This document shows positions 1 through 59,006 of a stretch of DNA of 59,006 nucleotides, piece by piece. The DNA is from a virus. Taxonomy: Duplodnaviria; Caudoviricetes. A model generated the notes under the pieces. That model worked only from the letters and a program-made list of their open reading frames with translations. It did no database searches and had not been told where the DNA came from. Location of the stretch: the IMG/VR virus record IMGVR_UViG_3300032770_001058, positions 1-59,006 of that record. One strand, written 5' to 3'. Within the stretch, counting starts at the first letter, position 1. Every line of letters begins with the position of its first letter. A program made the position numbers and the translations under genes.

Positions 1-1050
1 CTAATTGGTTTCTTCCGGCAACCAACCTTCTCGTTGAAGCCTTTTCCACGCCATTCTGATTTGCTTTTCTGAAAAGAGCCGCTTGCGATCATTCCAGTTA
101 TAGGTGAGCTTGACAGCTTCATCGGAAGAACGCGCCCCTTCTTGGACTGCGACCCAGTGAACGGTAGCGAGTAACTCCATACCATGGGGTGTTTCGAAGC
201 CGTGTATCAGCCGAGAGACACGGCCGACGCGTTCATGTGTAGTTTCGTGCCCCTGTAGAAACTCATCAGCAAGTTCAGCAGCTTCGGGCAACAACTCAAT
301 TGGACGCCCCGGCTTATCATCAGCGTCGCCATAGCCTTTGATCAGGTAGCCCTCCATTATTGAAAGCACATGACGCAAGTTTTGAGCGTAGGGCCCATAA
401 ACGCCCTTTTGGTATTTGAGCCTCAGCGGTTCTCCGGCAGCCTGCATGAAATACATGAGCTTATGAATCTCAAGCAAAGTAACGAAAGGATCCATCAACA
501 CAGCCAAGTATCGCTGAATGAGCTTTAGGAGAACTGCTCGCCCCGCCGTCATATTCGGTTTTCGAAGGTCCTTCGCCATTATTGAGGGCTCAGGCGCACC
601 GATGGGTTCGTACAGCATCACGCGAACGTTCGGCACCTGGTCGAAGGCGGCCATGATTCGAGGTCTTACGTCATTCCAACGCAAGCCGCCGAGACCCGAA
701 CCTAGCGGCGGAATCGCGATGGACCGTATTCTCCTGTGTCTGACCTCGTCTATCAGAGCAGTTAGCCCAGCATCGATATCCTCGATCCGGCTTTTGCCTT
801 TCCAATGCCGTTTCGTCGGAAAATTTATGACATAACGAGGATTTGTCAGGCGTCCCGTCTCATATACCAGCATTCTCCCTGGGCGCAACTCATGATGTTC
901 GCAAACTCTTTTGTAAAATTTGTAATTATCGGGGAACGCCTTACGGAACTGAAGAGCTACTCCTCTGCCCATTATTCCGACGCAGTTCACAGTGTTCACT
1001 AAGGCCTCTGCGTCTGCATGCAGAATGTCTCCCTGCATTAACTCAACCAT
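1..1050 (-). CDS. darG: DarG antitoxin, macrodomain DNA ADP-ribosyl glycohydrolase
   Basis: Macrodomain motifs GDIL..DAEALVNTVNCVGIMGRGVALQF, INFPTK.HW and SIAIPPLGSGLGGL, then a DarG-type C-terminus (LEIHKLMYF, YGPY, GMELLATVHW). Start taken at MVELMQ (1050). Confidence 0.9.
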   Translation of the reverse strand: MVELMQGDILHADAEALVNTVNCVGIMGRGVALQFRKAFPDNYKFYKRVCEHHELRPGRMLVYETGRLTNPRYVINFPTKRHWKGKSRIEDIDAGLTALIDEVRHRRIRSIAIPPLGSGLGGLRWNDVRPRIMAAFDQVPNVRVMLYEPIGAPEPSIMAKDLRKPNMTAGRAVLLKLIQRYLAVLMDPFVTLLEIHKLMYFMQAAGEPLRLKYQKGVYGPYAQNLRHVLSIMEGYLIKGYGDADDKPGRPIELLPEAAELADEFLQGHETTHERVGRVSRLIHGFETPHGMELLATVHWVAVQEGARSSDEAVKLTYNWNDRKRLFSEKQIRMAWKRLQREGWLPEETN

Positions 1051-1061
1051 GTCCGCGTTCC

Positions 1062-1706
1062 TCAGTAGTACCAACCTGGTTTGATGTCCACATGCGGCCT
1101 GTGTTTCGCCGTGCTCAACAACGTCTTCACTCTGCGGGCGATATCCTGGTCCTTGACACCGATCATCTCAAATAAGTGCCACGGAAACGAGTGTTCAACC
1201 AGGAACTCCGCTTGCTTGCCTTCTTTCACATCGGGATTGCGCCAGTCGTTCGCTGCCACGGAATCCCAATCAACCTTGTCCAACTTCGATGCTCTATCGT
1301 AGAACTCAGCGAAATACGCTCCCGCGTTGCCGGTGCTAAAAGCCCACCGCTTCTTCTTCGTGTTAGCCCACTGAATCACGGCAGCAAGATCAGCTCGTAG
1401 GTGAACGATCGGTTTTTGGCCGCCGGTGTACGTTAGACCAGGGCTGTTACCCATATGCAGGATGTACAGCATCACTGATCGCGGGCAGAAATAGAAGGGT
1501 ACGTACTCTCCCACGCGAGTACCCGGATGACAATCGACTTCGAGTTCTTCCAACCGCCGACGCTTTATTTCAGACATGCCGATTAGGGTGCAGTTCAAAT
1601 TACGTCTGACACGCTCAGCGTCCGACCAGATTTTCCCATCAATGATGTTTGGTAGATTGTCCACGTGGGTGATGTGGTAAATCTTTGGATCACTCGGTAT
1701 CGGCAT
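1062..1706 (-). CDS. darT: DarT toxin, ssDNA ADP-ribosyltransferase (DUF4433)
   Basis: IYHITH..NL, YVPFYFCPRSVMLY, FSTGNA and KQAEFLV (catalytic E); directly upstream of darG. Start taken at MPIPSD (1706). Confidence 0.9.
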   Translation of the reverse strand: MPIPSDPKIYHITHVDNLPNIIDGKIWSDAERVRRNLNCTLIGMSEIKRRRLEELEVDCHPGTRVGEYVPFYFCPRSVMLYILHMGNSPGLTYTGGQKPIVHLRADLAAVIQWANTKKKRWAFSTGNAGAYFAEFYDRASKLDKVDWDSVAANDWRNPDVKEGKQAEFLVEHSFPWHLFEMIGVKDQDIARRVKTLLSTAKHRPHVDIKPGWYY

Positions 1707-1855
1707 GCGGTTGCGGTAAATGGTACCTGAGCGTTCGGACACGACATTGGAGCATATACGACCGGGCTCAGCAACTTTTTTACGAGAGGCGGAAGACATG
1801 CTGCCCGCGCTCTCTTGAGGACCAAAACTCCGAGGAACGCGAGGGAGCGAGGCGC

Positions 1856-1893
1856 AAGAAAAAAGGGCCGCGAAGCATGAATGCTTCGCGGCC
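1856..1893 (-). terminator. Intrinsic terminator at the end of the late/lysis operon
   Basis: Perfect inverted repeat ggccgcgaagcat/atgcttcgcggcc (1866-1893) followed on the minus strand by a T run. Confidence 0.8.
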
Positions 1894-1910
1894 AAAAGGT
1901 TCGAGGGTGG

Positions 1911-1938
1911 GATATCGCGCGGATATCGAGCCGAACTC
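1911..1938. promoter_or_regulatory. 11-bp-phased GATATC-like repeat, site 1
   Basis: GATATC gcgcg GATATC gagcc GAACTC. Confidence 0.55.
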
Positions 1939-1947
1939 AGCCCGGCA

Positions 1948-2169
1948 TCAGGAAGGCTGCTGTCCTCCACTCGGAATCTTGCCCAGCCCGTAGAGAGTGG
2001 TGATGACACCCAGATGGGTCAGTACAGTCGCGTTCTCGACCATGTGACCGGTCAAATGCCAGAACCAGGCGTGCTGCCCCATGTAGAACAGCGCCCAGAG
2101 TCCGGCAAAGACGCGACCGAAAGATACGTCTCCGCTGGTCGAAACCATCTTGTTGAGAAATGATTTCAT
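1948..2169 (-). CDS. Small two-TM membrane protein, holin-like
   Basis: MKSFLNKMVS...SFGRVFAGLWALFY...LGVITTLYGLGK; last gene of the lysis cassette. Confidence 0.5.
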   Translation of the reverse strand: MKSFLNKMVSTSGDVSFGRVFAGLWALFYMGQHAWFWHLTGHMVENATVLTHLGVITTLYGLGKIPSGGQQPS

Positions 2170-2171
2170 GA

Positions 2172-2330
2172 TTAGAGCTTGGCCTCCGCTTCCTTGGCGC
2201 CGTCGCGGACCGTCGCGCGGATCGTGGCCAACTCCGCCTCCGCCCTCGCTTCGATCTTGCGTCCCCAGATGACACCGGCGACCAGAGCGACGATGACGGA
2301 CACGAACCAAAAGCTGAAATAACCGACCAT
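2172..2330 (-). CDS. 52-aa single-TM protein (not in the ORF track)
   Basis: Hand translation MVGYFSFWFVSVIVALVAGVIWGRKIEARAEAELATIRATVRDGAKEAEAKL with a GGAGG RBS; packed tightly between its neighbours. Confidence 0.6.
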   Translation of the reverse strand: MVGYFSFWFVSVIVALVAGVIWGRKIEARAEAELATIRATVRDGAKEAEAKL

Positions 2331-2342
2331 GCTTTCCTCCTT

Positions 2343-2960
2343 TCAGTGTTTGGCGATGGCGTAGCCGATCGCCGCGCCTATGGCGACGTGTTCGGCTACC
2401 TTCACCGCGCGCTTGATAGATGAGCCGCCCTTGGCGGCCTTCTTCCATGTCGCGGCTTCCTGCTTATAGGAGTCACGCTGCGTGGTGAGCTCCGCGGCTT
2501 GGGATTTCATGTCGACAACATCGTGCTGGCACACGTCGAGCTGGCCCGCGCTCTGCTCGCAGGTCGCCAGCTTCTTGTACAGCGGCACGACGTCTTCAGA
2601 CGGAATGGTGTAGCTGACTGCGCCAGTCTTCGGATCGGTCGCGGTCTGGACGGGCGCAGGCAGGTTCTTCGCGGCCATGTCGAGGATCAACGGCTGCGCC
2701 TGCGCGGGCGTGCGGATCGATGCAAGTTGTGCCGTAAAGACCTGCTGCTGTCGCTCCATGGCCGCATCGCGCTTGGCGATAGCATCACCGGCAGCGTCGA
2801 TGGTCTTCTGCGCGTTGGCAACGGTCTTCTGCAGTACGTCGGTCGTGGCCTGTGCCGCCGCGTTCCGCATCTCCGAGTTGTGCCACTCAAAGAGCAGGAC
2901 CATGAGAAACACGGCGAGGACGGCGCCGGCGATGATTTCAATTCGGGTGCGGGTATTCAT
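2343..2960 (-). CDS. Inner-membrane spanin-like protein (N-terminal TM plus coiled coil)
   Basis: N-terminal hydrophobic helix, Ala/Gln-rich coiled coil, two Cys; downstream of the endolysin. Confidence 0.45.
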   Translation of the reverse strand: MNTRTRIEIIAGAVLAVFLMVLLFEWHNSEMRNAAAQATTDVLQKTVANAQKTIDAAGDAIAKRDAAMERQQQVFTAQLASIRTPAQAQPLILDMAAKNLPAPVQTATDPKTGAVSYTIPSEDVVPLYKKLATCEQSAGQLDVCQHDVVDMKSQAAELTTQRDSYKQEAATWKKAAKGGSSIKRAVKVAEHVAIGAAIGYAIAKH

Positions 2961-3005
2961 AGTTTCACGCGGTGCGGGCGGCTCCGGGAGTCGCCCGCCG
3001 GAAGG

Positions 3006-3404
3006 TTAGGAGAGCTGCTGGTCGAGCGAAGTGGGAACGGTGTCGGGGTTGAACTGGATCGTCTTCGAGTTGGACAGGTTGTAGGCCGTGTCCTTCACCG
3101 TCAGAGTGACAGTACCCGCCGTGAGGCCCACAATGTCGGCCGAGCCGTCTTCGTTCTGGGTGAGCTGGCCGACTTCGGGATCGTCGACCGAATACTGGAC
3201 GTTTGCCGGGACGATGGGAACATTGCCGCCTTCGGCGTTCTTCTCGACCGGCACGGAATGAACTGTGGAACCAACATTCTTGATGATGTCAGCCATTGCG
3301 CTTTGTGCTCCTTGGATCAGTTGAAGTAGGACTACAGGCCGCACGCCGTGCTTCGAGCGCAGCTTGCGGAGGAAGAAGTGAAACCAGGCAAAGAACCACC
3401 ACAT
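3006..3404 (-). CDS. Ig-like (Big-2-type) domain protein; alternative start at 3296
   Basis: VQYSVDDPEVGQL...GLTAGTVTLTV pattern; second in-frame ATG with an AAGGAG RBS. Confidence 0.45.
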   Translation of the reverse strand: MWWFFAWFHFFLRKLRSKHGVRPVVLLQLIQGAQSAMADIIKNVGSTVHSVPVEKNAEGGNVPIVPANVQYSVDDPEVGQLTQNEDGSADIVGLTAGTVTLTVKDTAYNLSNSKTIQFNPDTVPTSLDQQLS

Positions 3405-3438
3405 CGCGTCCTCTCTGTGTCGCGTTTTCGGGAATAGT

Positions 3439-3921
3439 TCAGGCAGCGGCCCGGGCGAGCCAGCCGTTCAGGAATTTCGCATTGGCGGGATTAGCCGCGA
3501 CGACTTCGCGGTAGTGCGCGGCCGCACCTTGCCGCAGGCCTTCCATCAGACTGAGGGGCAGGCGCGCATTCACCGCAGCTTCCGTCGCCGGTCCCCATTT
3601 GCCATCGACGGCGACGCCGAGAGCGCGCTGGCAGAGTTTGATCGACGTGACCAGGCCCATGTTGACGGCCATATCGAACAGCTTCCAGGCGATATCCTGG
3701 TCCTGGACGCCATCGAACGACCAGTAGCTTTTCAGCACATGCGCTGCGAGCTCCAGGGCGCGCTCGCGCGAGCAGGTAAGCATTTCGGGAAATACTTCGG
3801 GATGGTATTTCGCGGCCACACCAAAGCGCGTCGCACCGCCCGCATCAAAGGTGATCTTGCCGGAGAGAGTCGCGTCTTCGAAGCGCAGCGTGCGCGCTAC
3901 GGCCGATTGCAGATTGGACAT
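3439..3921 (-). CDS. Endolysin, glycoside hydrolase family 108 with peptidoglycan-binding domain
   Basis: FE...DAGGATRFGV, LFDMAVNMG, VDGKWGPAT, KFLNGWLAR. Confidence 0.85.
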   Translation of the reverse strand: MSNLQSAVARTLRFEDATLSGKITFDAGGATRFGVAAKYHPEVFPEMLTCSRERALELAAHVLKSYWSFDGVQDQDIAWKLFDMAVNMGLVTSIKLCQRALGVAVDGKWGPATEAAVNARLPLSLMEGLRQGAAAHYREVVAANPANAKFLNGWLARAAA

Positions 3922-3955
3922 TGGAGTTCCTTAATCCGGCGGAAGGGGATTCAAC

Positions 3956-4402
3956 TCAGGGATGGTGATGGATGGCCAGATCGAGCAGCTTCCACACGAA
4001 GCCGCCGAGTCCGCAGGCGCTGCCGATCGCCATGACCGCGCCTTTGGCCCGTTCGCGTACCGTCATGGTGTCGCGCGCGTCCGTCTTGAGCTGAGAGATC
4101 GAAGTCAGGATCTCCGAGCGGCACTGCTCGCGCGAGTAGCGGCATTCCTCGCGCGGGGTGAGCGCGCGCAGGTCCTCGCCCAGCTTGCGCAACTGCGCGC
4201 CGAGGGACGGTGATCCGTTGCCGCCCAGCACGACGAGCGCCATGGCTTCCGAGCGCGCATTCAGGCGGCTCAACTCGGCGCGGATCGGCGCCAACTGCTC
4301 GTCGGCGAGCCGGCGCAGTGTCAGCTCGCTGGTGAGTTCGGCCGTGTGCTCGGCCATTTTCTGCACGATCGAGATATCAGGTTGGGTGGATTGCATAGAC
4401 AT
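3956..4402 (-). CDS. Coiled-coil protein with C-terminal TM helix (holin-like position)
   Basis: Heptad pattern then a hydrophobic C-terminus; immediately upstream of the endolysin. Confidence 0.45.
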   Translation of the reverse strand: MSMQSTQPDISIVQKMAEHTAELTSELTLRRLADEQLAPIRAELSRLNARSEAMALVVLGGNGSPSLGAQLRKLGEDLRALTPREECRYSREQCRSEILTSISQLKTDARDTMTVRERAKGAVMAIGSACGLGGFVWKLLDLAIHHHP

Positions 4403-4432
4403 GGTGGCGACCAGGTTCGTGAGATTTCGGCT

Positions 4433-6550
4433 TTAGCCGAGAATGTCAGGCGAGTCCAGCGGCAGCTCCTCCGAGGAACTCCAGGCATAGACCGAGGGAT
4501 CGGTTTCCTGCAGGTCGAGCTCGCAGTAAATCACGGGCGCTTTGGCTTCGTTGTTTTGCTCTTCGCTTTCGCCCAGGTCTAACTCGCTGGTGGGCTCGTA
4601 ATCGACCTTGATGCGAAAGTTCGAGATCTCTATCAGCTTGCCGTGGAACTGCATCGAAGGATGGGTCCAGGAGACGACGTCGAGGGCCTGCGCGCGCAGC
4701 GTCGAAAGCTTGCACTTCAAAGTGCCCGTTCCTTGCTGGCGATTGCGCGTCAGGTAGATTTTCGCGATGCGCTGTGCGGTCGCGCCGGAGATGGTGAAGG
4801 GCAGCCGCAGTTCCTGCCACAGCGTTTCCGACCCATCGGCCAGATAGTTCTGATCCTGCTCATAGCCGTGAATGGGGTCCTGTGAGAACGGCGGGAAATC
4901 GGCCTGCTGCCATTGCGCATCGAAAACGTTGCGCGTGCGCAGATTCAGCGGGAGTCCGGGCCCATCGTGGATGTACGGGAAGGTAGGCGCGATGAAGGTG
5001 CCGCGAACAGCGTTCACCAGGTCGCGGAACTTGCGCGTCGGGACCCATTTGACCGTCCCTAGCAGGTCATCATCGGTGATCGCGATGCCGACGCCGTACC
5101 AGGCGGCGGGATAAATCTTCCAGACGCCGCCAATATACACGATCCGGCCGGCAGCGGCGGTCATCATGTTGGTCAGCACGTCGCCGGGCGTAGTGTCGGT
5201 CTGGAACGTGCCGTTCATGGTGTAGCGCGGCTCGGCGAGATTCGAGTTCGACAAGCCCTTGCATTCCCATTCGACCGCGTACTGCCCGCCCGGTCCGGGA
5301 CCATCCCACACTGTCGCACTGACCCGCTCCGGAAAATTCGGCGGATTGTTGGCGCTCACTCCGGGGCGAACGCACATGTAGGCGTAGCCGTTGCCAGGAG
5401 CGATCACCTGCCCGTAGCTGTACGGCGCATCAGCTTCCCATCCATTTAAATTCGAGTAGCGGACCGGCACCAGCTCATCGCAAATGTTCGCCGCGGCGAT
5501 GAGCTGCTCTTCGTCAATCTCGGTGTCATAGAGGCAGCCCAGGCCGAATTCTTTGTTGCAGAGATAGTCGGCCACGCACAGCGCCCAATTCTCCGTGTAG
5601 CCGCAGGTATAGGCGCGAACATTGGTGACCGGCTGTGAAGCAGGCGGATCGATGGTGCCGCTGCCGTTGCCATCGACAGTGAGGTGGGCCAACAGGAAGG
5701 TCGGCTCGCCATTCTGCGCGACGCCAGGGCCAGCGCCTTCGATGATGATGTTCGCGCCGTTCAGCCGCGGCGGGAATTGCACCCCGGTGACGGCGTTGAG
5801 CGCGTCCTGATTGATGGTGACGATGCCGCGGACGTCCACGCGCGGATCGTAGATGTCGTCTTTGCCGACGATATCGACGCGAATGCCCGGAATGCCGTTG
5901 GAGAAGCGGTTCTGATCCCAAGTCAGGCTGATGTAGCTGTAGCCGCGCCCATCGAGGGTGCAGCTCGGTTTCCAGTTCGGGTCCTGCTGGTTCTGCAGCG
6001 GATAGCAGGCGACCTGTCCGGGCGCGCCCTGGCGCGTCTCCCAATGCACAAACGAGCGACCATCGCCCAAGGGAAATTGGGCATTGTCGAAAGAATATTC
6101 GTTGCCCGACGCATCGGTCAGTTTGCCGCCGCGCGAATCGCCGTGAATGTCGGTCAGCACTTCCTTGCCGTCGAGATACAGCCCTCCAAAGGCCAGGCCA
6201 TTGCGACCGGCATTGCCCACGCGCGCGACGTGATGGCCGGTGTGGGCCACGATCAGGTCGAGCCGCGTGTTCTGCGACGAGGACGTGTTGATGTAGGCGA
6301 TGACACCGCCGACCCGCGAGCGGCCGTAGACCACGTTCCAGGGGCTCGCGGGCTGCTTCACCGCAATGCCGATGGCGGGTGAATACTGCCCCTGCAGCTT
6401 CTGCGCGATGCCTCCCAGCACCATCGAGAAGCCGGTCGAGGCAATCGCACCGTAGAGCGCCATCATGGCGGCGGCCCCCATTGGGCCGCAATAGATCATG
6501 AGCGCGATGCCAGCGACCAGCATCGCGGCGCCTACGATGATTTTTGCCAT
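4433..6550 (-). CDS. Tail tip / central hub protein (lambda gpJ-like)
   Basis: PWNVVYGRSRVGG, GKDDIYDPR, NWALCVADYL, IAAANICDE, RYTMNG, AQRIAKIYL.R.RQ. Confidence 0.8.
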   Translation of the reverse strand: MAKIIVGAAMLVAGIALMIYCGPMGAAAMMALYGAIASTGFSMVLGGIAQKLQGQYSPAIGIAVKQPASPWNVVYGRSRVGGVIAYINTSSSQNTRLDLIVAHTGHHVARVGNAGRNGLAFGGLYLDGKEVLTDIHGDSRGGKLTDASGNEYSFDNAQFPLGDGRSFVHWETRQGAPGQVACYPLQNQQDPNWKPSCTLDGRGYSYISLTWDQNRFSNGIPGIRVDIVGKDDIYDPRVDVRGIVTINQDALNAVTGVQFPPRLNGANIIIEGAGPGVAQNGEPTFLLAHLTVDGNGSGTIDPPASQPVTNVRAYTCGYTENWALCVADYLCNKEFGLGCLYDTEIDEEQLIAAANICDELVPVRYSNLNGWEADAPYSYGQVIAPGNGYAYMCVRPGVSANNPPNFPERVSATVWDGPGPGGQYAVEWECKGLSNSNLAEPRYTMNGTFQTDTTPGDVLTNMMTAAAGRIVYIGGVWKIYPAAWYGVGIAITDDDLLGTVKWVPTRKFRDLVNAVRGTFIAPTFPYIHDGPGLPLNLRTRNVFDAQWQQADFPPFSQDPIHGYEQDQNYLADGSETLWQELRLPFTISGATAQRIAKIYLTRNRQQGTGTLKCKLSTLRAQALDVVSWTHPSMQFHGKLIEISNFRIKVDYEPTSELDLGESEEQNNEAKAPVIYCELDLQETDPSVYAWSSSEELPLDSPDILG

Positions 6551-6563
6551 GTTAGGCGAAGGC

Positions 6564-6580
6564 GGTATCGCGGAGATATC
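6564..6580. promoter_or_regulatory. 11-bp-phased GATATC-like repeat, site 2
   Basis: GGTATC gcgga GATATC, 13 nt upstream of the tail-tip ATG. Confidence 0.5.
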
Positions 6581-6677
6581 CGACGAAGACAGAACGCGCG
6601 ACTGATCTGGCGGCCCTAGGGCTTACCAGTCAGCATCACGCATTGAAAACGGCTGAAGGCTGAGGTGAAATACCAAG

Positions 6678-7553
6678 ATGGCCAGCTCGAAGGCGGTTCC
6701 TGCACGATGTGCCGTAGCCTACCCAAACTTGATCCACTTCATTCAGCAGGGTGAACTTGACCGGCTGTTTGACATGGCGACCTCAGTATTGCTCCAACGA
6801 CGAGACGAGTGTGAGCGATCTGCGAAGCGGGCGTGGGATGAGTACGCGCACCGCCGAGATGAATTGAAAGCGCTCGGCGCGAGACTTGCAGAATTGGACG
6901 CCGGACTGCAAATCGAACCAGCCATTGAGGAAAGCACGTTCGATCCAAAGGAAGCAATGCGGTCTGTCGCTCACTCCGAATGCTCCGTCAAGGATCTTTA
7001 CATTCTTAAATCACTTATGGACGAACTTCGGATATTGGGCGTACACAAAGAAATTGAGATTGAGAGAAGCAACATTTTACGAGCGACTTTCCCCACCATC
7101 GATCCCAACCGGATGCACGCCGTCGCCTATATCGAGAAAGAGATACCATGGCTTCGGCTGGTATTCGGTTATCCTGCTATCGACGAATTACGCCTTATCG
7201 CGAATTGCATTAAACACTCTGGCCGAGTAAGCGGCCGGCTCGCGAAATGCCACCCAACTTGGCACTTCGGAACTGAGCTCAACGATGCCTACACTCGAGA
7301 ACATTGGACGACTGAGAGCGGTCCCGTGTGGGATTTCTCGACACGATTGGGAAGTGCGTACAAGCGACTCGCGCCTTTCGTGGGTGCCTACTTCGCGGAC
7401 CTCAGAGAGAAGTGTACGCGTCTTCGTGCCCTGCCGAACCACGCTTCGCAGTGCCGGTTTCTGTCCACATTCGCGTCAACATTAGCCGAAAACAACGCTG
7501 TGTACTCGAGATTCGTTACGGCGAGAACCACCAAGCCTGGAAATCAGGAGTGA
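6678..7553 (+). CDS. Moron, hypothetical protein with a HEPN-like motif
   Basis: AT-richer and antisense to the tail operon; ELRLIANCIKH resembles the HEPN R/N-x4-H motif. Confidence 0.45.
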   Translation: MASSKAVPARCAVAYPNLIHFIQQGELDRLFDMATSVLLQRRDECERSAKRAWDEYAHRRDELKALGARLAELDAGLQIEPAIEESTFDPKEAMRSVAHSECSVKDLYILKSLMDELRILGVHKEIEIERSNILRATFPTIDPNRMHAVAYIEKEIPWLRLVFGYPAIDELRLIANCIKHSGRVSGRLAKCHPTWHFGTELNDAYTREHWTTESGPVWDFSTRLGSAYKRLAPFVGAYFADLREKCTRLRALPNHASQCRFLSTFASTLAENNAVYSRFVTARTTKPGNQE

Positions 7554-7678
7554 AGTGAAAGTTACTCCGAACTCCTAGCCAATAGAGCTTCCTATCCCTA
7601 AGCGGATCATCGGCAAAACGGAAAATGCGGCTTGGCTAAATTGCCTTGCGGCGCCAAACCCAAGAGATTGATTACAAA

Positions 7679-8224
7679 TTAGCTTTGCGAGGGCGGTTGC
7701 GGGGCCCGGGTCAGCGGGGCGAAGCGAGGCCGTCCGTCGTCGTCTTCGATGTGAGCGCCCGCTGTGAGCGGGCCGATGCGCCACGCGCGGCGCACATGCG
7801 CCAGTCGCAACAGGCGCAGCCCATCCGGACCAGTCACTATGACGTGACGGCCGTTCAGATGCACGATGCCGAGGGCCTGGCGGTTGAGACCGGTGGACGG
7901 CGAGGGATTGTCGAGCAAGACCACATCGCCGCGCTGTGCGTGCAGGGGTTTGATCTCCGGAATGCCGTGCTGGGCGGCGAGCTGTTCGGCCACATGCTCC
8001 AGCGTTGTCGCATCTCGGCAAATCCGCCCCATGGCCGCCAGCGCCGCGTCTTCACTCTCATACTGGCCGCGAAACGCGGCCGCGAGATCGATCCCGGTCA
8101 TCGCCTGGACGTGATTGCACACCGAAAGAGCGCAATCATGCTCGCCCCAGGCAAACGGCTTTGCCTTGTGCGCTTCGATGGAATGGTGAAGCTTGGCTTC
8201 CCACTGTTCGTGCCGGGTCAACAT
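7679..8224 (-). CDS. NlpC/P60-like tail-associated protein (DUF6950-type)
   Basis: FAWGEHDCAL, MTGID...FRGQY, AQRGDVV, AWRI. Confidence 0.75.
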   Translation of the reverse strand: MLTRHEQWEAKLHHSIEAHKAKPFAWGEHDCALSVCNHVQAMTGIDLAAAFRGQYESEDAALAAMGRICRDATTLEHVAEQLAAQHGIPEIKPLHAQRGDVVLLDNPSPSTGLNRQALGIVHLNGRHVIVTGPDGLRLLRLAHVRRAWRIGPLTAGAHIEDDDGRPRFAPLTRAPQPPSQS

Positions 8225-8236
8225 GGCGGCGTCTTC

Positions 8237-8800
8237 CTACTTACTGGTCGTACCCCAGGCGCCGTTCCAGTCCATGGTCCAGGCGATATAAGCCAAGCCG
8301 GTGTCGGCGGGATATTCGAGGCGCTGGTCGCGGTCGGTGAATCGGCGCTCGATGCGGCGCTGCAGGTCGGCGAGCCGGTTTTCGACGGAAATGGAGATGG
8401 TGGAGGTGTCCGTACCTTCGAGGATCGTCGGCTGGTCCATTCGGCCCGCGTAGCAGAGAATCGGCGCGTCCACGATATTGCCGGCGCTGTCAAAGAACGC
8501 CAGCCAGAATTTCACCGGTAGACCCTGCCGTACCTCCCTTAGCGCCTCCGAGAGCAGCCGATTGTCGACGCCGGAAAGCGAAATCGTGAAGGTCTGCGCG
8601 TTGAGCTGCGTATCCTCGGTGATCATCGAGACCTGGCCGAGCGTGCCGAGTCCCAGCCAGTTAAATCCGTTCCAGGCCAGCGGGCCGTAGCCGCTCCACA
8701 CGCGCTCGATGGAACTGAGGAAGTGGAGCTCGGCAAAGAGCGCACAGCGAATCTGGCACGCGACGGTCTGCGCCGCCGCCGCATCGGTCATATTGCGCAT
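8237..8800 (-). CDS. Minor tail / tail-tip assembly protein
   Basis: WSGYGPL.WNG..WLGLG.LG, GRMDQ, ENRL.DL.R....R.TD.DQ...YP.D.G; position between Dit-like and NlpC genes. Confidence 0.7.
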   Translation of the reverse strand: MRNMTDAAAAQTVACQIRCALFAELHFLSSIERVWSGYGPLAWNGFNWLGLGTLGQVSMITEDTQLNAQTFTISLSGVDNRLLSEALREVRQGLPVKFWLAFFDSAGNIVDAPILCYAGRMDQPTILEGTDTSTISISVENRLADLQRRIERRFTDRDQRLEYPADTGLAYIAWTMDWNGAWGTTSK

Positions 8801-9041
8801 GAAAGTCTTGGGCTCGCTGGCGGCGGATCCAGCAGCAGTCGTGCCGACCGCCTAACTACTACGGGACATCGGCAAAGCACAAGCACCGAATGGCAATGAA
8901 CAAGCCTCGATTCTTGCCGCTGTTTTTGGGGGACGTTCACCTTTATACTGTTCTGCCCAGACGAGTGTCACCGGGAAAACAAATCCAACCGCGCGCGAAG
9001 TTCAGTTCGAGCACTGCCTTTGGAAAGGCTGAAAGTGGCAA

Positions 9042-11525
9042 ATGGAACCGAGAGCCATAGTTGAACAAATTCAGCGCGAGATTCTGAATTCGCGGCAAGC
9101 GGCGATATCAACAGACTTCGTCAATGCGTTGAACTTGATATCTGAAGTAGTTTTCTCCCGTAGCTCTGGATTCATTCTTGAGTTCCTGCAAAATGCCGAA
9201 GATTCCGGACTCGACCTCGCGAGCTCGGGGTGCTTCAACATTGCTATTAACAAGAAGAGAATCAAGCTAGTTCACAATGGGAGCCCGTTTATCGAAAAGG
9301 ACGTTCGGGCTGTCTGTGGTATTCGCTCTTCCAAAAAGCCGGAACGAGGAACTCTTGGGTACCTCGGAATTGGATTCAAGTCTGTATTCAAGGTGAGCGA
9401 TGCGCCTGAAATTCATTCGGGTGAATTTCATTTCAAATTCGACAAGGGCCATTGGTCCCCATCAGACAATGTGCCTTGGCAGGTAGTGCCCGTGTGGATC
9501 GAAGGCAGTCTGCCGCGTGTCCCGGACGATGCCACTAAATTCATTGTCCCTTTTAAGGATGCTGACTACTATCACACGCTTCGTTCTGAACTGGAACACC
9601 TAGGGACGGAACTCTACCTATTCTTGAAATGGCTTCGCAAAATTGAGATTACCGATGAAGTTACGAACGAGAAATGGACATTGCAGAACTTCGGAGAGAG
9701 GGACGACGTAACGACGCTGGGCCGAGACAGCACGCAGCAACGGTTTCGTTTTTTCCGCAAGGTCGTCACAGTGCCTGACGCGGTGAGGCGCGATCCGCTT
9801 ACACAACATTACCGCCGTAATGTCGTGGAGCGCGAGATTGCGATTGCGTTCGCCCTCGATGACAATAACAATCTGGCGCCTTCCGAAGCGGGTGCGATGT
9901 ACGGCGGGGTGTACTCATTTCTGCCGCTCGGCGAAGCACGCAGCGGAGCAAAATTCCCAATCCAGGCCGATTTTCTCGTTCAACCCGGACGTGACGCCAT
10001 CAATTACGAGGCGAAGTGGAATCACTGGCTTGTCGAGGAAGTCGCTGGCCTGTGCAAGACCGCAATTCACTATTTTAAGAAGCACCCAAGCTGGAAATAT
10101 CAGTTCTTGAGGGCATTTGACTTTACCAAATCGGCAGGTCTTGAATCTTACGACAAGTTGTTTGGTCCCAAGCTGATTGAGCCCATTACTAGGTTGCTGG
10201 AAGCGAGCTGCATTCCGACGAGCGACGACAAATGGGTTGCGGCGGCTGATGTGGTAAGGGTCAAGCCGGAGGAGCGCGATGCAATCGCGGCATTAGTCTC
10301 GTCAGGATTGCTGACCGACGAGAGCGAGATTGCCTCGGTGCTTGGCAACAGGAGCGGTCTCCATCTCGTACATCCGGATGCCGATGCTGGAGGCGTGCAC
10401 GTCAAGGATGTTGACCGATGGGACTTGCTGAAAAACGCCGACTACTTAAACAAACAAGCCAAGCGGGGCGATGCGGCGAAGTGGTTCCGTTCACTGTATC
10501 TCTGGCTCCGTGATTACCCCGCGCTGGAGAAGTACTTTTATCGCACCTGGCGCAGCAAGGCCAAAACATATCATCAATATGAGATAGTTCTGACGGGCGA
10601 TTCTGCTCTACTTAAAGGGGGCGCAGTGTCGTTCTTCGATGTTCCTGCTTCGGACGCGGTGAGCAAAGCGGTCGCGGTAGAGTTTGGGAAATCAAAAAAG
10701 CTCTTGCATCGTGACATCCTTGATGGCGCTCGTGATGACGTCCAGAGAGACGAGCTTCGAGCGTTTCTGACCGGCTACGCGGGCGTGCAGGTGCTTGACT
10801 CTGAAGTAGTATGTCGTGAAGCAATTCTTCCGAAGATTCTTGTCTCTGCAACGAAACCAAAGAGAGACGAGCTGTTGAGGCACACGCAGTATTGCTTTGA
10901 GAAGCTCGGAGCAGCTCTCCCCAGCGGAATCGAGTTCTGGGTTATCGGCAAACAAGGCGGCGTACGACCTGCGAAGGAGATGTTCTTCGCGACCGAGTTT
11001 AATCCGGAGCAAAACTGGGAGGCTAATAGCCAATTCGTTCCGGGGTTACACTTCCTCAGCCCCGACTATCTGCCAGCCCAAATCGACAGTGCTCAACAGA
11101 AGCTGTGGCGCGAGTTCTTCGTTCGCGGGGGAGTGCGGTCATCGGCCCCAGGTAGCATGGTTGAACAGTTTGCGATGAACTATGCTCAACAGGCATTGAC
11201 AATAAGGTGCAAGAAAATCACACCCGTAAACAAAGCGAATTACGGCTATGACTTGGAGGCCGTACTAACTACGACCGGAAAAACGCATCACGCAGGAATC
11301 CGAATCGAGGTGAAAGGTCAAACATCCGACAGTGATGTCGAATTGACTCCTGAGGAGACAATCGCTGCTGATAAACACAAAGGAAATTACTACGTGTCCG
11401 TCGTAAGCTCAATTCCCGAGAGCCCTGTTATGCATATGGTTCAGAATCCCGCTGCGCCGGGTGTCGGGAAGAAAGACAAGCTTACAATTCCTGTAAAGGT
11501 GTGGAAGCGTGCTCGGTGGCCATAA
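9042..11525 (+). CDS. Sacsin/NO VEIN-like GHKL ATPase with C-terminal DUF3883 nuclease (putative defence moron)
   Basis: ILEFLQNAEDS, HNG.PF...DV, GYLGIGFKSVF; C-terminal GYDLEA...IEVKG...LTPEE. Confidence 0.75.
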   Translation: MEPRAIVEQIQREILNSRQAAISTDFVNALNLISEVVFSRSSGFILEFLQNAEDSGLDLASSGCFNIAINKKRIKLVHNGSPFIEKDVRAVCGIRSSKKPERGTLGYLGIGFKSVFKVSDAPEIHSGEFHFKFDKGHWSPSDNVPWQVVPVWIEGSLPRVPDDATKFIVPFKDADYYHTLRSELEHLGTELYLFLKWLRKIEITDEVTNEKWTLQNFGERDDVTTLGRDSTQQRFRFFRKVVTVPDAVRRDPLTQHYRRNVVEREIAIAFALDDNNNLAPSEAGAMYGGVYSFLPLGEARSGAKFPIQADFLVQPGRDAINYEAKWNHWLVEEVAGLCKTAIHYFKKHPSWKYQFLRAFDFTKSAGLESYDKLFGPKLIEPITRLLEASCIPTSDDKWVAAADVVRVKPEERDAIAALVSSGLLTDESEIASVLGNRSGLHLVHPDADAGGVHVKDVDRWDLLKNADYLNKQAKRGDAAKWFRSLYLWLRDYPALEKYFYRTWRSKAKTYHQYEIVLTGDSALLKGGAVSFFDVPASDAVSKAVAVEFGKSKKLLHRDILDGARDDVQRDELRAFLTGYAGVQVLDSEVVCREAILPKILVSATKPKRDELLRHTQYCFEKLGAALPSGIEFWVIGKQGGVRPAKEMFFATEFNPEQNWEANSQFVPGLHFLSPDYLPAQIDSAQQKLWREFFVRGGVRSSAPGSMVEQFAMNYAQQALTIRCKKITPVNKANYGYDLEAVLTTTGKTHHAGIRIEVKGQTSDSDVELTPEETIAADKHKGNYYVSVVSSIPESPVMHMVQNPAAPGVGKKDKLTIPVKVWKRARWP

Positions 11526-11616
11526 CAGAAAAAACCGATTCACTTAGAGTCCCGCACTCCCCCTCTTGCCGATTGAGAAGTTATCCTCAATGCGCTTTAC
11601 TCCCCTTAAGGTGTAA

Positions 11617-12246
11617 TTACAGCGCTTCTTTGATTTCGTAGGAAACGGAGAACAAGCGGTTGGGGCCGACCGTCCAGGAGCGCTTGTTGCTCTTCAGGCG
11701 GAACAGGCCGGCGGGATTATTCAGGATGATGGGGTCGCCTTCGTTTGGCCCTTCCCGGACCGACGGCCAAATGTTGATGGTCGCGTCGCCCTGTTCGTCA
11801 GAATCTACGTCCTGGCCGATTACCATGTGCAGGCGCTTGCCAATTTGCAGATAGTCGCCCACCTTCAACTGCGCCTGAATGCTGGGTGCCCAACCTTTGG
11901 TATTCAGCACCCGCGCGCGCGAGAGATTCTGGCCAGCACAGAGCGGTTCACCGTTCGCCGCTCCGCTGGGAGTGAGGCCGTAAGGGTCGGAGAGCGGAAA
12001 GACGTTCAGTTTGCCGCGTAACTCGGCAAGAAATCCGCGCCAACGGCCTGCCTGGTCCGCCGACATCGGCGGCAGGGTCATCATGCCCTGCCAGAAGTCG
12101 GTCATCCAGTCCTGCTGCTGCGCTGCACCGCTGTATGGGCTGGCGACTTCGCCGATCAAATCGGTCAGGTCCCATTGCACCTGACGAATGCCAGGGGAAT
12201 CGGGCATGCCGATGATGTTCCAGCCATTGAAGGTTCCGATGATCAT
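11617..12246 (-). CDS. Distal tail (Dit)-like protein
   Basis: SPYSG..Q.QDW, W.GFLAELRG, LKVGDY.QIG.RLH.V, I.IWPSVR; position after the tape measure block. Confidence 0.65.
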   Translation of the reverse strand: MIIGTFNGWNIIGMPDSPGIRQVQWDLTDLIGEVASPYSGAAQQQDWMTDFWQGMMTLPPMSADQAGRWRGFLAELRGKLNVFPLSDPYGLTPSGAANGEPLCAGQNLSRARVLNTKGWAPSIQAQLKVGDYLQIGKRLHMVIGQDVDSDEQGDATINIWPSVREGPNEGDPIILNNPAGLFRLKSNKRSWTVGPNRLFSVSYEIKEAL

Positions 12247-12803
12247 TGGGATAAAGCCCGCCGCAGTTCGCCGAGCGCCTTTGTGCGGATTTGCGAGATG
12301 CGCGATTCGCTGACGCCGAGCGCGCGCGCGACCGTGGACTGATAGGGCACTTCGTTGCCATCGAAATACAGCCGGCGTATCACTTGGCGCTCACGTTCAC
12401 ACAGGGAATCGACGGCGGAGGCGAGCTGGCGCGACCGCTCGGCCTCGATCGCATCACGCTCAGGATCATCGGCGGAAGTCAGGGTTTCGCCAATGGTCAG
12501 CTCGTCGCCGTCGTTGTCGCCGAAAACCGGCGTTTCCAGGCCCAGGATGTCCGGAACGCGAAGCTGATAACGCCCGCCGGGAATCTGCGCCCGCACGAAG
12601 TCATACATCGCACCCTTGATGCGGCGACGGGCAAACTTCGCCAAACTCGGGACCTTGCCGGGAACGTACCGCTGCTGGGCTTCCAGCAAGCCGATGACGC
12701 CTTCCTGCATGAGGTCCTCCAGCGCCACATGCCGAAACACGCGGAAGTGGATCCGGCGGGCGTAGAGGCGCACCAGGACCATCGCATCTTCAAATTCGGT
12801 CAC
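12243..12803 (-). CDS. Sigma-70 family sigma factor, FliA/WhiG (sigma-28)-like
   Basis: Region 2 EDLMQEGVIGLLEA..RY...FARRRIKGAMYD; region 4 L.ERERQVI...Y...VARALGVSESRISQIRTKAL..LR. Confidence 0.85.
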   Translation of the reverse strand: MTEFEDAMVLVRLYARRIHFRVFRHVALEDLMQEGVIGLLEAQQRYVPGKVPSLAKFARRRIKGAMYDFVRAQIPGGRYQLRVPDILGLETPVFGDNDGDELTIGETLTSADDPERDAIEAERSRQLASAVDSLCERERQVIRRLYFDGNEVPYQSTVARALGVSESRISQIRTKALGELRRALSQ

Positions 12804-12813
12804 TGGGCGCCGG

Positions 12814-15800
12814 TTATTGAATCGTCGAGCACCAGAACATGTCGCCAGTCACCTTGTCGGTAGCGGCGACATTGAACTGCAGGTAGATGGTGGCCGGGTT
12901 GTTCAGGTTCTCCGACCAGGCTAGGCCGGTGTAGGGCGATTCGGTCGTGCCGCCGAACGCGGCCCAAGGGATGTTCACGACTTGAGCCGTGAGTGACGCC
13001 GGCGTGAAGATTTCGATTGAGACATCACCGCCATTGTTGCCCGTCGTGAAGGTCGTCGGGTAAGAGTAGGTCGTCGCTCCCAACTTCCAGTACATCGTCA
13101 CCGCCGCACTGCCTGTGGTATGGCGCAGTCGCCCGAAGCATTTCACTCCGATGCCTACCGAGAACGTGCCCGATGGAATGCTATAGCTGTAGAGCGTCGC
13201 GGCCGAGCCGGTCCCACTGGTCGCCGCCGTGGGCCCTTGCATCGAGCCGCTGAGAACGTGCGGGAAGCTGGGCTTATTCGCCAGATCGTTGTAGCTGCCC
13301 GAAGTCGCGACGGTTGCGGGCGTCTGACCGTTGATCTGGTTGGCATTCCACTGTGCGGTCGCGTTGCCCACATCAGCCGGTGTCACCGTAACGTCGCTGG
13401 AGAGCGGATGCCCGTTCACTTGGCGCGTCGGCGGCACGCCGCAGCCAGCGCCGATGCAGCTTCCGATGTGCGCGGTCGTCGCGTCCACGTCGGCGGCATA
13501 GATTTCCGGCCAGCGCTGATTCGGGTCGCCGAGCCAGCGCGTGCTCGAATCACCCGTCGCCCAGATGGGAACGAAGGTCCAAGTGGTCTGATCGTAACCG
13601 GGATTGGTCCAGCGCCAGCCCATGCGCGCCTGATATTCCGGCGTCTGGCCGAACATGGAGCGGTTGAAAGTCCCGAACTTCACTCCGCCGTTGAAGTATT
13701 TCGAGTTGTCGCCGTTGCCGATCGCGGCGATATCGGTCGAGGCGTCGCTGCCCGCGCCGAACATCTCTGTCGGCACGCCGTTGGGATTGCCCTGCATGAA
13801 GGTATCGGGCAGGAAGGTGAAAGCTTGATTGCCGAACACCACGCCGTTGCTGAGATAGTTCACCGGCTGCTTCGTCGTCTGCGCTACATTCACGATCAGC
13901 TTGCTACGGGTAGTGTCATTCAGGATGTTGGTGTACCCGTTTAGGTAGAAGTTGGCTTCGGTGAGCTGGATCGAACCAGGGCCGGCATTCTTGATGAAGT
14001 TGACCTGACTGGTGCCGAAGGCATAGCCGCCGGAAATATTCAGGCTCGCGAGGATCGTGTCATCGGTGCTAGAGACCAGGATCGCCGGGTCCTGCACCTG
14101 GGCGGGGCAGATCGAGGCCTCTGCTTCCGCCTTCAGGCCGTGAATGTCGAGCGTGCCAGCCGCATTGTAGTTCGCATTGATGAGCGCGGTTTGGTTGCAA
14201 TCGCCGCTGATGCCGTTCAGCACGCCGACTCCCGATAGGTTGGTAAAGGCCACGCCGGAGCCGTGCACAGCGCGGTTCGACGTGATGTTGTTAACCGCCG
14301 ACTGCGAAGCGGAATAGCCGATGAATTCCAGGTTGTTCGCGTAACAGGCCGAGAGCTCGACGTCGTGAACTCGCGCCGTCTCGCCCAGGTTCTCGATCTT
14401 CAGGCACTCTCCGGCCGTTTGGTTCGCGCCGTTGCCGACCAGGCGTATGTTTCCGATCTCGCCCCAATGCCACCATTGCGGAGTCGCCGTTCCCGTGCCG
14501 ACCGTCGAAGTCGCGATCAGGTCCGCATTCAGGCCGTTCGCGGGCTGAACGATGGTGCCGTGATTGGTGGACGCGCCTGCGCCCACCAGGTGCGCGCCAG
14601 GCTGCAGGATGATGCCGGCCGTGACGTTGTTATTGCCGTTGTTGTAGGTGACGGTGGAAGAGATGGTGTAGACGACAGGCGCGAGCTGGACCGTAACCGA
14701 GTCCGGAATGTTGAAGCCCGGGCCACTGTAGTTCGTGGCGCGGTCATCGATCACAGCGCCCGTGACCTGGCCGCTGCCCACAGCGGCATTGATAGCCGCT
14801 TGGATCGAGCTGTAGTGGCTGACCAGATAGGCGACGCCGACCAAGTTGTTGTAGGTAATTGTGCCGTTGAAAGTCTGCTCGGCCGTCCAGGTATAGGGAT
14901 TGCTCGTGTTGACGCCGCTGCCCGAATTCTCCCAATCGTAATCGTAGTTATTGTTGCTCTTTTTCGTGAGCGACTGGCCCAGCAGCCCACCCGGAGGAAC
15001 GATGCCGTACAGCAACGGAAATTGCGGCGGCGGAGGCAGGTAGTTATCGAGCAGGAAGATCGGGCCGGTGATGTAAACGCCGGCATAGTCGAGAACCGGC
15101 TTCCCTGAAGTCTTGTCGGTTACCGTGACGTGGTAGACGACGTTGGCGGGCGCGGTCTGCGAGGAATCCGGAACCCAAAGCGAGCGGTCCGGGATACTGC
15201 CGCGCGTGACGATCGTGCACAGCGGACGCGTGATGACCTGCCCGCCGTTTCCGGCCCTGAAATTCAGCGGCGCATTCTGCGGAGTCGTGCCTTGGATGCA
15301 GAGCTGGCCGCTCTGCAGCAGATTGCCACCTGCGTCGAACAGGTTGTGCGCCTGGAACTGGGAGCGGTCATTCACCCCGATGCCACCCACCGGTACTGTG
15401 ACCGTGGGAGTGCTCGGGTCATTGGAGGTTATCACCAGCGTGGTTGAGTAGGCCTGCTGGTTCGGCGGCTGAAAGGTTAGAGAGACCGTGCAGCTCTGAT
15501 TGGGAGGCAGAACATCGGCGAACTGGTCGCAGTTCGTCGTCGAAAGGCTGAAATCCGTCCTGTCGTTCAGCACGAACGAGGTCAGCGACAGCGGCGCCGA
15601 TCCTGAGTTCTGAATGGTGACGACGCTCGCTGGGCTGGTCATCCCAATTTGCACGTTGCCAAAACTGACCGAGCTCGGTGTTACCGTGATCTTCGGCACG
15701 TAGGAGACACCGGTACCGGTGAGCGTGACATCCACCGGAGTTCCAACGCTGCTGGCTACGTGAATCGATGTCGTGTACGGCTGCGCGTCTGTGGGCCGAA

Positions 15801-16479
15801 AATCGATTGAACTCTGACACCAGTAACCGGGCTGCAAGGGCTGGGTCACGATGCAATGCGTGCCCTTCTGAGGATCCAGGCCGAGTCCCGCAGGCGGTGT
15901 GCCCGGGTCCATATCGTTGTCGTCCCAATGGCTGCCGTCGCCCAGCGTCATATCGCTCAGCGTCCATGCTGAGGGAGAGACATTGGCGATGGTCAGAATT
16001 TGATTGGGACTCCTCTGTCCGACCGGCCCCGTACCGAAATCCATGCTCGACGGTACGACTAACATGGGGCCGGAATACGAGATTGTGGCCGTGAGCGGGA
16101 AGGCGCCATCGACGCAGCCCACACCCGCTGTGTTGACCTGCGCCATCACTTGCGGTTGCAGCCCGGTAAGCACTTCATACGGGAAATCGTTCGCTGGCAG
16201 CGACCACTGCAGCGCGCCGTTGGTCAGCGTCAAGGTATAGATCAGGTTCTGGTTGAGATAGAGCCCGATCACCGGCGCTGTAGTGCAGCCCTGTAACTGC
16301 TGAGCGGCGCGGATTGTGAAAGAGAGAACCACCTGCGGCTGATTCGTCTGCAGCAGTTGGACGTTCGTCCACTGCATGTCATAGGCGAGCAGACCGCTGG
16401 CCTGCGATTGCGCGAACGCGGGCCCGGAGGCCAGCGCAAAGAGAATGGCGAGCGAAGCGAGAGTGTGCTTAATGTTCAT
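12814..16479 (-). CDS. 1221-aa modular protein: signal peptide, two Ig-like (ASH/choice-of-anchor D) domains, beta-helix tailspike-like region, tail-fibre motif
   Basis: MNIKHTLASLAILFALASGPAFA-Q; V.P.S..FG...G..S....TI.N.G..PL..CTV..TF.P repeated; SIQAAINAA followed by Gly/Asn-rich beta-helix; VPPTRQVNGHPLSSDVT. Confidence 0.6.
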   Translation of the reverse strand: MNIKHTLASLAILFALASGPAFAQSQASGLLAYDMQWTNVQLLQTNQPQVVLSFTIRAAQQLQGCTTAPVIGLYLNQNLIYTLTLTNGALQWSLPANDFPYEVLTGLQPQVMAQVNTAGVGCVDGAFPLTATISYSGPMLVVPSSMDFGTGPVGQRSPNQILTIANVSPSAWTLSDMTLGDGSHWDDNDMDPGTPPAGLGLDPQKGTHCIVTQPLQPGYWCQSSIDFRPTDAQPYTTSIHVASSVGTPVDVTLTGTGVSYVPKITVTPSSVSFGNVQIGMTSPASVVTIQNSGSAPLSLTSFVLNDRTDFSLSTTNCDQFADVLPPNQSCTVSLTFQPPNQQAYSTTLVITSNDPSTPTVTVPVGGIGVNDRSQFQAHNLFDAGGNLLQSGQLCIQGTTPQNAPLNFRAGNGGQVITRPLCTIVTRGSIPDRSLWVPDSSQTAPANVVYHVTVTDKTSGKPVLDYAGVYITGPIFLLDNYLPPPPQFPLLYGIVPPGGLLGQSLTKKSNNNYDYDWENSGSGVNTSNPYTWTAEQTFNGTITYNNLVGVAYLVSHYSSIQAAINAAVGSGQVTGAVIDDRATNYSGPGFNIPDSVTVQLAPVVYTISSTVTYNNGNNNVTAGIILQPGAHLVGAGASTNHGTIVQPANGLNADLIATSTVGTGTATPQWWHWGEIGNIRLVGNGANQTAGECLKIENLGETARVHDVELSACYANNLEFIGYSASQSAVNNITSNRAVHGSGVAFTNLSGVGVLNGISGDCNQTALINANYNAAGTLDIHGLKAEAEASICPAQVQDPAILVSSTDDTILASLNISGGYAFGTSQVNFIKNAGPGSIQLTEANFYLNGYTNILNDTTRSKLIVNVAQTTKQPVNYLSNGVVFGNQAFTFLPDTFMQGNPNGVPTEMFGAGSDASTDIAAIGNGDNSKYFNGGVKFGTFNRSMFGQTPEYQARMGWRWTNPGYDQTTWTFVPIWATGDSSTRWLGDPNQRWPEIYAADVDATTAHIGSCIGAGCGVPPTRQVNGHPLSSDVTVTPADVGNATAQWNANQINGQTPATVATSGSYNDLANKPSFPHVLSGSMQGPTAATSGTGSAATLYSYSIPSGTFSVGIGVKCFGRLRHTTGSAAVTMYWKLGATTYSYPTTFTTGNNGGDVSIEIFTPASLTAQVVNIPWAAFGGTTESPYTGLAWSENLNNPATIYLQFNVAATDKVTGDMFWCSTIQ

Positions 16480-16483
16480 AAGA

Positions 16484-16511
16484 GATTTCGAAATGACATC
16501 ACCGCGATTCG
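16484..16511. promoter_or_regulatory. 11-bp-phased GATATC-like repeat, site 3
   Basis: GATTTC gaaat GACATC accgc GATTCG; 4 nt from the ATG at 16479. Confidence 0.4.
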
Positions 16512-16530
16512 GGTGACAAGTTGGGCCGGA

Positions 16531-19038
16531 TTAGGCGGGTTGCGAGAGTGGACGACGGCGGGCCATTTCGGCAACCGCCGCGTATGCGGTATTGATGGCC
16601 GAGCCATGCGCCGCCACCAGCGCGCGATGCACGCGCGCCTCGACATCGGCGGCATTAGCGCCGCGCGCGTCGATGTAGTACATGGCGCCCGTGCCGATTT
16701 TGCTGTTGGGCGTGATGTGCCCGCTCACCATCGGAGTGAAGGTTTCGCGGCCCATCTCGCCGACATCGTAGGTCAGGCCGGCTTGCACGTCACCGCCTCC
16801 GGCTAAGTGGCCGGTCACTCCACCGATCAGGCTCGAAAAGAAGCCGCCGCCCAAATTGCCGATCGAGGAGAAGATCGAAGTAAGAATCGAACCCAATTTT
16901 CCGAACACGCTGCTCAGAGTCGAGCCGATCTCCGACATGATCTGGTTCAGACCTTGAAGCTGAGAGCCGCCCGTTTTGTCGGGTACTGTGCCCGGCACGC
17001 CAGCGTCGTTCGTGGGAGGAATATCGGTGGGCTGAGCTCCTGGAAACGGCACGCGCTGTCCGCCCGGAGCCGTGCCTCCCCTGGGCATGTTGTCGACCCA
17101 GACGTGATAACCGTCTTTCTTCGCCGGTTGCTTGCCCGTGATCTTACCGATCACGGCGGCTTCCAGCTTCTCCAGGCCGAGTTTCGCAAACTGCATGGCG
17201 ATGCTTCGGAAGAATTCCGACCAGCTCGCGCGCGACCCGGTCAACAATCGCGCCAGTTGCTCATTGAGGCTCTGAATGGCCTCTCCGAAGATGCGCTTCA
17301 GCTCCGCCGCTGCGTTCGCGGCATCGCGCGTGATCTGGTAGAACACCGCTGACCAGGTGTTGGCGAGGGCCTGGCCCTGCAGTTCGCCCATCGTCTTTTC
17401 GAATTCGGCTTTCAGCTTCTCGATCTCGTCCTTGAGCCGCTGCACTTCGGCGAGAGCGTCGGGATTAATGATCGAGAGCGTTTCTGCCGACTTAAGCTGC
17501 TCGGAGAGGCGCTTCATCAGCGCGTCGAATTCGACGGTCGCGACGTCCATCTTCTCCTGCACCGCTGCCGCGGCCGACAGCTGCCCGGTGAATACTTGCC
17601 AATTGATACGGCCGTTTTCAAGCGCGGCATTCTGCTTCGCCTGGGCGAGTGCCGCTTTATCTGCGATATCGAGTGCCTTTTGCTGGCCCTTGAGTTGTTC
17701 CGGGTTGTAGACGCCGATCGGAGTCGGCTGCGGCGCGGGTGGGACGCTGCCGGCGGGCATCTGATAGAGCCGCCCGGTCAGTGTCGCTGAGCCTCCGACA
17801 CCGACCGGCTTCATTTTGCTCAGGCCGGAGAAGAAGCCATCGTTCGCTTTGCGCGCGTCTTCCTGCAGCTTCAGCCACTCCTGGTTAAGCTGCCTCTGGA
17901 GCTCACTGACGCGCTCATGCACTTCGCGCCATGCATCGCTGCCTTTGGCGAACGTGTCGAGGTACTGCAGCCAGAAGTTGCGCTCTTCCATGACGAGCGC
18001 TTCGTGGCCGTTCTTCGACTCTGCGAGTTGCTGCTTGAGCTGGTCCTGCAGGTCTTTGAGGCGCGCGGCGGCGGCGGTTTTCGCCTGCTCCTGTCTGTCC
18101 TTCTTGTCCTGGTCGGCTTGCTGCTGCTTCGACAGGTCCGCATTCTGCTGCTCGAAGTTATTGAGGTCCTGCCGCGCGCGTAGCACTTCGGCGTAATCGC
18201 GATAGTCCTGCTGAATCTGGTCCGTGCCAGCGGAGTAATGTTGCGGCGCCTCTTTCGCCAGGCGCTCCGAGTCTGCTTCGCGCTGCGTGAAGAACTTGTC
18301 CAAAGCAGCGTGCATGTCGCGGTTCGCGTCTTCCGTCTCTTTCGGCGTTTTCGCGGCGCGGACTTTGGCGGCGCCCTGGCGAACGATGTCCTGATACTGC
18401 CTCTCCATGGCGTTGATGTTGAATTCGGCGTCGCTGGTCCCAGCTTGGCCCGTCAATGCACCGCCCATGACGCTCAGATGATGCTGCGCGAGCAGGTCTT
18501 GCGTCGCGCGGGCCGCACGAATAGAAGCCTCGGTGAGTTTGTCGGCCGCAACCCGTGCCTCGTCGAGCGACAGCTTCAGCCGGTTGCTGGGCTTGTTCTC
18601 CAGCTTGGCGATCGTGATCGCGAGTTTGTCGTTGGCTACGGCGAGCTCGTCGGCTGCCAGGCGCGTGGAGTCCTGGATCGACACAAAGGCTTCGTGTGAT
18701 TTGTCCTTCGCCTCCTGCGCCTTCTTGATGAACTCGTAGACCTTGATCCCAGCATCGATCAGCACTTTGCCCAGCGCTACGACTGCAACGGTCGAGAACG
18801 CCGACGAGAGCAAGGGCGAGACACCAGGCAGGCCTGCTAAGAAGCGCTGTAGATGGCGCGGCATATGCACGCCGATCTCTTCGCCGAGCAGCATGATCGA
18901 GCCGCGCGCCTCCAACATCGACGACGACATTTGCCGCGCGGCCGCGCGCGTCTCCTTGGCCGCGTCCTGCATTTGCGCGCGGAAACGCGCGAACTCGGCG
19001 CGGAGTTGGATTTCCAGTTGTGCGACGGTCTTTGCCAT
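16531..19038 (-). CDS. Tail tape measure protein
   Basis: Long helical Ala/Gln/Glu-rich protein; C-terminal LAGGGDV.AG..Y.VGE.G.E.F.P...G.I.PN motif. Confidence 0.85.
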   Translation of the reverse strand: MAKTVAQLEIQLRAEFARFRAQMQDAAKETRAAARQMSSSMLEARGSIMLLGEEIGVHMPRHLQRFLAGLPGVSPLLSSAFSTVAVVALGKVLIDAGIKVYEFIKKAQEAKDKSHEAFVSIQDSTRLAADELAVANDKLAITIAKLENKPSNRLKLSLDEARVAADKLTEASIRAARATQDLLAQHHLSVMGGALTGQAGTSDAEFNINAMERQYQDIVRQGAAKVRAAKTPKETEDANRDMHAALDKFFTQREADSERLAKEAPQHYSAGTDQIQQDYRDYAEVLRARQDLNNFEQQNADLSKQQQADQDKKDRQEQAKTAAAARLKDLQDQLKQQLAESKNGHEALVMEERNFWLQYLDTFAKGSDAWREVHERVSELQRQLNQEWLKLQEDARKANDGFFSGLSKMKPVGVGGSATLTGRLYQMPAGSVPPAPQPTPIGVYNPEQLKGQQKALDIADKAALAQAKQNAALENGRINWQVFTGQLSAAAAVQEKMDVATVEFDALMKRLSEQLKSAETLSIINPDALAEVQRLKDEIEKLKAEFEKTMGELQGQALANTWSAVFYQITRDAANAAAELKRIFGEAIQSLNEQLARLLTGSRASWSEFFRSIAMQFAKLGLEKLEAAVIGKITGKQPAKKDGYHVWVDNMPRGGTAPGGQRVPFPGAQPTDIPPTNDAGVPGTVPDKTGGSQLQGLNQIMSEIGSTLSSVFGKLGSILTSIFSSIGNLGGGFFSSLIGGVTGHLAGGGDVQAGLTYDVGEMGRETFTPMVSGHITPNSKIGTGAMYYIDARGANAADVEARVHRALVAAHGSAINTAYAAVAEMARRRPLSQPA

Positions 19039-19511
19039 TACAGCTCTTCCAACGCTTTACGCAGCTCGGCTTCGAACGCTTCGAGCGCGGCTTGTTTGGC
19101 GATATCGAAGGCGGGACGCAGGAAGGGATGCGGGGCAACATGGCCGACCACTTGCCCGCCCACATTGCCCCATTTCTTGCCTTTGCGGGCACGCTTGCCA
19201 CCGCGTATCAGTTTGTGGCCGTCTTCCAGCCAGCGCGCGACGTGTCCGGTTTTTTCGCCCGGACCGATGGAAGCGCCGGTCACGCTCACATCGCGGTGAA
19301 TGTCGCCCTTCAATTCACCGGGTGCGAGACTATTGCTCCCGGGCATGTCGTCGGGCTTCATCGGCGCGAGCGTAATCGCCGCATCCTGGAAGACCTTGGC
19401 GGCTGCGTCGTTGGCGCGCAGCGCGGCCTCGGTCGCCAGCTTCTCGGATACCTTGCTCAACTTGCGGTCGAGCTCGGCGAGTCCCCGTACCTCAACTGTG
19501 ATTCCGTCCAT
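19038..19511 (-). CDS. HK97 gp10-like tail completion protein
   Basis: VEVRGLAEL.RKL, APMK, WLEDG, PHPFLRPAFD. Confidence 0.8.
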   Translation of the reverse strand: MDGITVEVRGLAELDRKLSKVSEKLATEAALRANDAAAKVFQDAAITLAPMKPDDMPGSNSLAPGELKGDIHRDVSVTGASIGPGEKTGHVARWLEDGHKLIRGGKRARKGKKWGNVGGQVVGHVAPHPFLRPAFDIAKQAALEAFEAELRKALEEL

Positions 19512-19513
19512 GA

Positions 19514-19875
19514 TTACGCGGCGGGTGTCGAGAAGGGCAGCAGCGCCGCGCGCACGTTGCGGGCGAAGCGCTGATGGTTCATGCGCTTGGGCGCAGGCGG
19601 GCGATCTCGCCAGCGCGAAGGCATGAAATCAAGCGGCGACTTCGGTTCTTTCGGCGCGCCGATCGACGTGTTGACAGTAGCGGCCGTATTCAGCCCCATC
19701 ACCAGCTCGAAGTGTTCGCGCGCAGTACGCCGGCGGCTACAGAGCGCGTGAAACTGGCGCGGGGTCAGAGAAAAGAAAACGGCCGGAGCAAGACGCAGGT
19801 CGTAGACCGCAATCGACCAGAGTTCAAGCCAGAGTTCGGCTGGACTCAGCTCTCGCTCAGGCCCTCGGTAGGGCG
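19514..19875 (-). CDS. Tail assembly chaperone C-terminal extension (gpT-like), probably reached by a -1 frameshift
   Basis: Open -1 frame overlapping the end of the chaperone: ...LWSIAVYDLRLAPAVFFSLTPRQF...SPLDFMP. Confidence 0.6.
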
Positions 19876-20265
19876 TTCCGCATCCCCTGAGCTCCTCGCG
19901 GGTTGTGATTGCATCCAGCAGGCGGCGATGGTGCCGTAGATATCGGTCAGCGTATCCATCCGGATCAGGGCGGAGACTTCCTTCAACGTCACCTTCGGGT
20001 GTGCCGTCATGAGCGCCGCATACAAGAGTCCCCGCAGTTGCTCCGCTGTGGCTTCTTCGAGATTGAAGCCGCGAAGCAGGTTGATGGGCACGAACGGCAC
20101 ACCTTTAGGTGTTGCGGCCGCTGCAGCAGCGTTGAGCGCTCGCTCAGCTCGCGCGATCGCGTCGTAGTTGTAGACGAGGTGCCAGGTCTTGCCGTCGATG
20201 ACCAGCGTGACATCAGGCAGAGTGGGATCAGCGCCGGCCGTGCCGGCGACAGTCTTGCGAGCCAT
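19846..20265 (-). CDS. Tail assembly chaperone (gpG-like)
   Basis: Follows the tail tube gene; TLVIDGK...L.Y...AI..AE, LRGLLYAAL. Confidence 0.7.
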   Translation of the reverse strand: MARKTVAGTAGADPTLPDVTLVIDGKTWHLVYNYDAIARAERALNAAAAAATPKGVPFVPINLLRGFNLEEATAEQLRGLLYAALMTAHPKVTLKEVSALIRMDTLTDIYGTIAACWMQSQPARSSGDAERPTEGLSES

Positions 20266-20303
20266 AGGATTCCCTCAGATTGGTGTTGGGAAGGAAAAGA
20301 GAT

Positions 20304-20732
20304 TTAAGCGCCGGCAGTGAAGGTGATGACGCCGGAGATCTTCAGCGAACCGCTCCAGGTAATGGCCTTGTCGTACTGCACGTCGATGTTCGACTCTTCC
20401 ACCACCGCGGAGAAGGCGAACTTGTCGCCGCTGGTCTGCTGCGCAGCCGTTTTCGGCAGGACCAGGCCAAAGTCGGTCAGCGCGCCGCTCTTGAACGCAT
20501 CGCGGAGCGCCAACTGGCCGGCATCGCTGCCGACATAATTGCCGCCGCACTTGAGCTGGCCGGAGTCGAGCAGGGTCACGATGAATTCCTTCGCGCGGCC
20601 CGTGCTATCGCTGTTGGTGACATCTTCGGTGTCGTTCTTGCCGCCCGAAAACTGGAAGGTTTTGACTTCGACAATGGGATTCTCCCCAATGGAGAGAACT
20701 GTCCCTTTGCCGGACATTGCTTTGCTTGCCAT
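20304..20732 (-). CDS. Major tail tube protein
   Basis: GKGTVLSIG, EDVT..DS...KEFI..L.D.G, F.F.A.V, S.SLKISG. Confidence 0.8.
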   Translation of the reverse strand: MASKAMSGKGTVLSIGENPIVEVKTFQFSGGKNDTEDVTNSDSTGRAKEFIVTLLDSGQLKCGGNYVGSDAGQLALRDAFKSGALTDFGLVLPKTAAQQTSGDKFAFSAVVEESNIDVQYDKAITWSGSLKISGVITFTAGA

Positions 20733-20761
20733 GTGCTTACCTCGTGAGGAAGTGCCTCCGC

Positions 20762-21166
20762 TTACTGCTGCAGGAAGGTGATCATGTAGTCGCCGGACCG
20801 TCGGTAAATGCGGGCTGCGGAGTCGCAGTCGTCGCGGATCGTCACGCGCGAAATGGCCATGACGAAGGTGTGATCGCTGTCGGGCAGCGCGCCGGTGAAG
20901 GCTTCGAGGACCTGAGCGATGCGCTCCTGGATGTTGCGGACGGCTTTATAGGAGCGTCCCCAGGCGTCGATCTGCACGCGGCGATCAACGTACCCGCTGG
21001 GGCCATCGGCAGTGTGATCCGAGACTTCGGAGATGTTCAGCAGGCTCACGCAGGGATACGTGGGATCCACCGGGACCAGCAGCAGCGTGATGCGGCCGCC
21101 GAGTTCGAGATCATCGTTCAACGGCCCATCGGCCTGCAGGAGCTGGCAAACACCTTCTTCTAGCAT
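20762..21166 (-). CDS. Tail terminator (DUF3168-like)
   Basis: P...YP, RVQIDAWG.SY, YRRS.DY. Confidence 0.75.
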   Translation of the reverse strand: MLEEGVCQLLQADGPLNDDLELGGRITLLLVPVDPTYPCVSLLNISEVSDHTADGPSGYVDRRVQIDAWGRSYKAVRNIQERIAQVLEAFTGALPDSDHTFVMAISRVTIRDDCDSAARIYRRSGDYMITFLQQ

Positions 21167-21170
21167 CGGA

Positions 21171-21198
21171 GATATCGCTAAGATTTCGCGCCGATATT
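21171..21198. promoter_or_regulatory. 11-bp-phased GATATC-like repeat, site 4
   Basis: GATATC gctaa GATTTC gcgcc GATATT; 4 nt from the ATG at 21166. Confidence 0.55.
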
Positions 21199-21522
21199 AG
21201 GCGCGATGGTGAGGGTGAACAGCAGAAGGCGAGTGCCGGCGCGGGTGCACAGCTTCGAGAGAAAGAAGAATCCCAGCGAAAGCCGGAGCAGGCCGTGCGC
21301 CACGCTCACCGGCCAGCGAAAGGTTAGGACTTCCCGCATGACGATTCACCGCGCGGGCCGACCCCGCGATGGACAGCCCCTTTTCCATCCACCGCAGAAG
21401 CCCGGCCCGCCGGAAGTCAATTCCACTTCGAATCGCAGAGGCAGATGAGGACGTCGAGCAGGTGCCGCTTTACGGATGACTATCTATTCGCTTCGTGTCA
21501 TCATATGCGGTCAACCCTTCCA

Positions 21523-22314
21523 ATGGCCGTTTCTCAGGGCACGGAAACATACACCATCGACATCGCACCAGTACGCGTGCGCGGCCTGTCTTATTCCGAC
21601 GGCGAGCTCGACAGCGCATTGACGGCCGAGGTTGCCGATCTCGTCTACGACAGCTCTGGAAAAGCGGCGGTGATAGAACTTCTCGATTCGGTCGCAACGA
21701 CTGAGTTCGAAGCTGCCGAATTGAAAAAGATACTCGAAACGACACCGGTTCCAGAGGATTGGCGTGTTGGAGAAGCATTGGCTCAGGTCTTCCTAACTCA
21801 GCATCGGAGCTCGGAGTTCCCTTGGCCAGCGAGCCGGGACCTGCGCAACCCAGTTTCCAGCCCGGCAGGCACAGACCTCGTGGGGTTCAGTGAGATTGGG
21901 GGACTGCTGCGCTTTGCGTTCGGCGAGGTAAAAACGTCGGCCCAGAAGCAATGGCCACCATCCCTGATTTACGGAAGGCATGGTTTCAAGAAACAGATGG
22001 AGGAGCTGCGCGATTCGTACGAGGTACGGGATGCGCTGTTCAGATATTTGTCTCATCACGCGAGAGGCACCGGATGGGAGCACAAGTTTAAGAAAGCGGC
22101 GATCACGTACCTAAAGAGCAAGACGAATGTCGTGCTTTTTGGCGTGCTTATCAGAGACGTGGACCCGCTGCCGGACGATCTGAATGCGCGAGCGAAAGGC
22201 TTGGCTGACGCATGTCCATCGGACATGGTGATCGAGCTTTACGGCCTCTACATACCTGCCGGATCTATTCAGACGTTGCCGAAGCGTTGCAAAAAACAGG
22301 ACAAAGTCCAATGA
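21523..22314 (+). CDS. hamA: Hachiman HamA-like PD-(D/E)XK nuclease (DUF1837-like)
   Basis: VGEALA...P....D......GTDLVGF.......FAFGEVKTS; its stop overlaps the ATG of a Ski2-like helicase. Start uncertain. Confidence 0.65.
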   Translation: MAVSQGTETYTIDIAPVRVRGLSYSDGELDSALTAEVADLVYDSSGKAAVIELLDSVATTEFEAAELKKILETTPVPEDWRVGEALAQVFLTQHRSSEFPWPASRDLRNPVSSPAGTDLVGFSEIGGLLRFAFGEVKTSAQKQWPPSLIYGRHGFKKQMEELRDSYEVRDALFRYLSHHARGTGWEHKFKKAAITYLKSKTNVVLFGVLIRDVDPLPDDLNARAKGLADACPSDMVIELYGLYIPAGSIQTLPKRCKKQDKVQ

Positions 22315-25300
22315 CGATACCTCGTGAAGCAATTGTAGCGGTGGATGTTCATTGGGCGGTCGCCGCTCTGAAAGCTGAGGAACGCACGCGGGCGTTTGAA
22401 GTCGCAAATGCCCGACTGGTGCGGAAGTCCGTGGGTAGTCAGATAACGCTGGATTTCGAAGACCGCGATGAAGACAGTGATCTCCTCGGTAGAGCCGCAC
22501 TCGCGTATGAGGTTGCCGCTGTCGAAGGAGTCAATGCACTTCTATACCCGGCTTCCGATGGCCAAAGTAGGAGTCTCCGAGACCAGGCCCAGGCAGCGGC
22601 CCATCAGTGCTATCAACTTAGGCAGGTGCTTCCGATCCCGACCGAAACGGAGAAGTACATTTTTCACGTCCTTCATCTTGGTGGTATCGCGTACTGCGGT
22701 GATCGTTGGTCTGACTTCAGAAGATGGATCAAGGAGGAGTATGAGCACATACAGATTCCATCTGTCGCCGAGGCTGCATGGGACAAGAGACTCCTATTTC
22801 GCTTGTACGACTGCTGGATTCGTCTCCTGCGTAAGAAGAACTGGGATGACCTGGACGCAATACGCGAAATCATCGCGGGTTTGCGTCGCGATCAAAAGGA
22901 ATTCGAAGCGAGGCTCCTAGGATCAGAAGCCGATGCAAAGCAAGCGGTCGCTTTCCGGCTGTTGGCACTGTATCACTTGGCTAAAGCCAGCGAATTGCTC
23001 GCCGTGTACATGCTGCAGGGGGAGCCAGCGGCTATTTCGCCCGAATTGGACCAACACTTCGATGTCGCTCGCAAGGCGGCGATAACAGCACAGGATCCTG
23101 CATTTGACGTTCTGCTCAGCTGGTTACACGTTACCTCGCGACGCATGGTTGCCGGCTCTGTATGGTGGGTTGCCAGAGCCGTAAATTCCCGAGTTACAAA
23201 GTTCGTCTCGAATTCCACGAGGGCTCAGTCTCTTTTTGAGCTACTGCCGCCTCAGCGAGCCGCTCTTCAAGAGCAAGGCCTGCTCGACCAGGCAAGCCGA
23301 GGCGTGGTCATAGATCTCCCGACCTCCGGTGGAAAAACTGTCTTGGCGGAATTCCGCATCCTCCAAGCTCTTAACCAGTTTGACGCTGACGAGGGTTGGG
23401 TTGCATATGTCGCCCCGACTCGTGCTCTGGTCGCGCAGCTCTGCAGGCGTCTTAGGAGGGACTTTGGTCCGATCGGGATTAATGTGGAGCAGCTCAGCTC
23501 AGCGGTGGAAATCGATTCATTTGAGCAAACGATTTTCGGTGACCGCTCAGAGGCAACCCGGTTTCACGTTCTCGTAACGACGCCGGAAAAGTTGAACCTA
23601 ATCATCCGAAACAAGGCTATCGTCAGGCCACTTGCTCTCATCGTCATGGACGAAGCACACAATATCGAGGACGAGGAGCGCGGACTCCGAATTGAACTCC
23701 TTCTTGCGACAATTAAGCGAGAGTCGCCTACAGCCAATTTTCTGTTACTCATGCCAAACGTGCCAAATGCGTCCGAGCTCGCTAGTTGGCTGGCCCCCGA
23801 AGCAGGAAGAACGATTAGTTTAGGTACCGGCATTTGGCAACCGAACGAGCGAATTGTGGGAATTTTTGGTACTGAAAAAGACCTGAGTGGCGGACCGCGG
23901 GATTGGTCCCTGCGCTTAGAAACCATAAGTACGACACCACGAGCTCTCGCATTGAGCGGCGTGCATCGCGTAGGTAAGACGACACCACTCGACCTGCCAT
24001 TCGGCAAGATGAAGGGGTTGAGCACACAGGCTGCAGCTATGGCTAGAGTCTTTTCATCACGAGGCACGAGCATCGCTGTGGCTCGAACGATCCCAGATGC
24101 CTGGGAAATGGCTCGCAAAACTTCTGCTGCACTCGATGAGCTCGATCCACTACCCTCTGAAATATCCTTAGTGCAACGATTCCTTCAAACGGAGATCAGC
24201 CCAGAATTTGAGCTGATCGGGATGCTTCAAAAGGGTGTCGGCGTTCATCATGCGGGTTTGTCGGACGAAGCTCGATCACTCATCGAATGGTTGGCGGAAA
24301 TCGGGGTGCTCCGAGTTCTTTGTGCGACGACTACGATCGCACAAGGGCTGAATTTTCCCGTGTCATCCGTTTTTCTTGCGAGCCTACAACTCCCGATTAG
24401 AGGGTCGAAGTTGATGAGTCCTCGCGCATTCTGGAATCTTGCTGGTCGGGCAGGGCGCATCGGTCAAGACAGTGTCGGAGTTGTCGGGATCGCTGGAGGT
24501 GACGACGCCAACAAAGTCAGGCAGTACATCAGTGCCGCGACGGGCGACTTGGTATCACGTCTTGTTTATATGCTTGATCAACTAGAAATCGCCGGAGAAC
24601 TGGCTTCACTAACAACAGTCATTCAGCAAGACCAATGGACTGACTTCCGCATATATATCGCGCACCTTCTTAACGAGAAACAAAATATTGATGTCGTTCT
24701 TAGCGAAACGGAAAACCTGCTGCGCAGTACTTTTGGGTTCGGCACTCTTCAAGCCCGTTCGGAAGTTACGAAGACAAATGCTCTCCTAGAAGCGACCAAG
24801 CAATATGCACGGTCTGTTGCGGCCCACATGGAGAATGTCGTTTTGGCGGACGCGACAGGCTTCTCGCCAGAAGGCGTCCGGACTGCCTTATTGAATCTGG
24901 CCGGACTTGAAACCAAGCTCACGGAGGATGACTGGCGCCCTTCTAGTATGTTTGGGGACAACTCTTCACTGCCTGCTTTAGTCGGAGTGATGATGAAAAT
25001 ACCCGAGGTTAGAGGTCCTTTGAAGGAGCTCGGTTCGCATGGGACAGATCGAAGACGAGTTGCCGAGATTGCTTCTGCATGGGTAAATGGCGAGTCGGTC
25101 GAGGATATCGCCAAGAAATTCTTCAGCGGTGACGAAAAAAGCCCGATTCCACTAACAAATGCACTAACCGATGCCTGCAAGGGAATCTACAGAGCTCTAG
25201 CTTATGCTGGCACTTGGGGCATCTCTGCGCTAAGCAAGATGCCCACGTCCGGAATTGACTTCGACAGCCTTTCAGAGGATCAAAAACAGCTTATCAATTC

Positions 25301-25562
25301 GCTGCCGGCAATGCTCTATCACGGCGTCAAGACAGCAGAAGCCGTCCTGATGCGAATGAATTCAGTACCCAGAACGATCGCAGAAGCTGTAGGGAAGTCA
25401 TTTCACGACAACATTGGGTCAATAGACCCAGCTTCCGCCCGAGAGTTCCTGAGAAATATGAGCGACGCAGATTGGGCGGCGGCGAGGCCATCGAATGCAA
25501 CCATGTCAGGCGCAGACTACCGTTCCGTATGGTCTACCCTCTCAGGGGAACGAGCGATATAG
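22311..25562 (+). CDS. hamB: Hachiman HamB-like SF2 (Ski2-type) helicase
   Basis: PTSGGKT, YVAPTRAL, TTPEK, DEAH, GVGVHHAGL, TTTIAQGLNFP, NLAGRAGR. Confidence 0.7.
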   Translation: MTIPREAIVAVDVHWAVAALKAEERTRAFEVANARLVRKSVGSQITLDFEDRDEDSDLLGRAALAYEVAAVEGVNALLYPASDGQSRSLRDQAQAAAHQCYQLRQVLPIPTETEKYIFHVLHLGGIAYCGDRWSDFRRWIKEEYEHIQIPSVAEAAWDKRLLFRLYDCWIRLLRKKNWDDLDAIREIIAGLRRDQKEFEARLLGSEADAKQAVAFRLLALYHLAKASELLAVYMLQGEPAAISPELDQHFDVARKAAITAQDPAFDVLLSWLHVTSRRMVAGSVWWVARAVNSRVTKFVSNSTRAQSLFELLPPQRAALQEQGLLDQASRGVVIDLPTSGGKTVLAEFRILQALNQFDADEGWVAYVAPTRALVAQLCRRLRRDFGPIGINVEQLSSAVEIDSFEQTIFGDRSEATRFHVLVTTPEKLNLIIRNKAIVRPLALIVMDEAHNIEDEERGLRIELLLATIKRESPTANFLLLMPNVPNASELASWLAPEAGRTISLGTGIWQPNERIVGIFGTEKDLSGGPRDWSLRLETISTTPRALALSGVHRVGKTTPLDLPFGKMKGLSTQAAAMARVFSSRGTSIAVARTIPDAWEMARKTSAALDELDPLPSEISLVQRFLQTEISPEFELIGMLQKGVGVHHAGLSDEARSLIEWLAEIGVLRVLCATTTIAQGLNFPVSSVFLASLQLPIRGSKLMSPRAFWNLAGRAGRIGQDSVGVVGIAGGDDANKVRQYISAATGDLVSRLVYMLDQLEIAGELASLTTVIQQDQWTDFRIYIAHLLNEKQNIDVVLSETENLLRSTFGFGTLQARSEVTKTNALLEATKQYARSVAAHMENVVLADATGFSPEGVRTALLNLAGLETKLTEDDWRPSSMFGDNSSLPALVGVMMKIPEVRGPLKELGSHGTDRRRVAEIASAWVNGESVEDIAKKFFSGDEKSPIPLTNALTDACKGIYRALAYAGTWGISALSKMPTSGIDFDSLSEDQKQLINSLPAMLYHGVKTAEAVLMRMNSVPRTIAEAVGKSFHDNIGSIDPASAREFLRNMSDADWAAARPSNATMSGADYRSVWSTLSGERAI

Positions 25563-25701
25563 CGGATCGTGACTCGATTCTGAATTGGGACTAGGATGAC
25601 AGCTGGATGTCTGCGCGATGTGAATGCCGGGCGCTTCGATGGCTTCATTGGTAGATTGCAGCGAGCGCGACCCTCAGTGGCCGCGCGGGAACGTGCATAC
25701 T

Positions 25702-26049
25702 CTAAACTCCGGTCGGGGCGCCTTCGGCCAGTTCCAGGCACAGCAGGTCGATCTCGACGTTGCGTTCGTCCTGGTTGACCACGGCTTTAATGTCGAAGGT
25801 GCGCGCGCCAAAGAGGACGCGGTGGTTTGCCTTGATGGTCACGCCCGGCAGGTAGCGGATATTCACGCGGTGCGTGGCCTCGGCCAGGAATTGATTGTCG
25901 GCGTAGGTTTCATCCGCCCGCAGCGTCTCGATCTTCGCGTACACGGTCTGGTAGGTCGTGTACGTGATCTCGCCGCCGAGCGGCTGCGGGTCGGGGCTTT
26001 GGAGCTGTATCTGGCGGCGGCGATCGCCAGCAGGAGTCGGTTTGAACAT
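25702..26049 (-). CDS. Head closure protein (SPP1 gp16-like)
   Basis: AG..R..I.LQ, VYA.IE...E, THRVNIRY..G, RVLFG.R.F.I..V. Confidence 0.8.
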   Translation of the reverse strand: MFKPTPAGDRRRQIQLQSPDPQPLGGEITYTTYQTVYAKIETLRADETYADNQFLAEATHRVNIRYLPGVTIKANHRVLFGARTFDIKAVVNQDERNVEIDLLCLELAEGAPTGV

Positions 26050-26127
26050 AATCGGAAGTGCTGCGGGCGCGGAGTCGCAACGCCCGCAGCCAGCCGCACC
26101 TTTAAGGACGCGAACAGGTGCGGGGGT

Positions 26128-26982
26128 TTAGACGATGTGGCAGACCAGCGGCGACAGCAGGGCCTCGAAAGCCGGAGGATATTCGCTGCTGTTGGGCAGC
26201 ACGGCATCATCGCCGCGCCGCGCGTACAGGAAGCCGACGTATTGCTTCATCGCCTGGATGATCTCGGCCGGCACTTCGCCGCCCACGAAGGCGAGAGCAT
26301 TGTTCACGCCGGAGGACGCCGCCGGCGTGATCGTGCCGCTCCCGTTCCCATCGACGGCAAGCTTTGCGACCAGACGCGTGCCCGCTGGGCCCGCGCCCGG
26401 AATGTAGATCATTTTGCCGCTGGCCGACTGCGGGAATACGAAGCCCACGATCACACCGAGCGAGCCGTTCGCGATCGACACGTAATCGGCATCGCAGTAC
26501 CCGGCTATGAAGTCGAGCTGCACGCAGCCCGCGGCCAGGCGGCACGGAGGCCAGGGACGCGCCCACGGCGGCAGCAGCCGCGCGGGCTGGGTCTCGCTCC
26601 CCGGCATGAGCTGATAGCCATACATTGCCAGCCAGTCGCGGCCGTAATCGGTCTGCTGCGGCAAATCTTGCAGGTCGCCCGCCGTGTCGACGTACTGGAA
26701 CGAGACGATGGATTGCAGCGGCGGCTTGGGCACGAGGATCTGCGGAAAGCCGCGCCGCATATAGAGCGGATGAAGCGGCGGAAACGAGTCCATCTCGTAC
26801 ATCCATTCCTGGGTGACGAGCGCGCGGTGTGTGTAACTCTCGACTGCCTGGCGCGCGACAACGATCAGAGACGTAATCAGGTCGTCGTCGTAGCTGTAAT
26901 CGACGCGCAGCGATTTCTTGGCATCGACGAGCGCCAGCGGCTCCGCCGCAGGCGGCGTGATCAGGCTAAGTTGCGCTTTCAT
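26128..26982 (-). CDS. Head-tail connector (HK97 gp6-like) with an inserted domain
   Basis: PAAEPL.L.DAK..LRVD...DD.LI..LI..AR..VE.YT.RAL.TQ.W; C-terminal VP..I.QA....V...Y..R. Confidence 0.8.
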   Translation of the reverse strand: MKAQLSLITPPAAEPLALVDAKKSLRVDYSYDDDLITSLIVVARQAVESYTHRALVTQEWMYEMDSFPPLHPLYMRRGFPQILVPKPPLQSIVSFQYVDTAGDLQDLPQQTDYGRDWLAMYGYQLMPGSETQPARLLPPWARPWPPCRLAAGCVQLDFIAGYCDADYVSIANGSLGVIVGFVFPQSASGKMIYIPGAGPAGTRLVAKLAVDGNGSGTITPAASSGVNNALAFVGGEVPAEIIQAMKQYVGFLYARRGDDAVLPNSSEYPPAFEALLSPLVCHIV

Positions 26983-26987
26983 GACTT

Positions 26988-27188
26988 CTAGTTCGAGCGG
27001 AACAGGCGGCGCTTACGGCTGGAACTCGCACTCGGATTGGCGGGAACCGGAGCTTCGGCCGCGATAGGCCGCTCCTTTTCAAGTCGCGGATCGACCGCGC
27101 GTCCTGCTTTCAGCAGCTCGCGGGCCTCTTCCGGGCGCATGTCGATGATCTTGCCGGCGTTGATGCCGAACTTCACACGTACGAACAT
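26988..27188 (-). CDS. Small head-region protein
   Basis: MFVRVKFG..AG.IID....AREL.KAGRA; usual position between capsid and connector. Confidence 0.55.
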   Translation of the reverse strand: MFVRVKFGINAGKIIDMRPEEARELLKAGRAVDPRLEKERPIAAEAPVPANPSASSSRKRRLFRSN

Positions 27189-27246
27189 GGTTGTTCCTTT
27201 TGCCACGAAGGGCGGGCAAGTTCTCCCGCCCTTCGCGGACTGGCGA

Positions 27247-27729
27247 TTAGGCCGTGACCGTCTCGCTGGAATCGTTAGCGAAGCGCGAACCGGAGAGAAT
27301 CGCAACCGCGCTGGCGATCACCGAATTGACGCCATTGGTGAGCTGCAACTGCACGTAGGGCAGACCCGCGGGCAGGTTGTCGGCATCGACCTCGATGACG
27401 TAGAAGATGTTGTCGTTGCCGGACGGCGTGTAGCCTGCCGCCGTGACCGAGGTACGCGCTCCGAGCACGTCTTTATCGGCACCGGCAGTTTCCTGCTTGA
27501 AGATGTCGAACGGCTGGGCGACGGCGCCATCGCCGGCGGCGTCGGAGCAGGCGTTGAGCAGGACCTTCGTAAATGCGGCTGCGCTGACGCCGACCTGCAG
27601 GATGATGGACGCATGACCGTGCTTCGCCATCTTGAAGCACTGGCCGGCTTTCCCTCCGGAGATATCGATCGGAGGGAGCACGTTCACAACGTGCCCTTCT
27701 TGTGCGGTGTAAAACCCTTTCACTCCCAT
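27247..27729 (-). CDS. Capsid-associated (decoration-like) protein
   Basis: Beta-rich 160-aa protein directly after the capsid gene, with an AGGAAACC leader. Confidence 0.5.
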   Translation of the reverse strand: MGVKGFYTAQEGHVVNVLPPIDISGGKAGQCFKMAKHGHASIILQVGVSAAAFTKVLLNACSDAAGDGAVAQPFDIFKQETAGADKDVLGARTSVTAAGYTPSGNDNIFYVIEVDADNLPAGLPYVQLQLTNGVNSVIASAVAILSGSRFANDSSETVTA

Positions 27730-27797
27730 GGGAGGTTTCCTTTCAAATCAGGGCCGCGTGAAGCGGCCCAGGAATAGAGCAGGTTGAATCCGGGCGA

Positions 27798-29084
27798 TTA
27801 GCCGCGGGCGTCGAGCACGATGAACGGCGACAGCGTGTTGGCGCCATTCTTCGGAGTGAGGGGCTTCTTCCACATCGGCTGCCCATCGGTGCGCAGCATG
27901 AAGCGGAATGCCATCTCGCCCGTCAAGAAGGCGACGTGGATCGAGGAGTCGGCGCGCAGGCCGCCCTTCTTGCCTAGGATGTACTGGGCGCAGTCGGCCA
28001 GCACGATATCGCCCTGTGTGCCGAGTGTGGCGCACTGCTCGATAGGGATGACGGGCTTGTTCATCAGCAGCCCGTACTCGTTCCCTCGCGTGCCCGGCGG
28101 GACATAGAGGGGACCGGTGTACAGGATGGCGCCGCTCGGATTCTGCAGTGCCAAAGGATAGAGCTGCGGTTCCACATCCTGGTTGATGAACCAGGCGGCG
28201 GTCGCGCGGCTGCGCGCGAACATCCGGCTGTACATGTTGAGGATGTTCGTAGTGGATACCGTCTTGGCCGCTTGGTTGTTGTCCTTCGCGATGCTCAGGA
28301 CCGCGCCGGAATTCAGGATGCCCAGAGGCATGCCGGCACCGGAGCCGTTCAGGATGGCATCGTCCACTTTGAAGGAGAACTCATCGGGGAACGCCTTCTG
28401 GATGTAGGCTTCCAGCGCCGGACCATCTTCGAGTTGTTCCTCGGTCGCGTAGCACATGCCGATCAGCTTGTGCGCGATGATCTCCATGTTGCGGAACTTC
28501 GGTTTGGTGCCGACATAGTTCTGCGCCTCGGCCTCCCAATAGGCCTGGATGCCGCCCCAGCGCTGCCCGTCCGCACGGCTGTCTTCATCGACCGCATTCA
28601 TCAGAAGGCGATTCGAAGTCATCGGCTGCTGGTAGCAACGCGATGCCAGGGCGCCCACGTCGTAAGTGCGCTGGATGATGTCGGCTGAGAATTCGGGAGC
28701 GACTAGGAATCCGCCCTCAGCGGGTACGGACTCATTCGCGCCTAACGCGGCCAGCAGGCGCGGATCGGTCATACGGCCCTGAGTGCGGTAGTGCGCTGCA
28801 ACCGCCGTCAGTTGCTCGCCGAGCGAGGCCCACGGTTTCTTGCCCGCTTCCGGGAGATCGGCGCTCGCAGTGGACGCGGCGGGAGCCTTGCGCTCCTGCT
28901 CTTCGAGGAACTCGCTGTTGGCGATGTCCTGGTTGAGCTGTTCGACTTCGACGCGGAGCGCCTGAAACGTAGTGCGCTCCTCGTCCGTCAGAGGCCGCCT
29001 GCCGTTGGCGCTGGCTGCCGTCTGAATGGCTTTCATGGCGTCAAGCTTGGTAGCTTTCGCCTGGAGTAACTGCTTCTTGTTCAT
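27798..29084 (-). CDS. Major capsid protein, HK97 fold
   Basis: N-terminal coiled-coil delta domain, GGFLVAPEF, AYWEAE, TEEQLED, ILNGSG...PLGIL, FRF..R.DG.P. Confidence 0.92.
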   Translation of the reverse strand: MNKKQLLQAKATKLDAMKAIQTAASANGRRPLTDEERTTFQALRVEVEQLNQDIANSEFLEEQERKAPAASTASADLPEAGKKPWASLGEQLTAVAAHYRTQGRMTDPRLLAALGANESVPAEGGFLVAPEFSADIIQRTYDVGALASRCYQQPMTSNRLLMNAVDEDSRADGQRWGGIQAYWEAEAQNYVGTKPKFRNMEIIAHKLIGMCYATEEQLEDGPALEAYIQKAFPDEFSFKVDDAILNGSGAGMPLGILNSGAVLSIAKDNNQAAKTVSTTNILNMYSRMFARSRATAAWFINQDVEPQLYPLALQNPSGAILYTGPLYVPPGTRGNEYGLLMNKPVIPIEQCATLGTQGDIVLADCAQYILGKKGGLRADSSIHVAFLTGEMAFRFMLRTDGQPMWKKPLTPKNGANTLSPFIVLDARG

Positions 29085-29192
29085 GGATGAAGTTCCTTTT
29101 GCGATAAGGGCGAGAGGGTGGATGTGATAAAGCGAAGGCGTTAGTGCAGGTCTCGACGGAGCTGCTTCACGCCGGGGCGATGGGCTTCGGCC

Positions 29193-29507
29193 CTAAACTT
29201 TGTGCTTGCGCCGGAAATCGGCGGCTGCTAGTGGACAGCGGGGACAAACCTCTTCCAGCGAGCGCGGCTCGATCTGGAGAATCCCACGCTGATAGCAGAT
29301 GGCGACCGCATGGGCGCGATTGGACGCGCCCAGAAAGTCATACAGGTTGCGGACCGCGTTCTTGATCACCTGGTTGCTGGTCGCGAATTCCTTCGCGATA
29401 TCACCGTTTTCGAAGCCTTCGGCGATGCGCGTCAGGATCCGCACCGCGTCAGCGGACAAAGTCAGCCGCTGCGGGTTCACGCGACCCGATTCGAGCCAGA
29501 GTTTCAT
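29193..29507 (-). CDS. LuxR-type HTH protein
   Basis: LS....RIL..IAEG..N..IA.......V.N.V.N.Y..LG..NR..AV....RGIL; C-terminal CxxC. Confidence 0.7.
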   Translation of the reverse strand: MKLWLESGRVNPQRLTLSADAVRILTRIAEGFENGDIAKEFATSNQVIKNAVRNLYDFLGASNRAHAVAICYQRGILQIEPRSLEEVCPRCPLAAADFRRKHKV

Positions 29508-29513
29508 AGGAAT

Positions 29514-30584
29514 TTAGGAAAGCTGTGCGATGATGAGCTCGCGGTTCAGCGACTCGGCTTCTTCGGCCCCCTGGTTCACGTCGTGTACCAGGTCTTCGCT
29601 TTCTTCAGTGTCGATGGGCGCTGCCGGGACATCGATGGCGTCCGGCTCCGGCTGCTGACCTTGCGGATCACCCATGAATCGTTCAGCGACCGGCGTAGCA
29701 AGCTGGGCTTCCGCCTGAGCCGAAGTCGAGCGGGAGACGCCGAAGCCGGCCAGCACTTCATCCAGAGTCGCAATGCGGTCCACCATGCCGAGCTTTACCG
29801 CCTGCTGCGCGGTAACGGCACGGCCTTCACCAAACCCGTTCCGCACATCTTCGACCTTCGCATTGCGGCCGCGCGCGACCGCGCGGGTGAACATGGAGTA
29901 ATACTCATTGACCCTGTTCTGCATTGCCTGGCGCGCTTCCTCACTCAGCGGCTCGGCGGGATTGCGCTCGACCTTGTATTTCCCGGCCGCGATGAAAGTC
30001 ATCTTCTCGCCCGCCATCTCCAGCGCCTTCGAAAGGTCCTGATGGACGTCGTAGATGCCGATGGAGCCGACCATGCCGGAAGGCGTACACACAAACTCGG
30101 TTGCCGAGCAGCCAATCCAGTACGCAGCCGAAGCGCACAGCGTATCGGCAATCGCGGTGATGGGCTTCTTCCCGCGTGCTCTGTAGATTTCGTCGGCCAG
30201 CTCCGCAACGCCATCGACGGGCCCTCCCGGACTATCGATGTCCAGGACGATCGCGCTGACGGCGGGATTGGCTAGCGCCGCGCGCAGTTGCTTGGCGATC
30301 GACTCGCAGGAAGTTCCGCCCGAATACTCGCTGAACAGGTCGGCGCGATGGCAAACTGTGCCGTAGATCGGGATGACGGTGACGGCTCCAGTCCCGCCCG
30401 TCACCGATTTCGCACGCGCCTGCATCGCCGCGTTCTGGGCGCGCAACTCGGCGAGGACTTCCGCCGAGGTAAAGCCGCCCGAGGCTTTCACCTCCAGGAA
30501 GGCGAGAATGGCGTCCAGCTTTTCAAGCTGGATGGCCCACGGCTGGGCGTAGACGGCGCGCAGAATGCGCTCATAGATTTTCAT
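29514..30584 (-). CDS. Prohead protease, S49 (SppA-like) family
   Basis: IVLDIDSPGG, CASAAYWIG, GSIG, AGKYK, FTRAVARGR, GMVDRI. Confidence 0.9.
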   Translation of the reverse strand: MKIYERILRAVYAQPWAIQLEKLDAILAFLEVKASGGFTSAEVLAELRAQNAAMQARAKSVTGGTGAVTVIPIYGTVCHRADLFSEYSGGTSCESIAKQLRAALANPAVSAIVLDIDSPGGPVDGVAELADEIYRARGKKPITAIADTLCASAAYWIGCSATEFVCTPSGMVGSIGIYDVHQDLSKALEMAGEKMTFIAAGKYKVERNPAEPLSEEARQAMQNRVNEYYSMFTRAVARGRNAKVEDVRNGFGEGRAVTAQQAVKLGMVDRIATLDEVLAGFGVSRSTSAQAEAQLATPVAERFMGDPQGQQPEPDAIDVPAAPIDTEESEDLVHDVNQGAEEAESLNRELIIAQLS

Positions 30585-30596
30585 TGTGAGACCCGC

Positions 30597-30617
30597 TGTC
30601 AGTTGTCAGTTGTCAGT
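30597..30617. repeat. Heptamer tandem repeat (TGTCAGT)x3
   Basis: Three exact copies at the portal/protease junction. Confidence 0.7.
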
Positions 30618-32238
30618 TAGTGGTTGAGGAGGGCAGGGCATGGAGCGCTGCCATGGCCGCGAGTTCCCGGGCACCAGCGTCGGCCCACTTTTGCGCGACC
30701 AGATTGCGGTCAGCGACAGTGGCGAGTTCCAGCAGGCGCTCGGTGCAGAATTGCCGCGCGCGGCCGGGCGAGATGCGGAGCACGGCGGCGAGGAAGCCAG
30801 CATGCTTCTCGTAAAAGGCTTCGTAGTCCTGGGGCGGAGCCTGGCGCTGCGCCAGCTTGCGAACCGCTTCCAGCTCTTTGCGGAGACAGCGCTCGGCGTT
30901 TGACAGCAACAGCAGGCGATAGCGCTTGTTTGCATCCGCTGCCAGCGCCTGCTCGCCGGCACTGTTGCCGGGATCGCTCTGGGTCGGGTCAACTTCGTTT
31001 TCGCCCGGTAGCAGCGGCTGAACCGTCGCGCCCAGCTCGGCCCAATTCGCGGGACGCCAATACTTGTCGCCGTCGGCAATCGGGTTCAGGCCTTCCATTA
31101 CGCGCACATCGTTCTGACTCAGCCAGCCGTTCTGGATCGCGATCTGGTAGGCGCCATAGCGCGCGGCCGTATCGCCGCGCATCAACGCCGCCATCGAGAA
31201 TTTCGCGATGTAGCGGTCATCCTGGATGAGGTCACGGTGCAGCGTCTGCTCCCAATTCACGAGCCGCGGCCACAGGCACTCGGTGGCGAACATGATGTTG
31301 AACTGCTCCACGGACGCATAGGTTGCGGTCTTCTCGGTTTCGCCGATAAGGTGGGGCGGCACGCCGAACATGGAGCAGATTTCTATACGGCTGAACTTGC
31401 GCGCGTCGAGCAGTTGCGCGTCGCTGGGCTTGATGCCGATCTCCTTGTAGGTCAGCCCATGCGGCAGGACCGCAATCTTGTGACGATTGCGGCCCGACTG
31501 CGATTCCTGCCAGTCATCGCGGAAGGCGTTCTTATCGATCTTGTTTTTAAAGTTGGCGCCTTCGATGATGCCGCCCGGGCGCGCATCGTTGGCGAAGAAT
31601 CGCGCGGAGTATTCCTGCGCGGCCAGGGCCACGCCGAACACATCGGCACCCAGCGATACCGTGCTTTGACCGACATAGCTGTCATCCGACCAGTTGCGCA
31701 AGTGAAAGACTTCTTCCTGCAACAGCACGCGCATTTGGTTGGTGAGCGGGTCGTTGTACCTGTAGCGCAGTCGGCCGTCGCGCATGATCTCAACCGTTAC
31801 CTTGTCGGGATGGAGTGGAAGCAGTTGAATGGGCCAGCCTCGGCCGTCGAGGATGATCTCGGAATAGGCGTTGCCGCGCAGTTCGAGATGGCCCTGCATC
31901 ATCTGGCGCCACTCGAAGGAAGTCTGCTTTGAGTTGGGCCGGGTGGCGATGAGCTGGTGGATGGGATGTTTGGGCGCAAGATCCTTGCCGCCGTCGTCGA
32001 ACTCGCGATAAATGCCGAGCGGGAACGAAGCGACCAGCTTTCCGATGACGCTGACGCAGGCATACACGCAGGCGATGCGTTTGACCGTCTCCGCAGTGAT
32101 GCGGATGCCCGTCGATGAGCCTGCGCCCACCGTGTAGTACCAATAGTCATCCCAGGGCGCGGGCGCTCCGGACGATCCGCCTTCAGCGTCGGCACGCAGG
32201 CGGGACATGCCCTCAAGAACAGACTGAACTAGGCCCAT
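30613..32238 (-). CDS. Portal protein, HK97 family
   Basis: VYACV..I, RPN..QT, L.GNAY, L.PLHP, FFAN.ARP.G, FGVPPHLIG, GW...N.VR..EGL.P...GD. Confidence 0.92.
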   Translation of the reverse strand: MGLVQSVLEGMSRLRADAEGGSSGAPAPWDDYWYYTVGAGSSTGIRITAETVKRIACVYACVSVIGKLVASFPLGIYREFDDGGKDLAPKHPIHQLIATRPNSKQTSFEWRQMMQGHLELRGNAYSEIILDGRGWPIQLLPLHPDKVTVEIMRDGRLRYRYNDPLTNQMRVLLQEEVFHLRNWSDDSYVGQSTVSLGADVFGVALAAQEYSARFFANDARPGGIIEGANFKNKIDKNAFRDDWQESQSGRNRHKIAVLPHGLTYKEIGIKPSDAQLLDARKFSRIEICSMFGVPPHLIGETEKTATYASVEQFNIMFATECLWPRLVNWEQTLHRDLIQDDRYIAKFSMAALMRGDTAARYGAYQIAIQNGWLSQNDVRVMEGLNPIADGDKYWRPANWAELGATVQPLLPGENEVDPTQSDPGNSAGEQALAADANKRYRLLLLSNAERCLRKELEAVRKLAQRQAPPQDYEAFYEKHAGFLAAVLRISPGRARQFCTERLLELATVADRNLVAQKWADAGARELAAMAALHALPSSTTN

Positions 32239-32394
32239 ATGGACTAATCTCTTTAACAGCCAAGACTTGAAGTCTCCGATGAGGTTTTGGTACCGTCAGG
32301 CAGGCTCGGCAGGGGTTTTGAGTGTAATCGCCTGACTACGCCAATCATCTCAATGTCACCGACAAATGGAGCATCCTACGGTTATCGTAGTGTC

Positions 32395-33063
32395 ATGAAA
32401 TTGATGAGGCTCTGCGCAACACTTCTCGTAGGCACGGCCATGCTCTCCCTGGCATCGACAGCCCAGACAAGAAACGGGGCCACGTCTCCCGAACTCCAAC
32501 CAAAGGAAAGCAAATCGCCCAGACCGGGAGCTTTCATCGTCGAGTACTGTGTCGCCGAGGCCGCTACGAACTCGGGTTACGAAAGTGGTCCGCTTCAGAT
32601 TGTTTACAGCGACGAAAGCCGATTTGTTGAAGCGCTTCCGCCTAAGAAGGAAGGTGCAAGGAATCAGGAAGGAATCTCCTACCCTCAACTAGCCGAGGAT
32701 CGGCAAACGATTGGTTGGCTCGAAGATTACGACAACTGTTGTACTTCGTATGCAATTTCCCTCTCTCTTGTGGTGTTTCGGTCTGGATCGATCATCCAAC
32801 GGATCTGGCCGGGACAAATGATCTGGCAATGGATGTTTTTCGACGACGGCAAGTACGTAGGCGTAATATCAGGACCGACGCACGGAACGGACATAGGCGA
32901 ATACAAACTTTACAGCGTTAAAACGGGCCGCCTTGTCGCGGAGGCTAACACCAATGCACAACTGCCAGCGCTGAAAGCCGATGCGCCAGCATGGGCGAAG
33001 AAATTAGACCAGAAGTTAGATCAGCCATCTCGAGCAGACGTAACCCCGCCATGCAAGAACTAG
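32395..33063 (+). CDS. Moron, secreted/periplasmic hypothetical protein
   Basis: Signal-peptide-like MKLMRLCATLLVGTAMLSLASTA; antisense to the head operon. Confidence 0.55.
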   Translation: MKLMRLCATLLVGTAMLSLASTAQTRNGATSPELQPKESKSPRPGAFIVEYCVAEAATNSGYESGPLQIVYSDESRFVEALPPKKEGARNQEGISYPQLAEDRQTIGWLEDYDNCCTSYAISLSLVVFRSGSIIQRIWPGQMIWQWMFFDDGKYVGVISGPTHGTDIGEYKLYSVKTGRLVAEANTNAQLPALKADAPAWAKKLDQKLDQPSRADVTPPCKN

Positions 33064-33153
33064 CTGTCTCGAAATCGCCAAAGCGCTCATTGAGTCTGTA
33101 GCCGACAAAAGGGGCCTTGTTCACAACAGCCCGCAGGATTCCAACTCAAGCTA

Positions 33154-33354
33154 TTACGATAAATCGCTGGGCGGCGTCGGAGGATTTCGCCGTGCTGCAC
33201 CCAACAGTAGCGCAAGCCGAATCAGGCCCGCGCCCGCGACAATCGACGCGACGGCGTGGGAGAAGTGGGCGACGCCGGTGACGATGGAAATGCCGCCGAT
33301 GACGAGCAGAATGTCGGGAACCTCTGGCAGCAGGAGGTTCAGTAATTTCTTCAT
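33154..33354 (-). CDS. Small two-TM protein between terL and portal
   Basis: Hydrophobic 66-aa ORF overlapping the terL stop. Confidence 0.6.
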   Translation of the reverse strand: MKKLLNLLLPEVPDILLVIGGISIVTGVAHFSHAVASIVAGAGLIRLALLLGAARRNPPTPPSDLS

Positions 33355-35015
33355 ACCGTGATGACTTCCGGAGTGGTGTAAGGGTCGGCGGGCGTTGCGA
33401 TGAGACGGCTGTTGGCAATGACGGCCGCTACTATGCCGTCGATTTTCTTGAGCCGGTCTTTCGGTTTTATGGGCCGAATGTTGCCGTTGTTATCGCGCAG
33501 AATCGCGACGTTTTCCATCATCCACCGCGCGACCTTATCGCCGTTGTGCCGGAGCTGGATTCCCAGCACCTTGGCTTCTAAGTCTTTCGCCGCTTCGCTC
33601 AGATGACGGAAGTTCTGCGGGACCTCGACCATGGTGATACCCGCTTCGGCGAGTTGAGTCGCCAAATGCAGCGCGTTCCACGGGTCGAAGCCGATTTGCA
33701 GGATGTTGAACCGCTGCGCGAGCTCCTTGATGTCGTCCCGAATGATGGCGTAATTCGAGACGTTGCCGGGCGTGGCTTCCAGCAGCTCGGCCTTCACCCA
33801 GGCGTCGTACTTGTGATCACCGGCCTCGCGGCGCTTCTCGACCGTATCTTCGGGCAGCCAGAAGCGGAACAGGACCGTCATCGGCTCGCCTTCGAAGGGC
33901 GGGAAGATCAGGGCAAAAGCATTCAGGTCGCTCTTTTCCGAAACGTCCAGGCCGCCGACGCAATCGCGGCCCTCCAGCTTGACTACATCGAACTCGGATC
34001 GGCAGGCGTCCCAATCTTCAATCGGGATCCAGCGTTCGGCCTGCTGCGTCCAGCGGTTGAGATGCTTGCAGAGAAAATTGTTGAGCGCAGCGGCATTGCG
34101 GCGCGCGCGCTTCGCCTTGTCGCGCAGGTCATCGAGGAAGCAGGAAACGCCCAGGTTCGGATTCGCCTTGATCCACACCGATTCGTCTTGCCAGTCATCC
34201 TGGTCATCGAGCGCTGCGATGAAGGCGAACCAGGCATCGTCCTCGATGTCGATATCAGGGTCGAGAACGTCGATGCAGTAGCCGCGCAGCTCGTAGCAGA
34301 TGCCCTCGGTATTGAAACCGGCCGTCGTAATCGCGGCGATCAGCGGCTGAGTGCGTGCGCCGGTCGCGGTGTCGATCACGTCCCACACCGCGCGCGTCGG
34401 GTGCGCATGCAGCTCATCGACGCCGGCAGCGTGAATGTTCAGCCCGTCCAGCGACTTCTCATCGCGGCTTAACGGCTCGAACTTCGAATCGCTCGACGGA
34501 ATGTGTAGGTTGCTGCGATAGCTCTGAACGAAGGCACGCAGCTCCGGCGAGCTGTGGACCATCCGCTTGGCTTCGTTGAAGACAATCCGGGCCTGATCTT
34601 TCTTGGTCGCCGCGGAATAGACTTCCGCGCCACGCTCGCCGTCGAGCGCGAACAGGATAATGAGGATGGCGGCGAGGAACGTGGATTTCCCGTTCTTGCG
34701 TGCGATCTCGATGTATGCGCGGCGAAAGCGGCGCGTGCCGTCCTCTCGCTTCCAACCGAACAGGCACCAGACGATGAATTGCTGCCAGGGCGATAGTTCG
34801 AAGACCTGCCCGGCCCATTTGCCCTTCGAATGGTGGAAGAACTGGAAACAGTCGATGGCGAACTGCGCATCGGCATCGTCGAACCATAGCCCACGCTCGG
34901 CTCCAGTCTCGAGATCACGGATGTGGCGCTGGACCGCGCGCCGTACGTGCTTACCGACGAGGACACTGCCGGCCAGGACATCAGCAACATATTGTTCGGC
35001 GGGATGCGGCGACAC
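33351..35015 (-). CDS. terL: Terminase large subunit
   Basis: L.PWQ.F, IARKNGKS, YSAATKKDQA, DELHAH, ITTAG, GGLD.S...D, FDPWNA, KIDG.VA. Confidence 0.95.
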   Translation of the reverse strand: MSPHPAEQYVADVLAGSVLVGKHVRRAVQRHIRDLETGAERGLWFDDADAQFAIDCFQFFHHSKGKWAGQVFELSPWQQFIVWCLFGWKREDGTRRFRRAYIEIARKNGKSTFLAAILIILFALDGERGAEVYSAATKKDQARIVFNEAKRMVHSSPELRAFVQSYRSNLHIPSSDSKFEPLSRDEKSLDGLNIHAAGVDELHAHPTRAVWDVIDTATGARTQPLIAAITTAGFNTEGICYELRGYCIDVLDPDIDIEDDAWFAFIAALDDQDDWQDESVWIKANPNLGVSCFLDDLRDKAKRARRNAAALNNFLCKHLNRWTQQAERWIPIEDWDACRSEFDVVKLEGRDCVGGLDVSEKSDLNAFALIFPPFEGEPMTVLFRFWLPEDTVEKRREAGDHKYDAWVKAELLEATPGNVSNYAIIRDDIKELAQRFNILQIGFDPWNALHLATQLAEAGITMVEVPQNFRHLSEAAKDLEAKVLGIQLRHNGDKVARWMMENVAILRDNNGNIRPIKPKDRLKKIDGIVAAVIANSRLIATPADPYTTPEVITV

Positions 35016-35018
35016 ACG

Positions 35019-35537
35019 TTAGTTGACACTCGAAGGCTGCGGGTGGTCGGCTAGGCGCCGCTGCTCGCGCGCCCGCAACATCTTCTGCAGTGGCGACGAT
35101 CCGCCGCCTTCGGGATCAGAGCCCTTGATGCGGGAGCGCGAGCTTGGCGTCATGCCGAACTCGACCAGGAATTTGCGCATCTGGTCGATGGCTCGCTCGG
35201 CGATGCGCAGGTACGGATTCACCAGGGGCAGGCCTTTCGGGGTCTTAATCACCGCTCCGAAACGCTGGATGTTGGCCTCGGCTTCGACCCAGCGACCCCA
35301 GGCCTGACAGTACGCGGCCAACGCCGCACGATCGACGATCGTGAGCAGGTTCAGCCGGTGCAGTTCCAGTGAGATGCGGCGCCACTCTTTCCGCGCATTC
35401 TCGTCCAGGTGCTTCGGACATTTGGGGATGATCTTGGGCGGTTGCGGCTCATCCAGATTCAGCGGTCGCTTGCCAGGATTACCAGTGAGTTCCTTGATCG
35501 CCGTCGGTAAGGGTCTACGGCCGCGCATATTTGGCAC
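35019..35537 (-). CDS. terS: Terminase small subunit, P27 family
   Basis: GR.P.PT..K.L.GNPGKR.LN, P..L...A..EW, D...L..YC, NP, EFG.TPSSRSRI. Start 35537 (GTG) or 35528 (ATG). Confidence 0.92.
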   Translation of the reverse strand: MPNMRGRRPLPTAIKELTGNPGKRPLNLDEPQPPKIIPKCPKHLDENARKEWRRISLELHRLNLLTIVDRAALAAYCQAWGRWVEAEANIQRFGAVIKTPKGLPLVNPYLRIAERAIDQMRKFLVEFGMTPSSRSRIKGSDPEGGGSSPLQKMLRAREQRRLADHPQPSSVN

Positions 35538-35562
35538 GTCAAATCAATGTCAGCGCGATATC
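35535..35562. promoter_or_regulatory. 11-bp-phased GATATC-like repeat, site 5
   Basis: Minus strand reads GATATC gcgct GACATT gattt GACGTG at the terS start. Confidence 0.35.
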
Positions 35563-35564
35563 GC

Positions 35565-36440
35565 CTAGAGAGATGCAGGATTGGCATCCGACCATGTCCT
35601 CAGTTTCTCTGTCGTGCTCAGCGCGTATGGGAATGAGTGCAAAAGCAACCGTACCGACGAGGCAGATACGTTTGCATTCATCGGGTGAACTGCATCATTG
35701 CGTTGCGTACGGATTGCTTCAAAGAGTGACACCAGGTGAAGGGTAGCGCCTTCTGAGGCCGAGTAGGGAATCGGTGCGGGGTTACCGGAGGAAAAGTCTT
35801 CAATCGTCTTCTTCACACAATCCAAAAGTGAGAAGAGTTGCCGCTTGTTCAGCGCCGCTTCCAGTGTGGAGCGTCGGCGTGACGGTCTTAGCGCGTTCAC
35901 CAGAGATGCTGCGAGCAAATAGATCGCCTTCTCTGAGGCAGCTCCCACCATCACCGCCGCCGCAAAATATGCCTCACGGTTGAACGCCGTTAGAGCTTCC
36001 AAAATGTATTGCTCGATGACACCGTCTAGTGTGGGAACATGTTCTCTCAGAAACTTCATGTAACCTGTCACCTCTTCAGGGATAGGTTCGGCCCCTTTAA
36101 TCCATTGCAAGCCACGTTCCGTCCAGCAGTACCATTCCGAGCGCGAGAAATTTAAATAGTCACCGGTCGGTTTTGGGTAAACATACCCGGCATTTAATAA
36201 ATAGAAGAGCCCTTCGTGGGCAGCTTTCTGCAGATCTTCTGGGGCCTGTTCGTACAAATATTGTCGACCTGGATAGTGCTGGTGTGGCGAGGGCTTGATA
36301 ACGCCCGGATCATTGATGGCTTCCAACTTTCGCCAGAGACGTTGGAAAAATATCTTAGAGCTAAGTTCGCCCATCTGTTCACTGAATGATGCGCGGACTA
36401 ATTGAAGGACCCGTTCCACACTGTAGTCTGCTTTGCTCAT
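35565..36440 (-). CDS. HEPN/DUF4145-like protein, possible abortive-infection effector
   Basis: EAL.AF...AY.AAAVM.GAA.E and RNDAVHP (R-x4-H); AT-richer. Start taken at MSKADY. Confidence 0.55.
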   Translation of the reverse strand: MSKADYSVERVLQLVRASFSEQMGELSSKIFFQRLWRKLEAINDPGVIKPSPHQHYPGRQYLYEQAPEDLQKAAHEGLFYLLNAGYVYPKPTGDYLNFSRSEWYCWTERGLQWIKGAEPIPEEVTGYMKFLREHVPTLDGVIEQYILEALTAFNREAYFAAAVMVGAASEKAIYLLAASLVNALRPSRRRSTLEAALNKRQLFSLLDCVKKTIEDFSSGNPAPIPYSASEGATLHLVSLFEAIRTQRNDAVHPMNANVSASSVRLLLHSFPYALSTTEKLRTWSDANPASL

Positions 36441-36633
36441 GACGCTATTTCTTTCGTTCGGTTCCGCCCAGTTTAGCTCCCATGTTCGCGTTGCAGCCAC
36501 CATGACCGCCACCGAACAGGCGTTCGGCCCAGCGAACAGGCGTTCGAAAACGTCTCCCGAAAACCCGCGCCGCGCGTGGATTGTCTTTTGGGACAACAGC
36601 CGAAAACGCATACAAACGCTGAGAAAAAAGGGA

Positions 36634-36663
36634 TTGCGCGGCCTGCCGCCGGAGTCCCAGAAT
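36634..36663 (+). promoter_or_regulatory. Candidate sigma-70 promoter of the ribozyme operon
   Basis: TTGCGC-N18-CAGAAT with an A tract upstream. Confidence 0.35.
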
Positions 36664-36669
36664 TCCCGC

Positions 36670-37235
36670 AGTTGTTTGGCTGTTTGGCAAGCGGCAACCA
36701 ACCGCAGGAGAACGGGAAGTGCGGCAGACGCGACGAAACCGAAGCGGCAACCAACCGCAGGAGAGCCGCACTTCCCACCTACCTTGTGCCGCTGGCCACG
36801 GCGACCGTTCGAATCCCACAAACGGCGAAAGCACAGTTGCAACGCGCATCCTGTTCCGCTGGCCTTCGGGCCGGAACGGTAGCGATGCCTGCGCTGCGCC
36901 CTCGCCGCGCGTGTTCTGGCGAACGGTCGGGCTAAGGCTTTCACCAGTCGCTCTCGTCGCGGCGAATGCGGGCTGCGGCCATATCCGGCAGGCTGTACCT
37001 TCCCAAATCGCGTAGCAGGTGCCGATAACCCTGCGAACCCTAGCCTGAGGAACGGCTAGTCGGGACAACTCGAATCCCGGAAATCTCGGAGCGCGGCAAT
37101 CGCCACGATACGGCGCAGTTCAAGAGTTCCGCCCATGGCGGAATCGCCTACAAGGTCGCGGCGCAGTCAAAGAAGCGGCGCGCTAACGGTCATACCGACG
37201 AGACTAAGTGAGAAGAGCGCAAGCGACAAAAAACC
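36670..37235 (+). ncRNA. Putative large structured RNA or 5' leader
   Basis: No convincing ORF; dense helices including 36714-25/36765-76 (12 bp), a C-UUCG-G hairpin at 36861-72, 37040-45/37054-59, 37061-65/37075-79, 37127-33/37137-43 and long-range 36952-59/37196-203. Confidence 0.5.
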
Positions 37236-37236
37236 T

Positions 37237-37302
37237 TCCCGATACTGCCTGATGAGAACGGGACGAAACCGGCCCACATGACAGTGTGGGCACGGTCGCA
37301 GT
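37237..37302 (+). ncRNA. Hammerhead ribozyme HH1 (type I, pseudoknot); predicted cleavage after C37297
   Basis: Stem I ACTGC/GCAGT, core CTGATGA, G-aacggga-C, GAAA, extended stem III, GTC triplet; loop CGGGA is complementary to upstream TCCCG. Confidence 0.9.
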
Positions 37303-37334
37303 TAAGCCGCAACCAGCGGCAGGAGAATTCCGCG

Positions 37335-37856
37335 ATGACAAATAGTAGAGGTTCGCTCCGCTCGGTTTACACGGTGAAGCCGAAGTCGAATTCGAAGAAA
37401 TCCGCTTTCCGTCGCCAGATGGCCGCGCGGCACAGGGCACAGGATGCCGTGCCGACCAGCAAACCCGCAACCAGCCTGAAGCCGAAGAGCGCCGCGAATG
37501 GCTGGGATGACCCTGAAATCCGCGCAAAGCGGATTGCGGCCATTCGCGCCGCGCGCGCTGGTGTCACCGGCCAGCAGCCGACCGAAGAAAAGAAGATGCC
37601 GACTCCTCCGCCGCGTGACCCTGAGCTAGCTGCTGCTCAGGACGCGATCGCCAAGCATCAGTTCGCGATTCTGTCGAAGCTGCCTGCTGAAAGCGTGGTC
37701 AGGTATTACGACCTGGGCTGGCGTCATGCCCACCTGATGGAAGCGAAACCCGACCGCTGCCGACTCCGCTCGATTCCTGCCTACAGCCGCAAACCCGTCA
37801 CCTTCACTGTGCCGACTTCCGAAGTCGAGGCCTACAGCGCTCCCGCGACTGCCTGA
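37335..37856 (+). CDS. Hypothetical basic protein with WDDPEIR motif; ends PATA inside HH2
   Basis: AGGAG RBS at 37321 and ATG at 37335; its stop codon is the TGA of the HH2 core. Confidence 0.7.
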   Translation: MTNSRGSLRSVYTVKPKSNSKKSAFRRQMAARHRAQDAVPTSKPATSLKPKSAANGWDDPEIRAKRIAAIRAARAGVTGQQPTEEKKMPTPPPRDPELAAAQDAIAKHQFAILSKLPAESVVRYYDLGWRHAHLMEAKPDRCRLRSIPAYSRKPVTFTVPTSEVEAYSAPATA

Positions 37857-37895
37857 TGAGATCGGGACGAAACCGGCAACTCGCCGGTCGCAGTC
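37841..37895 (+). ncRNA. Hammerhead ribozyme HH2; predicted cleavage after C37889
   Basis: GACTGC-CTGATGA-G-atcggga-C-GAAA-ccggc-aactc-gccgg-TC-GCAGTC. Confidence 0.92.
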
Positions 37896-37929
37896 ATTTC
37901 AAGCCGCAACCAGCGGCAGGAGAACGATC

Positions 37930-38520
37930 GTGATTAAGAGGAACAAACCCGAAGAGCAGTTAATCCCCGCTGATCTGGACGCCATCGCGAAGAACGCCAT
38001 GTACTGGCAGATTGCCTCGCAGCATGCCGAGGAAATCTACAAAGAAGTGAAGGCTGACTTCTTCCAGCGCGTCGAGACTCACCCGCAAATTGAGATGGTC
38101 GTGGGCAAGAGCCTGAAAGTCTCCACCGGCAAGGTGCGCTGGCAGTCGCGCGAAAACTTCGACGTGCTCCAGGATGAGATCGAGAAGGCGCTGGAGTCGG
38201 GCCGCATCACCGTGCCTGTGCTGTTAGGAATGGTGAAGTCGTACGACACCGACGCGGTGCGCCAGTTCGTACCCGCTGCGGTCGTACCGAACGCGGAGAA
38301 GCCGGTCACCGAGTATGGCGTGATGGTCGCTTCGGCGGACTATAAGGCCGAAGTTCATGCCCAGGTCGATGAGCTGCTGAATCAGTCGCCCGCGCCTGCT
38401 GTGCTCCCGCCCAATGTCGCCGTGATGAAGCCTGCGGCCAGTGTGCCACTCACCGAGCAACTGGAAGCCTCGCTCGCCGATGCGAAGAAGAAACGCTCCC
38501 GCAAGCCCGCGACTGCCTGA
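37930..38520 (+). CDS. Hypothetical protein, weakly Gam/gp157-like; ends PATA inside HH3
   Basis: RBS plus GTG start; helical N-terminus then KSLKVSTGKVRW. The family assignment is weak. Confidence 0.5.
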   Translation: MIKRNKPEEQLIPADLDAIAKNAMYWQIASQHAEEIYKEVKADFFQRVETHPQIEMVVGKSLKVSTGKVRWQSRENFDVLQDEIEKALESGRITVPVLLGMVKSYDTDAVRQFVPAAVVPNAEKPVTEYGVMVASADYKAEVHAQVDELLNQSPAPAVLPPNVAVMKPAASVPLTEQLEASLADAKKKRSRKPATA

Positions 38521-38563
38521 TGAGAACGGACCGAAACCGGCGACCCACTCGCCGGTCGCAGTC
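38506..38563 (+). ncRNA. Hammerhead ribozyme HH3; predicted cleavage after C38557
   Basis: GACTGC-CTGATGA-G-aacggac-C-GAAA-ccggcga-cccac-tcgccgg-TC-GCAGTC; shorter pseudoknot (CCG/CGG). Confidence 0.88.
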
Positions 38564-38597
38564 AATTCAAGCCGCAACCAGCGGCAGGAGAACGCAA

Positions 38598-39464
38598 GTG
38601 CAAGACACAAGCACCAATTACCGCTACTACACCGCCGAACCGCTCACCAATGACCAGCTTCGCCGCGTCGCGCCGTCCATCTTCGCCGAGCGGCCATGGG
38701 CGGAAATGTCTGACCGCTACACCTTCATTCCCACCATCCGCATTGTCGAGGAGATGCGTAAGGAAGGGCTGGTGCCCTATTTCGCCAAGCAGACGATCTC
38801 GCCTGTCGAAGGGCGGACCCCCTTTGCCATGCACATGATTCGCTTCCGCGATACGTCGCAACGCGGCCAGAAGCTGGTCGTCGGCGACTTGTATCCGGAA
38901 GTGACTCTCATCAACTCACACGATGGCGGCGCCAGCTACCGGCTGATGGCTGCTCTGCTGCGCGCGGCTTGCATGAACGGCCTGATGGTCAGCGATTCCG
39001 AGTTCGCGGCCATTCACGTCATGCATCGCGGCAACGTCACTCCCGTGCTTGAGGCCAGCTTCCAGGTCATCGAGCAGTTCCCGAAGATCATGGGCGAAGT
39101 GGGCGAGTTCCAGCGCATCGAGCTCAAGCGCGACCAACAACTGGCGCTGGCCGAATCGGCGCTGGAATTGAAGTACGACGAGCGGGACGATGGTTCGCTC
39201 GCCTGCCCGATCACCGCCGACGCCGTACTGATGCCGCGCCGCTCCGACGACTCGAAGCCCACGCTATGGAACACATACAACGTGGTACAGGAAAACCTGA
39301 TGAAGGGCGGCCAGCGCGGCGTCATCATCGGCGCGAATCACCGCACTCGCCGCGTCAAGACGCGTCCGGTGAAGGCGATTGCCACGGATGTCAAGTTAAA
39401 CAAGGCGCTGTGGACATTGACGGCGAGGATGGCCGAGTTGGTCGGCGCTCCCGCAGCCGCGTAA
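38598..39464 (+). CDS. DUF932/DUF945 family protein
   Basis: PLTNDQLRRVAPSIFA.....SDRY.FIPT, H.IRFR, LINSHDG.ASY, R.AC.NGL, LW..YNV.QEN...GG, LN.ALW.L. Confidence 0.85.
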   Translation: MQDTSTNYRYYTAEPLTNDQLRRVAPSIFAERPWAEMSDRYTFIPTIRIVEEMRKEGLVPYFAKQTISPVEGRTPFAMHMIRFRDTSQRGQKLVVGDLYPEVTLINSHDGGASYRLMAALLRAACMNGLMVSDSEFAAIHVMHRGNVTPVLEASFQVIEQFPKIMGEVGEFQRIELKRDQQLALAESALELKYDERDDGSLACPITADAVLMPRRSDDSKPTLWNTYNVVQENLMKGGQRGVIIGANHRTRRVKTRPVKAIATDVKLNKALWTLTARMAELVGAPAAA

Positions 39465-39477
39465 TCATTTCGTCATG

Positions 39478-39503
39478 GCTGGCCCGCTCGCTCGCGGGCC
39501 AGC
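39478..39503 (+). terminator. GC-rich hairpin after the DUF932 gene, without a U tract
   Basis: gctggcccgc/gcgggccagc 10-bp stem; could be a pause or 3' stability element instead. Confidence 0.35.
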
Positions 39504-39542
39504 GCGACTCAAACCGCTGTACTACCGAATAGGAGAACGGTC

Positions 39543-39836
39543 ATGGCAAAGAAAAACGCAAACGGCTGGGACGACCCTGAAATCCGGCAGCGCCGCATCG
39601 ACGCAATCCGCGCGGCGCTGGCGAAGAAACCCGCAACGAAGAAGGCGAAGAAGGCCAGCAAGAGCAGCCCGAAGGCGAAGGCCAGCAAACCCGCGAAGAA
39701 GGCGAAGAAAGCCAGCCCGAAGCCTGCGGCGACTCAGGCGAAGCAGCAGCCCGACACCAAACTGGCGAAAGCGCTGCACACGCTCGAATCGCGCGTGAAG
39801 GTCACGCCCATCAACTCACTTCCCGCAACTGCCTGA
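39543..39836 (+). CDS. Small Lys/Ala-rich, histone H1-like protein with WDDPEIR motif; ends PATA inside HH4
   Basis: AGGAG RBS; KKPATKKAKKASK repeats. Confidence 0.75.
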   Translation: MAKKNANGWDDPEIRQRRIDAIRAALAKKPATKKAKKASKSSPKAKASKPAKKAKKASPKPAATQAKQQPDTKLAKALHTLESRVKVTPINSLPATA

Positions 39837-39876
39837 TGAGAGCGGGACGAAACCGGCCATCCGGCCGGTCGCAGTT
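39821..39876 (+). ncRNA. Hammerhead ribozyme HH4; predicted cleavage after C39870
   Basis: AACTGC-CTGATGA-G-agcggga-C-GAAA-ccggcc-atcc-ggccgg-TC-GCAGTT; pseudoknot TCCCGC/GCGGGA. Confidence 0.92.
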
Positions 39877-39905
39877 AAGCCGCAACCAGCGGCAGGAGAA
39901 CACCG

Positions 39906-41078
39906 ATGTTGGAACAACCGCTATCAGCCAGTCTCATCCTCACCAACGCCAAACACGATAAGGTCTTTCGCGCCTGGCTCATGCCGCAAGGCACGGGATG
40001 GGTGGTCAGAACCGAATGGGGCGCGCGCTCTGCCGGTAAACTCAGCTCGCAGGTGAAGCCCGACTCTCCGACGACCTATGAGGCCGCGAAGAAGATCTAC
40101 GACAAGAAAATCCGCGAGAAAACCGAGTTGCCGTGCTCCTGCGGCTGCGGCGACCGCTACCTGCAAACCCGCGTCGAAGCGGGCGAGCCGAAGCTGCAGC
40201 CGATCGATTGCACGGCGGCGCAGGCGGAGCAGGAACAGAAAGCCGAAGCTGTCGCTGGTCCGACAAGCTGGGCACCGCAACTGCTCGAACCCATCGAAGG
40301 AGAGCGCGGCAAGCTGCTGCTGGTCGGTGATGACCGCTACGGCGCGCAGGAGAAGTACGACGGTGTCTGTATTTCCCTATGGTGGGCGGAAGAGCAGCGC
40401 GCGCGCTGCTTCAACAAACTCGGCCAACTCCGCGACGTGCCCACCTACGTTGCCGACTCGCTGATCGCGCGCGCTCGTGAAGCCGAAGCGAAGTCATTTT
40501 GGGTTCACGGCGAGCTGCTTCCGAACGGCGGGCCGCTGGTCGTGCACGACCTGATGGAATGGAACGGCGACGATCAGCGCGGCGAAACCTATCGCGCACG
40601 CTTTGGGCTGGTCGCGACGTTCCTCGGCAACTGCCTGCATATCGCGATTCCGGAATTGATCACCGGAACGCATGCGAAGAGCGCGTTCGTCGCCGCACTC
40701 GCCGCGAAGCGGGCCGAAGGTGTCGTATTCAAGCGGCTCAATGCGCCGTACCTGCCCGGTCGTACGCAGCACTTCAAATTCAAATTCTGGCAGTCGGCCA
40801 CTTGCAAGGTCACTCCGAAGCGGAAGATCGACGGCAAGAATTCCCACGCCATCTCGGTGTTGCGCAAGGGGAAGCTGGTCGAAGTCGGCACCGTCACCGG
40901 CAAGAGCAGCGTACCGGCCCAGGTCGGCTCGCTGGTCGAAGTGAAATACCTTTATGTGGGTCATGGCGATCGCTTCGTGCAGCCCGAATTGCTGGGCCTG
41001 CGCGACGATCAGGCCCGGCCCGACGATTGGTCCACCCTCAAGCTGAAAGACACTCACCGGGAGGCGCGGTCATGCTAG
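39906..41078 (+). CDS. WGR-domain ATP-dependent DNA ligase
   Basis: N-terminal WGR-like domain (HDKVF, TEWGAR, A.K.YDK.I.EK); ligase motifs QEKYDG, HGEL, HDL, EGVVFK, KFK; OB fold EVKYLY...QP...RDD. Confidence 0.8.
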   Translation: MLEQPLSASLILTNAKHDKVFRAWLMPQGTGWVVRTEWGARSAGKLSSQVKPDSPTTYEAAKKIYDKKIREKTELPCSCGCGDRYLQTRVEAGEPKLQPIDCTAAQAEQEQKAEAVAGPTSWAPQLLEPIEGERGKLLLVGDDRYGAQEKYDGVCISLWWAEEQRARCFNKLGQLRDVPTYVADSLIARAREAEAKSFWVHGELLPNGGPLVVHDLMEWNGDDQRGETYRARFGLVATFLGNCLHIAIPELITGTHAKSAFVAALAAKRAEGVVFKRLNAPYLPGRTQHFKFKFWQSATCKVTPKRKIDGKNSHAISVLRKGKLVEVGTVTGKSSVPAQVGSLVEVKYLYVGHGDRFVQPELLGLRDDQARPDDWSTLKLKDTHREARSC

Positions 41079-41296
41079 TCCACGTCTTCCGCTTCCCCTC
41101 ACCCGAGCTTGACGAATGCGCGACGACCATAAGAGCAGCTATCCGCGCTCACTGGCGCCGGGAGATCACCTTCGCCGAATACCTGGCGGTGAGAGATGCT
41201 GCACATGCGAAGTGCGAGCATGTATTGCTCCGCATCTTTGCCGCCCTGGACCGCTCGGACGACCGGCCCGAGGTCTCCGAACGGCTGGCGGCATGA
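41072..41296 (+). CDS. Hypothetical protein (74 aa)
   Basis: GGAGG RBS; ATG overlaps the end of the ligase gene. Confidence 0.55.
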   Translation: MLVHVFRFPSPELDECATTIRAAIRAHWRREITFAEYLAVRDAAHAKCEHVLLRIFAALDRSDDRPEVSERLAA

Positions 41297-41299
41297 CCT

Positions 41300-41357
41300 T
41301 CCCGCAACTGCCTGAGAGAACGGGACGAAACCGGCGACTCGTTCGCCGGTCGCAGTT
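41300..41357 (+). ncRNA. Hammerhead ribozyme HH5, degenerate (core CTGA-GA lacks position 7)
   Basis: AACTGC-CTGAGA-G-aacggga-C-GAAA-ccggcga-ctcgt-tcgccgg-TC-GCAGTT. Confidence 0.75.
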
Positions 41358-41385
41358 AAGCCGCAACCAGCGGCAGGAGAACGCT

Positions 41386-41547
41386 ATGAGATGCCCGTTT
41401 TGCCACGGTGAGATCGACGAGCAATACAGCCTGCTCGATCAATGCCAGCGGTTAGAGCAGGAACGCTGGCAGCGCGAATTCGACGCCGGACTCCGGCGAT
41501 TGGTCGAAACCGTCGATAAAGTCATGGCCAAAGTCGGCCACGCATAG
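41386..41547 (+). CDS. Hypothetical 53-aa protein with N-terminal CxxC
   Basis: Follows the conserved hairpin plus AGGAG; starts MRCPFCHG. Confidence 0.6.
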   Translation: MRCPFCHGEIDEQYSLLDQCQRLEQERWQREFDAGLRRLVETVDKVMAKVGHA

Positions 41548-41621
41548 GCGCTGTGCTGTATCTCGGCCAGCAATAACTTCCACCTTCAACAAAGCTGCTT
41601 ACTCGCAGCAGGAGAATTCAT

Positions 41622-43349
41622 ATGTCTACGACAACAGTTGCAGTCCTGCCTGTAAACCGAAAGAAAGCCGACGCGCTGGACGTTCAGATGCTGCCGATCG
41701 GCGTCCTCACCCTCTCCGAAACCAATCCGCGCTCCGGGATGGACGCAACCGAGCTCGACGAGCTGGCCAAATCTATTCTCGACCACGGAATCCTGCAGCC
41801 GCTGGTCGTGCGGCCACATCCAGGCGTCGTCGTGGTGGAGTCCAGCGTCCCGGGCCGCTGGTATGCCGCTTATGAGAACGGCACCGACCATCCCAATCTG
41901 ATCGGCACCGGCCACGAAAAGAAGGCAGAGGCTGAGGCCGAAGCGGCTGGCATTCGCCGCTGGGAGATCATCGCCGGCGCGCGGCGCTATAAGGCCGCGA
42001 AGCTGGCGAAGCTGCGCGAGGTTCCATGCCGCATCGTGCGCGTTAGCAATCAGGAAGCGCGCGACATTCAGATCATCGAAAACCTGCAGCGCACCGACAT
42101 TCACCCGCTGGATGAAGCCGAAGCTTTCGTGCAACTGCTCGGCTCAAGCGGCGACATCAAGGCTCTGGCGAAGCGCGTTGCCAAGCCTGAACTCTATGTG
42201 CGGCGCCGTCTCTCCCTGCACGAGTTGATCGAGCCTGCGAAGAAGGCGTTCCGGGAGCATCGCATCTTCCCGGGCCACGCCTATCAACTCAGCCGATTCC
42301 CGACGAACGCGCAGAAGGCAGTCTGGAAGCAGTTAGAGGGCAAAGACGTCACCCCCAATCAACTGCGCAAGGCCATCGCCGACAATTTCACCCTGAAACT
42401 GTCGGGCGCGCCATTCGATACCGGCGATGCGAAGCTGCTCGAAGCGGCGGGAAGCTGCACCGACTGCCCGAAGCGCACCGGCAACAATCCGCTGCTGTTC
42501 TCCGACATCAAGGCGGCCGACACCTGCACCGACCGCGACTGCTACAGCCGTAAGGTGGAAGCCCATCTCGTGCAGATCGCAACGAAGCTGGAAAAGGCCA
42601 GCGGGAAGCCGGTCCTGCGTCTGTCGGAGAAGTTCCAACCAACCATCAAGGGCGCGCTCTCCAGCGGCCAGTGGCATCGCTGCGACCGCGCGTCAGAATG
42701 TGCTCATGCGCAGCAAGGCATCATCGTGGAGACCGATTATTACGGCTCCGGCCCGAAGAAGCTGGGCCAGACGATCACCGTCTGTGCGACGAAGGAGTGC
42801 AAGTTTCACTTCGGCTCGCACACTGGGGAGTCGGCTGAGTCGATGCAGGAGCGGGAGCGCACGAAGCGCCGCGTGGTGAAGCAGAAGGTCGGGGTCAATA
42901 AGGCCGTCTTTACCGCCGTGCAGGAGAAGATGCCCGGAGTCCTGGGCGCCGAAGAGCTGCGCCTGATCGGGCGCGAACTGTTCCAGCGCGTTTACGGGCC
43001 TTATCGCAATCGCATCGCCCGCGACGTGTACCAGCTCGAACCCAAGATCGTGAAGAGCCACTACGTCACGACCGGCGGCACGACGAAGGATTACGCCGCT
43101 GCGCTGCTGGCGAAGCTGCCGGAGATGAACGCGAAGGAACTGACCCGCTTCTGCCTGATCTCGCTTACCGCGGGTAACGCCTACACTCCGCCGCTGTACA
43201 CCAATTCCAGCGCCGAGCCGGAGAATCCGCTCTACACCCTCGCCAAACTCTACAAGGTGGACGCTCGTTCCATCCGCGAGAAGATCGTCACCACTGATCG
43301 CGAGAAGGCGAAAGCAAAGAAGGCGACGAGAGCCGCGAAAGCCGCTTAA
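41622..43349 (+). CDS. Large ParB/RepB/Spo0J-family protein with Cys-rich middle region
   Basis: NPR...ELA.SI...GILQPLVVRP, IIAGARRYKAA, IIENLQR.DIHPLDEA.AF; C..CPKR, C.D..CY. Confidence 0.85.
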   Translation: MSTTTVAVLPVNRKKADALDVQMLPIGVLTLSETNPRSGMDATELDELAKSILDHGILQPLVVRPHPGVVVVESSVPGRWYAAYENGTDHPNLIGTGHEKKAEAEAEAAGIRRWEIIAGARRYKAAKLAKLREVPCRIVRVSNQEARDIQIIENLQRTDIHPLDEAEAFVQLLGSSGDIKALAKRVAKPELYVRRRLSLHELIEPAKKAFREHRIFPGHAYQLSRFPTNAQKAVWKQLEGKDVTPNQLRKAIADNFTLKLSGAPFDTGDAKLLEAAGSCTDCPKRTGNNPLLFSDIKAADTCTDRDCYSRKVEAHLVQIATKLEKASGKPVLRLSEKFQPTIKGALSSGQWHRCDRASECAHAQQGIIVETDYYGSGPKKLGQTITVCATKECKFHFGSHTGESAESMQERERTKRRVVKQKVGVNKAVFTAVQEKMPGVLGAEELRLIGRELFQRVYGPYRNRIARDVYQLEPKIVKSHYVTTGGTTKDYAAALLAKLPEMNAKELTRFCLISLTAGNAYTPPLYTNSSAEPENPLYTLAKLYKVDARSIREKIVTTDREKAKAKKATRAAKAA

Positions 43350-43477
43350 TCGCCGCGCGGGCCTGCCCCGCGCGCTCTGCTTCTCCTCTTCGAGCCCGAT
43401 GCCTCCGCAGTAGCGAGAGCCAGTGCCGCAATGAGAAGCAGGGCGCGGACGGCAGGACCGCCGTACGCAACTAACGG

Positions 43478-44032
43478 TTATTCGTTCGGGAACCTGAAAC
43501 GTCCCAATTGTTCAGACACAGAACTGAATGACTTTCCGCCACTGACTGTTTCCCGCGCTAACAACGCGGTCTTTTCACCGCAGTCAATCCAGACCCTCTG
43601 CCAAACCACATCAACGTCGGTGTTAGTGTGGGTGTCAGTCCGTACAGTACATTTCGCAAACCCCTCGTCGTTCAAGTGGGTGATTAGGCCGTAAAGAGCT
43701 TCAGCCGTGTCATCATTAGGGGTGGTCCATCGACGCTCCGCAAAGGTAAGCAATCCGCGCGTAAATTGCATGGTGGGCAAGTCTCGTCCTGCCTTAATAT
43801 CGTCCACGGTTCCCAACCACAACTCGTCATCATCCGGTTTCATTAGCTGCTGTCCGGCCAACTTCTCCGCGACCTGGGCCTTTGTCATTCCTAAACGTAA
43901 CTTCACTCCGCCTATTTCGATCGCGGTTCTGCTTAACTGCTGGGAGGGCTGCTTTTGTGCGTGTAGAAGCGGCGGACATATACAGCAGAGCACGATTGCG
44001 GTCGTCGAAATTGCGCGTTTCATGTTGTTCAC
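43478..44032 (-). CDS. Secreted hypothetical protein (moron)
   Basis: Signal-peptide-like N-terminus; AT-richer. Confidence 0.5.
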   Translation of the reverse strand: MNNMKRAISTTAIVLCCICPPLLHAQKQPSQQLSRTAIEIGGVKLRLGMTKAQVAEKLAGQQLMKPDDDELWLGTVDDIKAGRDLPTMQFTRGLLTFAERRWTTPNDDTAEALYGLITHLNDEGFAKCTVRTDTHTNTDVDVVWQRVWIDCGEKTALLARETVSGGKSFSSVSEQLGRFRFPNE

Positions 44033-44087
44033 CTTATTTTGACGGAAGCGGACACATGCTACACCTCGCTTTCGGCAATGAGAACAC

Positions 44088-44735
44088 CTATGTCTGCGGC
44101 TGGAGATCGTCTACCTGCCGCTCATAAACCGTGTCTAATCTCAAGGTGAGGGCGAAGATATGCACTGCGATGCTTAGCGCGTCGTTGGGCGCAAGCGGCT
44201 GGTGAAGCAACGGCACGACGAAGTTGATGTTTTGTCCCGCTGCTTGGAGCCGACCTAAGGCGGATTCGATCTGGTTAGCCAGTTCCACTTGAAAGGCCGC
44301 AGTAAAACGGCGTTTCCAGTCGGCCTCGTTCTTGTCCATCTCGATTTTCTTGGTCGGATTGGCTGTTCGCCCCGAAATTGGAATCGGCCCGTTCTTAGCT
44401 ACGAAATCAACGGTACACTCGCGTATCGTTGCGCACATCATTACTGCTTCCCGCTTTACCGTTCCATCCCGCCCAATCAACCGTTCTGCGTTCTGAAAGC
44501 GCCGATAAATAACGTCTGCCATTCGCCACCCCAAAAAGCCAACGAAAAGCGCAGTTCCCCACCACGGCGACAGAAGGTGCAAGTGGCTCATGAGCACCCT
44601 CTGTGCGCCGCTGACTAGCCCCAATACAGCCCAGGCTGCTCCGCTGAGGATGCCAACCAAGAAAATTGTGTCTCGGTAATCTTGGCGAGAATGTCTAAAT
44701 GCTTCGGTGAATACCGACCAGTAGAATCGCAGCAT
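44088..44735 (-). CDS. Two-TM membrane protein (moron)
   Basis: Two hydrophobic helices then a soluble domain; start taken at MLRFYW. Confidence 0.5.
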   Translation of the reverse strand: MLRFYWSVFTEAFRHSRQDYRDTIFLVGILSGAAWAVLGLVSGAQRVLMSHLHLLSPWWGTALFVGFLGWRMADVIYRRFQNAERLIGRDGTVKREAVMMCATIRECTVDFVAKNGPIPISGRTANPTKKIEMDKNEADWKRRFTAAFQVELANQIESALGRLQAAGQNINFVVPLLHQPLAPNDALSIAVHIFALTLRLDTVYERQVDDLQPQT

Positions 44736-44821
44736 ATCTGGCGATTGTAATGCGCCAGTGGAAAACGAGAATGGCCCACACCCAGTAAGCCTCTTCAGTT
44801 TCTCGACTGAGGCGGCGGCAC

Positions 44822-45026
44822 TATAATCGAGATTCCACAAAGCGGCAACCAGCCGCTGGAGCATCCCTAATGCCAGCCGCTAAAGCTTGATCTCCGTCCG
44901 TGCGACTCCGCGCGTGCGGAGCGTGAACGGGGGTGGTACCCTGCCAAGCCCGCTACGTCAAGGCGGGAAGCCGTAGGCCGCGTTCGCGCGGCCTGCGCAC
45001 TTTTAAGCGGTCACCAACCGCAGGAG
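44822..45026 (+). promoter_or_regulatory. Structured leader of the AAA gene: TATAAT, AACCA hairpin, 6-codon ORF, terminator-like hairpin, second hairpin plus RBS
   Basis: TATAAT 44822-27; agcggc-aacca-gccgct 44841-57; MPAAKA* 44870-90; stem 44972-97 with UUCG loop then cacTTTT; gcgg-tcaccaa-ccgc-AGGAG 45007-26. Confidence 0.45.
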
Positions 45027-45032
45027 AACGAG

Positions 45033-45926
45033 ATGCGTCATCAGGAGATATTTGACTCCGACCCTCAGTCCGAGATGGACCTGGGCCAACCCAAACAGAA
45101 TGCCATCCAGTTTCCCGTCACTCTTGCCGAACGCTACCAGCCGCGCCACATCGCCGAATTCATCGGCTTAGAACATCCCAAGCGGCTGCTCACCAACCTG
45201 ATCGCCAAGCCTCGACCATGCCCTCTGCTCTTCATCGGCCCGCCTGGAGCTGGGAAGACCGCGATGGGCGTGACCTTCGCGGTCGAACTACCCGGCGCGC
45301 TGCACCATGTCAGCGCGCAAAAGTGCGATGTCGCGGCACTGGACGCGCTGGGCGAGAAATTCTCCTACATCCCGCCCAGGGGCCGATTCTGGATTTCGCT
45401 GATTGACGAAGCCGACCAAATGACCGAGAAGGCGCAACTGCAACTGCTATCCCGCTTGGATGGGACAGCCGCACTGCGGCCGGTATTCGGTGGCGGATTT
45501 GAACGCGGCGAGCCGTTGCCGATCATCTGGATTTTCACGGCTAACGGTCGAGGGTCAAAGCAGATAGAGCCGCCATACAGTTTCGCGTCCCGCTTCCTCT
45601 CGCGCTGTATGATCGTGCCCTTCGAACTCCCGACTCAGGCTGAACTCGCCGCGTATCTGCGCAAACTGTGGGAATTGGAAGGCGGTGGGCCGACGCCCGC
45701 CGACTATTTCGACTACATCGCCGACGACTGCGCTGTCCGCGATGCCCTGATGAAACTCGAAGTCGATCTGCTGGCCGGCCCGCGCGCGCGACCTGTGCCG
45801 GAGATCACCGACCAGCCTCAACCGAAACCGGTAACTTGTGACCGAGGAGCAAACCAATGGGACGACCCGGAAATTCGCAAACGCCGAATCGAAGGAATCC
45901 GCGCGGCTATGGCGAAAAGAAAGTAA
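45033..45926 (+). CDS. AAA+ ATPase of the clamp-loader clade with C-terminal WDDPEIR motif
   Basis: LAERYQP....EFIG, GPPGAGKT, IDEADQMT..AQ..LL, FTAN, FLSRC, VRDAL..LE. Confidence 0.8.
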   Translation: MRHQEIFDSDPQSEMDLGQPKQNAIQFPVTLAERYQPRHIAEFIGLEHPKRLLTNLIAKPRPCPLLFIGPPGAGKTAMGVTFAVELPGALHHVSAQKCDVAALDALGEKFSYIPPRGRFWISLIDEADQMTEKAQLQLLSRLDGTAALRPVFGGGFERGEPLPIIWIFTANGRGSKQIEPPYSFASRFLSRCMIVPFELPTQAELAAYLRKLWELEGGGPTPADYFDYIADDCAVRDALMKLEVDLLAGPRARPVPEITDQPQPKPVTCDRGANQWDDPEIRKRRIEGIRAAMAKRK

Positions 45927-46330
45927 TTCTCGTCGCCGCTTGCCGCATGGGCGAATGCTGCCGGTTTCACGGGCGTGTCGTCGAGTCCCCTGCGGTCGAG
46001 AGCGCCCTGCGAGTCTTACCGAATGTGCCAGTCTGCCCCGAAATGGCCGCTGGCCTGGGCTGCCCGCGCGCAGCCACGCACAAGCGCAAAGGCCGCCACT
46101 TCTGCGGCGACGTCGATGTCACCGAGCTGCTGCAGCGGACCTGCGCTAAGCTGGCCGCAAAGTACGCCGAGTCGGCCGCGTACTACATCGGCGTTCGAGG
46201 CTCACCGACTTGCGACCCGCAGCACGGCATCTTTACTGCTGCTCTGCGTCGGCTTGGGGTGCCGTCGCGCCTGAGCGTGCGGCCTGGTGATCGCGAAAGC
46301 GCTGCTCACCCGAATTTGCCATTCGGGTAA
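45857..46330 (+). CDS. DUF523 / thiouracil desulfidase-like Fe-S protein
   Basis: ILVAAC..G.CCRF.G, PVCPEMAAGLG.PR, SPTC, G.F.A.L...G. Homology starts near 45923, so the true start is unclear. Confidence 0.7.
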   Translation: MGRPGNSQTPNRRNPRGYGEKKVILVAACRMGECCRFHGRVVESPAVESALRVLPNVPVCPEMAAGLGCPRAATHKRKGRHFCGDVDVTELLQRTCAKLAAKYAESAAYYIGVRGSPTCDPQHGIFTAALRRLGVPSRLSVRPGDRESAAHPNLPFG

Positions 46331-47642
46331 AGTCCTTCTTCTCGCTGCCCGAAGGCCCGCCACTTTGCCAAGTGCCCGGGCCCAGCCGGTTCTCCCACCA
46401 AACCAGCTCACTCCAGGTATCAGGAAAGTTCGCGCGCGTTGCGGCATACGCTTCTGTTCGCTGGCCGGGACAGATGCGGCAGGCCGTGCGGCAGAGCCCG
46501 CGGCCGTAGCCTTCCCACAGCGGCATCTGGACGTCCGCAATCAGCTTTTCGCAGATCTCCTTCTGCGAGAAGTAAAGCGGCTGGAAGAATTTGTAATCCT
46601 TCATGCGCTCGACGACCAGGAAGCGCGATTCCTGCACCTTCCCATGCAGCCGGGACCGCTCCGACGCGCGCCCACCACGCACGATCACCACTTCCTCAGC
46701 CTTAAAGCCGGCGACGAAGTTGTCCAGTGTCTCGTGCAGAATCTCGTGACACCAGGGGAAGTGCGGCGACGGCCAGCCCTGCTTGTCGAGCTCCTCGTAA
46801 ATCGTCACCTTCGAGCGGAGGATCTTCAAGATGAAGCGGCTGCCGAAGAAATCGCGACTGGCGATCAGGTGCTGCGGCATCGTCGGGAACTCGGAACCCA
46901 GGTCAGCGTACATCAGGATCACTTCGGCTTCGGGCAGGAAGTGATGCACCCATAGCGTAGCCGCGCTGGAATCCTTCCCCCCGGAGAACTCGACCAGGAC
47001 CTTGCGCCCTTTCAGGACAGCCATCTCTTCTTCGGTGGGCGCAAATTCCGCCAGACTCTCGGCCACACTGAATCGTGCCTTATCAGCCTCACTTAGTCCA
47101 CCGCCGCCGCCGGCATGCTCGCGCCCGAACATCGCGCGCTGTTCCTGCTCAGAGAAGAACGGCTTTAGATCGAGCTCGGCGGACAGATCATGAAGCACCT
47201 TCGGATCCCACTCCAGGCCCAGCTCGGCCGCGCGATTGTCGGCCAGGGCGAGCTCGCGCGCCTTTGGGTCATTGAGATCGAGATCGGTACGTTGCACGGC
47301 GACCAGCTTCGTGCCGTCGCAGGGCACGATCACGACGTCCTGGAGGCCAGCCGCGCCCGCCTGCTCGACCGTCTTGTTTCCGGCGATGATGCGGCCCTTG
47401 CGGTCCAGCAGGATCGAGCGGCCCGCGCCGTATTCTTTCAACGAACGCGCGACGAATTCGCGCCCGCGCTTCGTGCCTTTGTTGGCATTGCGGTCGTCTT
47501 GCACAAGGTCACTGATCTTCGCGAGCTGCTGTTCGCTCGGCTTCGGCGCTGGCATCGGCTCAGGCTGCGGCTGCTCAGGCTTCGATTGTTCAGGCTGGGC
47601 TTTCGACACTGGTTTAGCGGCTTTGGCCTTCTTCTCAGGCAT
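46233..47642 (-). CDS. ParB/Srx-like N-terminal domain fused to a PAPS-reductase-like PP-loop domain
   Basis: D.RNA......SL.EYGAGRSIL.D..G.IIAGN, LALADNR..EL..WD; FSGGKDS, D.GSEFP, WC, G.R.SE..R, R..C..CP. Confidence 0.75.
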   Translation of the reverse strand: MPEKKAKAAKPVSKAQPEQSKPEQPQPEPMPAPKPSEQQLAKISDLVQDDRNANKGTKRGREFVARSLKEYGAGRSILLDRKGRIIAGNKTVEQAGAAGLQDVVIVPCDGTKLVAVQRTDLDLNDPKARELALADNRAAELGLEWDPKVLHDLSAELDLKPFFSEQEQRAMFGREHAGGGGGLSEADKARFSVAESLAEFAPTEEEMAVLKGRKVLVEFSGGKDSSAATLWVHHFLPEAEVILMYADLGSEFPTMPQHLIASRDFFGSRFILKILRSKVTIYEELDKQGWPSPHFPWCHEILHETLDNFVAGFKAEEVVIVRGGRASERSRLHGKVQESRFLVVERMKDYKFFQPLYFSQKEICEKLIADVQMPLWEGYGRGLCRTACRICPGQRTEAYAATRANFPDTWSELVWWENRLGPGTWQSGGPSGSEKKDFTRMANSGEQRFRDHQAARSGATAPQADAEQQ

Positions 47643-47675
47643 GGTGACTCCTTGACGTTGGAAAAAATCGAAAAA

Positions 47676-47752
47676 CTTTATTTCGCGGCTGCGCGTGCGG
47701 CACTGGCGTGCGGTCTACGCGCTCGGCTCTCCGAAGTTTTTTACCCACCATA
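47676..47752 (-). other. Candidate cos (packaging) site
   Basis: Non-coding gap just downstream of the HNH gene; minus strand GGTGGGTAAAAAACT...AGACCG...CGCGAAAT resembles the layout I associate with cos regions of HNH/P27-terminase phages. Confidence 0.4.
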
Positions 47753-47998
47753 TAAAAGGCGAAAGAGGCAAAAACATGGTGGTGAAAGTCGAGCGAAGGT
47801 CATCGATCGCTACTTTCGCCGCGTTTTCACTGTCTCTTTTCAAGGTCGAGTGAGGAGCAGAGGAGACGAGGGAGCGGTAGTTTCCCTGCGCGGGTCGATA
47901 GAACCGGGCCGCAGGAGAACGGCAGATCGAAGCGAAGAGTGACTAAGGAGCGGGCGAAATGACGCTGAATTCGCGCCATTTCGGTCACAATCCCTCTA

Positions 47999-48328
47999 CT
48001 AAACGCGCCCACCTTTGCCACCCAAGCTGTCGTGATGAGGGCCACAGAGTGCCTGCACATTGTCCTCATCGAACAGAGCGCCGCCATCTTCCAGTCTGAT
48101 GACGTGGTGCAGCTCGGTTGCTGGTCGCTCACAACCGCAACTAGCCTCACACAATGGACGGCTAAATAGAACAGCGGAGCGGAACTTGCGCCATCGTCGG
48201 TCGTATTGACGCTGGGTGGAACTGCCGCGCTGGACTTCGATCTTGCGCTGATGAGCAGGGCAGTAACCCGACGGGACGAGCGCGCCGCAGTGAGGCTGGG
48301 CGCAGGGCCTGAGCGGAGCAACGGGCAT
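47999..48328 (-). CDS. Terminase-associated HNH endonuclease (HK97 gp74-like)
   Basis: C..P.C...V..GYC..H, Y.RRW..FR...L...PLC, ATE.HH, N.QALC..HH. Confidence 0.85.
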   Translation of the reverse strand: MPVAPLRPCAQPHCGALVPSGYCPAHQRKIEVQRGSSTQRQYDRRWRKFRSAVLFSRPLCEASCGCERPATELHHVIRLEDGGALFDEDNVQALCGPHHDSLGGKGGRV

Positions 48329-48655
48329 CTACGACGCTGCTGAGACTTCCACTTCGAAGCGTGCGATGCCGTGCGAGCGAAAGACCTTATCTTCCCCGGC
48401 GAACACATCGACGACAGTCGCCTGCTTCTTCTCGCCGAGCCGATGGAATTTCTTCTCACCAAGCAGCTTGAGCAGAACCTGGTCGAACTCCGAGCCCAGC
48501 TCGACCGCTTCGCCGGGTTCGACCATCGCGCGCAGCGCGCGCAAATAGTCGTCTGACCGGCCATAGTGACGCGCTCCGAGAGCGCGCGCCTTCAGGTGCT
48601 TAATGACCAGTTCAGCGGGTGTCACTGGCTTGGCTGGTTTCTTCCTCACTGACAT
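48329..48655 (-). CDS. Hypothetical protein
   Basis: Abuts the HNH gene; AAGGAG RBS. Confidence 0.55.
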   Translation of the reverse strand: MSVRKKPAKPVTPAELVIKHLKARALGARHYGRSDDYLRALRAMVEPGEAVELGSEFDQVLLKLLGEKKFHRLGEKKQATVVDVFAGEDKVFRSHGIARFEVEVSAAS

Positions 48656-48872
48656 TCGAAACTCCTTCGACAACTAGGTTTTGCCGTTGGCCGACCAGCA
48701 CGTGATCGGTCATCTCTTCGATCTTGTCGATGGCGCTGGGCCGCTTCGGAATGAATTCGCCCCAGGGCGTTTCGTTCGCGGGTTTCCGGAGTTGGAAAAG
48801 CAGGGCGACCATAAGCGCGATCAGAATGCAGTCGAGCGCGACGGCGACTGCGAAAGCGATGAGGGTCAACAT
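48612..48872 (-). CDS. Hypothetical single-TM protein
   Basis: MLTLIAFAVAVALDCILIALMVALLF...; overlaps both neighbours. Confidence 0.45.
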   Translation of the reverse strand: MLTLIAFAVAVALDCILIALMVALLFQLRKPANETPWGEFIPKRPSAIDKIEEMTDHVLVGQRQNLVVEGVSNVSEEETSQASDTR

Positions 48873-49195
48873 AGGACAAACGCCGTCTCTCTGCCCAGGC
48901 GTTTCGCCGCAGCCGCATCTGGGATTCGGTCGGCGATGACGACGTTCTTTCGATCTGGGACGAAGAGGCCACGGGCAGCGAAGGCCAGCTTCACGTCGTC
49001 GGTGCGGATCTCGGTAATGAAGTTGTGAGCGCCCAGTTCGCGCAGCTTGTCGGCTACGACGATCAGGCCTCCCAAGTACCACATGATTGCTTCTCGGTTG
49101 CGGTCGCGTTCGCGCTGCAGCAGCTCGACGCACAGTGCCGCGCCAAGGCTGGTTAGAGCGCGGACCGCCCGTTTACGTTCGGATTTCGTGCTCAT
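48866..49195 (-). CDS. Hypothetical protein, likely first gene of the late operon
   Basis: 109-aa ORF co-oriented with and overlapping the downstream gene. Confidence 0.5.
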   Translation of the reverse strand: MSTKSERKRAVRALTSLGAALCVELLQRERDRNREAIMWYLGGLIVVADKLRELGAHNFITEIRTDDVKLAFAARGLFVPDRKNVVIADRIPDAAAAKRLGRETAFVLC

Positions 49196-49241
49196 TTTTC
49201 CGGTTCGCTTCGTGGACTTGATAACGGTTTTCTAAACCGCT

Positions 49242-49269
49242 GCTATCGGCGCGATAGTTCGCCGAACTC
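49242..49269. promoter_or_regulatory. 11-bp-phased GATATC-like repeat, site 6
   Basis: GCTATC ggcgc GATAGT tcgcc GAACTC; same gccGAACTC end as site 1; the minus strand contains GCCGATAG. Confidence 0.4.
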
Positions 49270-49333
49270 TCTAAAAATTTGAGGTTTGCTAATCAGCCGC
49301 ACCGGGTGTGGGCTTTTGGTGGGCTTTTTTGTT

Positions 49334-50437
49334 TTAACTTTCCAGCTTGCGCATGGCAGCAACGACATCCGGATCGAGCGTCTTGATGTAACACTTCTGC
49401 GTGACGCTCACATTCGAGTGGCGCAAGATGCGCTGAATGACGTTATCTGAGACGCCGAGATGATGAAGAACAGTCGCCAGGCCCCGCCGGAAAGCGTGCC
49501 AGCCGTGCCAAGCCAGACCGTGGCCGGCCAGAGTCGGTGCAATCACCTTGCGCGCCAGCACATCGAGGTTGATGGGCGCGCCGCTGGCGCTTTGGAAAAT
49601 CAACCCGCTCGGCTGTTGAAGCCGATTGAGCCGGTCCGCGAGCTGGGCAATTACCGGGATCGGCGCTTTGCTCGTCTTAGTCTTGGGTTCGAGCTGATGA
49701 CTGCGCCAGAAGGTCCGCTGCACCTTTAGTTGCTCGCCATCGTAATCTTCCCAGCGAAACCCGCGAATCTCGCTCTTGCGAGCTCCCGTAAACGCTGCGA
49801 CTGTTACGATCGTCGCGGCGGGATCGTCGAGAACCGCGATCATCTGCTGAATTTCGGCCAGGCTGTAGGCGTAGGTTTCGGCGGCGGGTTTTGCCTTCGG
49901 CAGCTCGACATCATGCATCGGGTTCGGCGTGTTGATGATGCCGAGCCGCTTTGCCGCGTGGAAGGCCCCGCTGAGAAATGCCTTGATGTGGCGCAACGTT
50001 GTGATACTCAGATCACGCGCGCGCTGCAGCTCGGCCAGAATGCGCTCTCCGGTCGCAATGTCGAAGTCGCGCAGCACAATTGCCGCGTGCGGCTTCAAGT
50101 ACAACAGCCACATGTTGCGGTAGCCGCGAAACGTGCTGATGCGCTTCTGCGACTCGACTGCCGGAAGGTAGATTTCTTCGACAAACTGTCCGAGAGTTGT
50201 GTTCGCTAGTGGCGCCCGGGCTTCATTCTTCGGCGCAATAAATTCGTCGGCCAGAGTCCGGGCCGCGCCCTTCGTCTTATAGTCGCCGATCGCGGCAGCG
50301 AGCCGATGCGTAACTCGCCTGCGCTGGAGGCTGCCATCAGGAAGCCTCACCGTCTCGCGGTAACGCAGGAACCATGTATTGCCTTTCTTGAAGAGAAAAC
50401 CGCGCTGATGGCGCGTACGCTGCCTACTCACATACAT
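49334..50437 (-). CDS. int: Tyrosine recombinase / integrase
   Basis: Arm-binding N-terminus (QRG.L.K....W.LRYRE); catalytic TGARKSE, K (PKT), HAFRR, LRH, Y. Confidence 0.9.
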   Translation of the reverse strand: MYVSRQRTRHQRGFLFKKGNTWFLRYRETVRLPDGSLQRRRVTHRLAAAIGDYKTKGAARTLADEFIAPKNEARAPLANTTLGQFVEEIYLPAVESQKRISTFRGYRNMWLLYLKPHAAIVLRDFDIATGERILAELQRARDLSITTLRHIKAFLSGAFHAAKRLGIINTPNPMHDVELPKAKPAAETYAYSLAEIQQMIAVLDDPAATIVTVAAFTGARKSEIRGFRWEDYDGEQLKVQRTFWRSHQLEPKTKTSKAPIPVIAQLADRLNRLQQPSGLIFQSASGAPINLDVLARKVIAPTLAGHGLAWHGWHAFRRGLATVLHHLGVSDNVIQRILRHSNVSVTQKCYIKTLDPDVVAAMRKLES

Positions 50438-50885
50438 GCGGAGTTTGTGAGACGATTCGATCCGCCCAGCTCGCGCGGCCCTGTAGCGGGTCCCATTCCT
50501 CAACTTTGTCCTGGGCGGCCCGGACGCGGCCGGCACTGATGTAAGACTCGTGACTGCCGCGCTCCCAATCATCGAAGATCGTGCACGGCAGTCCGACATT
50601 GGCAAGAACGTCCGCGAGCGTTATCGAGGCAGGATTGTTTGCGGATTTGCTAGGCGGAGGAGGAACAGGGAGGAGCGCGATCGCGCGGACTCGCTGCGCG
50701 ACCGCGCCTGCGTAGCGGAGAATGCGGGCCTTGCCTTGGGCCAGAAGCTGCACCGCTCGATCTGCCGGAATGTAGCGAACGAACTGCTCGAATTCATCGT
50801 GAAGTCCAACATTGAACCGATTGTTTCGCATGTGCGCCCCTAAAAGTAACGGCCCGTCGCCGATGACGGGCCTCAATTGACTCAT
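50424..50885 (-). CDS. Hypothetical protein
   Basis: Overlaps the integrase start; no family recognised. Confidence 0.4.
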   Translation of the reverse strand: MSQLRPVIGDGPLLLGAHMRNNRFNVGLHDEFEQFVRYIPADRAVQLLAQGKARILRYAGAVAQRVRAIALLPVPPPPSKSANNPASITLADVLANVGLPCTIFDDWERGSHESYISAGRVRAAQDKVEEWDPLQGRASWADRIVSQTPHVCE

Positions 50886-51219
50886 GCAGACCGAACAGGT
50901 ACACGTCGGCCGTAGCTCAACTCCCGCTGCGCGTGGCGAGGCCTTCTAAGGGCGCGCTCGACCTTCTGTGGCCGAAGGAAACGTGCTAACAGCTCGTTGC
51001 AGACCTTTTAGGCTAGCGGCGGGCCTCGCTGAGAAGCAACGCCCAGAGAGTTTGATTTCGCTTACCTAAGTACCTGCCCGACTTCCGTTTCGGGAATTCT
51101 TCAAAGTATGCCGTTTCTGATGACGCTGTGTCGTGATGCAGGGCACGTCGCCGCGTGACCTGGTTAACGTCGTGGACCAGGCACGCCCGTGACCTGCCTG
51201 GTGCCTCCGACTTCTATTT

Positions 51220-51247
51220 GGTATCGAGCGGATATCCGCGTGATATC
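51220..51247. promoter_or_regulatory. 11-bp-phased GATATC repeat, site 7 (parA promoter region)
   Basis: GGTATC gagcg GATATC cgcgt GATATC. Confidence 0.6.
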
Positions 51248-51272
51248 TTCACCCTGAGCACGCGGAACTGAC

Positions 51273-51992
51273 ATGATCATCACCGTAGGCGGAATCAAGG
51301 GCGGCAGTGGCAAGACGACGATCGCGACCAACCTGGCCGTGATGCGCGCGCGGGAGCGATTCTGGACGCCACAGGTGCACAAGCGGATCCCGGACGAACA
51401 TTTTCAGGTATTGCTCATCGACGCCGATGACCAGCAGACCGCCGCCGATTTCACCGCGCGCCGCGCTCTGGAAGGGCACGATTCGACCTTCACCTGCATT
51501 CAGCTCGCCGGGACCGCCGTAAGAACTGAAACCTTGAAGCTGAAAGGGAAGTACGACGACATCATCATCGACGTGGGCGGTCACGATACTACTAGCCAGC
51601 GCGCGGCGCTTTCCATCGCCGACCTGCTACTCGTGCCCTTCGTGCCGCGCAGCTTCGACGTGTGGACGTTGGAGAAGATTGCCGAGCTGGTCGACGAAAT
51701 GCGGCAGGCGAATCCTCACCTGATGGCCTGGACCTTCCTCAATCGCGCCGACCCGCGCGGCCAAGACAACGAACAGGCGGCGGCGCTACTGCGGGAAAAC
51801 GCATTTCTGCGCTTCGTCGATGCGCCGCTGGGCTCGCGCAAGGCTTTTGCGAATGCAGCGGCAGAGGGCCTGGGTGTGGTCGAAATGAACGGCTGTGGTG
51901 ATGAGAAGGCCGTTGCGGAAATGCGCGCACTTTACGCGATCGTGTTCGAGACCTTCGATAAGAGGGGAGACAAGCATGGCAGTCACGCCTAA
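51273..51992 (+). CDS. parA: ParA family ATPase (short, type Ib)
   Basis: KGGSGKTT.A.NLA, LLIDAD.Q, IIIDVGG, AD....P..P..FD, R.AF..A...G.GV.E. Confidence 0.9.
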   Translation: MIITVGGIKGGSGKTTIATNLAVMRARERFWTPQVHKRIPDEHFQVLLIDADDQQTAADFTARRALEGHDSTFTCIQLAGTAVRTETLKLKGKYDDIIIDVGGHDTTSQRAALSIADLLLVPFVPRSFDVWTLEKIAELVDEMRQANPHLMAWTFLNRADPRGQDNEQAAALLRENAFLRFVDAPLGSRKAFANAAAEGLGVVEMNGCGDEKAVAEMRALYAIVFETFDKRGDKHGSHA

Positions 51993-52224
51993 GCCAGCAG
52001 CGAAGAGTAAGGTCGATGTGGACGCGCTCATTCGCAAAGGCGGTTCACCGGCTGCGAACGGCGATATTCGGTCGACCGTCCCACTGAAATTGCGCGTGCC
52101 AGCACCGATGCTGCGCCAAGTGGATGAGATTGTGGCCGCGCGCAAGGTCCCCACGCCGCGCCATTCCTGGCTGCTGGAAGCCATTCACGAGAAGATCGTG
52201 CGCGACTCGCGGCGCCCGACGTGA
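51976..52224 (+). CDS. Small ribbon-helix-helix-like partition protein (ParG-like)
   Basis: Flexible N-terminus then LKLRVP..ML..VD........PR..WL.EAI.EK; overlaps the parA stop. Confidence 0.65.
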   Translation: MAVTPKPAAKSKVDVDALIRKGGSPAANGDIRSTVPLKLRVPAPMLRQVDEIVAARKVPTPRHSWLLEAIHEKIVRDSRRPT

Positions 52225-52274
52225 AAAATAATTCGGCATTTCCGCAAGCCAGATACTGGGAGAGGTGAAACTCG

Positions 52275-54974
52275 ATGCCCCGAGGCAAAGCGAGCGGTCG
52301 GAAACCGTCCAAGCGCCCCATCGAACGATACGAGCACACGGACAAGAAACGGATCAATAACCCGCCGGTAGGTCTGGTGAACCCGGAGACGGAACCGCCT
52401 CTGCCAACGCATAAAACCTACCAGTACCCCCACCCGGTCCCAACAGTAAAGCCCGGCAAGGACCTGGACTACGATCCGCACCTCGATCCGCAGCTCGTGT
52501 GGGCCGGCAAGAAGGAGCATACGTCATTCGAGGTGCCGACCGTCTCCCTGCATGTCCACGAACGAATAGACCCGCGGACAATCATGGAGGCGGTGCGCAA
52601 GCGCAATGGCAACGGAGCCGCTGCACAGCCGTCGTTGTTCGAGCGGCGGGAGGAGAATCCACCGTTCCGCGAAGCGATTGACTTCTACCGCCACGCGCAC
52701 GGCTGGTCAAACCGGTTGATTGCCGGCGACTCGCTGCTGGTCATGAACTCGCTTTTGGAGAAAGAAGGCATGGCCGGGCAGGTGCAGATGGTCTATGTCG
52801 ACCCGCCGTATGGAATCAAGTACGGCTCGAACTTCCAGCCATTCGTTAACAAGAAAACAGTATCTCCCTCCGATAAAGACGAGGATCTGACGCAAGAACC
52901 CGAAATGCTGCATGCGTTTCGCGATACCTGGGAACTCGGTGTCCATTCGTACCTGACGTACTTGAGGGATAGGCTCCTGGTTGCAAGAGACTTGCTTCAC
53001 AGCTCTGGTTCGTGCTTCCTCCAGATAAGCGACCAGAATCTTCATCTCGTCAGAAGTCTGCTGGACGACATTTTTGGCGCCAACAACTTCATCGCACTGC
53101 TTTCGTTTCAGAAGAAGGGCAGCCAGTCGGGGGACTTCGTTCCCTCTATACACGAGTACATCGTGTGGTACGCCAAAGATAAGTCAGTCGCAAAGTTCCG
53201 GCGCCTGTACAGACCGCGCGATTTGGCGGGCATCGGAGGTTCTGGGTTTGAGTACCTGATGTTAGCCGACGCAACGATTCGTAATCTAACTGAGGACGAG
53301 AAGCTCGGTAATAGTCCTCTACCGGACGGTGCGCGAGCCTTTCGGTACAATCCCTTGTTCAGTGCTAAACCTGGGCCGAATGAACCCGTCGAAATTGATG
53401 GAACACCTTACCCATCCGGCGGTAATTCCTGGAAGGTAAATCCCGCAAAAATTCCACTGCTCTACAAAATCGGCAGAATCGTAAAACAGAAAACGCGCCT
53501 AGTGTATCTGCGATATGCCGATGATTTCGACTACGTACCGCTCACGAACATCTGGGGTGGTATCGGTGGATCTCCGGACAAGGTATATGTTGTCCAGACT
53601 AATCCCGTCATACTGAAGAGATGCATCTTGATGACCACTGACCCAGGCGACTTGGTTCTCGATCCGACCTGCGGCTCGGGCACCACGGCCTATGTCGCCG
53701 AGGAGTGGGGGCGGCGCTGGATCACCTGCGACACCTCGCGCGTGGCGGTCACCCTAGCTAAGCAGCGGCTGATGACCGCCGACTTCGATTATTACGAGTT
53801 GCAGCACCCCGATGAGGGGGTAGGCAGTGGATTCCAATACAAAAAGGTGCCTCACATCACTCTCAAGTCCATTGCAAACAATCCTGAGATTCGCGAGGGC
53901 ATGTCTTCTGAGCAAATCGATGCAGCCATTACTAGGTATGCCGACCGAGAAGACCTGTACGATCAACCGTTCATAGACAAGAAGCGTGTTCGAGTGACTG
54001 GTCCATTTACGGTAGAGGCCGTTCCTGCTCCGACGGTGCAATCACTGGAGGATATCCAGGTCGGCGTGGGCGCCGCCGCGACGGCATCAGGCAGCGCGCA
54101 GCAATCCATCGGCGACTTCCGCCATGCGGCCACGCCCCTGCTGGACACCTCAATCGCTCGTTCCGGCCCGACTCTGCGCCACACCGAGTGGCGCGACGAA
54201 TTGCTAAAGACCGGCCTGCGCGGCAAGGGTGGGCACCACATCGACTTCTCGCGGGTCGAGCCTCTGGCCGGCACGCGCTGGCTCCATGCCGATGCGGAGA
54301 CCAAAGGCATAAAGCCAGAGCGCGTCGTCATCTCCTTCGGTCCTGAGCACAGCCTGCTCGACAGCAATCAAGTCGAACTGGCCTGGAAGGAGGCGCGGAT
54401 GCTGGTGCCGCGCCCTGACATCCTCGTTTTTGCGGCTTTCGAGTTCGATCCCGAAGCGGCGAAAGACATCGATGAGCTAACAAAAGACAAGGCCGGCATG
54501 ACACTGCTCAGTGCGCAGATGAACGCCGACCTGCTCACGGAGGATCTGAAAAAGAAGCGGGCCTCGAACCAGAGCTTCTGGCTGGTGGGACGCCCGGACG
54601 TTGAACTGCGCCAGATCGGCAAGGGCGAGCACAAGGGTAAATGGGAAGTGGAAGTGGGCGGCTTCGACTACTACAACACGCGTACAGGCACCATCGAATC
54701 GGGCGACACGTCGCGCATTGCCATATGGCTGTTTGACCCAGACTACGACGGCCGCAGCCTTTATCCGCGCCAGGTATTCTTCCCAATGGCCGACGAGGAC
54801 GAGGGCTGGACTAGGCTGGCGCGCAACCTGAAGGCGGAGATCGATCCAGACCTGATCGAGGCTTATCGCGGAACGACTTCGCTACCGTTTGACCCTGGCC
54901 CGCACAAGCAAGTTGCGGTGAAGGTCATTGACGATCGAGGCATTGAAAGCCTAAAAGTCGTGGATGTGAAGTGA
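52275..54974 (+). CDS. mod: Type III R-M modification methyltransferase (beta class)
   Basis: NRLI.GDSL, YVDPPYGI, AT-richer central target-recognition region, VLDPTCGSGTTA, KVID.RG.E. Confidence 0.88.
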   Translation: MPRGKASGRKPSKRPIERYEHTDKKRINNPPVGLVNPETEPPLPTHKTYQYPHPVPTVKPGKDLDYDPHLDPQLVWAGKKEHTSFEVPTVSLHVHERIDPRTIMEAVRKRNGNGAAAQPSLFERREENPPFREAIDFYRHAHGWSNRLIAGDSLLVMNSLLEKEGMAGQVQMVYVDPPYGIKYGSNFQPFVNKKTVSPSDKDEDLTQEPEMLHAFRDTWELGVHSYLTYLRDRLLVARDLLHSSGSCFLQISDQNLHLVRSLLDDIFGANNFIALLSFQKKGSQSGDFVPSIHEYIVWYAKDKSVAKFRRLYRPRDLAGIGGSGFEYLMLADATIRNLTEDEKLGNSPLPDGARAFRYNPLFSAKPGPNEPVEIDGTPYPSGGNSWKVNPAKIPLLYKIGRIVKQKTRLVYLRYADDFDYVPLTNIWGGIGGSPDKVYVVQTNPVILKRCILMTTDPGDLVLDPTCGSGTTAYVAEEWGRRWITCDTSRVAVTLAKQRLMTADFDYYELQHPDEGVGSGFQYKKVPHITLKSIANNPEIREGMSSEQIDAAITRYADREDLYDQPFIDKKRVRVTGPFTVEAVPAPTVQSLEDIQVGVGAAATASGSAQQSIGDFRHAATPLLDTSIARSGPTLRHTEWRDELLKTGLRGKGGHHIDFSRVEPLAGTRWLHADAETKGIKPERVVISFGPEHSLLDSNQVELAWKEARMLVPRPDILVFAAFEFDPEAAKDIDELTKDKAGMTLLSAQMNADLLTEDLKKKRASNQSFWLVGRPDVELRQIGKGEHKGKWEVEVGGFDYYNTRTGTIESGDTSRIAIWLFDPDYDGRSLYPRQVFFPMADEDEGWTRLARNLKAEIDPDLIEAYRGTTSLPFDPGPHKQVAVKVIDDRGIESLKVVDVK

Positions 54975-57868
54975 CCATGAGCACAGCGCCGCAGCAGGGC
55001 AAGACAACAATTGATCAGCTCATCATCAACTCCCCGTACGAGGAGCCACAGGAGCATTGGCGGTATCACCGGGAAACTCGGCTGTTTACGCGCGAGCAGG
55101 AGCGGAGAAAGGCTGGCTATGTGCGCGCTTCGGAATCATCGCGCTCTTTCGATGACCCAGGAATCTTCGTTGAGCTGCCGTTGGTCAACCAGATCAGGCC
55201 GCGAGTAACCGCGTGGCGTGAAGCTGGGTACGCCGGAGCGAGCGGTATCACACGCAGGCTGTTACAACACTGGCACGATACCGAGCAGCGCGACACGAAT
55301 CGCCGATTCTTCTTCTGCCAACTGGAGGCAATCGAAACTCTGATCTGGCTGACGGAGGCTCCGGCTTCAGAGCGCGTCGGCATTGAGCTTCCCGGAGATG
55401 GAGGGCCGTTCAGCCGGCTCTGCTGCAAGATGGCAACGGGCTCCGGCAAGACGATCCTGATGGCGATGTTGATTGCATGGCAGGTGCTCAACAAAGTCAC
55501 CTATCCACAGGACAAGCGCTTCTCCAAGAACGTTCTGCTGATTGCTCCTGGCCTAACGGTAAAGAAACGGTTGGAAGTGCTGATACCCGGCTCGCCGGGC
55601 AACTATTACGTCGAGTTCCAGATTGTCCCGCCCGGTCTCGAAGACAAGATGCGGCAAGGGGCGAGTTGCCATGTACTCATCCGCAACTGGCACATGCTGG
55701 ATTGGGACACGGACGAGCAGATCAGCAAGAGGCGCACCGTCGACAAGCGCGGAGCTAAGAGCGACGAGGCCTATGTACGAGACGTACTGGAAGATATGGC
55801 CTCGGCGCAGAACATCGTGGTGATCAATGACGAGGCGCACCACGCGTGGCGTGTTCCCCCCAAGTCCCGAGTGGCCGGTGTCTCTAAAGATGAGGTAAAC
55901 GAGGCGACAAAGTGGGTTGGCGGCCTCGACCGCATTCATCGCGCGAGAGGGATTCTCTCCTGCTTCGACTTGACTGCCACTCCTTTCGCGCCGACCGGCA
56001 AGAAGAGCGGCGAGGAGACCCTATTCGGCTGGATTGTGAGCGACTTCGGATTGAACGATGCGATTGAGTCCGGGCTCGTGAAAACCCCCAGGGTGGTAGT
56101 ACGCGACGACGGCAAGCTGGACAGCAAGTACCGCTCGCGTTTCTATCACATCTACAGTGACCCTGAAGTCAAAACAGACGTAAACCGCAAAGCTGAGCCG
56201 GAGGCGCCGCTACCCGATCTGGTGCGGACTGGCTACTACTTCCTCGGCAAGGACTGGCTGGAAACGGCGAAGAAGTGGAAGAAAGAGAGTAGGCAGCCTA
56301 CGCCGCCCGTGATGATCACGGTCGCGAATACCACATACACCGCGGCGCGCGTTGAATATGCGTTCACGCGCAAGCGAATCACCATTGATGAGCTATGCAA
56401 GCCGGAGCGCATCCTTCACATCGATTCCAAAGTCCTCGCGCAGGCTGAAGAGGAAGACGAACCACCCGTGCAGCTCGGGTTAGCACAAACAGACAACGAG
56501 GATGAGAACTCGGAGGAGGGCGGCGGGGAACCTGAAAACGGTCAGCATCGAGCCAAGAAGCTGTCCAAGAAAGAACAGGCGGAGCTACTACGGCGGAAGG
56601 TGGACACAGTCGGGCGCAAAGGCGAGCCGGGGGAGCAAGTTCAAAATGTGATCTCCGTCGGTATGCTCTCAGAAGGCTGGGACGCCAAGACAGTCACGCA
56701 TATTATGGGCCTGCGTGCATTCACGTCCCAGCTCCTCTGCGAACAGGTAGTCGGGCGCGGGCTGCGTCGAACATCGTATGAGGTGAACGAGCAAACTGGA
56801 CTGTTCCAACCGGAGTACGTAAACATTTTCGGCGTGCCGTTTACGTTTCTGCCTCACGAAGGCGGCGGAGATGAACCACCGCCTCCTCCGCCCTCACCAA
56901 AAACAAGGATTGAAGCGTTACCAGAACGGAAATCTTACGAGATCGTCTGGCCCAATGTAATGCGGATCGACCATGATTATCGGCCGACGCTGACGCTCGA
57001 TTTACTGAAAGTGAAACGATTGGTCCTGGATGCGTACGAGAGTCCGCTGCTGGCGGAGTTAGCGCCAACAATCGACGGTAAGCCGGATGTCAGACATATC
57101 TCAGAGATCGATCTCCGGAAGAAGCTCGGGGACGAATACCGGATGCAGAAGGTAATTTTCACCGCGGCCGGCGACATTTATGAGCAGATGAAGAAGACTT
57201 GGAAGGGCAGCAAGGAATATTTGCTATCGCAGGTGATTCGAATAGTCGAGCAGTACATCGAGAGCGACAGGGTTCGCATTGACCCACCGCTGTTTAACCA
57301 GGACCCAGTACGCCGAAGAATCATCATCACGCTGCAGATGGGGAAAGTGGCTGAGGAACTAAAGCAGGCCATCCACTTCGATAACACGCTGGCGCTCGTC
57401 CCCGTTTTCGATTCCGAGAGGCCGGTCCGCGCGACTGGCGACATGCTCCCCTGGTACACCGGGAAGCCTTGCGAGCACACGAGACATTCCCACATTAATA
57501 TGAGCGTGTTCGACAGCCGATGGGAGGCAAGCGAAGCGTTTGAGCTCGATCGCAGCGAGCATGTTGCGGCTTGGGTAAAAAACGACCACTTGGGATTCGA
57601 GATCACTTACTCATTTCGCGGTATCATCCGCAAGTTTCGACCCGACTACCTAGTTCGCTTGATCAATGGAAAAATGCTGGTGCTCGAAGTCAAGGGGCAA
57701 GATAATCACGAGCAGCAGACAAAGCGGGAGTTCTTAGCTGAATGGGTTAGAGCCATCAACGGACACGGCGGATTCGGGCTCTGGGCGGCTGATGTGTCGC
57801 GGAATCCGACCGACATTCACGAGATTTTAGCGAAGCAGAACGCGGACGTCTCTGTGCGAAATTCTTAG
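54971..57868 (+). CDS. res: Type III R-M restriction subunit
   Basis: CQLEAIET, KMATGSGKT, NDEAHH, TATPF, MLSEGWD, EQVVGRGLRR; nuclease PDYLV...LEVKG. Confidence 0.88.
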   Translation: MTMSTAPQQGKTTIDQLIINSPYEEPQEHWRYHRETRLFTREQERRKAGYVRASESSRSFDDPGIFVELPLVNQIRPRVTAWREAGYAGASGITRRLLQHWHDTEQRDTNRRFFFCQLEAIETLIWLTEAPASERVGIELPGDGGPFSRLCCKMATGSGKTILMAMLIAWQVLNKVTYPQDKRFSKNVLLIAPGLTVKKRLEVLIPGSPGNYYVEFQIVPPGLEDKMRQGASCHVLIRNWHMLDWDTDEQISKRRTVDKRGAKSDEAYVRDVLEDMASAQNIVVINDEAHHAWRVPPKSRVAGVSKDEVNEATKWVGGLDRIHRARGILSCFDLTATPFAPTGKKSGEETLFGWIVSDFGLNDAIESGLVKTPRVVVRDDGKLDSKYRSRFYHIYSDPEVKTDVNRKAEPEAPLPDLVRTGYYFLGKDWLETAKKWKKESRQPTPPVMITVANTTYTAARVEYAFTRKRITIDELCKPERILHIDSKVLAQAEEEDEPPVQLGLAQTDNEDENSEEGGGEPENGQHRAKKLSKKEQAELLRRKVDTVGRKGEPGEQVQNVISVGMLSEGWDAKTVTHIMGLRAFTSQLLCEQVVGRGLRRTSYEVNEQTGLFQPEYVNIFGVPFTFLPHEGGGDEPPPPPPSPKTRIEALPERKSYEIVWPNVMRIDHDYRPTLTLDLLKVKRLVLDAYESPLLAELAPTIDGKPDVRHISEIDLRKKLGDEYRMQKVIFTAAGDIYEQMKKTWKGSKEYLLSQVIRIVEQYIESDRVRIDPPLFNQDPVRRRIIITLQMGKVAEELKQAIHFDNTLALVPVFDSERPVRATGDMLPWYTGKPCEHTRHSHINMSVFDSRWEASEAFELDRSEHVAAWVKNDHLGFEITYSFRGIIRKFRPDYLVRLINGKMLVLEVKGQDNHEQQTKREFLAEWVRAINGHGGFGLWAADVSRNPTDIHEILAKQNADVSVRNS

Positions 57869-57893
57869 CTAGGCGTATCACTTCAGAGGTATG

Positions 57894-59006
57894 TCACCCG
57901 GCAACTGCTCCGTCGGCAGTCTCAGCAATCAGCTCTTCGGTTTCGACGCTGCTTTGTTTCTCGCGTTTTGTCTTCCATCCAGCTCCGATGATCTGCGCGA
58001 GACCGGCTAGCATTTCTGCGCAATTTAAGGGCAGCTTGTGGCCGTCAACCCAGAATTCACCCCATCCGTTCGGTTTGAGCGCAAAGGCTGAGCCCAGCGC
58101 CTTCGTCATCTCCTGCAGCTTCTCTTCCTTCACGATTTCGATAGCGCGCGCCTGTAGAAGGACCTGAATCCTGCCCTTGCGGTTTTCGGGGGCGAACAGT
58201 CCGATATACGCCCGGTTGGTTGGGCTGCCTGTAGTAGTCATCTCGGGCAGCGAGAACGTGTAACCCGTCGTATTTGGCCATTGGTATGCAGATCCACCAA
58301 GGCCGGACTTGATGCTGGTCACAAGGGCGTCATATCCCTGCTTGATCCCAAGGTCGGTCAGGAGTTTATCGAGTTTGACTTGGTTCCCGAGTTTGGTTGA
58401 CCTAACTTGCGAGTCCTCAGACGCTGACGAGACCTCCACCTGGCGAGCAAGAAGAATTTCGTCCCCCTGCTTGAAACCGTGGAAAGTGATTAGGGAGATA
58501 TCGACTTCACTTTGTGCGAGGAACGCCACAATTCGCTTTGCACGGTCATCAACTCCCAAGCCCACAAGCATAATGCGTGGACGTCCGATGTCGACTACAG
58601 GTCGTTGGAATTGACTTTGGTACCAATTGCTGAAGTCCTCGATGTGTTCTGTGCCGCCCCGGCCAGAGTGCTCATTGATGTGGCGGCAGAGTGCGTCGGG
58701 CTCAAGTCCGGCTAGATATGAGCCATAGTCAAGTGCTTGTGCGACGGCATCGCGCGTGAGGTCACCTCGTTTGAGTTCAAAAATCACAAGCCGCCCGTCC
58801 TCGTCGACACCGAGGAGATCAAGGGGACCACCCGGTGTTTCCGTCTGGCGGCCGATGAGGTGCAGATCCGGCATTAAGAGGTCTGGGGATGCTGTCAGAA
58901 CTTCTTCTAGCAGCTGTTCGGTAGTGGTCTCGGAGATTGCTTCAACTGATACCGCGTTTGGTTTCTCGTTGCCACCGACAATCTTCCAAACCTTGATCTC
59001 TTCCAT
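57894..59006 (-). CDS. NucS/DUF91-like PD-(D/E)XK endonuclease domain protein
   Basis: E..LE..L, LIGRQ, LDLLGVD..G.LVIFELKRG, AVAQALDY. Confidence 0.7.
   Translation of the reverse strand: MEEIKVWKIVGGNEKPNAVSVEAISETTTEQLLEEVLTASPDLLMPDLHLIGRQTETPGGPLDLLGVDEDGRLVIFELKRGDLTRDAVAQALDYGSYLAGLEPDALCRHINEHSGRGGTEHIEDFSNWYQSQFQRPVVDIGRPRIMLVGLGVDDRAKRIVAFLAQSEVDISLITFHGFKQGDEILLARQVEVSSASEDSQVRSTKLGNQVKLDKLLTDLGIKQGYDALVTSIKSGLGGSAYQWPNTTGYTFSLPEMTTTGSPTNRAYIGLFAPENRKGRIQVLLQARAIEIVKEEKLQEMTKALGSAFALKPNGWGEFWVDGHKLPLNCAEMLAGLAQIIGAGWKTKREKQSSVETEELIAETADGAVAG

Follow-up and report, generated by a model that had tools for sequence, protein, structure and literature searches.

Genomic setting and coding potential of the gap

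We analysed a provirus record of 59,006 nucleotides (the window), read as a prophage of an uncultured Acidobacteriaceae host. The stretch under study, positions 36670-37297, sits within an 895-nt gap (36441-37335) flanked by a leftward packaging operon on one side and, on the other, a rightward + strand operon that encodes a DUF932 protein and a ParB-like protein. The genes that frame it are the following.

33351-35015, − strand: large terminase TerL, left of the gap
35019-35537, − strand: small terminase TerS, left of the gap
35565-36440, − strand: 291-aa gene, family unassigned, left of the gap
37335-37856, + strand: first cistron (173 aa, ATG at 37335), the operon start to the right of the gap
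37841-41381, + strand: remainder of the punctuated operon (HH2-HH5)
49334-50605: tyrosine integrase

The neighbouring 291-, 173- and 390-aa proteins had no relatives in the viral contigs and genome contigs searched, and no tRNA or tmRNA gene lies within the window. Seven open reading frames of 48-207 aa overlap the stretch, none of which matches Pfam at E ≤ 0.01. In an alignment of 10 sequences (A4), 15 of the 17 indel events have lengths that three does not divide, and the 59 variable sites are spread 24/18/17 over the three phases (chi-square p = 0.48), meaning that codon periodicity is absent. A GTG at 36719, which lies at start-codon distance behind the first copy of the module described below, is GTA in the homologue L136. 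Because the indels break the frame, the substitutions lack codon periodicity and the Pfam search was empty, we conclude that 36670-37297 is non-coding, in agreement with an earlier note on this DNA, which had seen no credible ORF here.

Hammerheads, promoter-like site and a shared 5′-UTR module

The stretch ends in a self-cleaving ribozyme motif, and related motifs recur through the rightward operon.

37235-37302 (Rfam match 37242-37302), + strand: HH1, a type I, RAGATH-1-like hammerhead with predicted cleavage after GUC at C37297
37304-37337, + strand: hairpin and Shine-Dalgarno module, then ATG 37335 of the first cistron
HH2, + strand: predicted cut after 37889; module and start codon follow
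HH3, + strand: predicted cut after 38557; module and start codon follow
HH4, + strand: predicted cut after 39870; module and start codon follow
HH5, + strand: predicted cut after 41351; module and start codon follow

The core of HH1 is complete, comprising CUGAUGA (37249-55), GAAA (37265-68) and the NUH cleavage triplet GUC (37295-97). Stem I is ACUGC/GCAGU and stem III is CCG+GCCCACA/UGUGGGC+CGG, with an upstream UUCCCG (37236-41) complementary to the stem II loop CGGGA. Against the RAGATH-1 model (RF03152), cmscan scored HH1 at 26.5 bits (E = 0.17) and HH2 at 25.9 bits, both under the gathering score of 56.3; the Rfam scan of the whole window gave no match at gathering thresholds and reported no other hammerhead model. 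Both ribozymes align to the 3′ two-thirds of RAGATH-1 with the full core, and resemble it in that stem II is a single pair with a 7-nt loop and stem III a hairpin, but they leave the first 23-25 model positions unmatched and score far below gathering. By its complete catalytic core HH1 is a genuine hammerhead, with cleavage itself predicted. The predicted cut at C37297 is exactly the end coordinate given in the earlier note, whose coordinates and list of parts, a UUCG-capped hairpin included, proved accurate.

A self-search of the window showed that the last 90 nt of the gap recur four times, at ~37841, 38506, 39819 and 41296, and in every copy a hammerhead core is joined by a hairpin-AGGAGA module with a start codon behind it (alignment A1; core pattern scan). 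The five paralogous hammerheads, which retain a paired stem III despite differing loops and lengths, all lie on the + strand between 37242 and 41381 and flank genes, in a prophage that has TerS, TerL and an integrase. The first start codon comes 38 nt after HH1, which is retained in two homologous loci, L140 and L141, with GUU at the cut site and one mismatch in stem III.

The hairpin and Shine-Dalgarno module is present in nine copies in the window, all on the + strand, where 0.05 would be expected. Its stem variants are compensated (GCGG/CCGC vs GCCGC/GCGGC), which supports the module as an RNA hairpin. A related viral contig (L124) lacks the long leader, its strong promoter leading straight into the module and then the first ORF; this arrangement suggests that the module marks the beginning of a + strand transcript. 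Upstream of HH1, the gap can be divided as follows.

36509-36546: two 18-nt direct repeats (repeat family D4), each with a palindrome CGAAC-N4-GTTCG, at the left edge of the conserved block
36624-36663, + strand: promoter-like site, with an A-tract (36624-29), −35 TTGCGC (36634-39), −10 CAGAAT (36658-63) and a spacer of 17-18 nt
36668-36800, + strand: leader domain, with repeats D1, I5 and I9
36801-37190, + strand: conserved non-coding body, with local hairpins
37191-37234, + strand: linker from the conserved body to HH1, common to L140 and L141 only

The promoter-like site ends 7 nt before 36670, placing the predicted start at ~36668-36670. The elements AAAAAAGGG, TTGCGC and CAGAAT and the spacer length are kept in all nine homologues that cover the site (alignment A5); in L139 the spacer is heavily substituted at unchanged length. 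The A-tract is, we presume, a match to the proximal UP-element consensus. The hexamers agree with the consensus at 3/6 and 4/6 positions, which is weak, and a consensus promoter scan did not call the site, so the candidate promoter of the earlier note is upheld by its conserved hexamers and spacing but not by the scan. Between the block and HH1, neither reading by eye nor the consensus scan revealed a promoter-like site. As cleavage by HH1 needs transcription from upstream, and this is the nearest conserved promoter-like site, the transcript would start at ~36670. It would open with GCAGUU, as do the 5′ ends generated by the hammerheads, and then run into a module. Taken together, the module copies, the layout of L124 and the position of HH1 speak for + strand transcription of the block as the operon's first unit.

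The leader carries two copies of the module (36689-36711 and 36742-36764) and a perfect stem of 12 bp (36714-25 with 36765-76), which would sequester the GUG at 36719 and the second module. A 9-mer, UGCCGCUGG, at 36787-95 matches, as an exact complement, the 3′ half of each of the five modules that follow a hammerhead. Nine of 10 homologues keep it unchanged, and outside the modules it turns up only three times in 118 kb (both strands). When the leader was paired with the five 5′ UTRs using RNAduplex, the best duplexes fell at 36911-36981 and 38 of 300 shuffles did equally well, which is not significant; we keep a possible pairing of UGCCGCUGG with the UTRs as a lead only. The leader also holds hammerhead-unit-like fragments, GAGAACGGGA and ACGCGACGAAACCG at 36708-41 (D7, D10), that look like a decayed hammerhead unit, and the body has two copies of a GCGCAGU(U/C)-AAGA motif (D6) resembling a post-cleavage leader (GCGCAGUUCAAGA / GCGCAGUCAAAGA at 37111 and 37159).

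Hints of transcription came from a run index, in which 24 runs, among them wetland and soil assemblies, contain parts of the stretch. Three of these are RNA libraries, from three studies, and all three yielded contigs on the block at ~95% identity (36539-36778, 36744-37012 and 36767-36931); these contigs are unstranded, come from relatives and could contain DNA. Coverage in the RNA runs is nil over 36300-36538 and 37013-37500, which is uninformative as the flanks differ between relatives. For comparison, a soil DNA run of 2.5 Gb reaches a depth of 2-5 over most of the stretch. Because libraries of 0.6-0.75 Gb would hardly assemble the locus from contaminating DNA, we read the RNA contigs as a hint of real, fairly abundant transcription of the block. 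A discrete RNA of ~628 nt running from promoter to HH1 cut, as the earlier note had envisaged, is supported by the arguments above, but the contig 36539-36778 extends 130 nt beyond the predicted start, contrary to what a simple model would lead one to expect.

Conservation and folding of the block

Homologues were found by pattern scans with the module and a 24-mer from the leader, giving copies in four Acidobacteriaceae genomes (L135/G004, L136/G001, L137/G002 and L138/G003) and six metagenome contigs (L139-L144, of which L140 and L141 are near-identical). Homologous DNA was confined to contigs titled as uncultured Acidobacteriaceae genomes and to metagenome contigs. As all loci were found by leader probes, their common leader reflects ascertainment and is not evidence. 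Homology begins at 36498-36529 in all loci except L138 (36625) and stops variously at 36802, 36905, 37116, 37178 (L143), 37189 (L135) and 37356, with three contigs terminating inside the block. Among seven tested loci, the window's ORFs of at least 100 aa have relatives only for TerS (L135, L137, L138) and as two gene fragments (L143); L139 also shares TerS, by DNA comparison. Host-type genes (isoamylase, aminotransferase, AhpC-like, O-antigen ligase, TPR) lie on the right-hand side of the block in these loci, and L141 has a tRNA gene 180 nt away. The other copies are thus truncated prophage remnants adjoining host genes; L140 and L141 retain the promoter, body and HH1, with phage genes absent.

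Wider searches returned little. Distant-mode blastn of phage records gave no match, and a blastn comparison of 37 TerS-related and 80 DUF932-related viral loci with the gap gave just four matches of 19-25 nt. A 22-mer from the body had no match in viral contigs and matched only two loci, both already known, in genome contigs. Of 401 host-family genomes sampled, one (G004) had a real match and three others matched over 23-29 nt.

To calibrate divergence we used TerS from the same loci, which differs between loci by 9-20% at codon position 3 and by 1-4% at positions 1+2. Divergence of the block is 3-4% in 7 of 10 locus pairs. The pairs with L139 reach 8-12%, mostly within the promoter spacer, and against L135, L137 and L138 the gap between block (8.0-11.7%) and TerS codon position 3 (13.1-14.7%) is small. 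For the comparisons against the window, block and TerS codon position 3 differ with Fisher p = 2e-7 to 5e-3. Along the block, pairs of sequences differ on average by 10.3% before the predicted start (36530-36633) and, past it, by 2.9% over 36668-36800, 4.3% over 36801-37000 and 2.7% over 37001-37190. Judged by these divergences, the stretch is under purifying selection, the constraint on it equals that on replacement-type sites of a conserved protein, and constraint rises at the predicted transcription start. This pattern is our strongest evidence that the stretch has a function and that the functional unit probably begins near 36668. That a gene-free unit evolves 3-5 times more slowly than synonymous-like sites in a gene nearby suggests that the RNA (or DNA) is itself functional.

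The DNA alternative is the main and serious rival to a leader RNA, and we hold it to be unlikely rather than negligible: the block would be a cos/pac region for the linked TerS, or else a dense array of regulatory sites lying where the late and early operons diverge, with any transcript incidental. The block and TerS are the sole DNA-level parts common to L135, L137, L138 and L139, and the gene between them differs in each locus, a pattern expected of a TerS-plus-recognition-site pair. (That intervening 291-aa cargo protein and its counterparts gave no defence-system match, except to HEAT-repeat models for L139.) At the left edge, the palindrome of the second D4 copy has invariant arms in the homologues and a freely varying 4-nt spacer (AGGC, ACGC, ATGC, AGCC, ACCC), making the D4 repeats a putative operator-like protein-binding site. 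Uniform conservation of stems and loops, and the lack of covariation and of strand asymmetry in folding described below, also suit a DNA element. Set against this is the extent of the constraint, with ~520 bp held as tightly as TerS codon positions 1+2, where known cos sites, such as those of lambda and P2, and known operator regions need far less. Moreover, conservation steps up at the predicted start, the regulatory DNA upstream being 2.5-3.5 times more diverged; the block has no iterons, nor was a DnaA box, as for a replication origin, or an AT-rich stretch seen in it; and its 5′ part consists of mRNA 5′-UTR modules. Should the block be no more than packaging or regulatory DNA, the finding would be ordinary.

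We assessed folding by comparing minimum free energies (MFE) with those of dinucleotide shuffles (20 per strand for the whole stretch, 200 per segment). The whole stretch gave z = −2.5 on the + strand and −2.9 (−2.87) on the − strand, with 0 of 20 shuffles as good in either case; values so similar provide no strand signal. The leader (36668-36800) is well folded, with z = −2.98 and 0 of 200 shuffles as good. Within the body, 36800-37099 gave z = −0.26 (85 of 200 as good) and 36940-37234 gave z = −1.34 (17 of 200). In sliding 200-nt windows, a + strand folding signal appears only at 36600-36799 and at HH1. The earlier note had made folding beyond that of shuffled sequence a check on its proposal; the leader and HH1 bear this out, whereas the body does not.

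RNAalifold energies are equal between the strands (−117.7 vs −117.2). On alignment A4 it predicted 85 pairs without a single compensatory change; the covariation term was +5.69, power being low in sequences 3-5% diverged. The number of pairs altered on both sides was zero, a count that all 500 shuffles at least matched, and 65 of the 85 never vary; the one-sided stem changes, counted from the alifold table, kept pairing in 11 cases and disrupted it in 11, the neutral expectation from transitions. The covariation that the earlier note had proposed to look for was therefore not seen, in a test that is weak either way and does not refute structure, since the homologues are 95-97% identical. A strand check on wobble pairs in hairpins picked by eye was uninformative, with three changes fitting the + strand only and five the − strand only. 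Local hairpins are nevertheless evident in the body.

36861-36872, + strand: UUCG hairpin, GGCC UUCG GGCC
36946-52 with 36961-67, + strand: hairpin CAGUCGC/GCGACUG
37040-59, + strand: hairpin CUAGCC/GGCUAG
37127-43, + strand: hairpin UUCCGCC/GGCGGAA

Three further proposals were rejected. The long-range helix 36952-59/37196-203, with which the earlier note closed a domain of ~250 nt, is present as an 8-bp complement in the sequence but is lost in L135, which lacks 36952-55 and homology from 37189, and in L136, which has a 45-nt insertion there. Substitutions at 36808, 36809 and 36925 disrupt a perfect 10-bp helix (36802-11/36920-29), and an internal duplication of the body scored 24 in local alignment against a shuffle mean of 21.9.

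These data bear on a second rival, which we regard as doubtful, in which the stretch is a single large, globally folded non-coding RNA of ~550-630 nt like GOLLD, ROOL or OLE, with a functional tertiary fold. Its length, conservation over the whole stretch, prophage setting and lack of an ORF would fit, as would the clustering of indels at a few sites that are predicted loops. All four large hairpin insertions in the homologues (43-46 nt) fall in predicted loops or unpaired stretches; those in L131, L133 and L141 had no Rfam match at E ≤ 0.5. In addition, the hairpin at 37127-43 is compensated in L135 (C37133U with G37138A, outside the alifold structure), and that at 36946-52/36961-67 keeps its stem as its loop grows from 6 to 55 nt. 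On the other side, the body folds no better than shuffles, none of the predicted pairs covaries, the closing helix and the 10-bp helix are broken in homologues, and pieces D6, D7 and D10 look like hammerhead-unit debris and not a designed fold. Rfam gave no family match at the thresholds tried: the search of 36500-37240 with Rfam 15 (GOLLD, ROOL, OLE, HEARO, Acido-1 and Acido-Lenti-1 included) returned one 9.4-bit chance match with E = 9.8, in keeping with the earlier note, which had recognised no known class. A single large structured RNA closed into a domain is therefore unsupported, though not refuted, by these tests: the 400-nt body is conserved in sequence and is not demonstrably a compact fold, with global-fold signal absent in both energy and covariation.

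A candidate leader RNA of a punctuated operon

The stretch, then, is a genuine non-coding unit under selection, and it is most likely transcribed from ~36670 and severed by HH1. The specific reading that we favour, with modest confidence, is that 36670-37297 is ‘unit 0’, a non-coding leader RNA of a hammerhead-punctuated prophage operon that HH1 separates from the first cistron. RNA polymerase would initiate at ~36670 at the conserved A-tract/−35/−10 site, and the transcript would open with the 5′-UTR module (a 5-bp hairpin and AGGAGA) that is found behind every hammerhead of the operon. In unit 0 the module would lead into the 12-bp clamp and then ~450 nt without a reading frame. Cleavage by HH1 after C37297 would yield a leader RNA of ~628 nt with a 2′,3′-cyclic phosphate, and would give the first mRNA a 5′-OH GCAGUU-hairpin-SD end, the same as that of the other cistrons. 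Points against this reading are the weak hexamers that the scan passed over, the contig that extends beyond the predicted start, a body with neither folding signal nor covariation, the equal alifold energies of the two strands, and the truncated state of every other copy, so that a second intact phage with a working unit is not among them. As to what such a leader does, we can only guess that it may regulate the operon at the RNA level, the compact 133-nt 5′ domain being the most promising candidate for a folded, functional region. The leader might act in cis on elongation or translation start, or perhaps in trans after release, through the pair of decoy UTR modules and the 9-nt anti-module.

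A more elaborate version, to which we attach a slender chance, makes unit 0 a ribozyme-released, trans-acting RNA that is synthesised constitutively from its own conserved promoter and acts on the hairpin-SD module shared by all the hammerhead-processed cistrons to set lysogenic silence or superinfection immunity, which would amount to RNA-based immunity with a 3′ end generated by a hammerhead. Constitutive synthesis would explain its presence in three metatranscriptomes; a factor could be titrated by the two decoy modules, or pairing could occur through the anti-module; and the lone host-chromosome copies (L140/L141) might be domesticated immunity RNAs.

It is similarly improbable that the stretch is evolutionary debris, namely decayed hammerhead units and a dead gene whose low divergence stems from recent spread by recombination among prophages. 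The scattered hammerhead-unit fragments of leader and body would suit such an origin, as would the finding that every other copy is a truncated remnant, and the narrowness of the family (10 loci, and a single real match in the host-family genomes). However, divergence is low in most locus pairs and not just against the window, the pairs of L139 with L135, L137 and L138 excepted, and recent spread of the entire block would leave unexplained the 2.5-3.5-fold step at the predicted start inside one contiguous segment.

Least probable of all is a functional − strand transcript, a leftward leader or antisense RNA towards the cargo gene and terminase operon attenuated by a hairpin and U-run at 36660-36624: a terminator-like 9-bp GC-rich hairpin (36630-38 with 36650-58) followed by U6, the slightly better − strand MFE z, the RNA-library contig spanning the + strand start and a by-eye TTGTCG-17-TAGTCT match at ~37200-37235 on the − strand speak for it, but that promoter match is altered in L141, the sole homologue covering it, the modules, SD sequences and HH1 all belong to the + strand, and the substitutions in L139 destroy the 3′ arm of the hairpin while the −35/−10 hexamers and spacer length survive, which favours the promoter reading over an attenuator.

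A leader RNA as we propose can be set beside several groups of known elements. Large prophage-associated non-coding RNAs such as GOLLD and ROOL, and other large bacterial non-coding RNAs, share with the stretch a length of ~600 nt, a prophage location and the lack of an ORF. Unlike GOLLD and ROOL, the stretch has no Rfam match at E ≤ 10 bar the chance match, its body lacks a folding signal, covariation is absent, and the taxon is Acidobacteriaceae. The P4 CI RNA, the P1/P7 C4 RNA and the HK022 put RNA are leader-derived regulatory RNAs of phage early operons. Like the proposed unit 0, they are conserved non-coding leaders directly behind an early promoter, with repeats related to downstream ribosome-binding regions and release by processing. 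Processing of unit 0 would use a self-cleaving ribozyme and not RNase P; and, in contrast to those RNAs, its repeats are same-sense copies of the module, with a single 9-nt antisense match whose duplex energy is not significant. We found no sequence or Rfam relation between the stretch and the CI, C4 and put RNAs.

Clustered hammerheads that flank genes in prophages have been described (Perreault et al. 2011, PMC3088659). The arrangement reported here resembles the clusters outlined in that paper in placing several same-orientation hammerheads between single genes of a prophage operon, in the presumed cutting of a long transcript into gene-length RNAs, and in having neighbouring genes of an early or anti-restriction kind, here DUF932 and ParB-like. 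It differs in that the hammerheads outlined there flank protein genes, whereas the first unit here is gene-free and more conserved than the neighbouring coding DNA. A full-text literature search, judged by titles and abstracts, returned no paper on a hammerhead-delimited non-coding prophage unit. Prophage hammerhead clusters have been known since 2011; the present operon, with five cuts, one shared 5′-UTR module and one non-coding unit, offers a small, concrete system for studying the purpose of such ribozymes. Were the leader a regulator set free by cleavage, nature would here be using a self-cleaving ribozyme to fix where a bacterial regulatory RNA ends. As a separate observation on operons of this kind, a distant hammerhead operon (L073) carries a cluster of DnaA boxes at the equivalent place.

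The hairpin-AGGAGA module and cistron boundaries

The window carries nine copies of a short 5'-UTR module, compared with 0.05 expected. Each comprises a 5-bp hairpin whose loop is of the AACCA type and, immediately 3' of this hairpin, a Shine-Dalgarno AGGAGA; the module sits upstream of start codons. The copies are at the following window positions:

36691–36711
36744–36764
37306–26
37903–23
38571–91
39879–99
41360–80
44842–62
45007–27

The stems include the compensated variants GCGG/CCGC, GCCGC/GCGGC and GCGGT/ACCGC. Operons in L124, a related viral contig, and in L129 also begin with the module, which may be a translation or stability element common to these Acidobacteriaceae phages.

Five hammerhead ribozymes (HH1–HH5) punctuate the operon. 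Its first two cistrons (37335–37856 and 37930–38520) end at a UGA within the CUGAUGA core of HH2 and HH3, respectively (37853–56 and 38517–20), so that a terminating ribosome would occupy the ribozyme core. The listed start of the DUF932 ORF, ATG 38520, also falls within HH3, and its PHROG match begins at residue 38; the module following HH3 points to the in-frame GTG 38598 as the true start. For HH5 (window ∼41310), the core reads CUGA-GAG and lacks position 7, because of which this ribozyme may be weak or dead. The copy of HH1 in the near-identical metagenome contigs L140 and L141 (L141 1043–1110) has GUU in place of GUC at the cut site, and one additional A in loop II.

Insertions and palindromes in the conserved block

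The non-coding block that precedes the hammerhead operon has acquired hairpins of 43–46 nt in several of its homologues, and carries a pair of operator-like palindromes at its left edge:

36509–36546, window: palindrome pair, CGAAC-N4-GTTCG
after window-equivalent 36673, L138 (Acidobacteriaceae genome): hairpin insertion
after window-equivalents 36743 and 36955, L136 (Acidobacteriaceae genome): two hairpin insertions
after window-equivalent 36899, L140/L141: hairpin insertion

The four independent insertions share a common framework, CCCACCCC-stem-CAAAA-stem-GGGGNCCC, and further copies of the element within the same genomes have covarying stems. The block insertions themselves gave no match in Rfam; two of the eight element copies fetched matched Acido-Lenti-1, at 35.9 and 26.7 bits, just under the threshold of 37. 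Four insertions within a single 600-nt block seems many, given the few copies of the element in each genome.

Among the homologues, the palindrome arms (CGAAC and GTTCG) are invariant while the spacer is free; a gene for a repressor that would bind the pair was looked for in vain.

Variable gene content and related loci

Each locus has a different gene in the slot that separates the small terminase gene from the conserved block (window 35565–36440, with equivalents in L135, L137, L138, L139 and L140); the products include unknown proteins of 291 and 221 aa, HEAT-repeat proteins, a phosphoesterase and a secreted protein. With conserved DNA on both sides, this slot looks like a cargo (moron) hotspot. 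Past the integrase lie the following genes, which may form a restriction-modification island that is not part of the prophage:

51273–57868, window: ParA-like ATPase; DNA methylase, 899 aa; ResIII-type helicase, 965 aa

The phage contig L073, a distant relative, encodes a DUF932 protein and has a single hammerhead. A cluster of TTATCCACA (DnaA-box) repeats (L073 2700–2830) occupies the gap that precedes its hammerhead operon; this gap, equivalent to that of the window, looks like a replication origin. In L141, where the block copy is solitary, the DNA 180 nt past its end holds a tRNA gene (1331–1402; 72 bits), in keeping with the remnant of a prophage at a tRNA integration site.

What the first reader, a model, noticed from the sequence alone, without database searches (positions are those of the whole stretch)
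37237..41385. Phage operon punctuated by five hammerhead ribozymes
Seen: five copies of a ~85-95-nt unit at gene junctions (37237, 37841, 38506, 39821, 41300). Each has the hammerhead core CUGAUGA...GAAA...GUC (HH5 lacks one base), stem I with compensatory outer pairs (GACUGC/GCAGUC versus AACUGC/GCAGUU), a stem III whose distal part differs in every copy yet always pairs, a one-base-pair stem II, and a loop (CGGGA) complementary to UCCCG just 5' of stem I. Known: these are the hallmarks of type I hammerheads, which leave a 2',3'-cyclic phosphate and a 5'-OH; hammerheads near phage genes have been reported but their role is largely unknown. Inference: the polycistron cuts itself, without host RNases, into one- or two-gene mRNAs with identical 5' leaders. 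This is the best candidate for an undescribed system here.
Basis: partly seen in the sequence, partly recalled or inferred. Interest (0 to 1): 0.95.

Follow-up and report, generated by a model that had tools for sequence, protein, structure and literature searches.

The report
Hammerhead ribozymes punctuating a prophage operon
Four intact self-cutting hammerhead RNA motifs, plus one with a damaged core, sit at gene junctions of a prophage's early operon, each followed by the same small hairpin and ribosome-binding site; this is a new structural variant of an arrangement already described for prophages in 2011.

Summary
Five units lie at the stated places on the + strand. [quoted passage not shown] A conserved hairpin and Shine-Dalgarno leader follows. 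HH1-HH4 have the full core. HH5 lacks core position N7. HH3 has a C.A mismatch in the pseudoknot.

Rfam gives no match at its gathering scores. The nearest family is RAGATH-1-hammerhead, at 26 bits against a cut-off of 56.3.

I found 30 distinct copies in related wetland-metagenome contigs and in more distant viral contigs. Across them, stems I and III and the pseudoknot covary, N7 varies (U/C/A), and the cleavage nucleotide is C, U or A. Arrays of 2-4 copies recur in relatives.

The window is a provirus, and the units sit in its early/replication operon. In three units the upstream gene's stop codon is the UGA of the catalytic core.

The most likely role is self-processing of the polycistron into one- or two-gene mRNAs with a standard hairpin-SD leader, much like the synthetic RiboJ insulator. 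Cleavage itself is untested, and no RNA data were available.

Perreault et al. (2011) described clustered prophage hammerheads and proposed the same role. I rate this a new variant of a known kind.

The parts
36600..37234 (+). Conserved non-coding stretch upstream of HH1. It probably serves as a long 5' leader or ncRNA that HH1 would cut off. It holds two hammerhead-less copies of the hairpin-SD leader (36689-36711, 36742-36764).
   Evidence: 93-100% conserved in five related contigs, with indels of 1, 2 and 4 nt. No Rfam match and no tRNA. Repeat family D1.
37237..37303 (+). HH1. Pseudoknot strand 37237-37241, stem I 37244-37248 / 37298-37302, core from 37249, cleavage after C37297. It lies in non-coding RNA.
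   Evidence: (RF03152, 26.5 bits)
37304..37327 (+). Leader hairpin GCCGC-AACCA-GCGGC plus SD AGGAGAA, ahead of gene 1
37335..37856 (+). Gene 1, 173 aa, no family match. Its stop codon is U4G5A6 of the HH2 core, and the protein ends PATA.
37841..37895 (+). HH2, cleavage after C37889
   Evidence: (25.9 bits)
37901..37924 (+). Leader hairpin plus SD ahead of gene 2
37930..38520 (+). Gene 2, 196 aa, no family match. Its stop codon lies in the HH3 core, and the protein ends PATA.
38505..38563 (+). HH3, cleavage after C38557. In this record the pseudoknot has a C.A mismatch (A38530). Relatives carry G there.
   Evidence: 38530 A>G in X2 and X3
38569..38592 (+). Leader hairpin plus SD ahead of gene 3
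38598..39464 (+). Gene 3, DUF932 protein, 288 aa
   Evidence: PF06067, E 6.6e-35; phrog_12094
39543..39836 (+). Gene 4, 97 aa, Lys/Ala-rich. No hammerhead stands ahead of it. Its stop codon lies in the HH4 core, and the protein ends PATA.
39821..39876 (+). HH4, cleavage after C39870. Six-pair pseudoknot UCCCGC/GCGGGA.
   Evidence: (25.8 bits)
39877..39900 (+). Leader hairpin plus SD ahead of gene 5
39906..41078 (+). Gene 5, a divergent ATP-dependent DNA-ligase-like protein, 390 aa
   Evidence: all weak and below curated cut-offs
41072..41296 (+). Gene 6, 74 aa, overlaps the end of gene 5. It stops 18 nt before the HH5 core.
41300..41357 (+). HH5. The core reads CUGA-GA, so N7 is missing, and the copy is probably impaired. 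The nominal site is after C41351.
   Evidence: The equivalent copy in relative L123 has CUGAUGA.
41358..41381 (+). Leader hairpin plus SD ahead of gene 7 (41386-41547, 53 aa)
41622..43349 (+). Gene 8, ParB-like protein. The same + strand operon continues here.
45005..45027 (+). Leader hairpin variant GCGGU-CACCA-ACCGC plus SD, without a hammerhead, ahead of the AAA/clamp-loader-like gene 45033-45926

Best explanation
The five units are hammerhead self-cleaving ribozymes of a variant build. They are type I, with stem II reduced to the single G10.1-C11.1 pair. The 7-nt stem II loop forms a 5-6 bp pseudoknot with the nucleotides immediately 5' of stem I.

They sit in the early/replication operon of a provirus. 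The long + strand transcript would cut itself after C37297, C37889, C38557 and C39870. The cut at C41351 is doubtful because that core lacks N7.

This would give a leader RNA, then gene 1 (592 nt), gene 2 (668 nt), genes 3+4 (1313 nt), and genes 5+6 onward. Each downstream product would start with 5'-OH-GCAGU, then a 5-bp hairpin, the SD AGGAGAA and a start codon 34-40 nt from the cut. Each upstream product would keep its stop codon and end in the G+C-rich stem III hairpin with a 2',3'-cyclic phosphate.

The likely effect is to uncouple the genes and give each a standard, context-free and probably more stable translation start. This is the natural counterpart of the synthetic RiboJ insulator, which is a hammerhead plus a hairpin.

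Shown here: the motif, its covariation, its recurrence in arrays and the gene layout. Inferred: cleavage, the chemistry of the ends (from what is established for hammerheads), and the stabilising or insulating role.
For: Core and shape. The strict core word occurs 4 times in the window, against a shuffle mean of 0.01. Three copies match Rfam RF03152 over model positions 24/26-77, which include its one-pair stem II.

Copies elsewhere. A model built from the five copies found 42 matches at E<=0.01 in 35 other sources.

Covariation. In the final alignment of 37 copies (30 distinct), 92.6% of cells pair, against 76.3% in shuffles (0 of 500 shuffles reach it) and 24-46% when partners are slid. There are 83 cells changed on both sides, against 26.7. 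This includes the pseudoknot, whose end pair is U-A in 18 rows and G-C in 8.

Variation follows hammerhead rules. Among 27 distinct copies that span the core, N7 is U in 23, C in 3 and missing in 1. H17 is C in 25, U in 1 and A in 1, and never G. One further copy has N7 = A.

Arrays recur. L111 has 4 copies. L106, L098 and L094 have 3 each. Five more contigs have 2 each.

A mismatch that relatives lack. The HH3 pseudoknot mismatch in the window is a paired G in the relatives.

Context. All copies lie on the coding strand just ahead of a ribosome-binding site. The window is a provirus with structural genes on the - strand and early genes on the + strand.

Precedent. Clustered prophage hammerheads cleave in vitro and in E. 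coli (PMC3088659). A one-pair stem II hammerhead that depends on a pseudoknot was measured at >1.2 per min (same paper). RiboJ is a hammerhead plus a 23-nt hairpin, and that paper's kinetic model takes uncleaved mRNA to decay faster, a value it draws from earlier literature (PMC7536230).
Against: No cleavage assay and no RNA data exist for this element, and no promoter was found above chance.

Rfam places no copy in any hammerhead family at its gathering score.

HH5 lacks a core base and HH3 has a weakened pseudoknot, so at most three or four sites are fully credible in this record.

The alignment was fitted to my model for the nested stems. The loci were fetched with words that fix the core and part of the loop. 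Many rows are 92-96% identical strains. All three inflate pairing percentages.

Only 11 pairs show a change on both sides, and 27 of 500 shuffles reach that number.

In HH2-HH4 the 5' half of the ribozyme is translated, so ribosomes must compete with folding.

Whether a 5'-OH end stabilises or destabilises an mRNA depends on the host's RNases, and the host is unknown.
Confidence: 0.62

Rival explanations
1. Translation-gated cutting. In HH2, HH3 and HH4 the pseudoknot strand, the stem I 5' strand and the first core bases are coding sequence, and the stop codon is the core's UGA. A ribosome finishing the upstream gene would therefore unfold the ribozyme. Cutting would then report on how heavily the upstream gene is translated, and would set the ratio of polycistronic to processed RNA rather than being constitutive.
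For: The upstream ORFs of 214, 260 and 123 open codons end exactly at U4G5A6 in HH2, HH3 and HH4. The same holds in L111 (3 of 4 copies), L098 (2 copies) and the distant L094:3128. Three unrelated proteins end in PATA, and a fourth, in L098, ends in PETA.
Against: HH1 and HH5 do not overlap an ORF. Most copies of the distant group stop 17-40 nt before the core, so the overlap is not a family feature. It may simply reflect compact phage coding. Nothing shows that ribosome occupancy changes cleavage.
Confidence: 0.14
2. Cassette joints at the DNA level. The ~85-95-bp units, nearly identical within a genome, act mainly as sites of homologous recombination through which gene cassettes are gained, lost or shuffled. 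The ribozyme would be secondary or a passenger.
For: Relative L098 carries an extra small ORF of about 100 codons, bounded by two units, between gene 1 and gene 2. Metagenome contigs join 41296 to 37841 (X4) and 37178 to 40942 (X3). Perreault et al. note that the genes flanked by clustered hammerheads are not constant.
Against: Recombination sites would not need a conserved catalytic core, compensatory changes in three helices, or the N7/H17 variation pattern. The contig joints at repeats may be assembly artefacts. This reading is compatible with the best explanation as a side effect.
Confidence: 0.08
3. Circular or ligated RNAs. All units share the same stem I. The 5' end of each excised RNA (GCAGU...) can therefore pair with the stem I 5' strand near its own 3' end. 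That would rebuild a nicked hammerhead able to reseal, alone or with an RtcB-type ligase, giving gene-length circular mRNAs.
For: Stem I is ACUGC/GCAGU in all five window copies, while stem III differs. The ends would be 5'-OH and 2',3'-cyclic phosphate (established hammerhead chemistry). Perreault et al. raise the possibility.
Against: Perreault et al. looked for spliced or circular products in their systems and found none. Identical stems I can be explained by recent duplication or gene conversion. In the distant group, they can be explained by stem I doubling as the SD. No RNA data are available here.
Confidence: 0.05
4. Decaying or inactive relics. The units are hammerhead-derived repeats that no longer cut, and the conserved part that matters is only the hairpin-SD leader.
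For: HH5 lacks N7 and HH3 has a pseudoknot mismatch in this record. The leader also occurs without a hammerhead at 36689, 36742 and 45005. A one-pair stem II is extreme.
Against: Relatives have an intact HH5 equivalent (L123) and a paired HH3 pseudoknot. Stems are replaced wholesale yet still pair, as in L111:1646 and L111:2897. A one-pair stem II hammerhead with a pseudoknot was measured as fast (PMC3088659).
Confidence: 0.06

Closest known systems
Clustered hammerhead ribozymes of prophages (Perreault et al. 2011, PMC3088659; Agrobacterium tumefaciens, Azorhizobium caulinodans, Clostridium scindens)
   Same: Several hammerheads on one strand flank single genes or short gene blocks of a prophage. 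The flanked genes vary. Processing of a polycistronic phage transcript was proposed. Many use a pseudoknot between stems I and II (passages read).
   Different: This array has five copies. All are type I with a one-pair stem II. Each is fused to an identical hairpin-SD leader, and three have the upstream stop codon inside the core. I could not see that paper's figures or supplements, so I cannot say whether this exact build is among its alignments.
RAGATH-1 hammerhead (Rfam RF03152)
   Same: One-pair stem II with a 7-nt loop that ends in GGA, and a type I layout. The stem II loop pairs with upstream sequence. It is the best and only hammerhead match in Rfam.
   Different: In RF03152 the partner of the loop is the loop of a separate 5' hairpin, joined by an AUAAAAU linker (true member L007, 59.7 bits). 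Here the partner is a linear strand 1-2 nt from stem I. The window copies score 26 bits against a cut-off of 56.3 and align only to model positions 24/26-77.
[quoted passage not shown] 2011, Figure 4)
   Same: A single-pair stem II whose activity depends on a 6-bp pseudoknot. It shows that such minimal forms can be fast (>1.2 per min at 0.5 mM Mg).
   Different: That form is type II, with the pseudoknot between loop I and the 3' tail. Here the form is type I, with the pseudoknot between loop II and the 5' tail.
RiboJ and related synthetic ribozyme insulators
   Same: A hammerhead followed by a hairpin just ahead of the ribosome-binding site. This gives a fixed 5' UTR whatever lies upstream (PMC7536230, passages).
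   Different: RiboJ is engineered from a plant satellite-RNA hammerhead with a 23-nt hairpin. Here the element is natural, has a different hammerhead build and a 15-nt hairpin, and is repeated inside one operon.
HHphage of haloviruses HF1/HF2
   Same: A hammerhead a few nucleotides (13) upstream of the start codon of an early phage gene. A mapped 5' end lies within three nucleotides of the cleavage site (PMC3088659).
   Different: It is a single copy of a high-salt core variant in an archaeal virus, not an array.

Membership tests
Hammerhead ribozyme (class) | Core C3 U4 G5 A6 N7 G8 A9 ... G12 A13 A14, as listed in PMC3088659 | tested here: met
   HH1-HH4 have CUGAUGA and GAA. HH5 lacks N7 and fails this row.
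Hammerhead ribozyme (class) | A15.1-U16.1 pair and H17 (A, C or U) at the cleavage site, with pairs closing the core in stems I and II | tested here: met
   A-U is kept in 30 of 30 rows, and G10.1-C11.1 in 30 of 30. H17 is C in 25, U in 1 and A in 1 of the 27 distinct rows that have it. G1.1-C2.1 is kept in 30 of 30 (pair 16-69).
Hammerhead ribozyme (class) | Three helices around the core, supported by covariation | tested here: met
   In stem I, 5 of 6 pairs show changes on both sides. In stem III, 4 of 6 do. Stem II is a single invariant pair, so it carries no covariation. Caveat: the alignment was fitted to the model, and many rows are close relatives.
Hammerhead ribozyme (class) | [quoted passage not shown] | tested here: inconclusive
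   A 5-6 bp pseudoknot between loop II and the 5' flank is 86.7% paired over 30 rows. Its end pair is U-A in 18 rows and G-C in 8. Its effect on the cleavage rate cannot be tested here.
Hammerhead ribozyme (class) | Site-specific self-cleavage giving 2',3'-cyclic phosphate and 5'-OH ends | not testable with these tools
   This needs in vitro transcription or RNA end mapping. No RNA run was listed.
RAGATH-1-hammerhead (RF03152) | Score at or above the Rfam gathering cut-off (56.3 bits) | tested here: not met
   The scores are 26.5, 25.9 and 25.8 bits for HH1, HH2 and HH4. HH3 and HH5 are not listed at E<=10.
RAGATH-1-hammerhead (RF03152) | A 5' hairpin (model positions 2-18) whose loop pairs with the stem II loop, joined by an A/U-rich linker | tested here: not met
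   Model positions 1-23 are not aligned in any window copy. A true member, L007, shows the hairpin and linker. Here the pairing strand abuts stem I.
RAGATH-1-hammerhead (RF03152) | One-pair stem II with a 7-nt loop | tested here: met
Other Rfam hammerhead families (types I, II, III, HH9, HH10; names recalled, not from a call) | Any match up to E = 10 | tested here: not met
   Only RF03152 appears among hammerhead models in the permissive scan of 36800-41800.

The most novel reading that the evidence does not exclude
The unit is a natural, portable 'gene cassette joint' that works at two levels. As RNA, the hammerhead plus hairpin-SD cuts every cassette free and gives it a standard start. Because all units share stem I, the excised gene-length RNAs could also close their own ends into circular, exonuclease-proof mRNAs. 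As DNA, the near-identical units let cassettes be swapped between phages. In the older, G+C-rich branch of the family, stem I itself is the Shine-Dalgarno sequence, so cutting would switch translation on.
Probability: 0.1. Interest if true: 0.85.

Novelty: new variant of a known kind. Interest (0 to 1): 0.5.

Why it matters
The biological role of bacterial and phage hammerheads is still listed as unsettled (PMC6765202). This locus is an unusually clean test case for four reasons.
- Four intact ribozymes sit in 2.7 kb.
- Each is coupled to the same hairpin-SD leader.
- Three overlap the end of the upstream gene.
- Natural "knock-outs" lie beside them: HH5 without N7, and HH3 with a pseudoknot mismatch that relatives lack.

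It also defines a hammerhead build that no Rfam model reports at its threshold. Genome annotation would therefore miss such arrays. Finally, it suggests that the RiboJ design principle (ribozyme plus hairpin ahead of the RBS) already exists in nature.

Tried and rejected
Rfam at gathering thresholds over the whole window gave 0 matches. A permissive scan gave sub-threshold RF03152 hits plus three chance-level hits: anti-hemB on the - strand, PtaRNA1 and sR1. I treat those three as noise.

The - strand reading of HH1 as a terminator (the anti-hemB-like match, with a U-run at 37226-37237) was rejected. It scores 19.8 bits against a cut-off of 49.5 and occurs at one unit only.

The promoter and terminator scan of 36200-46200 found 2 promoter-like sites against 2.1 expected, and 11 terminator-like sites against 11.3 expected. 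It is not informative, and the host is unknown.

Expression: no RNA holder was listed for 36600-41500. Only DNA contigs could be laid, so they say nothing about transcripts.

Synteny route: 80 viral loci that encode relatives of the DUF932 gene (at most 46% identity) gave no hit at E<=0.01 with model R1 (L023 best, E 0.016). With R2, the only hit at E<=0.01 was L023. The ribozyme is therefore not tied to DUF932.

GenBank phages: TerL is below 46% identical to any record. The HH4 unit has no blastn match.

GTDB genome contigs: the loop-specific word hit only 2 MAG contigs. Both score poorly with the models.

The whole record behind L006 has one copy only. L094, L109 and L113 are not held as whole records.

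The ORF 36719-37015 behind the first leader copy was rejected as a gene. Relatives carry 2- and 4-nt indels inside it, and it has no family match.

The consensus fold of 36780-37234 predicted 115 pairs, but only 1 had a change on both sides. That is too little variation to call a structure.

The leader hairpin has only 4 distinct versions in the window. Two of its 5 pairs change on both sides, but 64 of 500 shuffles do as well, so the support is weak.

Whether the missing base of HH5 is an assembly error could not be settled. No laid contig bridges 41296-41353.

Literature limits: 'RAGATH' does not occur in the main text of Weinberg et al. 2017 (PMC5737381). I did not ask for any supplementary file, as supplements were announced as closed. 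Dataset S1 and Figures S1-S8 of PMC3088659, and the supplement of PMC5737381, may hold this very build. My statements that a natural hammerhead with the SD in stem I, or this pseudoknot layout, is not described rest only on searches and on the passages read.

Full report
WHAT IS THERE

The window is one IMG/VR provirus record of 59,006 bases, estimated 84% complete.

Structural and packaging genes lie on the - strand from about 2.3 to 36.4 kb. They include tail fibre, head-tail adaptor, major head protein, protease, portal, and the large and small terminase subunits.

A + strand block of early or replication-type genes runs from 37.3 to about 46 kb. It holds two proteins without family, a DUF932 protein, a 97-aa Lys/Ala-rich protein, a divergent ATP-dependent DNA-ligase-like protein, two small proteins, a ParB-like protein and an AAA/clamp-loader-like ATPase. 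An integrase lies at 49.3-50.6 kb.

The finding lies at the start of the + strand block.

The word CTGANGAG-N7-CGAAAC occurs exactly four times, against a mean of 0.01 in 100 shuffles. The fifth unit reads CTGAGAG, which is the core without position 7.

Read as a hammerhead, every unit has these features:
- Stem I is ACUGC/GCAGU. Its sixth pair is G-C in HH2 and HH3, A-U in HH4 and HH5, and mismatched in HH1.
- Stem II is the single pair G10.1-C11.1, closing a 7-nt loop.
- GAA is followed by the A15.1-U16.1 pair.
- Stem III shares its first six pairs, while its outer part and loop differ in every copy.
- GUC precedes the 3' strand of stem I.

The loop CGGGA is complementary to UCCCG, which lies 2-3 nt before stem I. 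HH4 can form a sixth pair. HH3 has GCCCG with CGGAC, giving four pairs and a C.A mismatch.

Nested MFE folding finds stem III and the downstream hairpin in all five units. It then picks either stem I or the loop/flank helix, as expected for a pseudoknot.

Each hammerhead is followed, after 0 or 5 nt, by an identical 24-nt module. The module is a 5-bp hairpin with loop AACCA, then AGGAGAA. The start codon of the next gene lies 34-40 nt from the cut.

Four more copies of this module stand without a hammerhead, and their stems carry changes on both sides. One of them lies ahead of the AAA ATPase gene.

In HH2, HH3 and HH4 the upstream ORF runs through the pseudoknot strand and the 5' strand of stem I. 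It ends at the UGA formed by U4 G5 A6 of the core. As a result, three unrelated proteins end in PATA. The cut lies 3' of the stop codon, so no product would lack a stop.

IS IT A HAMMERHEAD?

Rfam reports nothing at its gathering scores. In a permissive scan the only hammerhead model that appears is RF03152, RAGATH-1-hammerhead. It scores 26 bits for HH1, HH2 and HH4, against a cut-off of 56.3, and aligns only from model position 24 or 26 onward.

A true member found in a viral contig (L007, 59.7 bits) shows what is missing. In RF03152 the stem II loop pairs with the loop of a separate 5' hairpin, joined by an AUAAAAU linker. Here the partner strand directly abuts stem I. The window copies therefore work like RAGATH-1 hammerheads but fail two of that family's defining features.

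EVIDENCE FROM ELSEWHERE

The word CTGATGAG-NN-CGGGACGAAAC found 5 viral, 2 genome and 32 metagenome stretches. A covariance model of the five window copies (R1) scores the five at 68-84 bits, with 15 bits for the next best place in the window. That result holds by construction. The same model gave 42 matches at E<=0.01 in 35 other sources.

Nine metagenome contigs (L093, L098, L102, L106, L111, L116, L117, L122, L123) are 92-96% identical to the window over their length. They carry the same units at the same junctions. L111 has four and L106 and L098 have three each.

More distant G+C-rich contigs also carry arrays or single copies: L094 with three, L109 with two, and L006, L099 and L113. A second viral scan added L126-L131.

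In the final alignment of 37 copies (30 distinct), counted with the pseudoknot:
- 92.6% of cells pair, against 76.3% in shuffles (0 of 500 reach it) and 24-46% when partners are slid.
- 83 cells are changed on both sides, against 26.7 in shuffles.
- Stem I has such changes in 5 of 6 pairs and stem III in 4 of 6.
- The end pair of the pseudoknot is U-A in 18 rows and G-C in 8.

Individual cases are telling:
- Relatives of HH3 have GCCCG with CGGGC.
- L128 has UCCCAG with CUGGGA.
- L099 has UCCUGA with UCGGGA.
- L111 replaces the whole of stem III in two copies and still pairs.

Variation obeys the hammerhead rules. N7 is U, C or A. H17 is C, U or A and never G. The other core positions never change, except in the window's HH5.

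Three limits apply. The nested stems were aligned to my model. The loci were fetched with words that fix the core. Many rows are strains of one phage. The number of pairs with a change on both sides (11) is reached by 27 of 500 shuffles.

STATE OF THE FIVE COPIES

HH1, HH2 and HH4 are canonical for this build.

HH3 has A at 38530 where contigs of two other runs and three related contigs have G. Its pseudoknot is therefore weakened in this record.

HH5 lacks N7, whereas the equivalent copy in L123 has CUGAUGA. I could not tell a real deletion from an assembly error, because no laid contig bridges that unit.

HOW IT MOST LIKELY WORKS

Established hammerhead chemistry gives a 2',3'-cyclic phosphate on C17 and a 5'-OH on the next base.

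The transcript of the early block would be cut into five kinds of product. These are a long leader RNA, gene 1 (592 nt), gene 2 (668 nt), genes 3+4 (1313 nt), and genes 5+6 with whatever follows.

Each upstream piece ends in the G+C-rich stem III hairpin. Each downstream piece begins with a few bases, a hairpin and the SD.

This is the layout of the synthetic RiboJ insulator, described as a hammerhead plus a 23-nt hairpin that normalises the 5' UTR. In that paper's kinetic model, uncleaved mRNA is assumed to decay faster, a value taken from earlier literature (PMC7536230).

I therefore read the unit as a natural insulator and processing site. It uncouples neighbouring genes and gives each a fixed, probably more stable, translation start. 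The motif, its conservation and the layout are shown. The cutting, the stability and the insulation are inferred.

In the distant branch the 3' strand of stem I is GGGAGGU, with a start codon 5-10 nt behind it. There the SD is paired before the cut and would be freed after it.

Rivals are given in their own section. They are cutting gated by translation of the upstream gene, a DNA-level role of the repeats in cassette exchange, circularisation of the excised RNAs, and inactive relics.

COMPARISON WITH WHAT IS KNOWN

Perreault et al. [quoted passage not shown] They showed cleavage for three tandem arrangements in vitro and for one in E. coli. They also describe pseudoknots in about 40% of hammerheads, and one type II example with a one-pair stem II that depends on its pseudoknot (PMC3088659; passages read). 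A 2019 review still calls the purpose undefined (PMC6765202).

What is new here is the build, its coupling to a repeated hairpin-SD leader, the stop codon inside the core, and the branch with the SD in stem I. The build is type I, with a one-pair stem II and the pseudoknot strand abutting stem I, and no Rfam model reports it.

I found no paper describing these points in searches. The supplements of the two key papers could not be read and may contain this build.

VERDICT

The finding is real, well supported as a hammerhead array, and biologically neat. It is a new variant of a known kind, not an undescribed system. Interest 0.5.

Noticed in passing
window 36600-37234 (+): A stretch of about 630 nt between the divergent control region and HH1 is 93-100% conserved in five related contigs, yet carries indels of 1, 2 and 4 nt, so it is not coding. 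It holds two hairpin-SD copies nested in a 12-bp inverted repeat (36714-36725 / 36765-36776), and two T-loop-like words (near 36806 and 37062-37080). It has no Rfam match and no tRNA. HH1 would release it as a separate RNA.
   Followed up: partly
window 37494-37561, 39558-39625, 45849-45916: Three proteins of the operon share the peptide NGWDDPEIRxxRIxxIRAA: gene 1, gene 4 and the C-terminus of the AAA ATPase. No family match was found for it.
   Followed up: no
L098 (reverse strand), between its second and third hammerhead copies: A relative 92-94% identical to the window has an extra ORF of about 100 codons, ending PETA, bounded by two units and inserted between gene 1 and gene 2. This is cassette gain or loss at the units. 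Metagenome contigs also join 41296 to 37841 (X4) and 37178 to 40942 (X3).
   Followed up: partly
L094 2481-3880; L109 13392-14248; L006; L113; L099; L126-L131: In a more distant, G+C-rich branch of the same hammerhead build, the 3' strand of stem I is GGGAGG(U), which is the Shine-Dalgarno sequence. The start codon follows after 5-10 nt. The SD is therefore paired until the ribozyme cuts.
   Followed up: partly
window 39465-39542: The gene 3 / gene 4 junction has no hammerhead. Instead it has a 10-bp G+C hairpin (39478-39503) without a U-tail, followed by the SD word AGGAGAA without the leader hairpin.
   Followed up: no
L010 6107-6952 (- strand): A 7.6-kb viral contig carries a Pistol ribozyme (59.3 bits), a RAGATH-1-like hammerhead and a tRNA within about 850 nt.
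   Followed up: no
window 44840-44862: A further copy of the leader hairpin (GCGGC-AACCA-GCCGC, SD weakened to UGGAGC) overlaps the start of a 258-aa ORF on the - strand. Only a 6-codon ORF follows it on the + strand. Its meaning is unclear.
   Followed up: no
window about 36513-36526: Homology with relatives L111 and L122 starts here. To the left their sequence differs from the window. This marks a mosaic boundary at the start of the early module.
   Followed up: no

Follow-up and report, generated by a model that had tools for sequence, protein, structure and literature searches.

Predicted pseudoknot hammerhead ribozymes joined to hairpin-bearing translation leaders between the early genes of a wetland prophage

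Five closely similar junction units between early genes of a tailed prophage combine a predicted hammerhead ribozyme, probably impaired in one copy, with a small hairpin, a Shine-Dalgarno (SD) sequence and the start codon of the next gene. From the sequence we consider it reasonably probable (roughly 0.6) that these hammerhead junctions give internal genes a leader of the type that first genes have, and that the same units act as repeats for gene cassettes. The DNA analysed (the window) is the complete 59,006-nucleotide stretch of the IMG/VR record IMGVR_UViG_3300032770_001058, a temperate tailed prophage from a wetland source.

Results

The junction units

The five units (U1-U5) lie between early genes within positions 37235-41381, all on the plus strand, and share one order of parts: hammerhead core, GUC cut site, GCAGU, 3-8 nt, the hairpin GCCGC-AACCA-GCGGC, AGGAGAA and, 4-7 nt later, a start codon (Table 1). 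The original prediction had described the 3' products in this way, from GCAGU over an AA-containing spacer and the hairpin to AGGAGAA with the start codon 4-7 nt on, and sequence and alignments bore this out for all five units. It had not covered the lesions of U3 and U5, the UGA stop codons within three of the cores or the ribozyme-free modules, all described below. The spacer between GCAGU and the hairpin is UAA in U1, U4 and U5, CAUUUCAA in U2 and CAAUUCAA in U3, while the distances from AGGAGAA to the start codon are 7, 5, 5, 5 and 4 nt in U1 to U5. The exact 22-mer of hairpin and AGGAGAA occurs five times in the window, compared with 0.00 occurrences expected from 100 shuffles. A covariance model (R1), the seed of which included the five window units themselves, found only these five sites, at 67.5-73.1 bits, and the next best match scored 12.5 bits. 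Within the genome the units are 76-92 % alike, and this repeat similarity explains an apparent joint of position 41296 to 37841 in DNA contigs of four runs.

Table 1 Junction units, predicted ribozymes and hairpin-SD leader modules in the window; all cut sites are predicted
Feature	Position	Strand	Details
Unit U1	37235-37327	+	R1 68.5 bits; GCAGU at 37298
Unit U2	37839-37924	+	R1 72.7 bits; GCAGU at 37890
Unit U3	38503-38592	+	R1 67.8 bits; GCAGU at 38558
Unit U4	39819-39900	+	R1 73.1 bits; GCAGU at 39871
Unit U5	41298-41381	+	R1 67.5 bits; GCAGU at 41352
U1 hammerhead	37237-37302	+	UCCCG pseudoknot strand 37237-37241; core CUGAUGAG 37249-37256; stem I ACUGC/GCAGU; loop II AACGGGA; long stem III; cut 3' of C37297; RF03152 26.5 bits
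U2 hammerhead	37841-37894	+	core UGA 37854-37856 is g1 stop; cut 3' of C37889
U3 hammerhead	38505-38562	+	core UGA 38518-38520 is g2 stop; cut 3' of C38557
U4 hammerhead	39821-39875	+	pseudoknot UCCCGC/GCGGGA; core UGA 39834-39836 is g4 stop; cut 3' of C39870
U5 hammerhead-like copy	41300-41356	+	cut would fall 3' of C41351
U1 leader	37306-37337	+	hairpin 37306-37320; AGGAGAA 37321-37327; AUG 37335 of g1 (37335-37856)
U2 leader	37903-37932	+	hairpin 37903-37917; AGGAGAA 37918-37924; GUG 37930 of g2 (37930-38520)
U3 leader	38571-38600	+	hairpin 38571-38585; AGGAGAA 38586-38592; GUG 38598 of g3 (DUF932, 38598-39464)
U4 leader	39879-39908	+	hairpin 39879-39893; AGGAGAA 39894-39900; AUG 39906 of g5 (ligase-like, 39906-41078)
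U5 leader	41360-41388	+	hairpin 41360-41374; AGGAGAA 41375-41381; AUG 41386 of g7 (41386-41547)
g4	39543-39836	+	ends in U4 core UGA
Ribozyme-free module, operon leader	36691-36712	+	GCGGC AACCA ACCGC AGGAGAA; GUG at 36719
Second operon-leader module, ribozyme-free	36744-36765	+	AGGAGAG; inside 11-nt inverted repeat 36714-36724 / 36766-36776
Variant module, ribozyme-free	41594-41624	+	GCUGC UUACUC GCAGC; AGGAGAA 41610-41616; AUG 41622 of ParB-like gene
Ribozyme-free module, compensated stem	44842-44863	+	GCGGC AACCA GCCGC then UGGAG; no long ORF downstream
Ribozyme-free module, compensated stem	45007-45035	+	GCGGU CACCA ACCGC; AGGAGAA; AUG 45033 of AAA ATPase gene

The units belong to a rightward early operon of about 36.7-46 kb. 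Transcription of this operon probably yields a long RNA, since the plus strand holds no terminator-like site between 36.6 and 43.5 kb; a scan of the operon for promoters and terminators gave matches at chance level.

The ribozyme part

The hammerhead core rule (C3 U4 G5 A6 N7 G8 A9, G12 A13 A14, A15.1-U16.1, and H17, which is not G) is followed throughout U1-U4. Stem II has a single G10.1-C11.1 pair, so that a helix of at least two pairs is absent, and the 7-nt loop II pairs with an upstream CCCG strand situated 1-2 nt 5' of stem I. We regard the junction RNA as a probable compact type I hammerhead in pseudoknot form, with self-cutting predicted. Two copies deviate. A38530 of U3 disrupts one pseudoknot pair at a place where relatives have G (DNA contigs of four runs agree), and the core of U5 reads CUGA-GAG, which lacks position 7 and fails the core rule. 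The orthologues of U5 in contig L191 and of U3 in contig L165 are intact, and the U5 ribozyme is probably impaired in the window. No mis-spaced core pattern was found in the window, and a non-circular hammerhead permutation (PMC10085705) was rejected, as the blocks stand in the standard C-G-S order.

Covariation among metagenome relatives extends to stem I, stem III and the pseudoknot. Among 43 distinct family members 96.9 % of the cells were paired, compared with 25-44 % when the partners were slid, and two-sided changes occurred in all six pairs of stem I and in two of the four counted pairs of stem III. Relatives in which stem III is replaced entirely remain paired, and the pseudoknot appears as UCCCG/CGGGA, GCCCG/CGGGC, UCCCGC/GCGGGA, CCCGG/CCGGG and CCUAG/CUAGG. 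Where contigs of 92-96 % identity to the window differ in the ribozyme, the changes lie in loop II, in stem III, where they are fully compensated, and at two core positions, N7 (C for U) and H17 (A or U for C), within the allowed letters. Core rules and covariation together strongly support the original proposal that the junctions contain ribozymes.

This variation also bears on the possibility that the units are mainly recombination junctions which shuffle gene cassettes, cleavage and hairpin having little effect on expression. Such a role would agree with the likeness of the units within the genome, with lesions in two of the five window copies, with the frequent ending of assembled contigs at units, and with an additional 103-codon ORF that has a unit on either side in a related contig (L159). 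However, the changes seen obey hammerhead rules and remain compensated, and the exact offset of the hairpin module to SD and start codon is kept in unrelated contigs. As the main role, recombination is improbable in our view.

At the gathering threshold no Rfam model matched the window. The closest was RAGATH-1-hammerhead (RF03152), which matched U1, U2 and U4 at 25.8-26.5 bits with only model positions 24/26-77 aligned, the threshold being 56.3; U3 and U5 were absent from the matches at E values up to 10, and none of 12 GC-rich compact loci reached the RF03152 threshold. The window units resemble RAGATH-1 in being type I, in having the same core, in the G10.1-C11.1 pair that closes the 7-nt loop II and in the upstream pairing of this loop. 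In the classical RAGATH-1 form, seen in contig L012, loop II pairs with the loop of a 5' hairpin (model positions 2-18), with 10-16 nt before stem I, whereas the window units have a single strand of 5-6 nt, 1-2 nt from stem I, and no 5' hairpin. The main text of Weinberg 2017 (PMC5737381) holds no RAGATH-1 passage.

The hairpin-SD leader module

The hairpin also occurs independently of the ribozyme, standing alone at four to five window sites. With the NACCA loop the module is present in nine copies in the window, every one in the plus-strand early operon, to which a variant with a UUACUC loop is added; the structural operon has none. It was found in about ten other phage contigs, where the stems covary and the NACCA loop is constant. 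When three stem pairs were left free in a scan, 16 of 122 matches were fully complementary (6.4 expected, p = 7e-4), and an ORF of at least 40 codons followed 12 of these 16 compared with 23 of the other 106. All five stem pairs covary in 21 distinct module copies, which had been selected for pairing. Strain variation affected 2 of 120 leader module positions and 345 of 3843 coding positions (Fisher p = 0.0026). The hairpin-SD piece is, on this sequence evidence, a separate conserved leader module of this phage group.

The inverted repeat might act as DNA, for example as a site for a ParB-like protein or a repressor, and nine to ten copies do lie within 8.5 kb around a ParB-like gene. Yet all copies have one orientation with AGGAG at a fixed one-base offset, their arms change compensatorily (C-G to G-C to U-A) without base identity being kept, and the structural operon has no copy, which makes a DNA site very unlikely.

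A more serious alternative, although still a doubtful one, is that the NACCA hairpin beside the SD is the operator of an RNA-binding translational regulator of phage or host that switches the early genes jointly, the ribozymes only splitting cistrons. The ACCA loop and the flanking AA stay constant over phage contigs while the stem covaries, the block of hairpin and SD is much more conserved than coding sequence, and folding models gave no accessibility benefit. This explanation is weakened by the module at 41594, in which a UUACUC loop has the same geometry, pointing to shape rather than loop sequence, and no candidate binding protein was identified. Pairing of the loop with the 3' end of 16S rRNA was considered and dropped by eye, the arrangement not being colinear.

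The minimum-energy fold contains the hairpin in all five predicted 3' products and in four of the five precursors. In partition-function models SD exposure ranged from 0.25 to 0.51 for the 3' products and from 0.22 to 0.60 for the precursors, i.e. cleavage brought no consistent gain, and forcing the hairpin open did not change SD accessibility consistently. In the predicted folds the longer spacers of U2 and U3 pair with some of the SD bases, which counts against a benefit of the leader.

Occurrence in other contigs

In two contigs (L257 and L202) the module lies 9 and 14 nt, respectively, 3' of promoter-like sites that agree with 10 of 12 consensus positions each. In L202 the module also follows directly on an Rfam Hammerhead_II match (39.7 bits, threshold 37), so the order ribozyme, hairpin, RBS recurs there. 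These positions behind promoter-like sites or a type II hammerhead give indirect support to the idea of a standard 5' leader. Sister ribozymes that have no hairpin in other contigs count against it.

Wider searches returned little. The hairpin-SD pattern matched 1 of 401 and 0 of 401 genomes in two phylum samples, the unit had no match in GenBank phages, to which the TerL has at most 45 % identity, and of 60 ribozyme core matches in 59 stretches of GTDB genome contigs none had at least 4 pairs in stem I together with at least 3 in stem III. The GTDB matches were dismissed as chance, except for an odd tandem element in L139. Among 80 viral loci encoding DUF932 (36-46 % identity) only unrelated hammerheads were seen (L026 and L047/L048), and PHROGs searches with 10 neighbours of sister units gave one weak family and no added context.

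Discussion

We propose that self-cleavage, which would occur 3' of GUC, separates the cistrons at each unit. The ribozyme would then form the 3' end of the upstream cistron, its stem III two bases away from a terminal 2',3'-cyclic phosphate, and the downstream cistron would start with a 5'-OH on GCAGU, followed by 3-8 nt, the 5-bp NACCA hairpin, AGGAGAA and the start codon. In this way the ribozymes may supply internal genes with the short 5'-proximal leader typical of first genes, so that the translation start of each gene, and perhaps its stability, would be uncoupled from the upstream RNA, while the units would double as repeats where gene cassettes come and go. As the hairpin-SD module is found elsewhere near predicted transcript 5' ends, the ribozymes most likely recreate a promoter-proximal leader for internal genes. 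With position 7 missing in U5 and the pseudoknot mismatch in U3, it is possible that cleavage is dispensable for g7 and g3, or that the prophage copy is decaying.

A broader proposal, which we hold only tentatively, is that the unit is a portable expression junction of about 90 nt that makes each gene an autonomous mRNA. The NACCA hairpin with AGGAGAA would then be an undescribed translation-start motif of soil and wetland phages, read by a specific factor or the ribosome platform, and accessory genes would be swapped by recombination at the junctions. Such a junction would contain the upstream stop, the ribozyme, a hairpin-capped cyclic-phosphate 3' end and the 5' leader.

The overlap of stop codon and ribozyme in three units (U2, U3 and U4, where the UGA of the CUGAUGA core ends the preceding ORF) implies that terminating ribosomes would unfold the ribozyme. 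Cleavage could thus be gated by translation for differential decay: ribosomes at the core UGA would hold the ribozyme unfolded, poorly translated upstream cistrons would be cut and degraded, and product ratios would be tuned. g1, g2, g4 and the additional ORF of L159 all stop at the core UGA, their last codons (P-x-T-A) fall in the pseudoknot strand and stem I, and a review counts differing stabilities of the processed RNAs among the open ideas (PMC6765202). On the other hand, no ORF ends in the core of U1 or U5, and sister units have the upstream stop 17-28 nt ahead of the core. Gating of this kind seems to us an unlikely main function, and we favour the supply of first-gene-type leaders.

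Short hairpins at the 5' end are known to stabilise mRNA, and a 5'-OH lacks the monophosphate that activates RNase E. The window units likewise have a GC hairpin near the predicted 5'-OH end, but 8-13 unpaired nucleotides precede it in the predicted 3' products, and this may be too many for the classical protection by a 5'-terminal stem-loop.

Clusters of hammerheads in prophages were described in 2011, between single genes of an operon near anti-restriction-type genes, and three of the arrays were shown to cleave in vitro (Perreault et al. 2011, PMC3088659). Processing of polycistronic RNA into single-gene mRNAs has been proposed for them (PMC3088659; PMC6765202), while what hammerheads do in bacteria and phages is still called an open question (PMC6765202). 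The present array is alike in having several hammerheads between single prophage genes. It differs in its pseudoknot form with a stem II of 1 bp, and in that each ribozyme is joined to a hairpin-SD leader and three to an upstream stop; the available text of Perreault et al. (2011) mentions no such leader. The novelty thus lies in a new hammerhead variant and a new composite, not in a new kind of ribozyme. No description of a natural ribozyme-hairpin-RBS composite, or of a NACCA hairpin beside an SD, was found in the literature searched.

The original prediction had compared the units with the synthetic insulator RiboJ, and the likeness in part order held: in all five units ribozyme, hairpin and RBS follow one another, with the hairpin on the predicted 3' product (PMC6206723). 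The interpretation given there is supported in part: order of parts and ribozyme agree with it, and for the proposed stable, context-independent translation start the folding models showed no consistent effect. RiboJ consists of the sTRSV hammerhead and a 23-nt hairpin, and a short hairpin-bearing leader remains after cutting (Clifton et al. 2018, PMC6206723). RiboJ is engineered, belongs to another hammerhead type, has a longer hairpin and sits after promoters, whereas the window units stand between cistrons, three of them overlapping the upstream stop codon, and their hairpin is a separate natural motif. The stems of hammerhead or twister ribozymes have been engineered to mask the SD (Wieland and Hartig 2008, cited in Felletti et al. 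2016, PMC5052635), and in one engineered twister construct a stem-loop just 5' of the SD lowered expression (PMC5052635). Sister units elsewhere resemble the masking designs in that GGGAGG, the 3' strand of stem I, serves as SD of the next gene and would be freed by cleavage. This layout is not that of the window; stem I there is ACUGC/GCAGU, and the predicted cut precedes the SD by 24-29 nt.

The locus offers a clean test case, with five near-identical junctions, the natural mutants U3 and U5, strain variants and cassette polymorphism, and because the module is also used without a ribozyme, what cleavage and hairpin each contribute to translation and to the life of the mRNA can be told apart. 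If the effect is true, the units would be a source of compact natural insulator parts and of a new pseudoknot hammerhead scaffold, and phages would have reached the design principle of RiboJ independently.

Probable ribozyme-hairpin-RBS units in the early operon

The whole window is a 59-kb IMG/VR provirus record in which the structural genes lie on the minus strand and the units and hairpin modules sit in a divergent plus-strand operon, from ~36.7 to 46 kb (table). The operon leader, of ~790 nt, varies between strains at 93/722 positions, more than coding sequence does.

Features of the prophage window, with positions and strand
Feature	Position	Strand	Remark
Defence-type genes	1062-2009; 57894-59006	-	prophage ends
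Defence-type genes	52275-57868	+	prophage end
Tape-measure, capsid, S49 protease, portal, TerL genes	~16.5-35.0 kb	-	Pfam
Operon leader	36444-37234		two hairpin-SD copies inside
11-nt inverted repeat	36714-36724 / 36766-36776		surrounds second hairpin-SD copy
Possible 98-codon ORF	from GUG 36719		in leader
U1	37235-37327	+	upstream of g1
g1	37335-37856	+
D5 repeats	37494-37561; 39558-39625; 45849-45916		coding; g1, g4, end of AAA ATPase gene region
U2	37839-37924	+	upstream of g2
g2	37930-38520	+
U3	38503-38592	+	upstream of g3
g3	38598-39464	+	DUF932
GC hairpin, 10 bp	39478-39504		3' of g3; without U tract
g4	39543-39836	+	AGGAGAA without hairpin module or ribozyme
U4	39819-39900	+	upstream of g5
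g5	39906-41078	+	weak ATP-dependent ligase match
g6	41063-41296	+
U5	41298-41381	+	upstream of g7
g7	41386-41547	+
g8	41622-43349	+	ParB-like
AAA ATPase gene	45033-45926	+
Integrase	49334-50605		Pfam

The repeat family D5 is a shared coding motif (…NGWDDPEIR…RI.AIRAA…). Domains at the prophage ends include a DarT ssDNA ADP-ribosyltransferase, an N6/N4 methylase beside a ResIII helicase, and a NucS-like nuclease.

The observed order of parts is real. The original description of the predicted 3' products proved exact. Each carries GCAGU, UAA or CA(U/A)UUCAA, the GCCGC-AACCA-GCGGC hairpin, AGGAGAA and a start codon 4-7 nt on, and the hairpin plus AGGAGAA 22-mer occurs in five copies (0.00 expected). 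Upstream, each unit consists of a (U/G)CCCG(C) pseudoknot strand, 1-2 nt, ACUGC, CUGAUGAG, a 7-nt loop, CGAAAC, a variable hairpin, GUC and GCAGU. The proposed likeness to the engineered insulator RiboJ, with its ribozyme-hairpin-RBS order, holds at the level of architecture.

A probable compact hammerhead

The ribozyme reads as a type I hammerhead whose stem II is cut down to G10.1-C11.1. An Rfam scan of the window at the curated threshold gave no match; in E-value mode U1, U2 and U4 scored ~26 bits against RAGATH-1-hammerhead (threshold 56.3), with the alignment limited to the model's 3' two thirds. Classical RAGATH-1 members (e.g. L012, L166, L167) score above the threshold and have a 5' hairpin, the loop of which base-pairs with loop II, whereas the window units have a bare strand adjoining stem I in its place.

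A metagenome scan found 37 stretches, and 42 units, window included, met the stem filter. The covariance model R1, built from 26 of these, found exactly five sites in the window and 51 sites in 44 sources. Over 43 distinct sequences, in an alignment fitted to R1 and so biased towards the structure, pairing was present in 96.9 % of cells compared to 25-44 % with slid partners, and 6/6 stem I pairs were altered on both sides. Contigs 92-96 % identical to the window provided a separate check: between strains, N7 goes from U to C and H17 from C to A or U, and the other changes lie in loop II and in stem III, where two helices are wholly swapped with pairing kept; the pseudoknot partners covary (e.g. 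U-A to G-C). Unit anatomy, conservation and covariation are direct observations, and the hammerhead assignment is very probable. Two window copies look damaged: U5 is without N7 (its L191 orthologue is intact) and U3 has A38530 where relatives carry a pairing G.

Sister compact hammerheads occur in L156 (three units), L158/L193, L164, L175 (two units), L181, L183, L192 and L196/L199. Their stem I is CCUCCC/GGGAGG (GGGAGA in L183), and its 3' strand doubles as the Shine-Dalgarno (SD) of the next gene, 12-16 nt separating cut site and start codon, so the ribosome site would be paired until cleavage, making these units natural equivalents of ribozyme switches engineered to mask the SD. Other elements were also seen. 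A twister-P5 ribozyme in L257 (1242-1320, +) ends 12 nt upstream of AGGAGG-N4-AUG, and the DUF932 element L026 has twister-P5 and a hammerhead with AGGAGG downstream. Among the AT-rich phage contigs listed (L163, L167, L170, L012, L026), classical RAGATH-1 and pistol ribozymes lie 400-700 nt apart; in L012, 40 nt separate a type III hammerhead from a RAGATH-1 copy. A tandem 336-nt repeat in L139 (2753-3126), also in L174 and L182, has a hammerhead-like core and a pseudoknot (CCCGC/GCGGG), with stem I unpaired beside the core.

Stop codons and cassette junctions

Genes g1, g2 and g4 end at the UGA of the core CUGAUGA, which serves as their stop codon, and their final codons (P-A-T-A) are encoded by the pseudoknot strand and stem I. 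The strain variant L159 (reverse strand) has an additional 103-codon ORF between the g1 and g2 orthologues. As this ORF ends in the same way (…L-P-E-T-A-stop) and is flanked by two units, the units appear to act as cassette junctions, and the variant points to cassette gain or loss through recombination at them.

The hairpin-SD leader

The hairpin and ribosome site form a module in its own right (AA, 5-bp stem, NACCA, 5-bp stem, (A/U)GGAG). All nine window copies are on the plus strand at 36.7-45.0 kb, four without a ribozyme; a tenth, upstream of g8, has the same geometry and a different loop. The one-base hairpin-to-GGAG offset is confined to this operon (41 GGAG-start pairs, both strands), and the 24-nt block varies between strains at 2/120 positions compared to 345/3843 coding positions (p = 0.0026).

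The module was also found in IMG/VR contigs L200/L262, L201, L202, L229, L246, L247, L257 and L259. A scan leaving three stem pairs free gave at least 122 matches in at least 119 stretches. Among the matches listed, stems were fully complementary in 16/122 (6.4 expected, p = 7e-4); the AA flank was enriched in these (8/16), an ORF followed 12 of the 16 compared to 23/106 others, and four of the 16, lying within coding sequence, resemble chance matches. Five of five stem pairs covary over 21 distinct copies; since these were picked for pairing, the scan alone gives an unbiased statistic. Both L257 and L202 have promoter-like sites that match 10/12 consensus positions, and the module begins 9 and 14 nt, respectively, past their -10 element. 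In L202 (1604-1682, -) a further copy of the module stands two bases after a type II hammerhead (Rfam, 39.7 bits). R1 found no compact hammerhead at these nine module-bearing loci.

Discussion

A 2011 report describes hammerhead arrays around single prophage genes, with cleavage in vitro, and proposes that they process RNA into single-gene mRNAs (PMC3088659); a 2019 review still calls hammerhead purpose open (PMC6765202). New here are the compact pseudoknot hammerhead, missed by Rfam's model, the way it is fused with the stop codon upstream, and the conserved NACCA hairpin-SD leader, combined with two different hammerhead types. Our literature search found no account of these three, and supplements may hold alignments.

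Several results, in part modelled, argue against a simple "exposed RBS" account of the units. Modelled SD accessibility neither gains from cleavage nor depends on the hairpin, predicted folds of U2 and U3 pair their longer spacer with part of the SD, and in an engineered twister construct a stem-loop at the standby site reduced output (PMC5052635).

The early operon is probably co-transcribed and its hammerheads would self-cleave. Hammerhead cleavage leaves a 5'-OH on the 3' product and a 2',3'-cyclic phosphate on the 5' product, here two bases past stem III; 5'-monophosphate-dependent RNase E and tailing-assisted 3' decay act poorly on ends of this kind. Cleavage would give internal genes the same short leader as promoter-proximal genes, and by analogy a RiboJ-like insulator function of the units is plausible.

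What the first reader, a model, noticed from the sequence alone, without database searches (positions are those of the whole stretch)
37841..39836. Stop codons sit inside the ribozyme catalytic core, giving three proteins a PATA C-terminus
Seen: ORFs ending at 37856, 38520 and 39836 read CCC GC(G/A) ACT GCC TGA through the pseudoknot strand and stem I, and stop on the UGA of CUGAUGA, which is a double stop. All three use the same frame. Inference: a terminating ribosome would unfold the ribozyme, so cleavage may depend on translation of the upstream gene; the unit also supplies a stop to any captured ORF; PATA might act as a C-terminal tag.
Basis: partly seen in the sequence, partly recalled or inferred. 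Interest (0 to 1): 0.8.

Follow-up and report, generated by a model that had tools for sequence, protein, structure and literature searches.

The report
Stop codons inside prophage hammerhead ribozymes
Three genes of a prophage operon end on the UGA in the catalytic core of self-cleaving hammerhead ribozymes between the genes, so their shared PATA tail is most likely a by-product of the RNA, not a protein signal.

Summary
ORFs 37335-37856, 37930-38520 and 39543-39836 read CCC GC(G/A) ACT GCC TGA and stop on U4-G5-A6 of a type I hammerhead core.

The window is a prophage. It carries five paralogous units of about 80-90 nt: pseudoknot strand, hammerhead, hairpin, Shine-Dalgarno.
- u1 lies in the leader.
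- u2 to u4 hold the three stops.
- u5 (41301-41379) follows a gene with its own TGA and has a damaged core.

"Same frame" is forced: only that frame has a stop in a unit. The others stay open for 78-945 nt.

The arrangement is stable:
- It is kept in all strain variants.
- A variant-only extra cassette ends LPETA.
- Homologues at 66%, 45% and 44% identity also end PATA.

The same 12 nt are also kept in the two untranslated units, and two remoter homologues lack PATA. The tail therefore looks RNA-imposed.

Among 36 other hammerheads of this architecture, upstream ORFs nearly always use their own stops; one convincing core stop was seen.

Translation-gated cleavage could not be tested, because no RNA data exist. 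Ribosome and ribozyme fold should be mutually exclusive, but that is inference. Clustered prophage hammerheads are already known, so interest is moderate.

The parts
37238..37325 (+). Unit u1: pseudoknot strand CCCG, stem I, hammerhead core (CUGAUGA at 37249), long stem III, predicted cleavage after C37297, then hairpin GCCGCAACCAGCGGC and AGGAG. Lies in the operon leader; no ORF reads into it.
   Evidence: position 37297 varies C to A in a variant, still an allowed H17
37335..37856 (+). ORF1 (173 aa, no Pfam family). Ends SAPATA on the core UGA of u2 (37854-37856).
37842..37922 (+). Unit u2: CCCG-CG-ACUGC, CUGAUGA at 37853, loop AUCGGGA, stem III CCGGC/GCCGG, predicted cleavage after C37889, hairpin and SD.
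   Evidence: 37889 varies C to T in a variant
37930..38520 (+). ORF2 (196 aa, GTG start, no Pfam family). Ends RKPATA on the core UGA of u3 (38518-38520).
38506..38590 (+). Unit u3: CUGAUGA at 38517, loop AACGGAC (3-bp pseudoknot here, 4 bp in variants), stem III of 7 bp, predicted cleavage after C38557, hairpin and SD.
38598..39464 (+). DUF932 gene (288 aa). Own TAA stop and no hammerhead after it; a GC-rich hairpin follows at about 39476-39505.
39543..39836 (+). ORF4 (97 aa, Lys/Ala-rich). Shares the NGWDDPEIR..RI.AIRAA motif with ORF1. Ends SLPATA on the core UGA of u4 (39834-39836).
39822..39898 (+). Unit u4: CUGAUGA at 39833, loop AGCGGGA, stem III CCGGCC/GGCCGG, predicted cleavage after C39870, hairpin and SD.
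39906..41078 (+). 390-aa gene with a weak, sub-threshold ATP-dependent DNA ligase match. Its TAG overlaps the ATG of the next gene (ATGCTAG).
41072..41296 (+). ORF6 (74 aa). Stops on its own TGA (41294-41296), 4 nt before the pseudoknot strand of u5 and not in the frame of the core UGA. A variant has a 1-nt indel between this stop and the unit.
41301..41379 (+). Unit u5: the same unit, but the core reads CUGA-GA (position 7 deleted). The variant contig L197 has intact CUGAUGA. Cleavage would fall after C41351 if the unit is active. Followed by a small ORF starting at 41386.

Best explanation
**What it is.** The three stop codons are nucleotides U4-G5-A6 of the catalytic core of type I, pseudoknot-stabilised hammerhead ribozymes. 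These belong to five paralogous units of about 80-90 nt that separate the genes of an early operon in a temperate phage. Each unit is:
- pseudoknot strand CCCG, a 2-nt linker and stem I (ACUGC);
- CUGAUGA;
- a 1-bp stem II with a 7-nt loop that pairs with CCCG;
- GAAA, stem III, and GU-H followed by the cleavage site;
- stem I 3' strand, a hairpin GCCGCAACCAGCGGC, then AGGAGAA and the next start codon.

**Why the ORFs end PATA.** An ORF that enters a unit in the frame of the core UGA must read CCC-GNN-ACU-GCC-UGA. It therefore ends P-(A/E)-T-A. No other frame has a stop in the unit, so ORFs in other frames need their own stop just upstream, as ORF6 has. The tail is a by-product of RNA constraints. 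The overlap is a compact and stable arrangement, because the stop is protected twice: as a codon and as catalytic core.

**What cleavage would produce (inferred).** Cleavage falls 36-40 nt 3' of the C of CUGAUGA.
- The upstream product keeps its whole ORF and stop, and ends in the stem III hairpin.
- The downstream product starts with a 5'-OH, a near-terminal hairpin and a free Shine-Dalgarno. This resembles the engineered RiboJ insulator.

**Ribosome and ribozyme (inferred).** A ribosome on the last codons or on the stop holds the pseudoknot strand, stem I and the core. Ribozyme folding and translation of that spot therefore exclude each other, and cleavage happens in ribosome-free intervals. 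I take this as a side effect on timing, not a switch.
For: **The units are hammerheads.**
- 18 distinct unit variants (5 from the window, 13 from strain variants).
  - The core is invariant except at position 7, which is U to C in one variant and deleted in window u5.
  - H17 is C in 16 variants, U in 1 and A in 1, never G.
  - Stem III shows compensatory replacements, for example CCGGCGA/UCGCCGG against CCGCGCGGU/GCCGCGCGG.
  - Stem I keeps 5 of 5 pairs in 17 of 18 variants.
- 3 of the 5 units match the RAGATH-1 hammerhead model with the same 1-bp stem II and 7-nt loop.
- the minimum-energy fold gives the pseudoknot helix in 3 of 5 units and stem I in 1. It gives stem III and the downstream hairpin in all 5.
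- across 36 other units of this architecture, the 5' flank is complementary to very different loop sequences. This is class-wide covariation of the pseudoknot, judged by eye from the printed sequences.

**The frame is forced.**: in u2, u3 and u4 the other two frames first stop 665/78, 134/945 and 221/126 nt downstream.

**The tail is RNA-imposed.**
- The same 12 nt are present in untranslated u1 and u5.
- The second codon of the tail varies as GCG, GCA, GAU and GAA, exactly at the 2-nt linker.
- Homologues P0012 and P0013 lack the tail.

**The arrangement is stable.**
- every variant copy of u2 (5 of 5), u3 (2 of 2 examined) and u4 (4 of 4) ends PATA.
- PATA is kept at 66%, 45% and 44% identity and across a one-codon indel next to it.

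**Context.**
- terminase, portal, capsid and integrase genes show a prophage.
- Perreault 2011 (PMC3088659, passages seen) describes multiple hammerheads flanking single genes in prophages, with cleavage shown in vitro and in E. coli for other examples.
- PMC6993053 (passage seen) describes the hairpin that Lou et al. added to RiboJ to expose the RBS.
Against: **No activity data.** No cleavage assay and no RNA reads exist for this element, so activity and cleavage sites are predicted only.

**No Rfam threshold is met.** No hammerhead family reaches its gathering score. The best match is 26.5 bits against 56.3.

**The pseudoknot is weakly supported within this family.** CCCG is invariant, and the only loop changes weaken the pairing or give a wobble.

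**The distant homologues fit two readings.**
- PATA kept down to 44% identity is equally what a selected protein motif would give.
- I could not fetch the DNA of P0002, P0010 or P0011 to show that a hammerhead follows them.

**The variants are not independent.** All DNA-level variants are 92-96% identical strains.

**The arrangement is locally frequent.** It is used by 3 of the 4 ORF-preceded units here, yet it is rare elsewhere: 1 convincing case among 36 other units. This leaves room for a local function that I cannot see.
Confidence: 0.68

Rival explanations
1. **Translation-gated ribozyme.** The stop is placed in the core so that ribosomes finishing the upstream gene hold the ribozyme unfolded. 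Cleavage of each junction then reports on, or depends on, how heavily the upstream cistron is translated. A variant of the idea has the ribosome act as a helicase that releases the cleaved products.
For: - Geometry read from the sequence: with UGA in the A site, GCC, ACU, GCG and CCC lie in and behind the P and E sites. The pseudoknot strand, stem I 5' strand and core are then inside the ribosome.
- Three of the 4 ORF-preceded units in the window use this arrangement, and so does the extra cassette in L190.
- It is kept in homologues down to 44% identity.
- In the wider class, 11 of 36 units have an ORF of at least 40 aa ending 6-33 nt before the core. Ribosome-ribozyme overlap is therefore common.
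Against: - Nothing here measures cleavage.
- The frame constraint alone explains the shared frame.
- u1 has no upstream ORF, and u5's ORF has its own stop. Both keep the same unit, so the unit does not need a core stop.
- Other prophage hammerheads cleaved in E. coli when transcribed by T7 RNA polymerase (Perreault 2011, passage). That polymerase outruns ribosomes (recalled).
- Ribosomes occupy a site only briefly, so a fast ribozyme would still cleave between them (inference).
Confidence: 0.15
2. **PATA is a functional C-terminal peptide.** It would act as a degradation or targeting tag, selected at the protein level and shared by otherwise unrelated early proteins.
For: - Three unrelated or partly related proteins in the window end PATA.
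- Homologues at 66%, 45% and 44% identity keep it although the residues before it diverge.
- Small non-polar C-termini are recognised by some bacterial proteases (recalled, not tested).
Against: - The coding nucleotides are equally conserved where they are not translated, in u1 and u5.
- Every tail residue maps onto an RNA element: CCC-G is the pseudoknot strand and ACUGC-C is stem I plus C3.
- The only variable residue (A or E) sits on the only unconstrained linker bases.
- P0012 and P0013 of the ORF1 family lack the tail.
- ORF6, DUF932 and the other genes of the operon lack it.
Confidence: 0.05
3. **The repeated units are mainly recombination joints.** They would let gene cassettes be gained, lost or shuffled, each cassette being an ORF plus a unit. 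The core stop would make in-frame fusions viable. Ribozyme activity would be secondary or lost.
For: - L190 carries an extra 104-aa ORF plus its own unit between u2 and ORF2.
- The window's u2 looks like the 5' part of L190's first unit joined to the 3' part of its second. I compared the sequences printed by eye.
- Assembly contigs break at the units.
- The hairpin-plus-SD part occurs without a hammerhead in other viral contigs (L187 twice, L188).
Against: - Only one cassette polymorphism was seen.
- The catalytic core is under purifying selection that a mere repeat would not need: H17 is never G, and stem III shows compensatory changes.
- This reading is compatible with the best explanation and is not exclusive of it.
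Confidence: 0.25

Closest known systems
Clustered hammerhead ribozymes flanking single genes in prophages (Perreault et al. 2011, PMC3088659; passages read)
   Same: - Several hammerheads lie in one orientation between individual genes of a prophage operon.
- A pseudoknot between loop II and a flank of stem I serves as the tertiary contact.
- The proposed role is processing of a long transcript into gene-length mRNAs.
- Neighbours are of the anti-restriction or early-gene type. Here they are DUF932 and a ParB-like gene.
   Different: - The main text of that paper never mentions a stop codon: 0 occurrences of 'stop codon', 'open reading frame' or 'translation'. Its supplements could not be seen.
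- Here the units also carry a conserved hairpin plus SD, and three upstream genes stop on core nucleotides.
RAGATH-1 hammerhead (Rfam RF03152)
   Same: Type I hammerhead with a 1-bp stem II closing a 7-nt loop and the core CUGAUGAG...CGAAAC (alignments).
   Different: - Scores are 25.8-26.5 bits against a gathering score of 56.3.
- Only model positions 24/26-77 of 77 match.
- u3 and u5 are not listed at all.
RiboJ-type synthetic insulators: hammerhead followed by a hairpin that exposes the RBS (Lou et al. 2012, as described in PMC6993053; passage read)
   Same: Works alike. A self-cleaving hammerhead removes the upstream RNA context, and a hairpin just 3' of the cut sits before a free Shine-Dalgarno. 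Such hairpins are reported to raise mRNA half-life.
   Different: RiboJ is engineered from a plant satellite RNA ribozyme and placed in 5' UTRs. The units here are natural, intercistronic and overlap the end of the upstream gene.
Coding circular RNAs (betaviroid-like RNAs, zeta viruses) whose ORFs overlap hammerheads (bioRxiv 10.64898/2026.09.16.752053; passages read)
   Same: That paper states that start and stop codons of ORFs overlap ribozyme motifs in some cases. One sequence serves both as code and as ribozyme.
   Different: Those are small circular RNA replicons with type III hammerheads on both strands. They are not a DNA phage operon, and no statement was seen that the core UGA is the stop.

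Membership tests
Hammerhead ribozyme, type I | Conserved core: C3 U4 G5 A6 N7 G8 A9, G12 A13 A14, and U16.1-H17 at the cleavage site | tested here: met
   The core is present in 4 of 5 window units and 17 of 18 distinct variants. Window u5 lacks N7. H17 is C, U or A, never G.
Hammerhead ribozyme, type I | Three helices around the core, with stem I open-ended | tested here: met
   - Stem I has 5 bp in 17 of 18 variants.
- Stem III has 3-9 bp with compensatory replacements.
- Stem II is a single G-C pair.
- Stem III is found in all 5 minimum-energy folds.
Hammerhead ribozyme, type I | Tertiary contact between the stem I side and the stem II side (here a pseudoknot) | tested here: inconclusive
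   CCCG can pair with loop CGGG: 4 bp in 17 of 18 variants and 3 bp in window u3. There is no double change within the family. Complementarity with different sequences across 36 other units was judged by eye.
Hammerhead ribozyme, type I | Self-cleavage at H17 | not testable with these tools
Hammerhead ribozyme, type I | Score at or above the gathering threshold of an Rfam hammerhead family | tested here: not met
   No match at gathering thresholds over the whole window. The best match is RF03152 at 26.5 bits against 56.3. Eight other true-looking units of this architecture were also missed, so the models seem to cover this subclass poorly.
RAGATH-1 hammerhead (RF03152) | Full-length match to the 77-position model, including its 5' part | tested here: not met
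   Only positions 24/26-77 align.
Clustered prophage hammerheads (Perreault 2011) | Several co-oriented hammerheads flanking single genes or short gene blocks inside a prophage | tested here: met
   Five units lie on the + strand within 37.2-41.4 kb. Terminase, portal, capsid and integrase genes are in the same record, which IMG/VR classes as a provirus.
C-terminal protein tag or degron | Conservation explained by the protein and not by the nucleic acid | tested here: not met
   The same nucleotides are conserved in the untranslated units u1 and u5. Family members P0012 and P0013 lack the tail.
C-terminal protein tag or degron | Effect on protein stability or localisation | not testable with these tools
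   This needs an experiment.

The most novel reading that the evidence does not exclude
**Proposal.** The hammerheads are ribosome-gated. Their pseudoknot strand, stem I and the catalytic U4-G5-A6 are the last five codons of the upstream gene. Each junction of the phage operon can therefore be cut only when that gene is not being translated or has just been vacated.

**Consequence.** The phage would couple the separation and fate of each downstream mRNA to the translational state of its upstream neighbour. This would be a natural translation-sensing ribozyme.

**What fits.** Retention of the arrangement down to 44% protein identity would then reflect selection for this coupling.
Probability: 0.15. 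Interest if true: 0.7.

Novelty: new member of a known kind. Interest (0 to 1): 0.35.

Why it matters
**Function of bacterial hammerheads.** Hammerheads in bacteria and phages have no proven function. This element offers a compact, testable case: five near-identical units in one operon. Three have the upstream stop inside the catalytic core, one lies in a leader, and one follows an independent stop. Together they form a natural control series for asking whether translation affects self-cleavage.

**Annotation.** Short conserved C-terminal tails shared by unrelated phage proteins can be the footprint of an overlapping RNA element. Such hammerheads escape Rfam thresholds.

**Engineering parallel.** The unit (ribozyme, hairpin, Shine-Dalgarno) is a natural counterpart of engineered ribozyme insulators.

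If the overlap is only a by-product, as I think most likely, the finding is a neat but ordinary detail of a known arrangement.

Tried and rejected
**Searches that gave nothing useful**
- Rfam at gathering thresholds on the window and on 11 loci: no hammerhead found.
- Scan of genome contigs with CTGATGAGNNCGGNNCGAAAC:
  - It returned 61 stretches, about the number I estimated for chance.
  - My stem test passed only L028, which has no stem III context and which I take as chance.
  - L061 has two copies with pseudoknot-like complementarity but fails the stem I test. It was not followed up.
- blastn of window 37225-43400 against plasmids: six short DUF932 matches only. Against phages: none. The plasmid regions L198 and L199 showed no Rfam hammerhead.
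- Viral scans for the exact stem I plus core: one chance-looking hit, L186.
- The search for related loci with the ORF1-family alignment in viral contigs: no relative found.

**RNA and read data**
- The look-up of sequencing runs: no RNA holder listed.
- Read laying on four DNA runs: contigs are short and break at the repeated units. No usable joints, so nothing was concluded.

**Items examined and dropped**
- The fifth pattern match at 242-269 on the - strand: no stems, inside an ORF, taken as chance.
- Promoter and terminator scan of 36900-43500: no promoter-like site and no + strand terminator, so the transcription start is unknown.
- P0014 (569 aa, nine short stretches) was not examined.
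- Before counting the wider class I dropped duplicates of identical units and every pattern match that failed the stem I (at least 4 bp) and stem III (at least 3 bp) test.

**Literature**
- Four searches and the passages read from four papers found no statement that a bacterial or phage hammerhead's core UGA serves as a stop codon.
- Jimenez 2011 and de la Pena 2010 are not held.
- The supplements of Perreault 2011 are closed and may show stop positions.

**Tool that was closed**


Full report
**1. Observation**

- ccc gcg act gcc tga tga at 37842-37859
- the same at 38506-38523
- ccc gca act gcc tga tga at 39822-39839

ORFs end at 37856, 38520 and 39836. Their products end SAPATA, RKPATA and SLPATA.

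The motif CTGATGA...CGAAAC occurs 5 times in the window against 0.09 expected. Four copies are co-oriented at 37249, 37853, 38517 and 39833. The fifth, at 242-269 on the other strand, has no stems and I take it as chance.

The three ORFs are real genes. Between the window and its strain variants, variable sites by codon position (1/2/3) are:
- ORF1: 19/14/54
- ORF2: 5/1/38
- ORF4: 9/6/15
- DUF932 gene: 11/5/66
- 390-aa gene: 12/12/63

**2. Anatomy**

The four units align at 78% mean column identity. Each unit consists of:
- CCCG, two free bases, ACUGC;
- CUGAUGA, then G, a 7-nt loop holding CGG(G), then C;
- GAAA, a stem III hairpin, GU-C;
- GCAGU, a short spacer, a hairpin GCCGCAACCAGCGGC;
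- AGGAGAA, and a start codon 4-7 nt on.

This is a type I hammerhead whose stem II is a single pair. Its loop can pair with the CCCG that lies 7 nt before the core.

Rfam gives no match at gathering thresholds. With relaxed thresholds, three units match the RAGATH-1 hammerhead model over positions 24/26-77. They show the same stem II and loop architecture, but score 25.8-26.5 bits against a threshold of 56.3.

Minimum-energy folds cannot draw pseudoknots:
- the CCCG:CGGG helix appears in 3 of 5 units;
- stem I appears in 1 of 5;
- stem III and the downstream hairpin appear in all 5.

BLAST of variant contigs against the window showed a fifth unit at 41301-41379 that my pattern had missed. Its core reads CUGA-GA because position 7 is deleted. 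The variant L197 has the intact CUGAUGA.

**3. Context**

The record is an IMG/VR provirus. It holds:
- large terminase, portal and capsid genes on the - strand at 27.8-35.0 kb;
- an integrase at 49.3-50.6 kb.

The units punctuate a divergently oriented + strand operon. In order:
- u1 in the leader, with no ORF upstream;
- ORF1, u2, ORF2, u3;
- the DUF932 gene, with its own TAA and no ribozyme after it;
- ORF4, u4;
- a 390-aa gene with a weak ligase match;
- ORF6, u5, a small ORF;
- a ParB-like gene.

No + strand terminator-like site lies in 36.9-43.5 kb.

This is the arrangement that Perreault et al. 2011 described: multiple hammerheads flanking single genes in prophages, with cleavage shown for other examples in vitro and in E. 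coli (PMC3088659, passages read).

**4. Is the shared frame more than chance?**

It is forced. In the frame of the core UGA the unit reads P-(A/E)-T-A-stop. In u2, u3 and u4 the other two frames have no stop for 665/78, 134/945 and 221/126 nt. They would run over the next Shine-Dalgarno and start codon, or fuse to the next gene. Any ORF that overlaps a unit must therefore be in this frame, and an ORF in another frame needs its own stop.

That is what u5 shows.
- ORF6 (41072-41296) stops on its own TGA 4 nt before the pseudoknot strand, out of frame with the core UGA.
- The window and L197 differ by a 1-nt indel between that TGA and the unit, so no frame is held there.

Of the four ORF-preceded units in the window, 3 use the core stop and 1 does not.

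**5. Homologous units**

The metagenome scan found 9 short contigs. All are 92-96% identical to the window, so they are strain variants and not independent lineages. In them every copy examined ends PATA:
- u2: 5 of 5
- u3: 2 of 2
- u4: 4 of 4

A third u3 copy, in L193, has CUGACGA, which removes the second UGA. Its ORF was not separately checked.

L190 carries an extra 104-aa ORF with its own unit between u2 and ORF2. That ORF ends HLPETA on the core UGA. It has no other homologue.

Protein searches reach further.
- ORF2 has 2 hits, both ending PATA. One is only 66% identical, with a diverged, indel-bearing C-terminal region.
- ORF1 has 4 of 4 close homologues ending PATA, with a one-codon indel right before the tail.
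- The exhaustive search for ORF1 gave 6 hits. I fetched four distant ones:

| Protein | Identity to ORF1 | C-terminus |
|---|---|---|
| P0010 | 45% | YPATA |
| P0011 | 44% | TPATA |
| P0012 | 38% | IAEAL |
| P0013 | 36% | reads on for about 130 residues |

The arrangement is therefore old and stable in two gene families. I could not fetch the DNA of these homologues, so a hammerhead behind them is inferred.

**6. Is PATA a protein signal?**

The evidence points to RNA.
- The 12 nt are kept in u1 (CCCGAUACUGCC) and u5 (CCCGCAACUGCC), where they are not translated.
- Each residue maps onto an RNA element.
- The only variable residue corresponds to the 2-nt linker: GCG, GCA, GAU, GAA.
- Family members exist without the tail.

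**7. Evidence that the ribozymes are under selection**

In 18 distinct unit variants:
- the core is invariant except at position 7;
- H17 is C, U or A, never G;
- stem III is replaced by compensatory sequences;
- a stem I change, C to U, gives a G-U wobble.

One variant has a stem I mismatch, and window u5 lacks N7.

**8. The wider class**

Viral contigs gave 8 units with the narrow pattern. After a stem filter and removal of duplicates, 36 units other than the window's remained.

- An ORF of at least 40 aa ends on the core UGA in 5 of the 36. On inspection only L149 is convincing.
  - L128 has a 1583-aa ORF ending 39 nt upstream.
  - The L006 candidate has GC3 of 0.47, against 0.67-0.77 for its neighbours.
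  - The L005 and L118 candidates compete with equal or longer ORFs.
- In 11 of the 36, an ORF of at least 40 aa ends 6-33 nt before the core.

Overlap of gene ends with the 5' part of such ribozymes is therefore common. Use of the core UGA is rare outside this element.

**9. Mechanism (inferred)**

Cleavage after H17 lies 36-40 nt beyond the C of CUGAUGA in u2-u4.
- The upstream product keeps its ORF and stop and ends in the stem III hairpin.
- The downstream product begins with a 5'-OH, a hairpin within about 8-13 nt of the end and a free Shine-Dalgarno. This is the logic of the engineered RiboJ insulator (PMC6993053, passage).

With UGA in the A site, the pseudoknot strand, stem I 5' strand and core lie inside the ribosome. 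This rests on ribosome footprint and helicase positions that I recall and did not look up. Folding and termination therefore exclude each other. Whether that matters kinetically is open. I rate a regulatory role at about 0.15.

**10. Comparison and novelty**

The ribozymes are new members of a known kind: clustered prophage hammerheads with RAGATH-1-like architecture.

I found no printed statement that a bacterial or phage hammerhead's core UGA serves as a stop codon.
- Searches.
- Perreault 2011 has 0 occurrences of 'stop codon' in its main text, and its supplements were not visible.
- Jimenez 2011 and de la Pena 2010 are not held.
- For coding circular RNAs, overlap of start and stop codons with hammerhead motifs is mentioned.

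The detail is neat, and it gives a natural control series for a translation-cleavage experiment. The shared frame and the tail are, however, explained by ordinary constraints.

**11. Limits**
- No RNA data exist for this element.
- All DNA-level relatives are close strains.
- The wider class is a truncated sample.
- Pseudoknot covariation across that class was judged by eye from printed sequences.

Noticed in passing
window 41301-41379: A fifth hammerhead unit whose core has lost position 7 (CUGA-GA). A strain variant (L197) has the intact core. It may be a ribozyme that was recently inactivated.
   Followed up: partly
L187 (two sites on the - strand) and L188: The hairpin GCCGCAACCAGCGGC followed by a Shine-Dalgarno and a start codon occurs in other viral contigs without any hammerhead, once directly after a TGA stop. 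The hairpin-plus-SD part of the unit therefore seems to be a separate, more widespread module.
   Followed up: partly
L190:281-595 (- strand): A strain variant has an extra 104-aa ORF plus its own hammerhead unit inserted between u2 and ORF2. The window's u2 looks like a recombinant of the two flanking units. This suggests cassette gain or loss by recombination between units.
   Followed up: partly
L005, L006, L009 (viral contigs): In these GC-rich hammerheads of the same architecture, the 3' strand of stem I (GGGAGG) is also the Shine-Dalgarno of the downstream gene. The start codon lies about 8-10 nt further on. Ribozyme folding would hide the ribosome binding site there.
   Followed up: no
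window 37493-37554, 39549-39622 and 45849-45916: The motif NGWDDPEIR..RI.AIRAA of ORF1 and ORF4 has a third DNA-level copy near 45.85-45.92 kb (BLAST rows). This suggests a small paralogous family of basic proteins in this phage. Distant ORF1 relatives carry a similar LTLEQRKAIAAKAVATRRA start.
   Followed up: no
window 39476-39505: A GC-rich inverted repeat (ctggcccgc...gcgggccag) follows the DUF932 stop, with no T run. It is the one junction in this gene block that uses a different element instead of a hammerhead.
   Followed up: no
window 41072-41078: The stop TAG of the 390-aa gene overlaps the ATG of ORF6 (ATGCTAG), with GGAGG 8 nt upstream. This is a translationally coupled pair without a ribozyme.
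   Followed up: no
window 52275-57868: A DNA methylase (N6_N4_Mtase) gene is followed by a ResIII helicase-type gene beyond the integrase. They may form a restriction-modification or defence module at the edge of the prophage.
   Followed up: no
L061:2753-2773 and 3089-3109: Two identical copies of a hammerhead-like core lie 336 nt apart in a proteobacterial MAG contig. Loop GCGGGG has a complementary CCCGC upstream, but the copies failed my stem I test.
   Followed up: no
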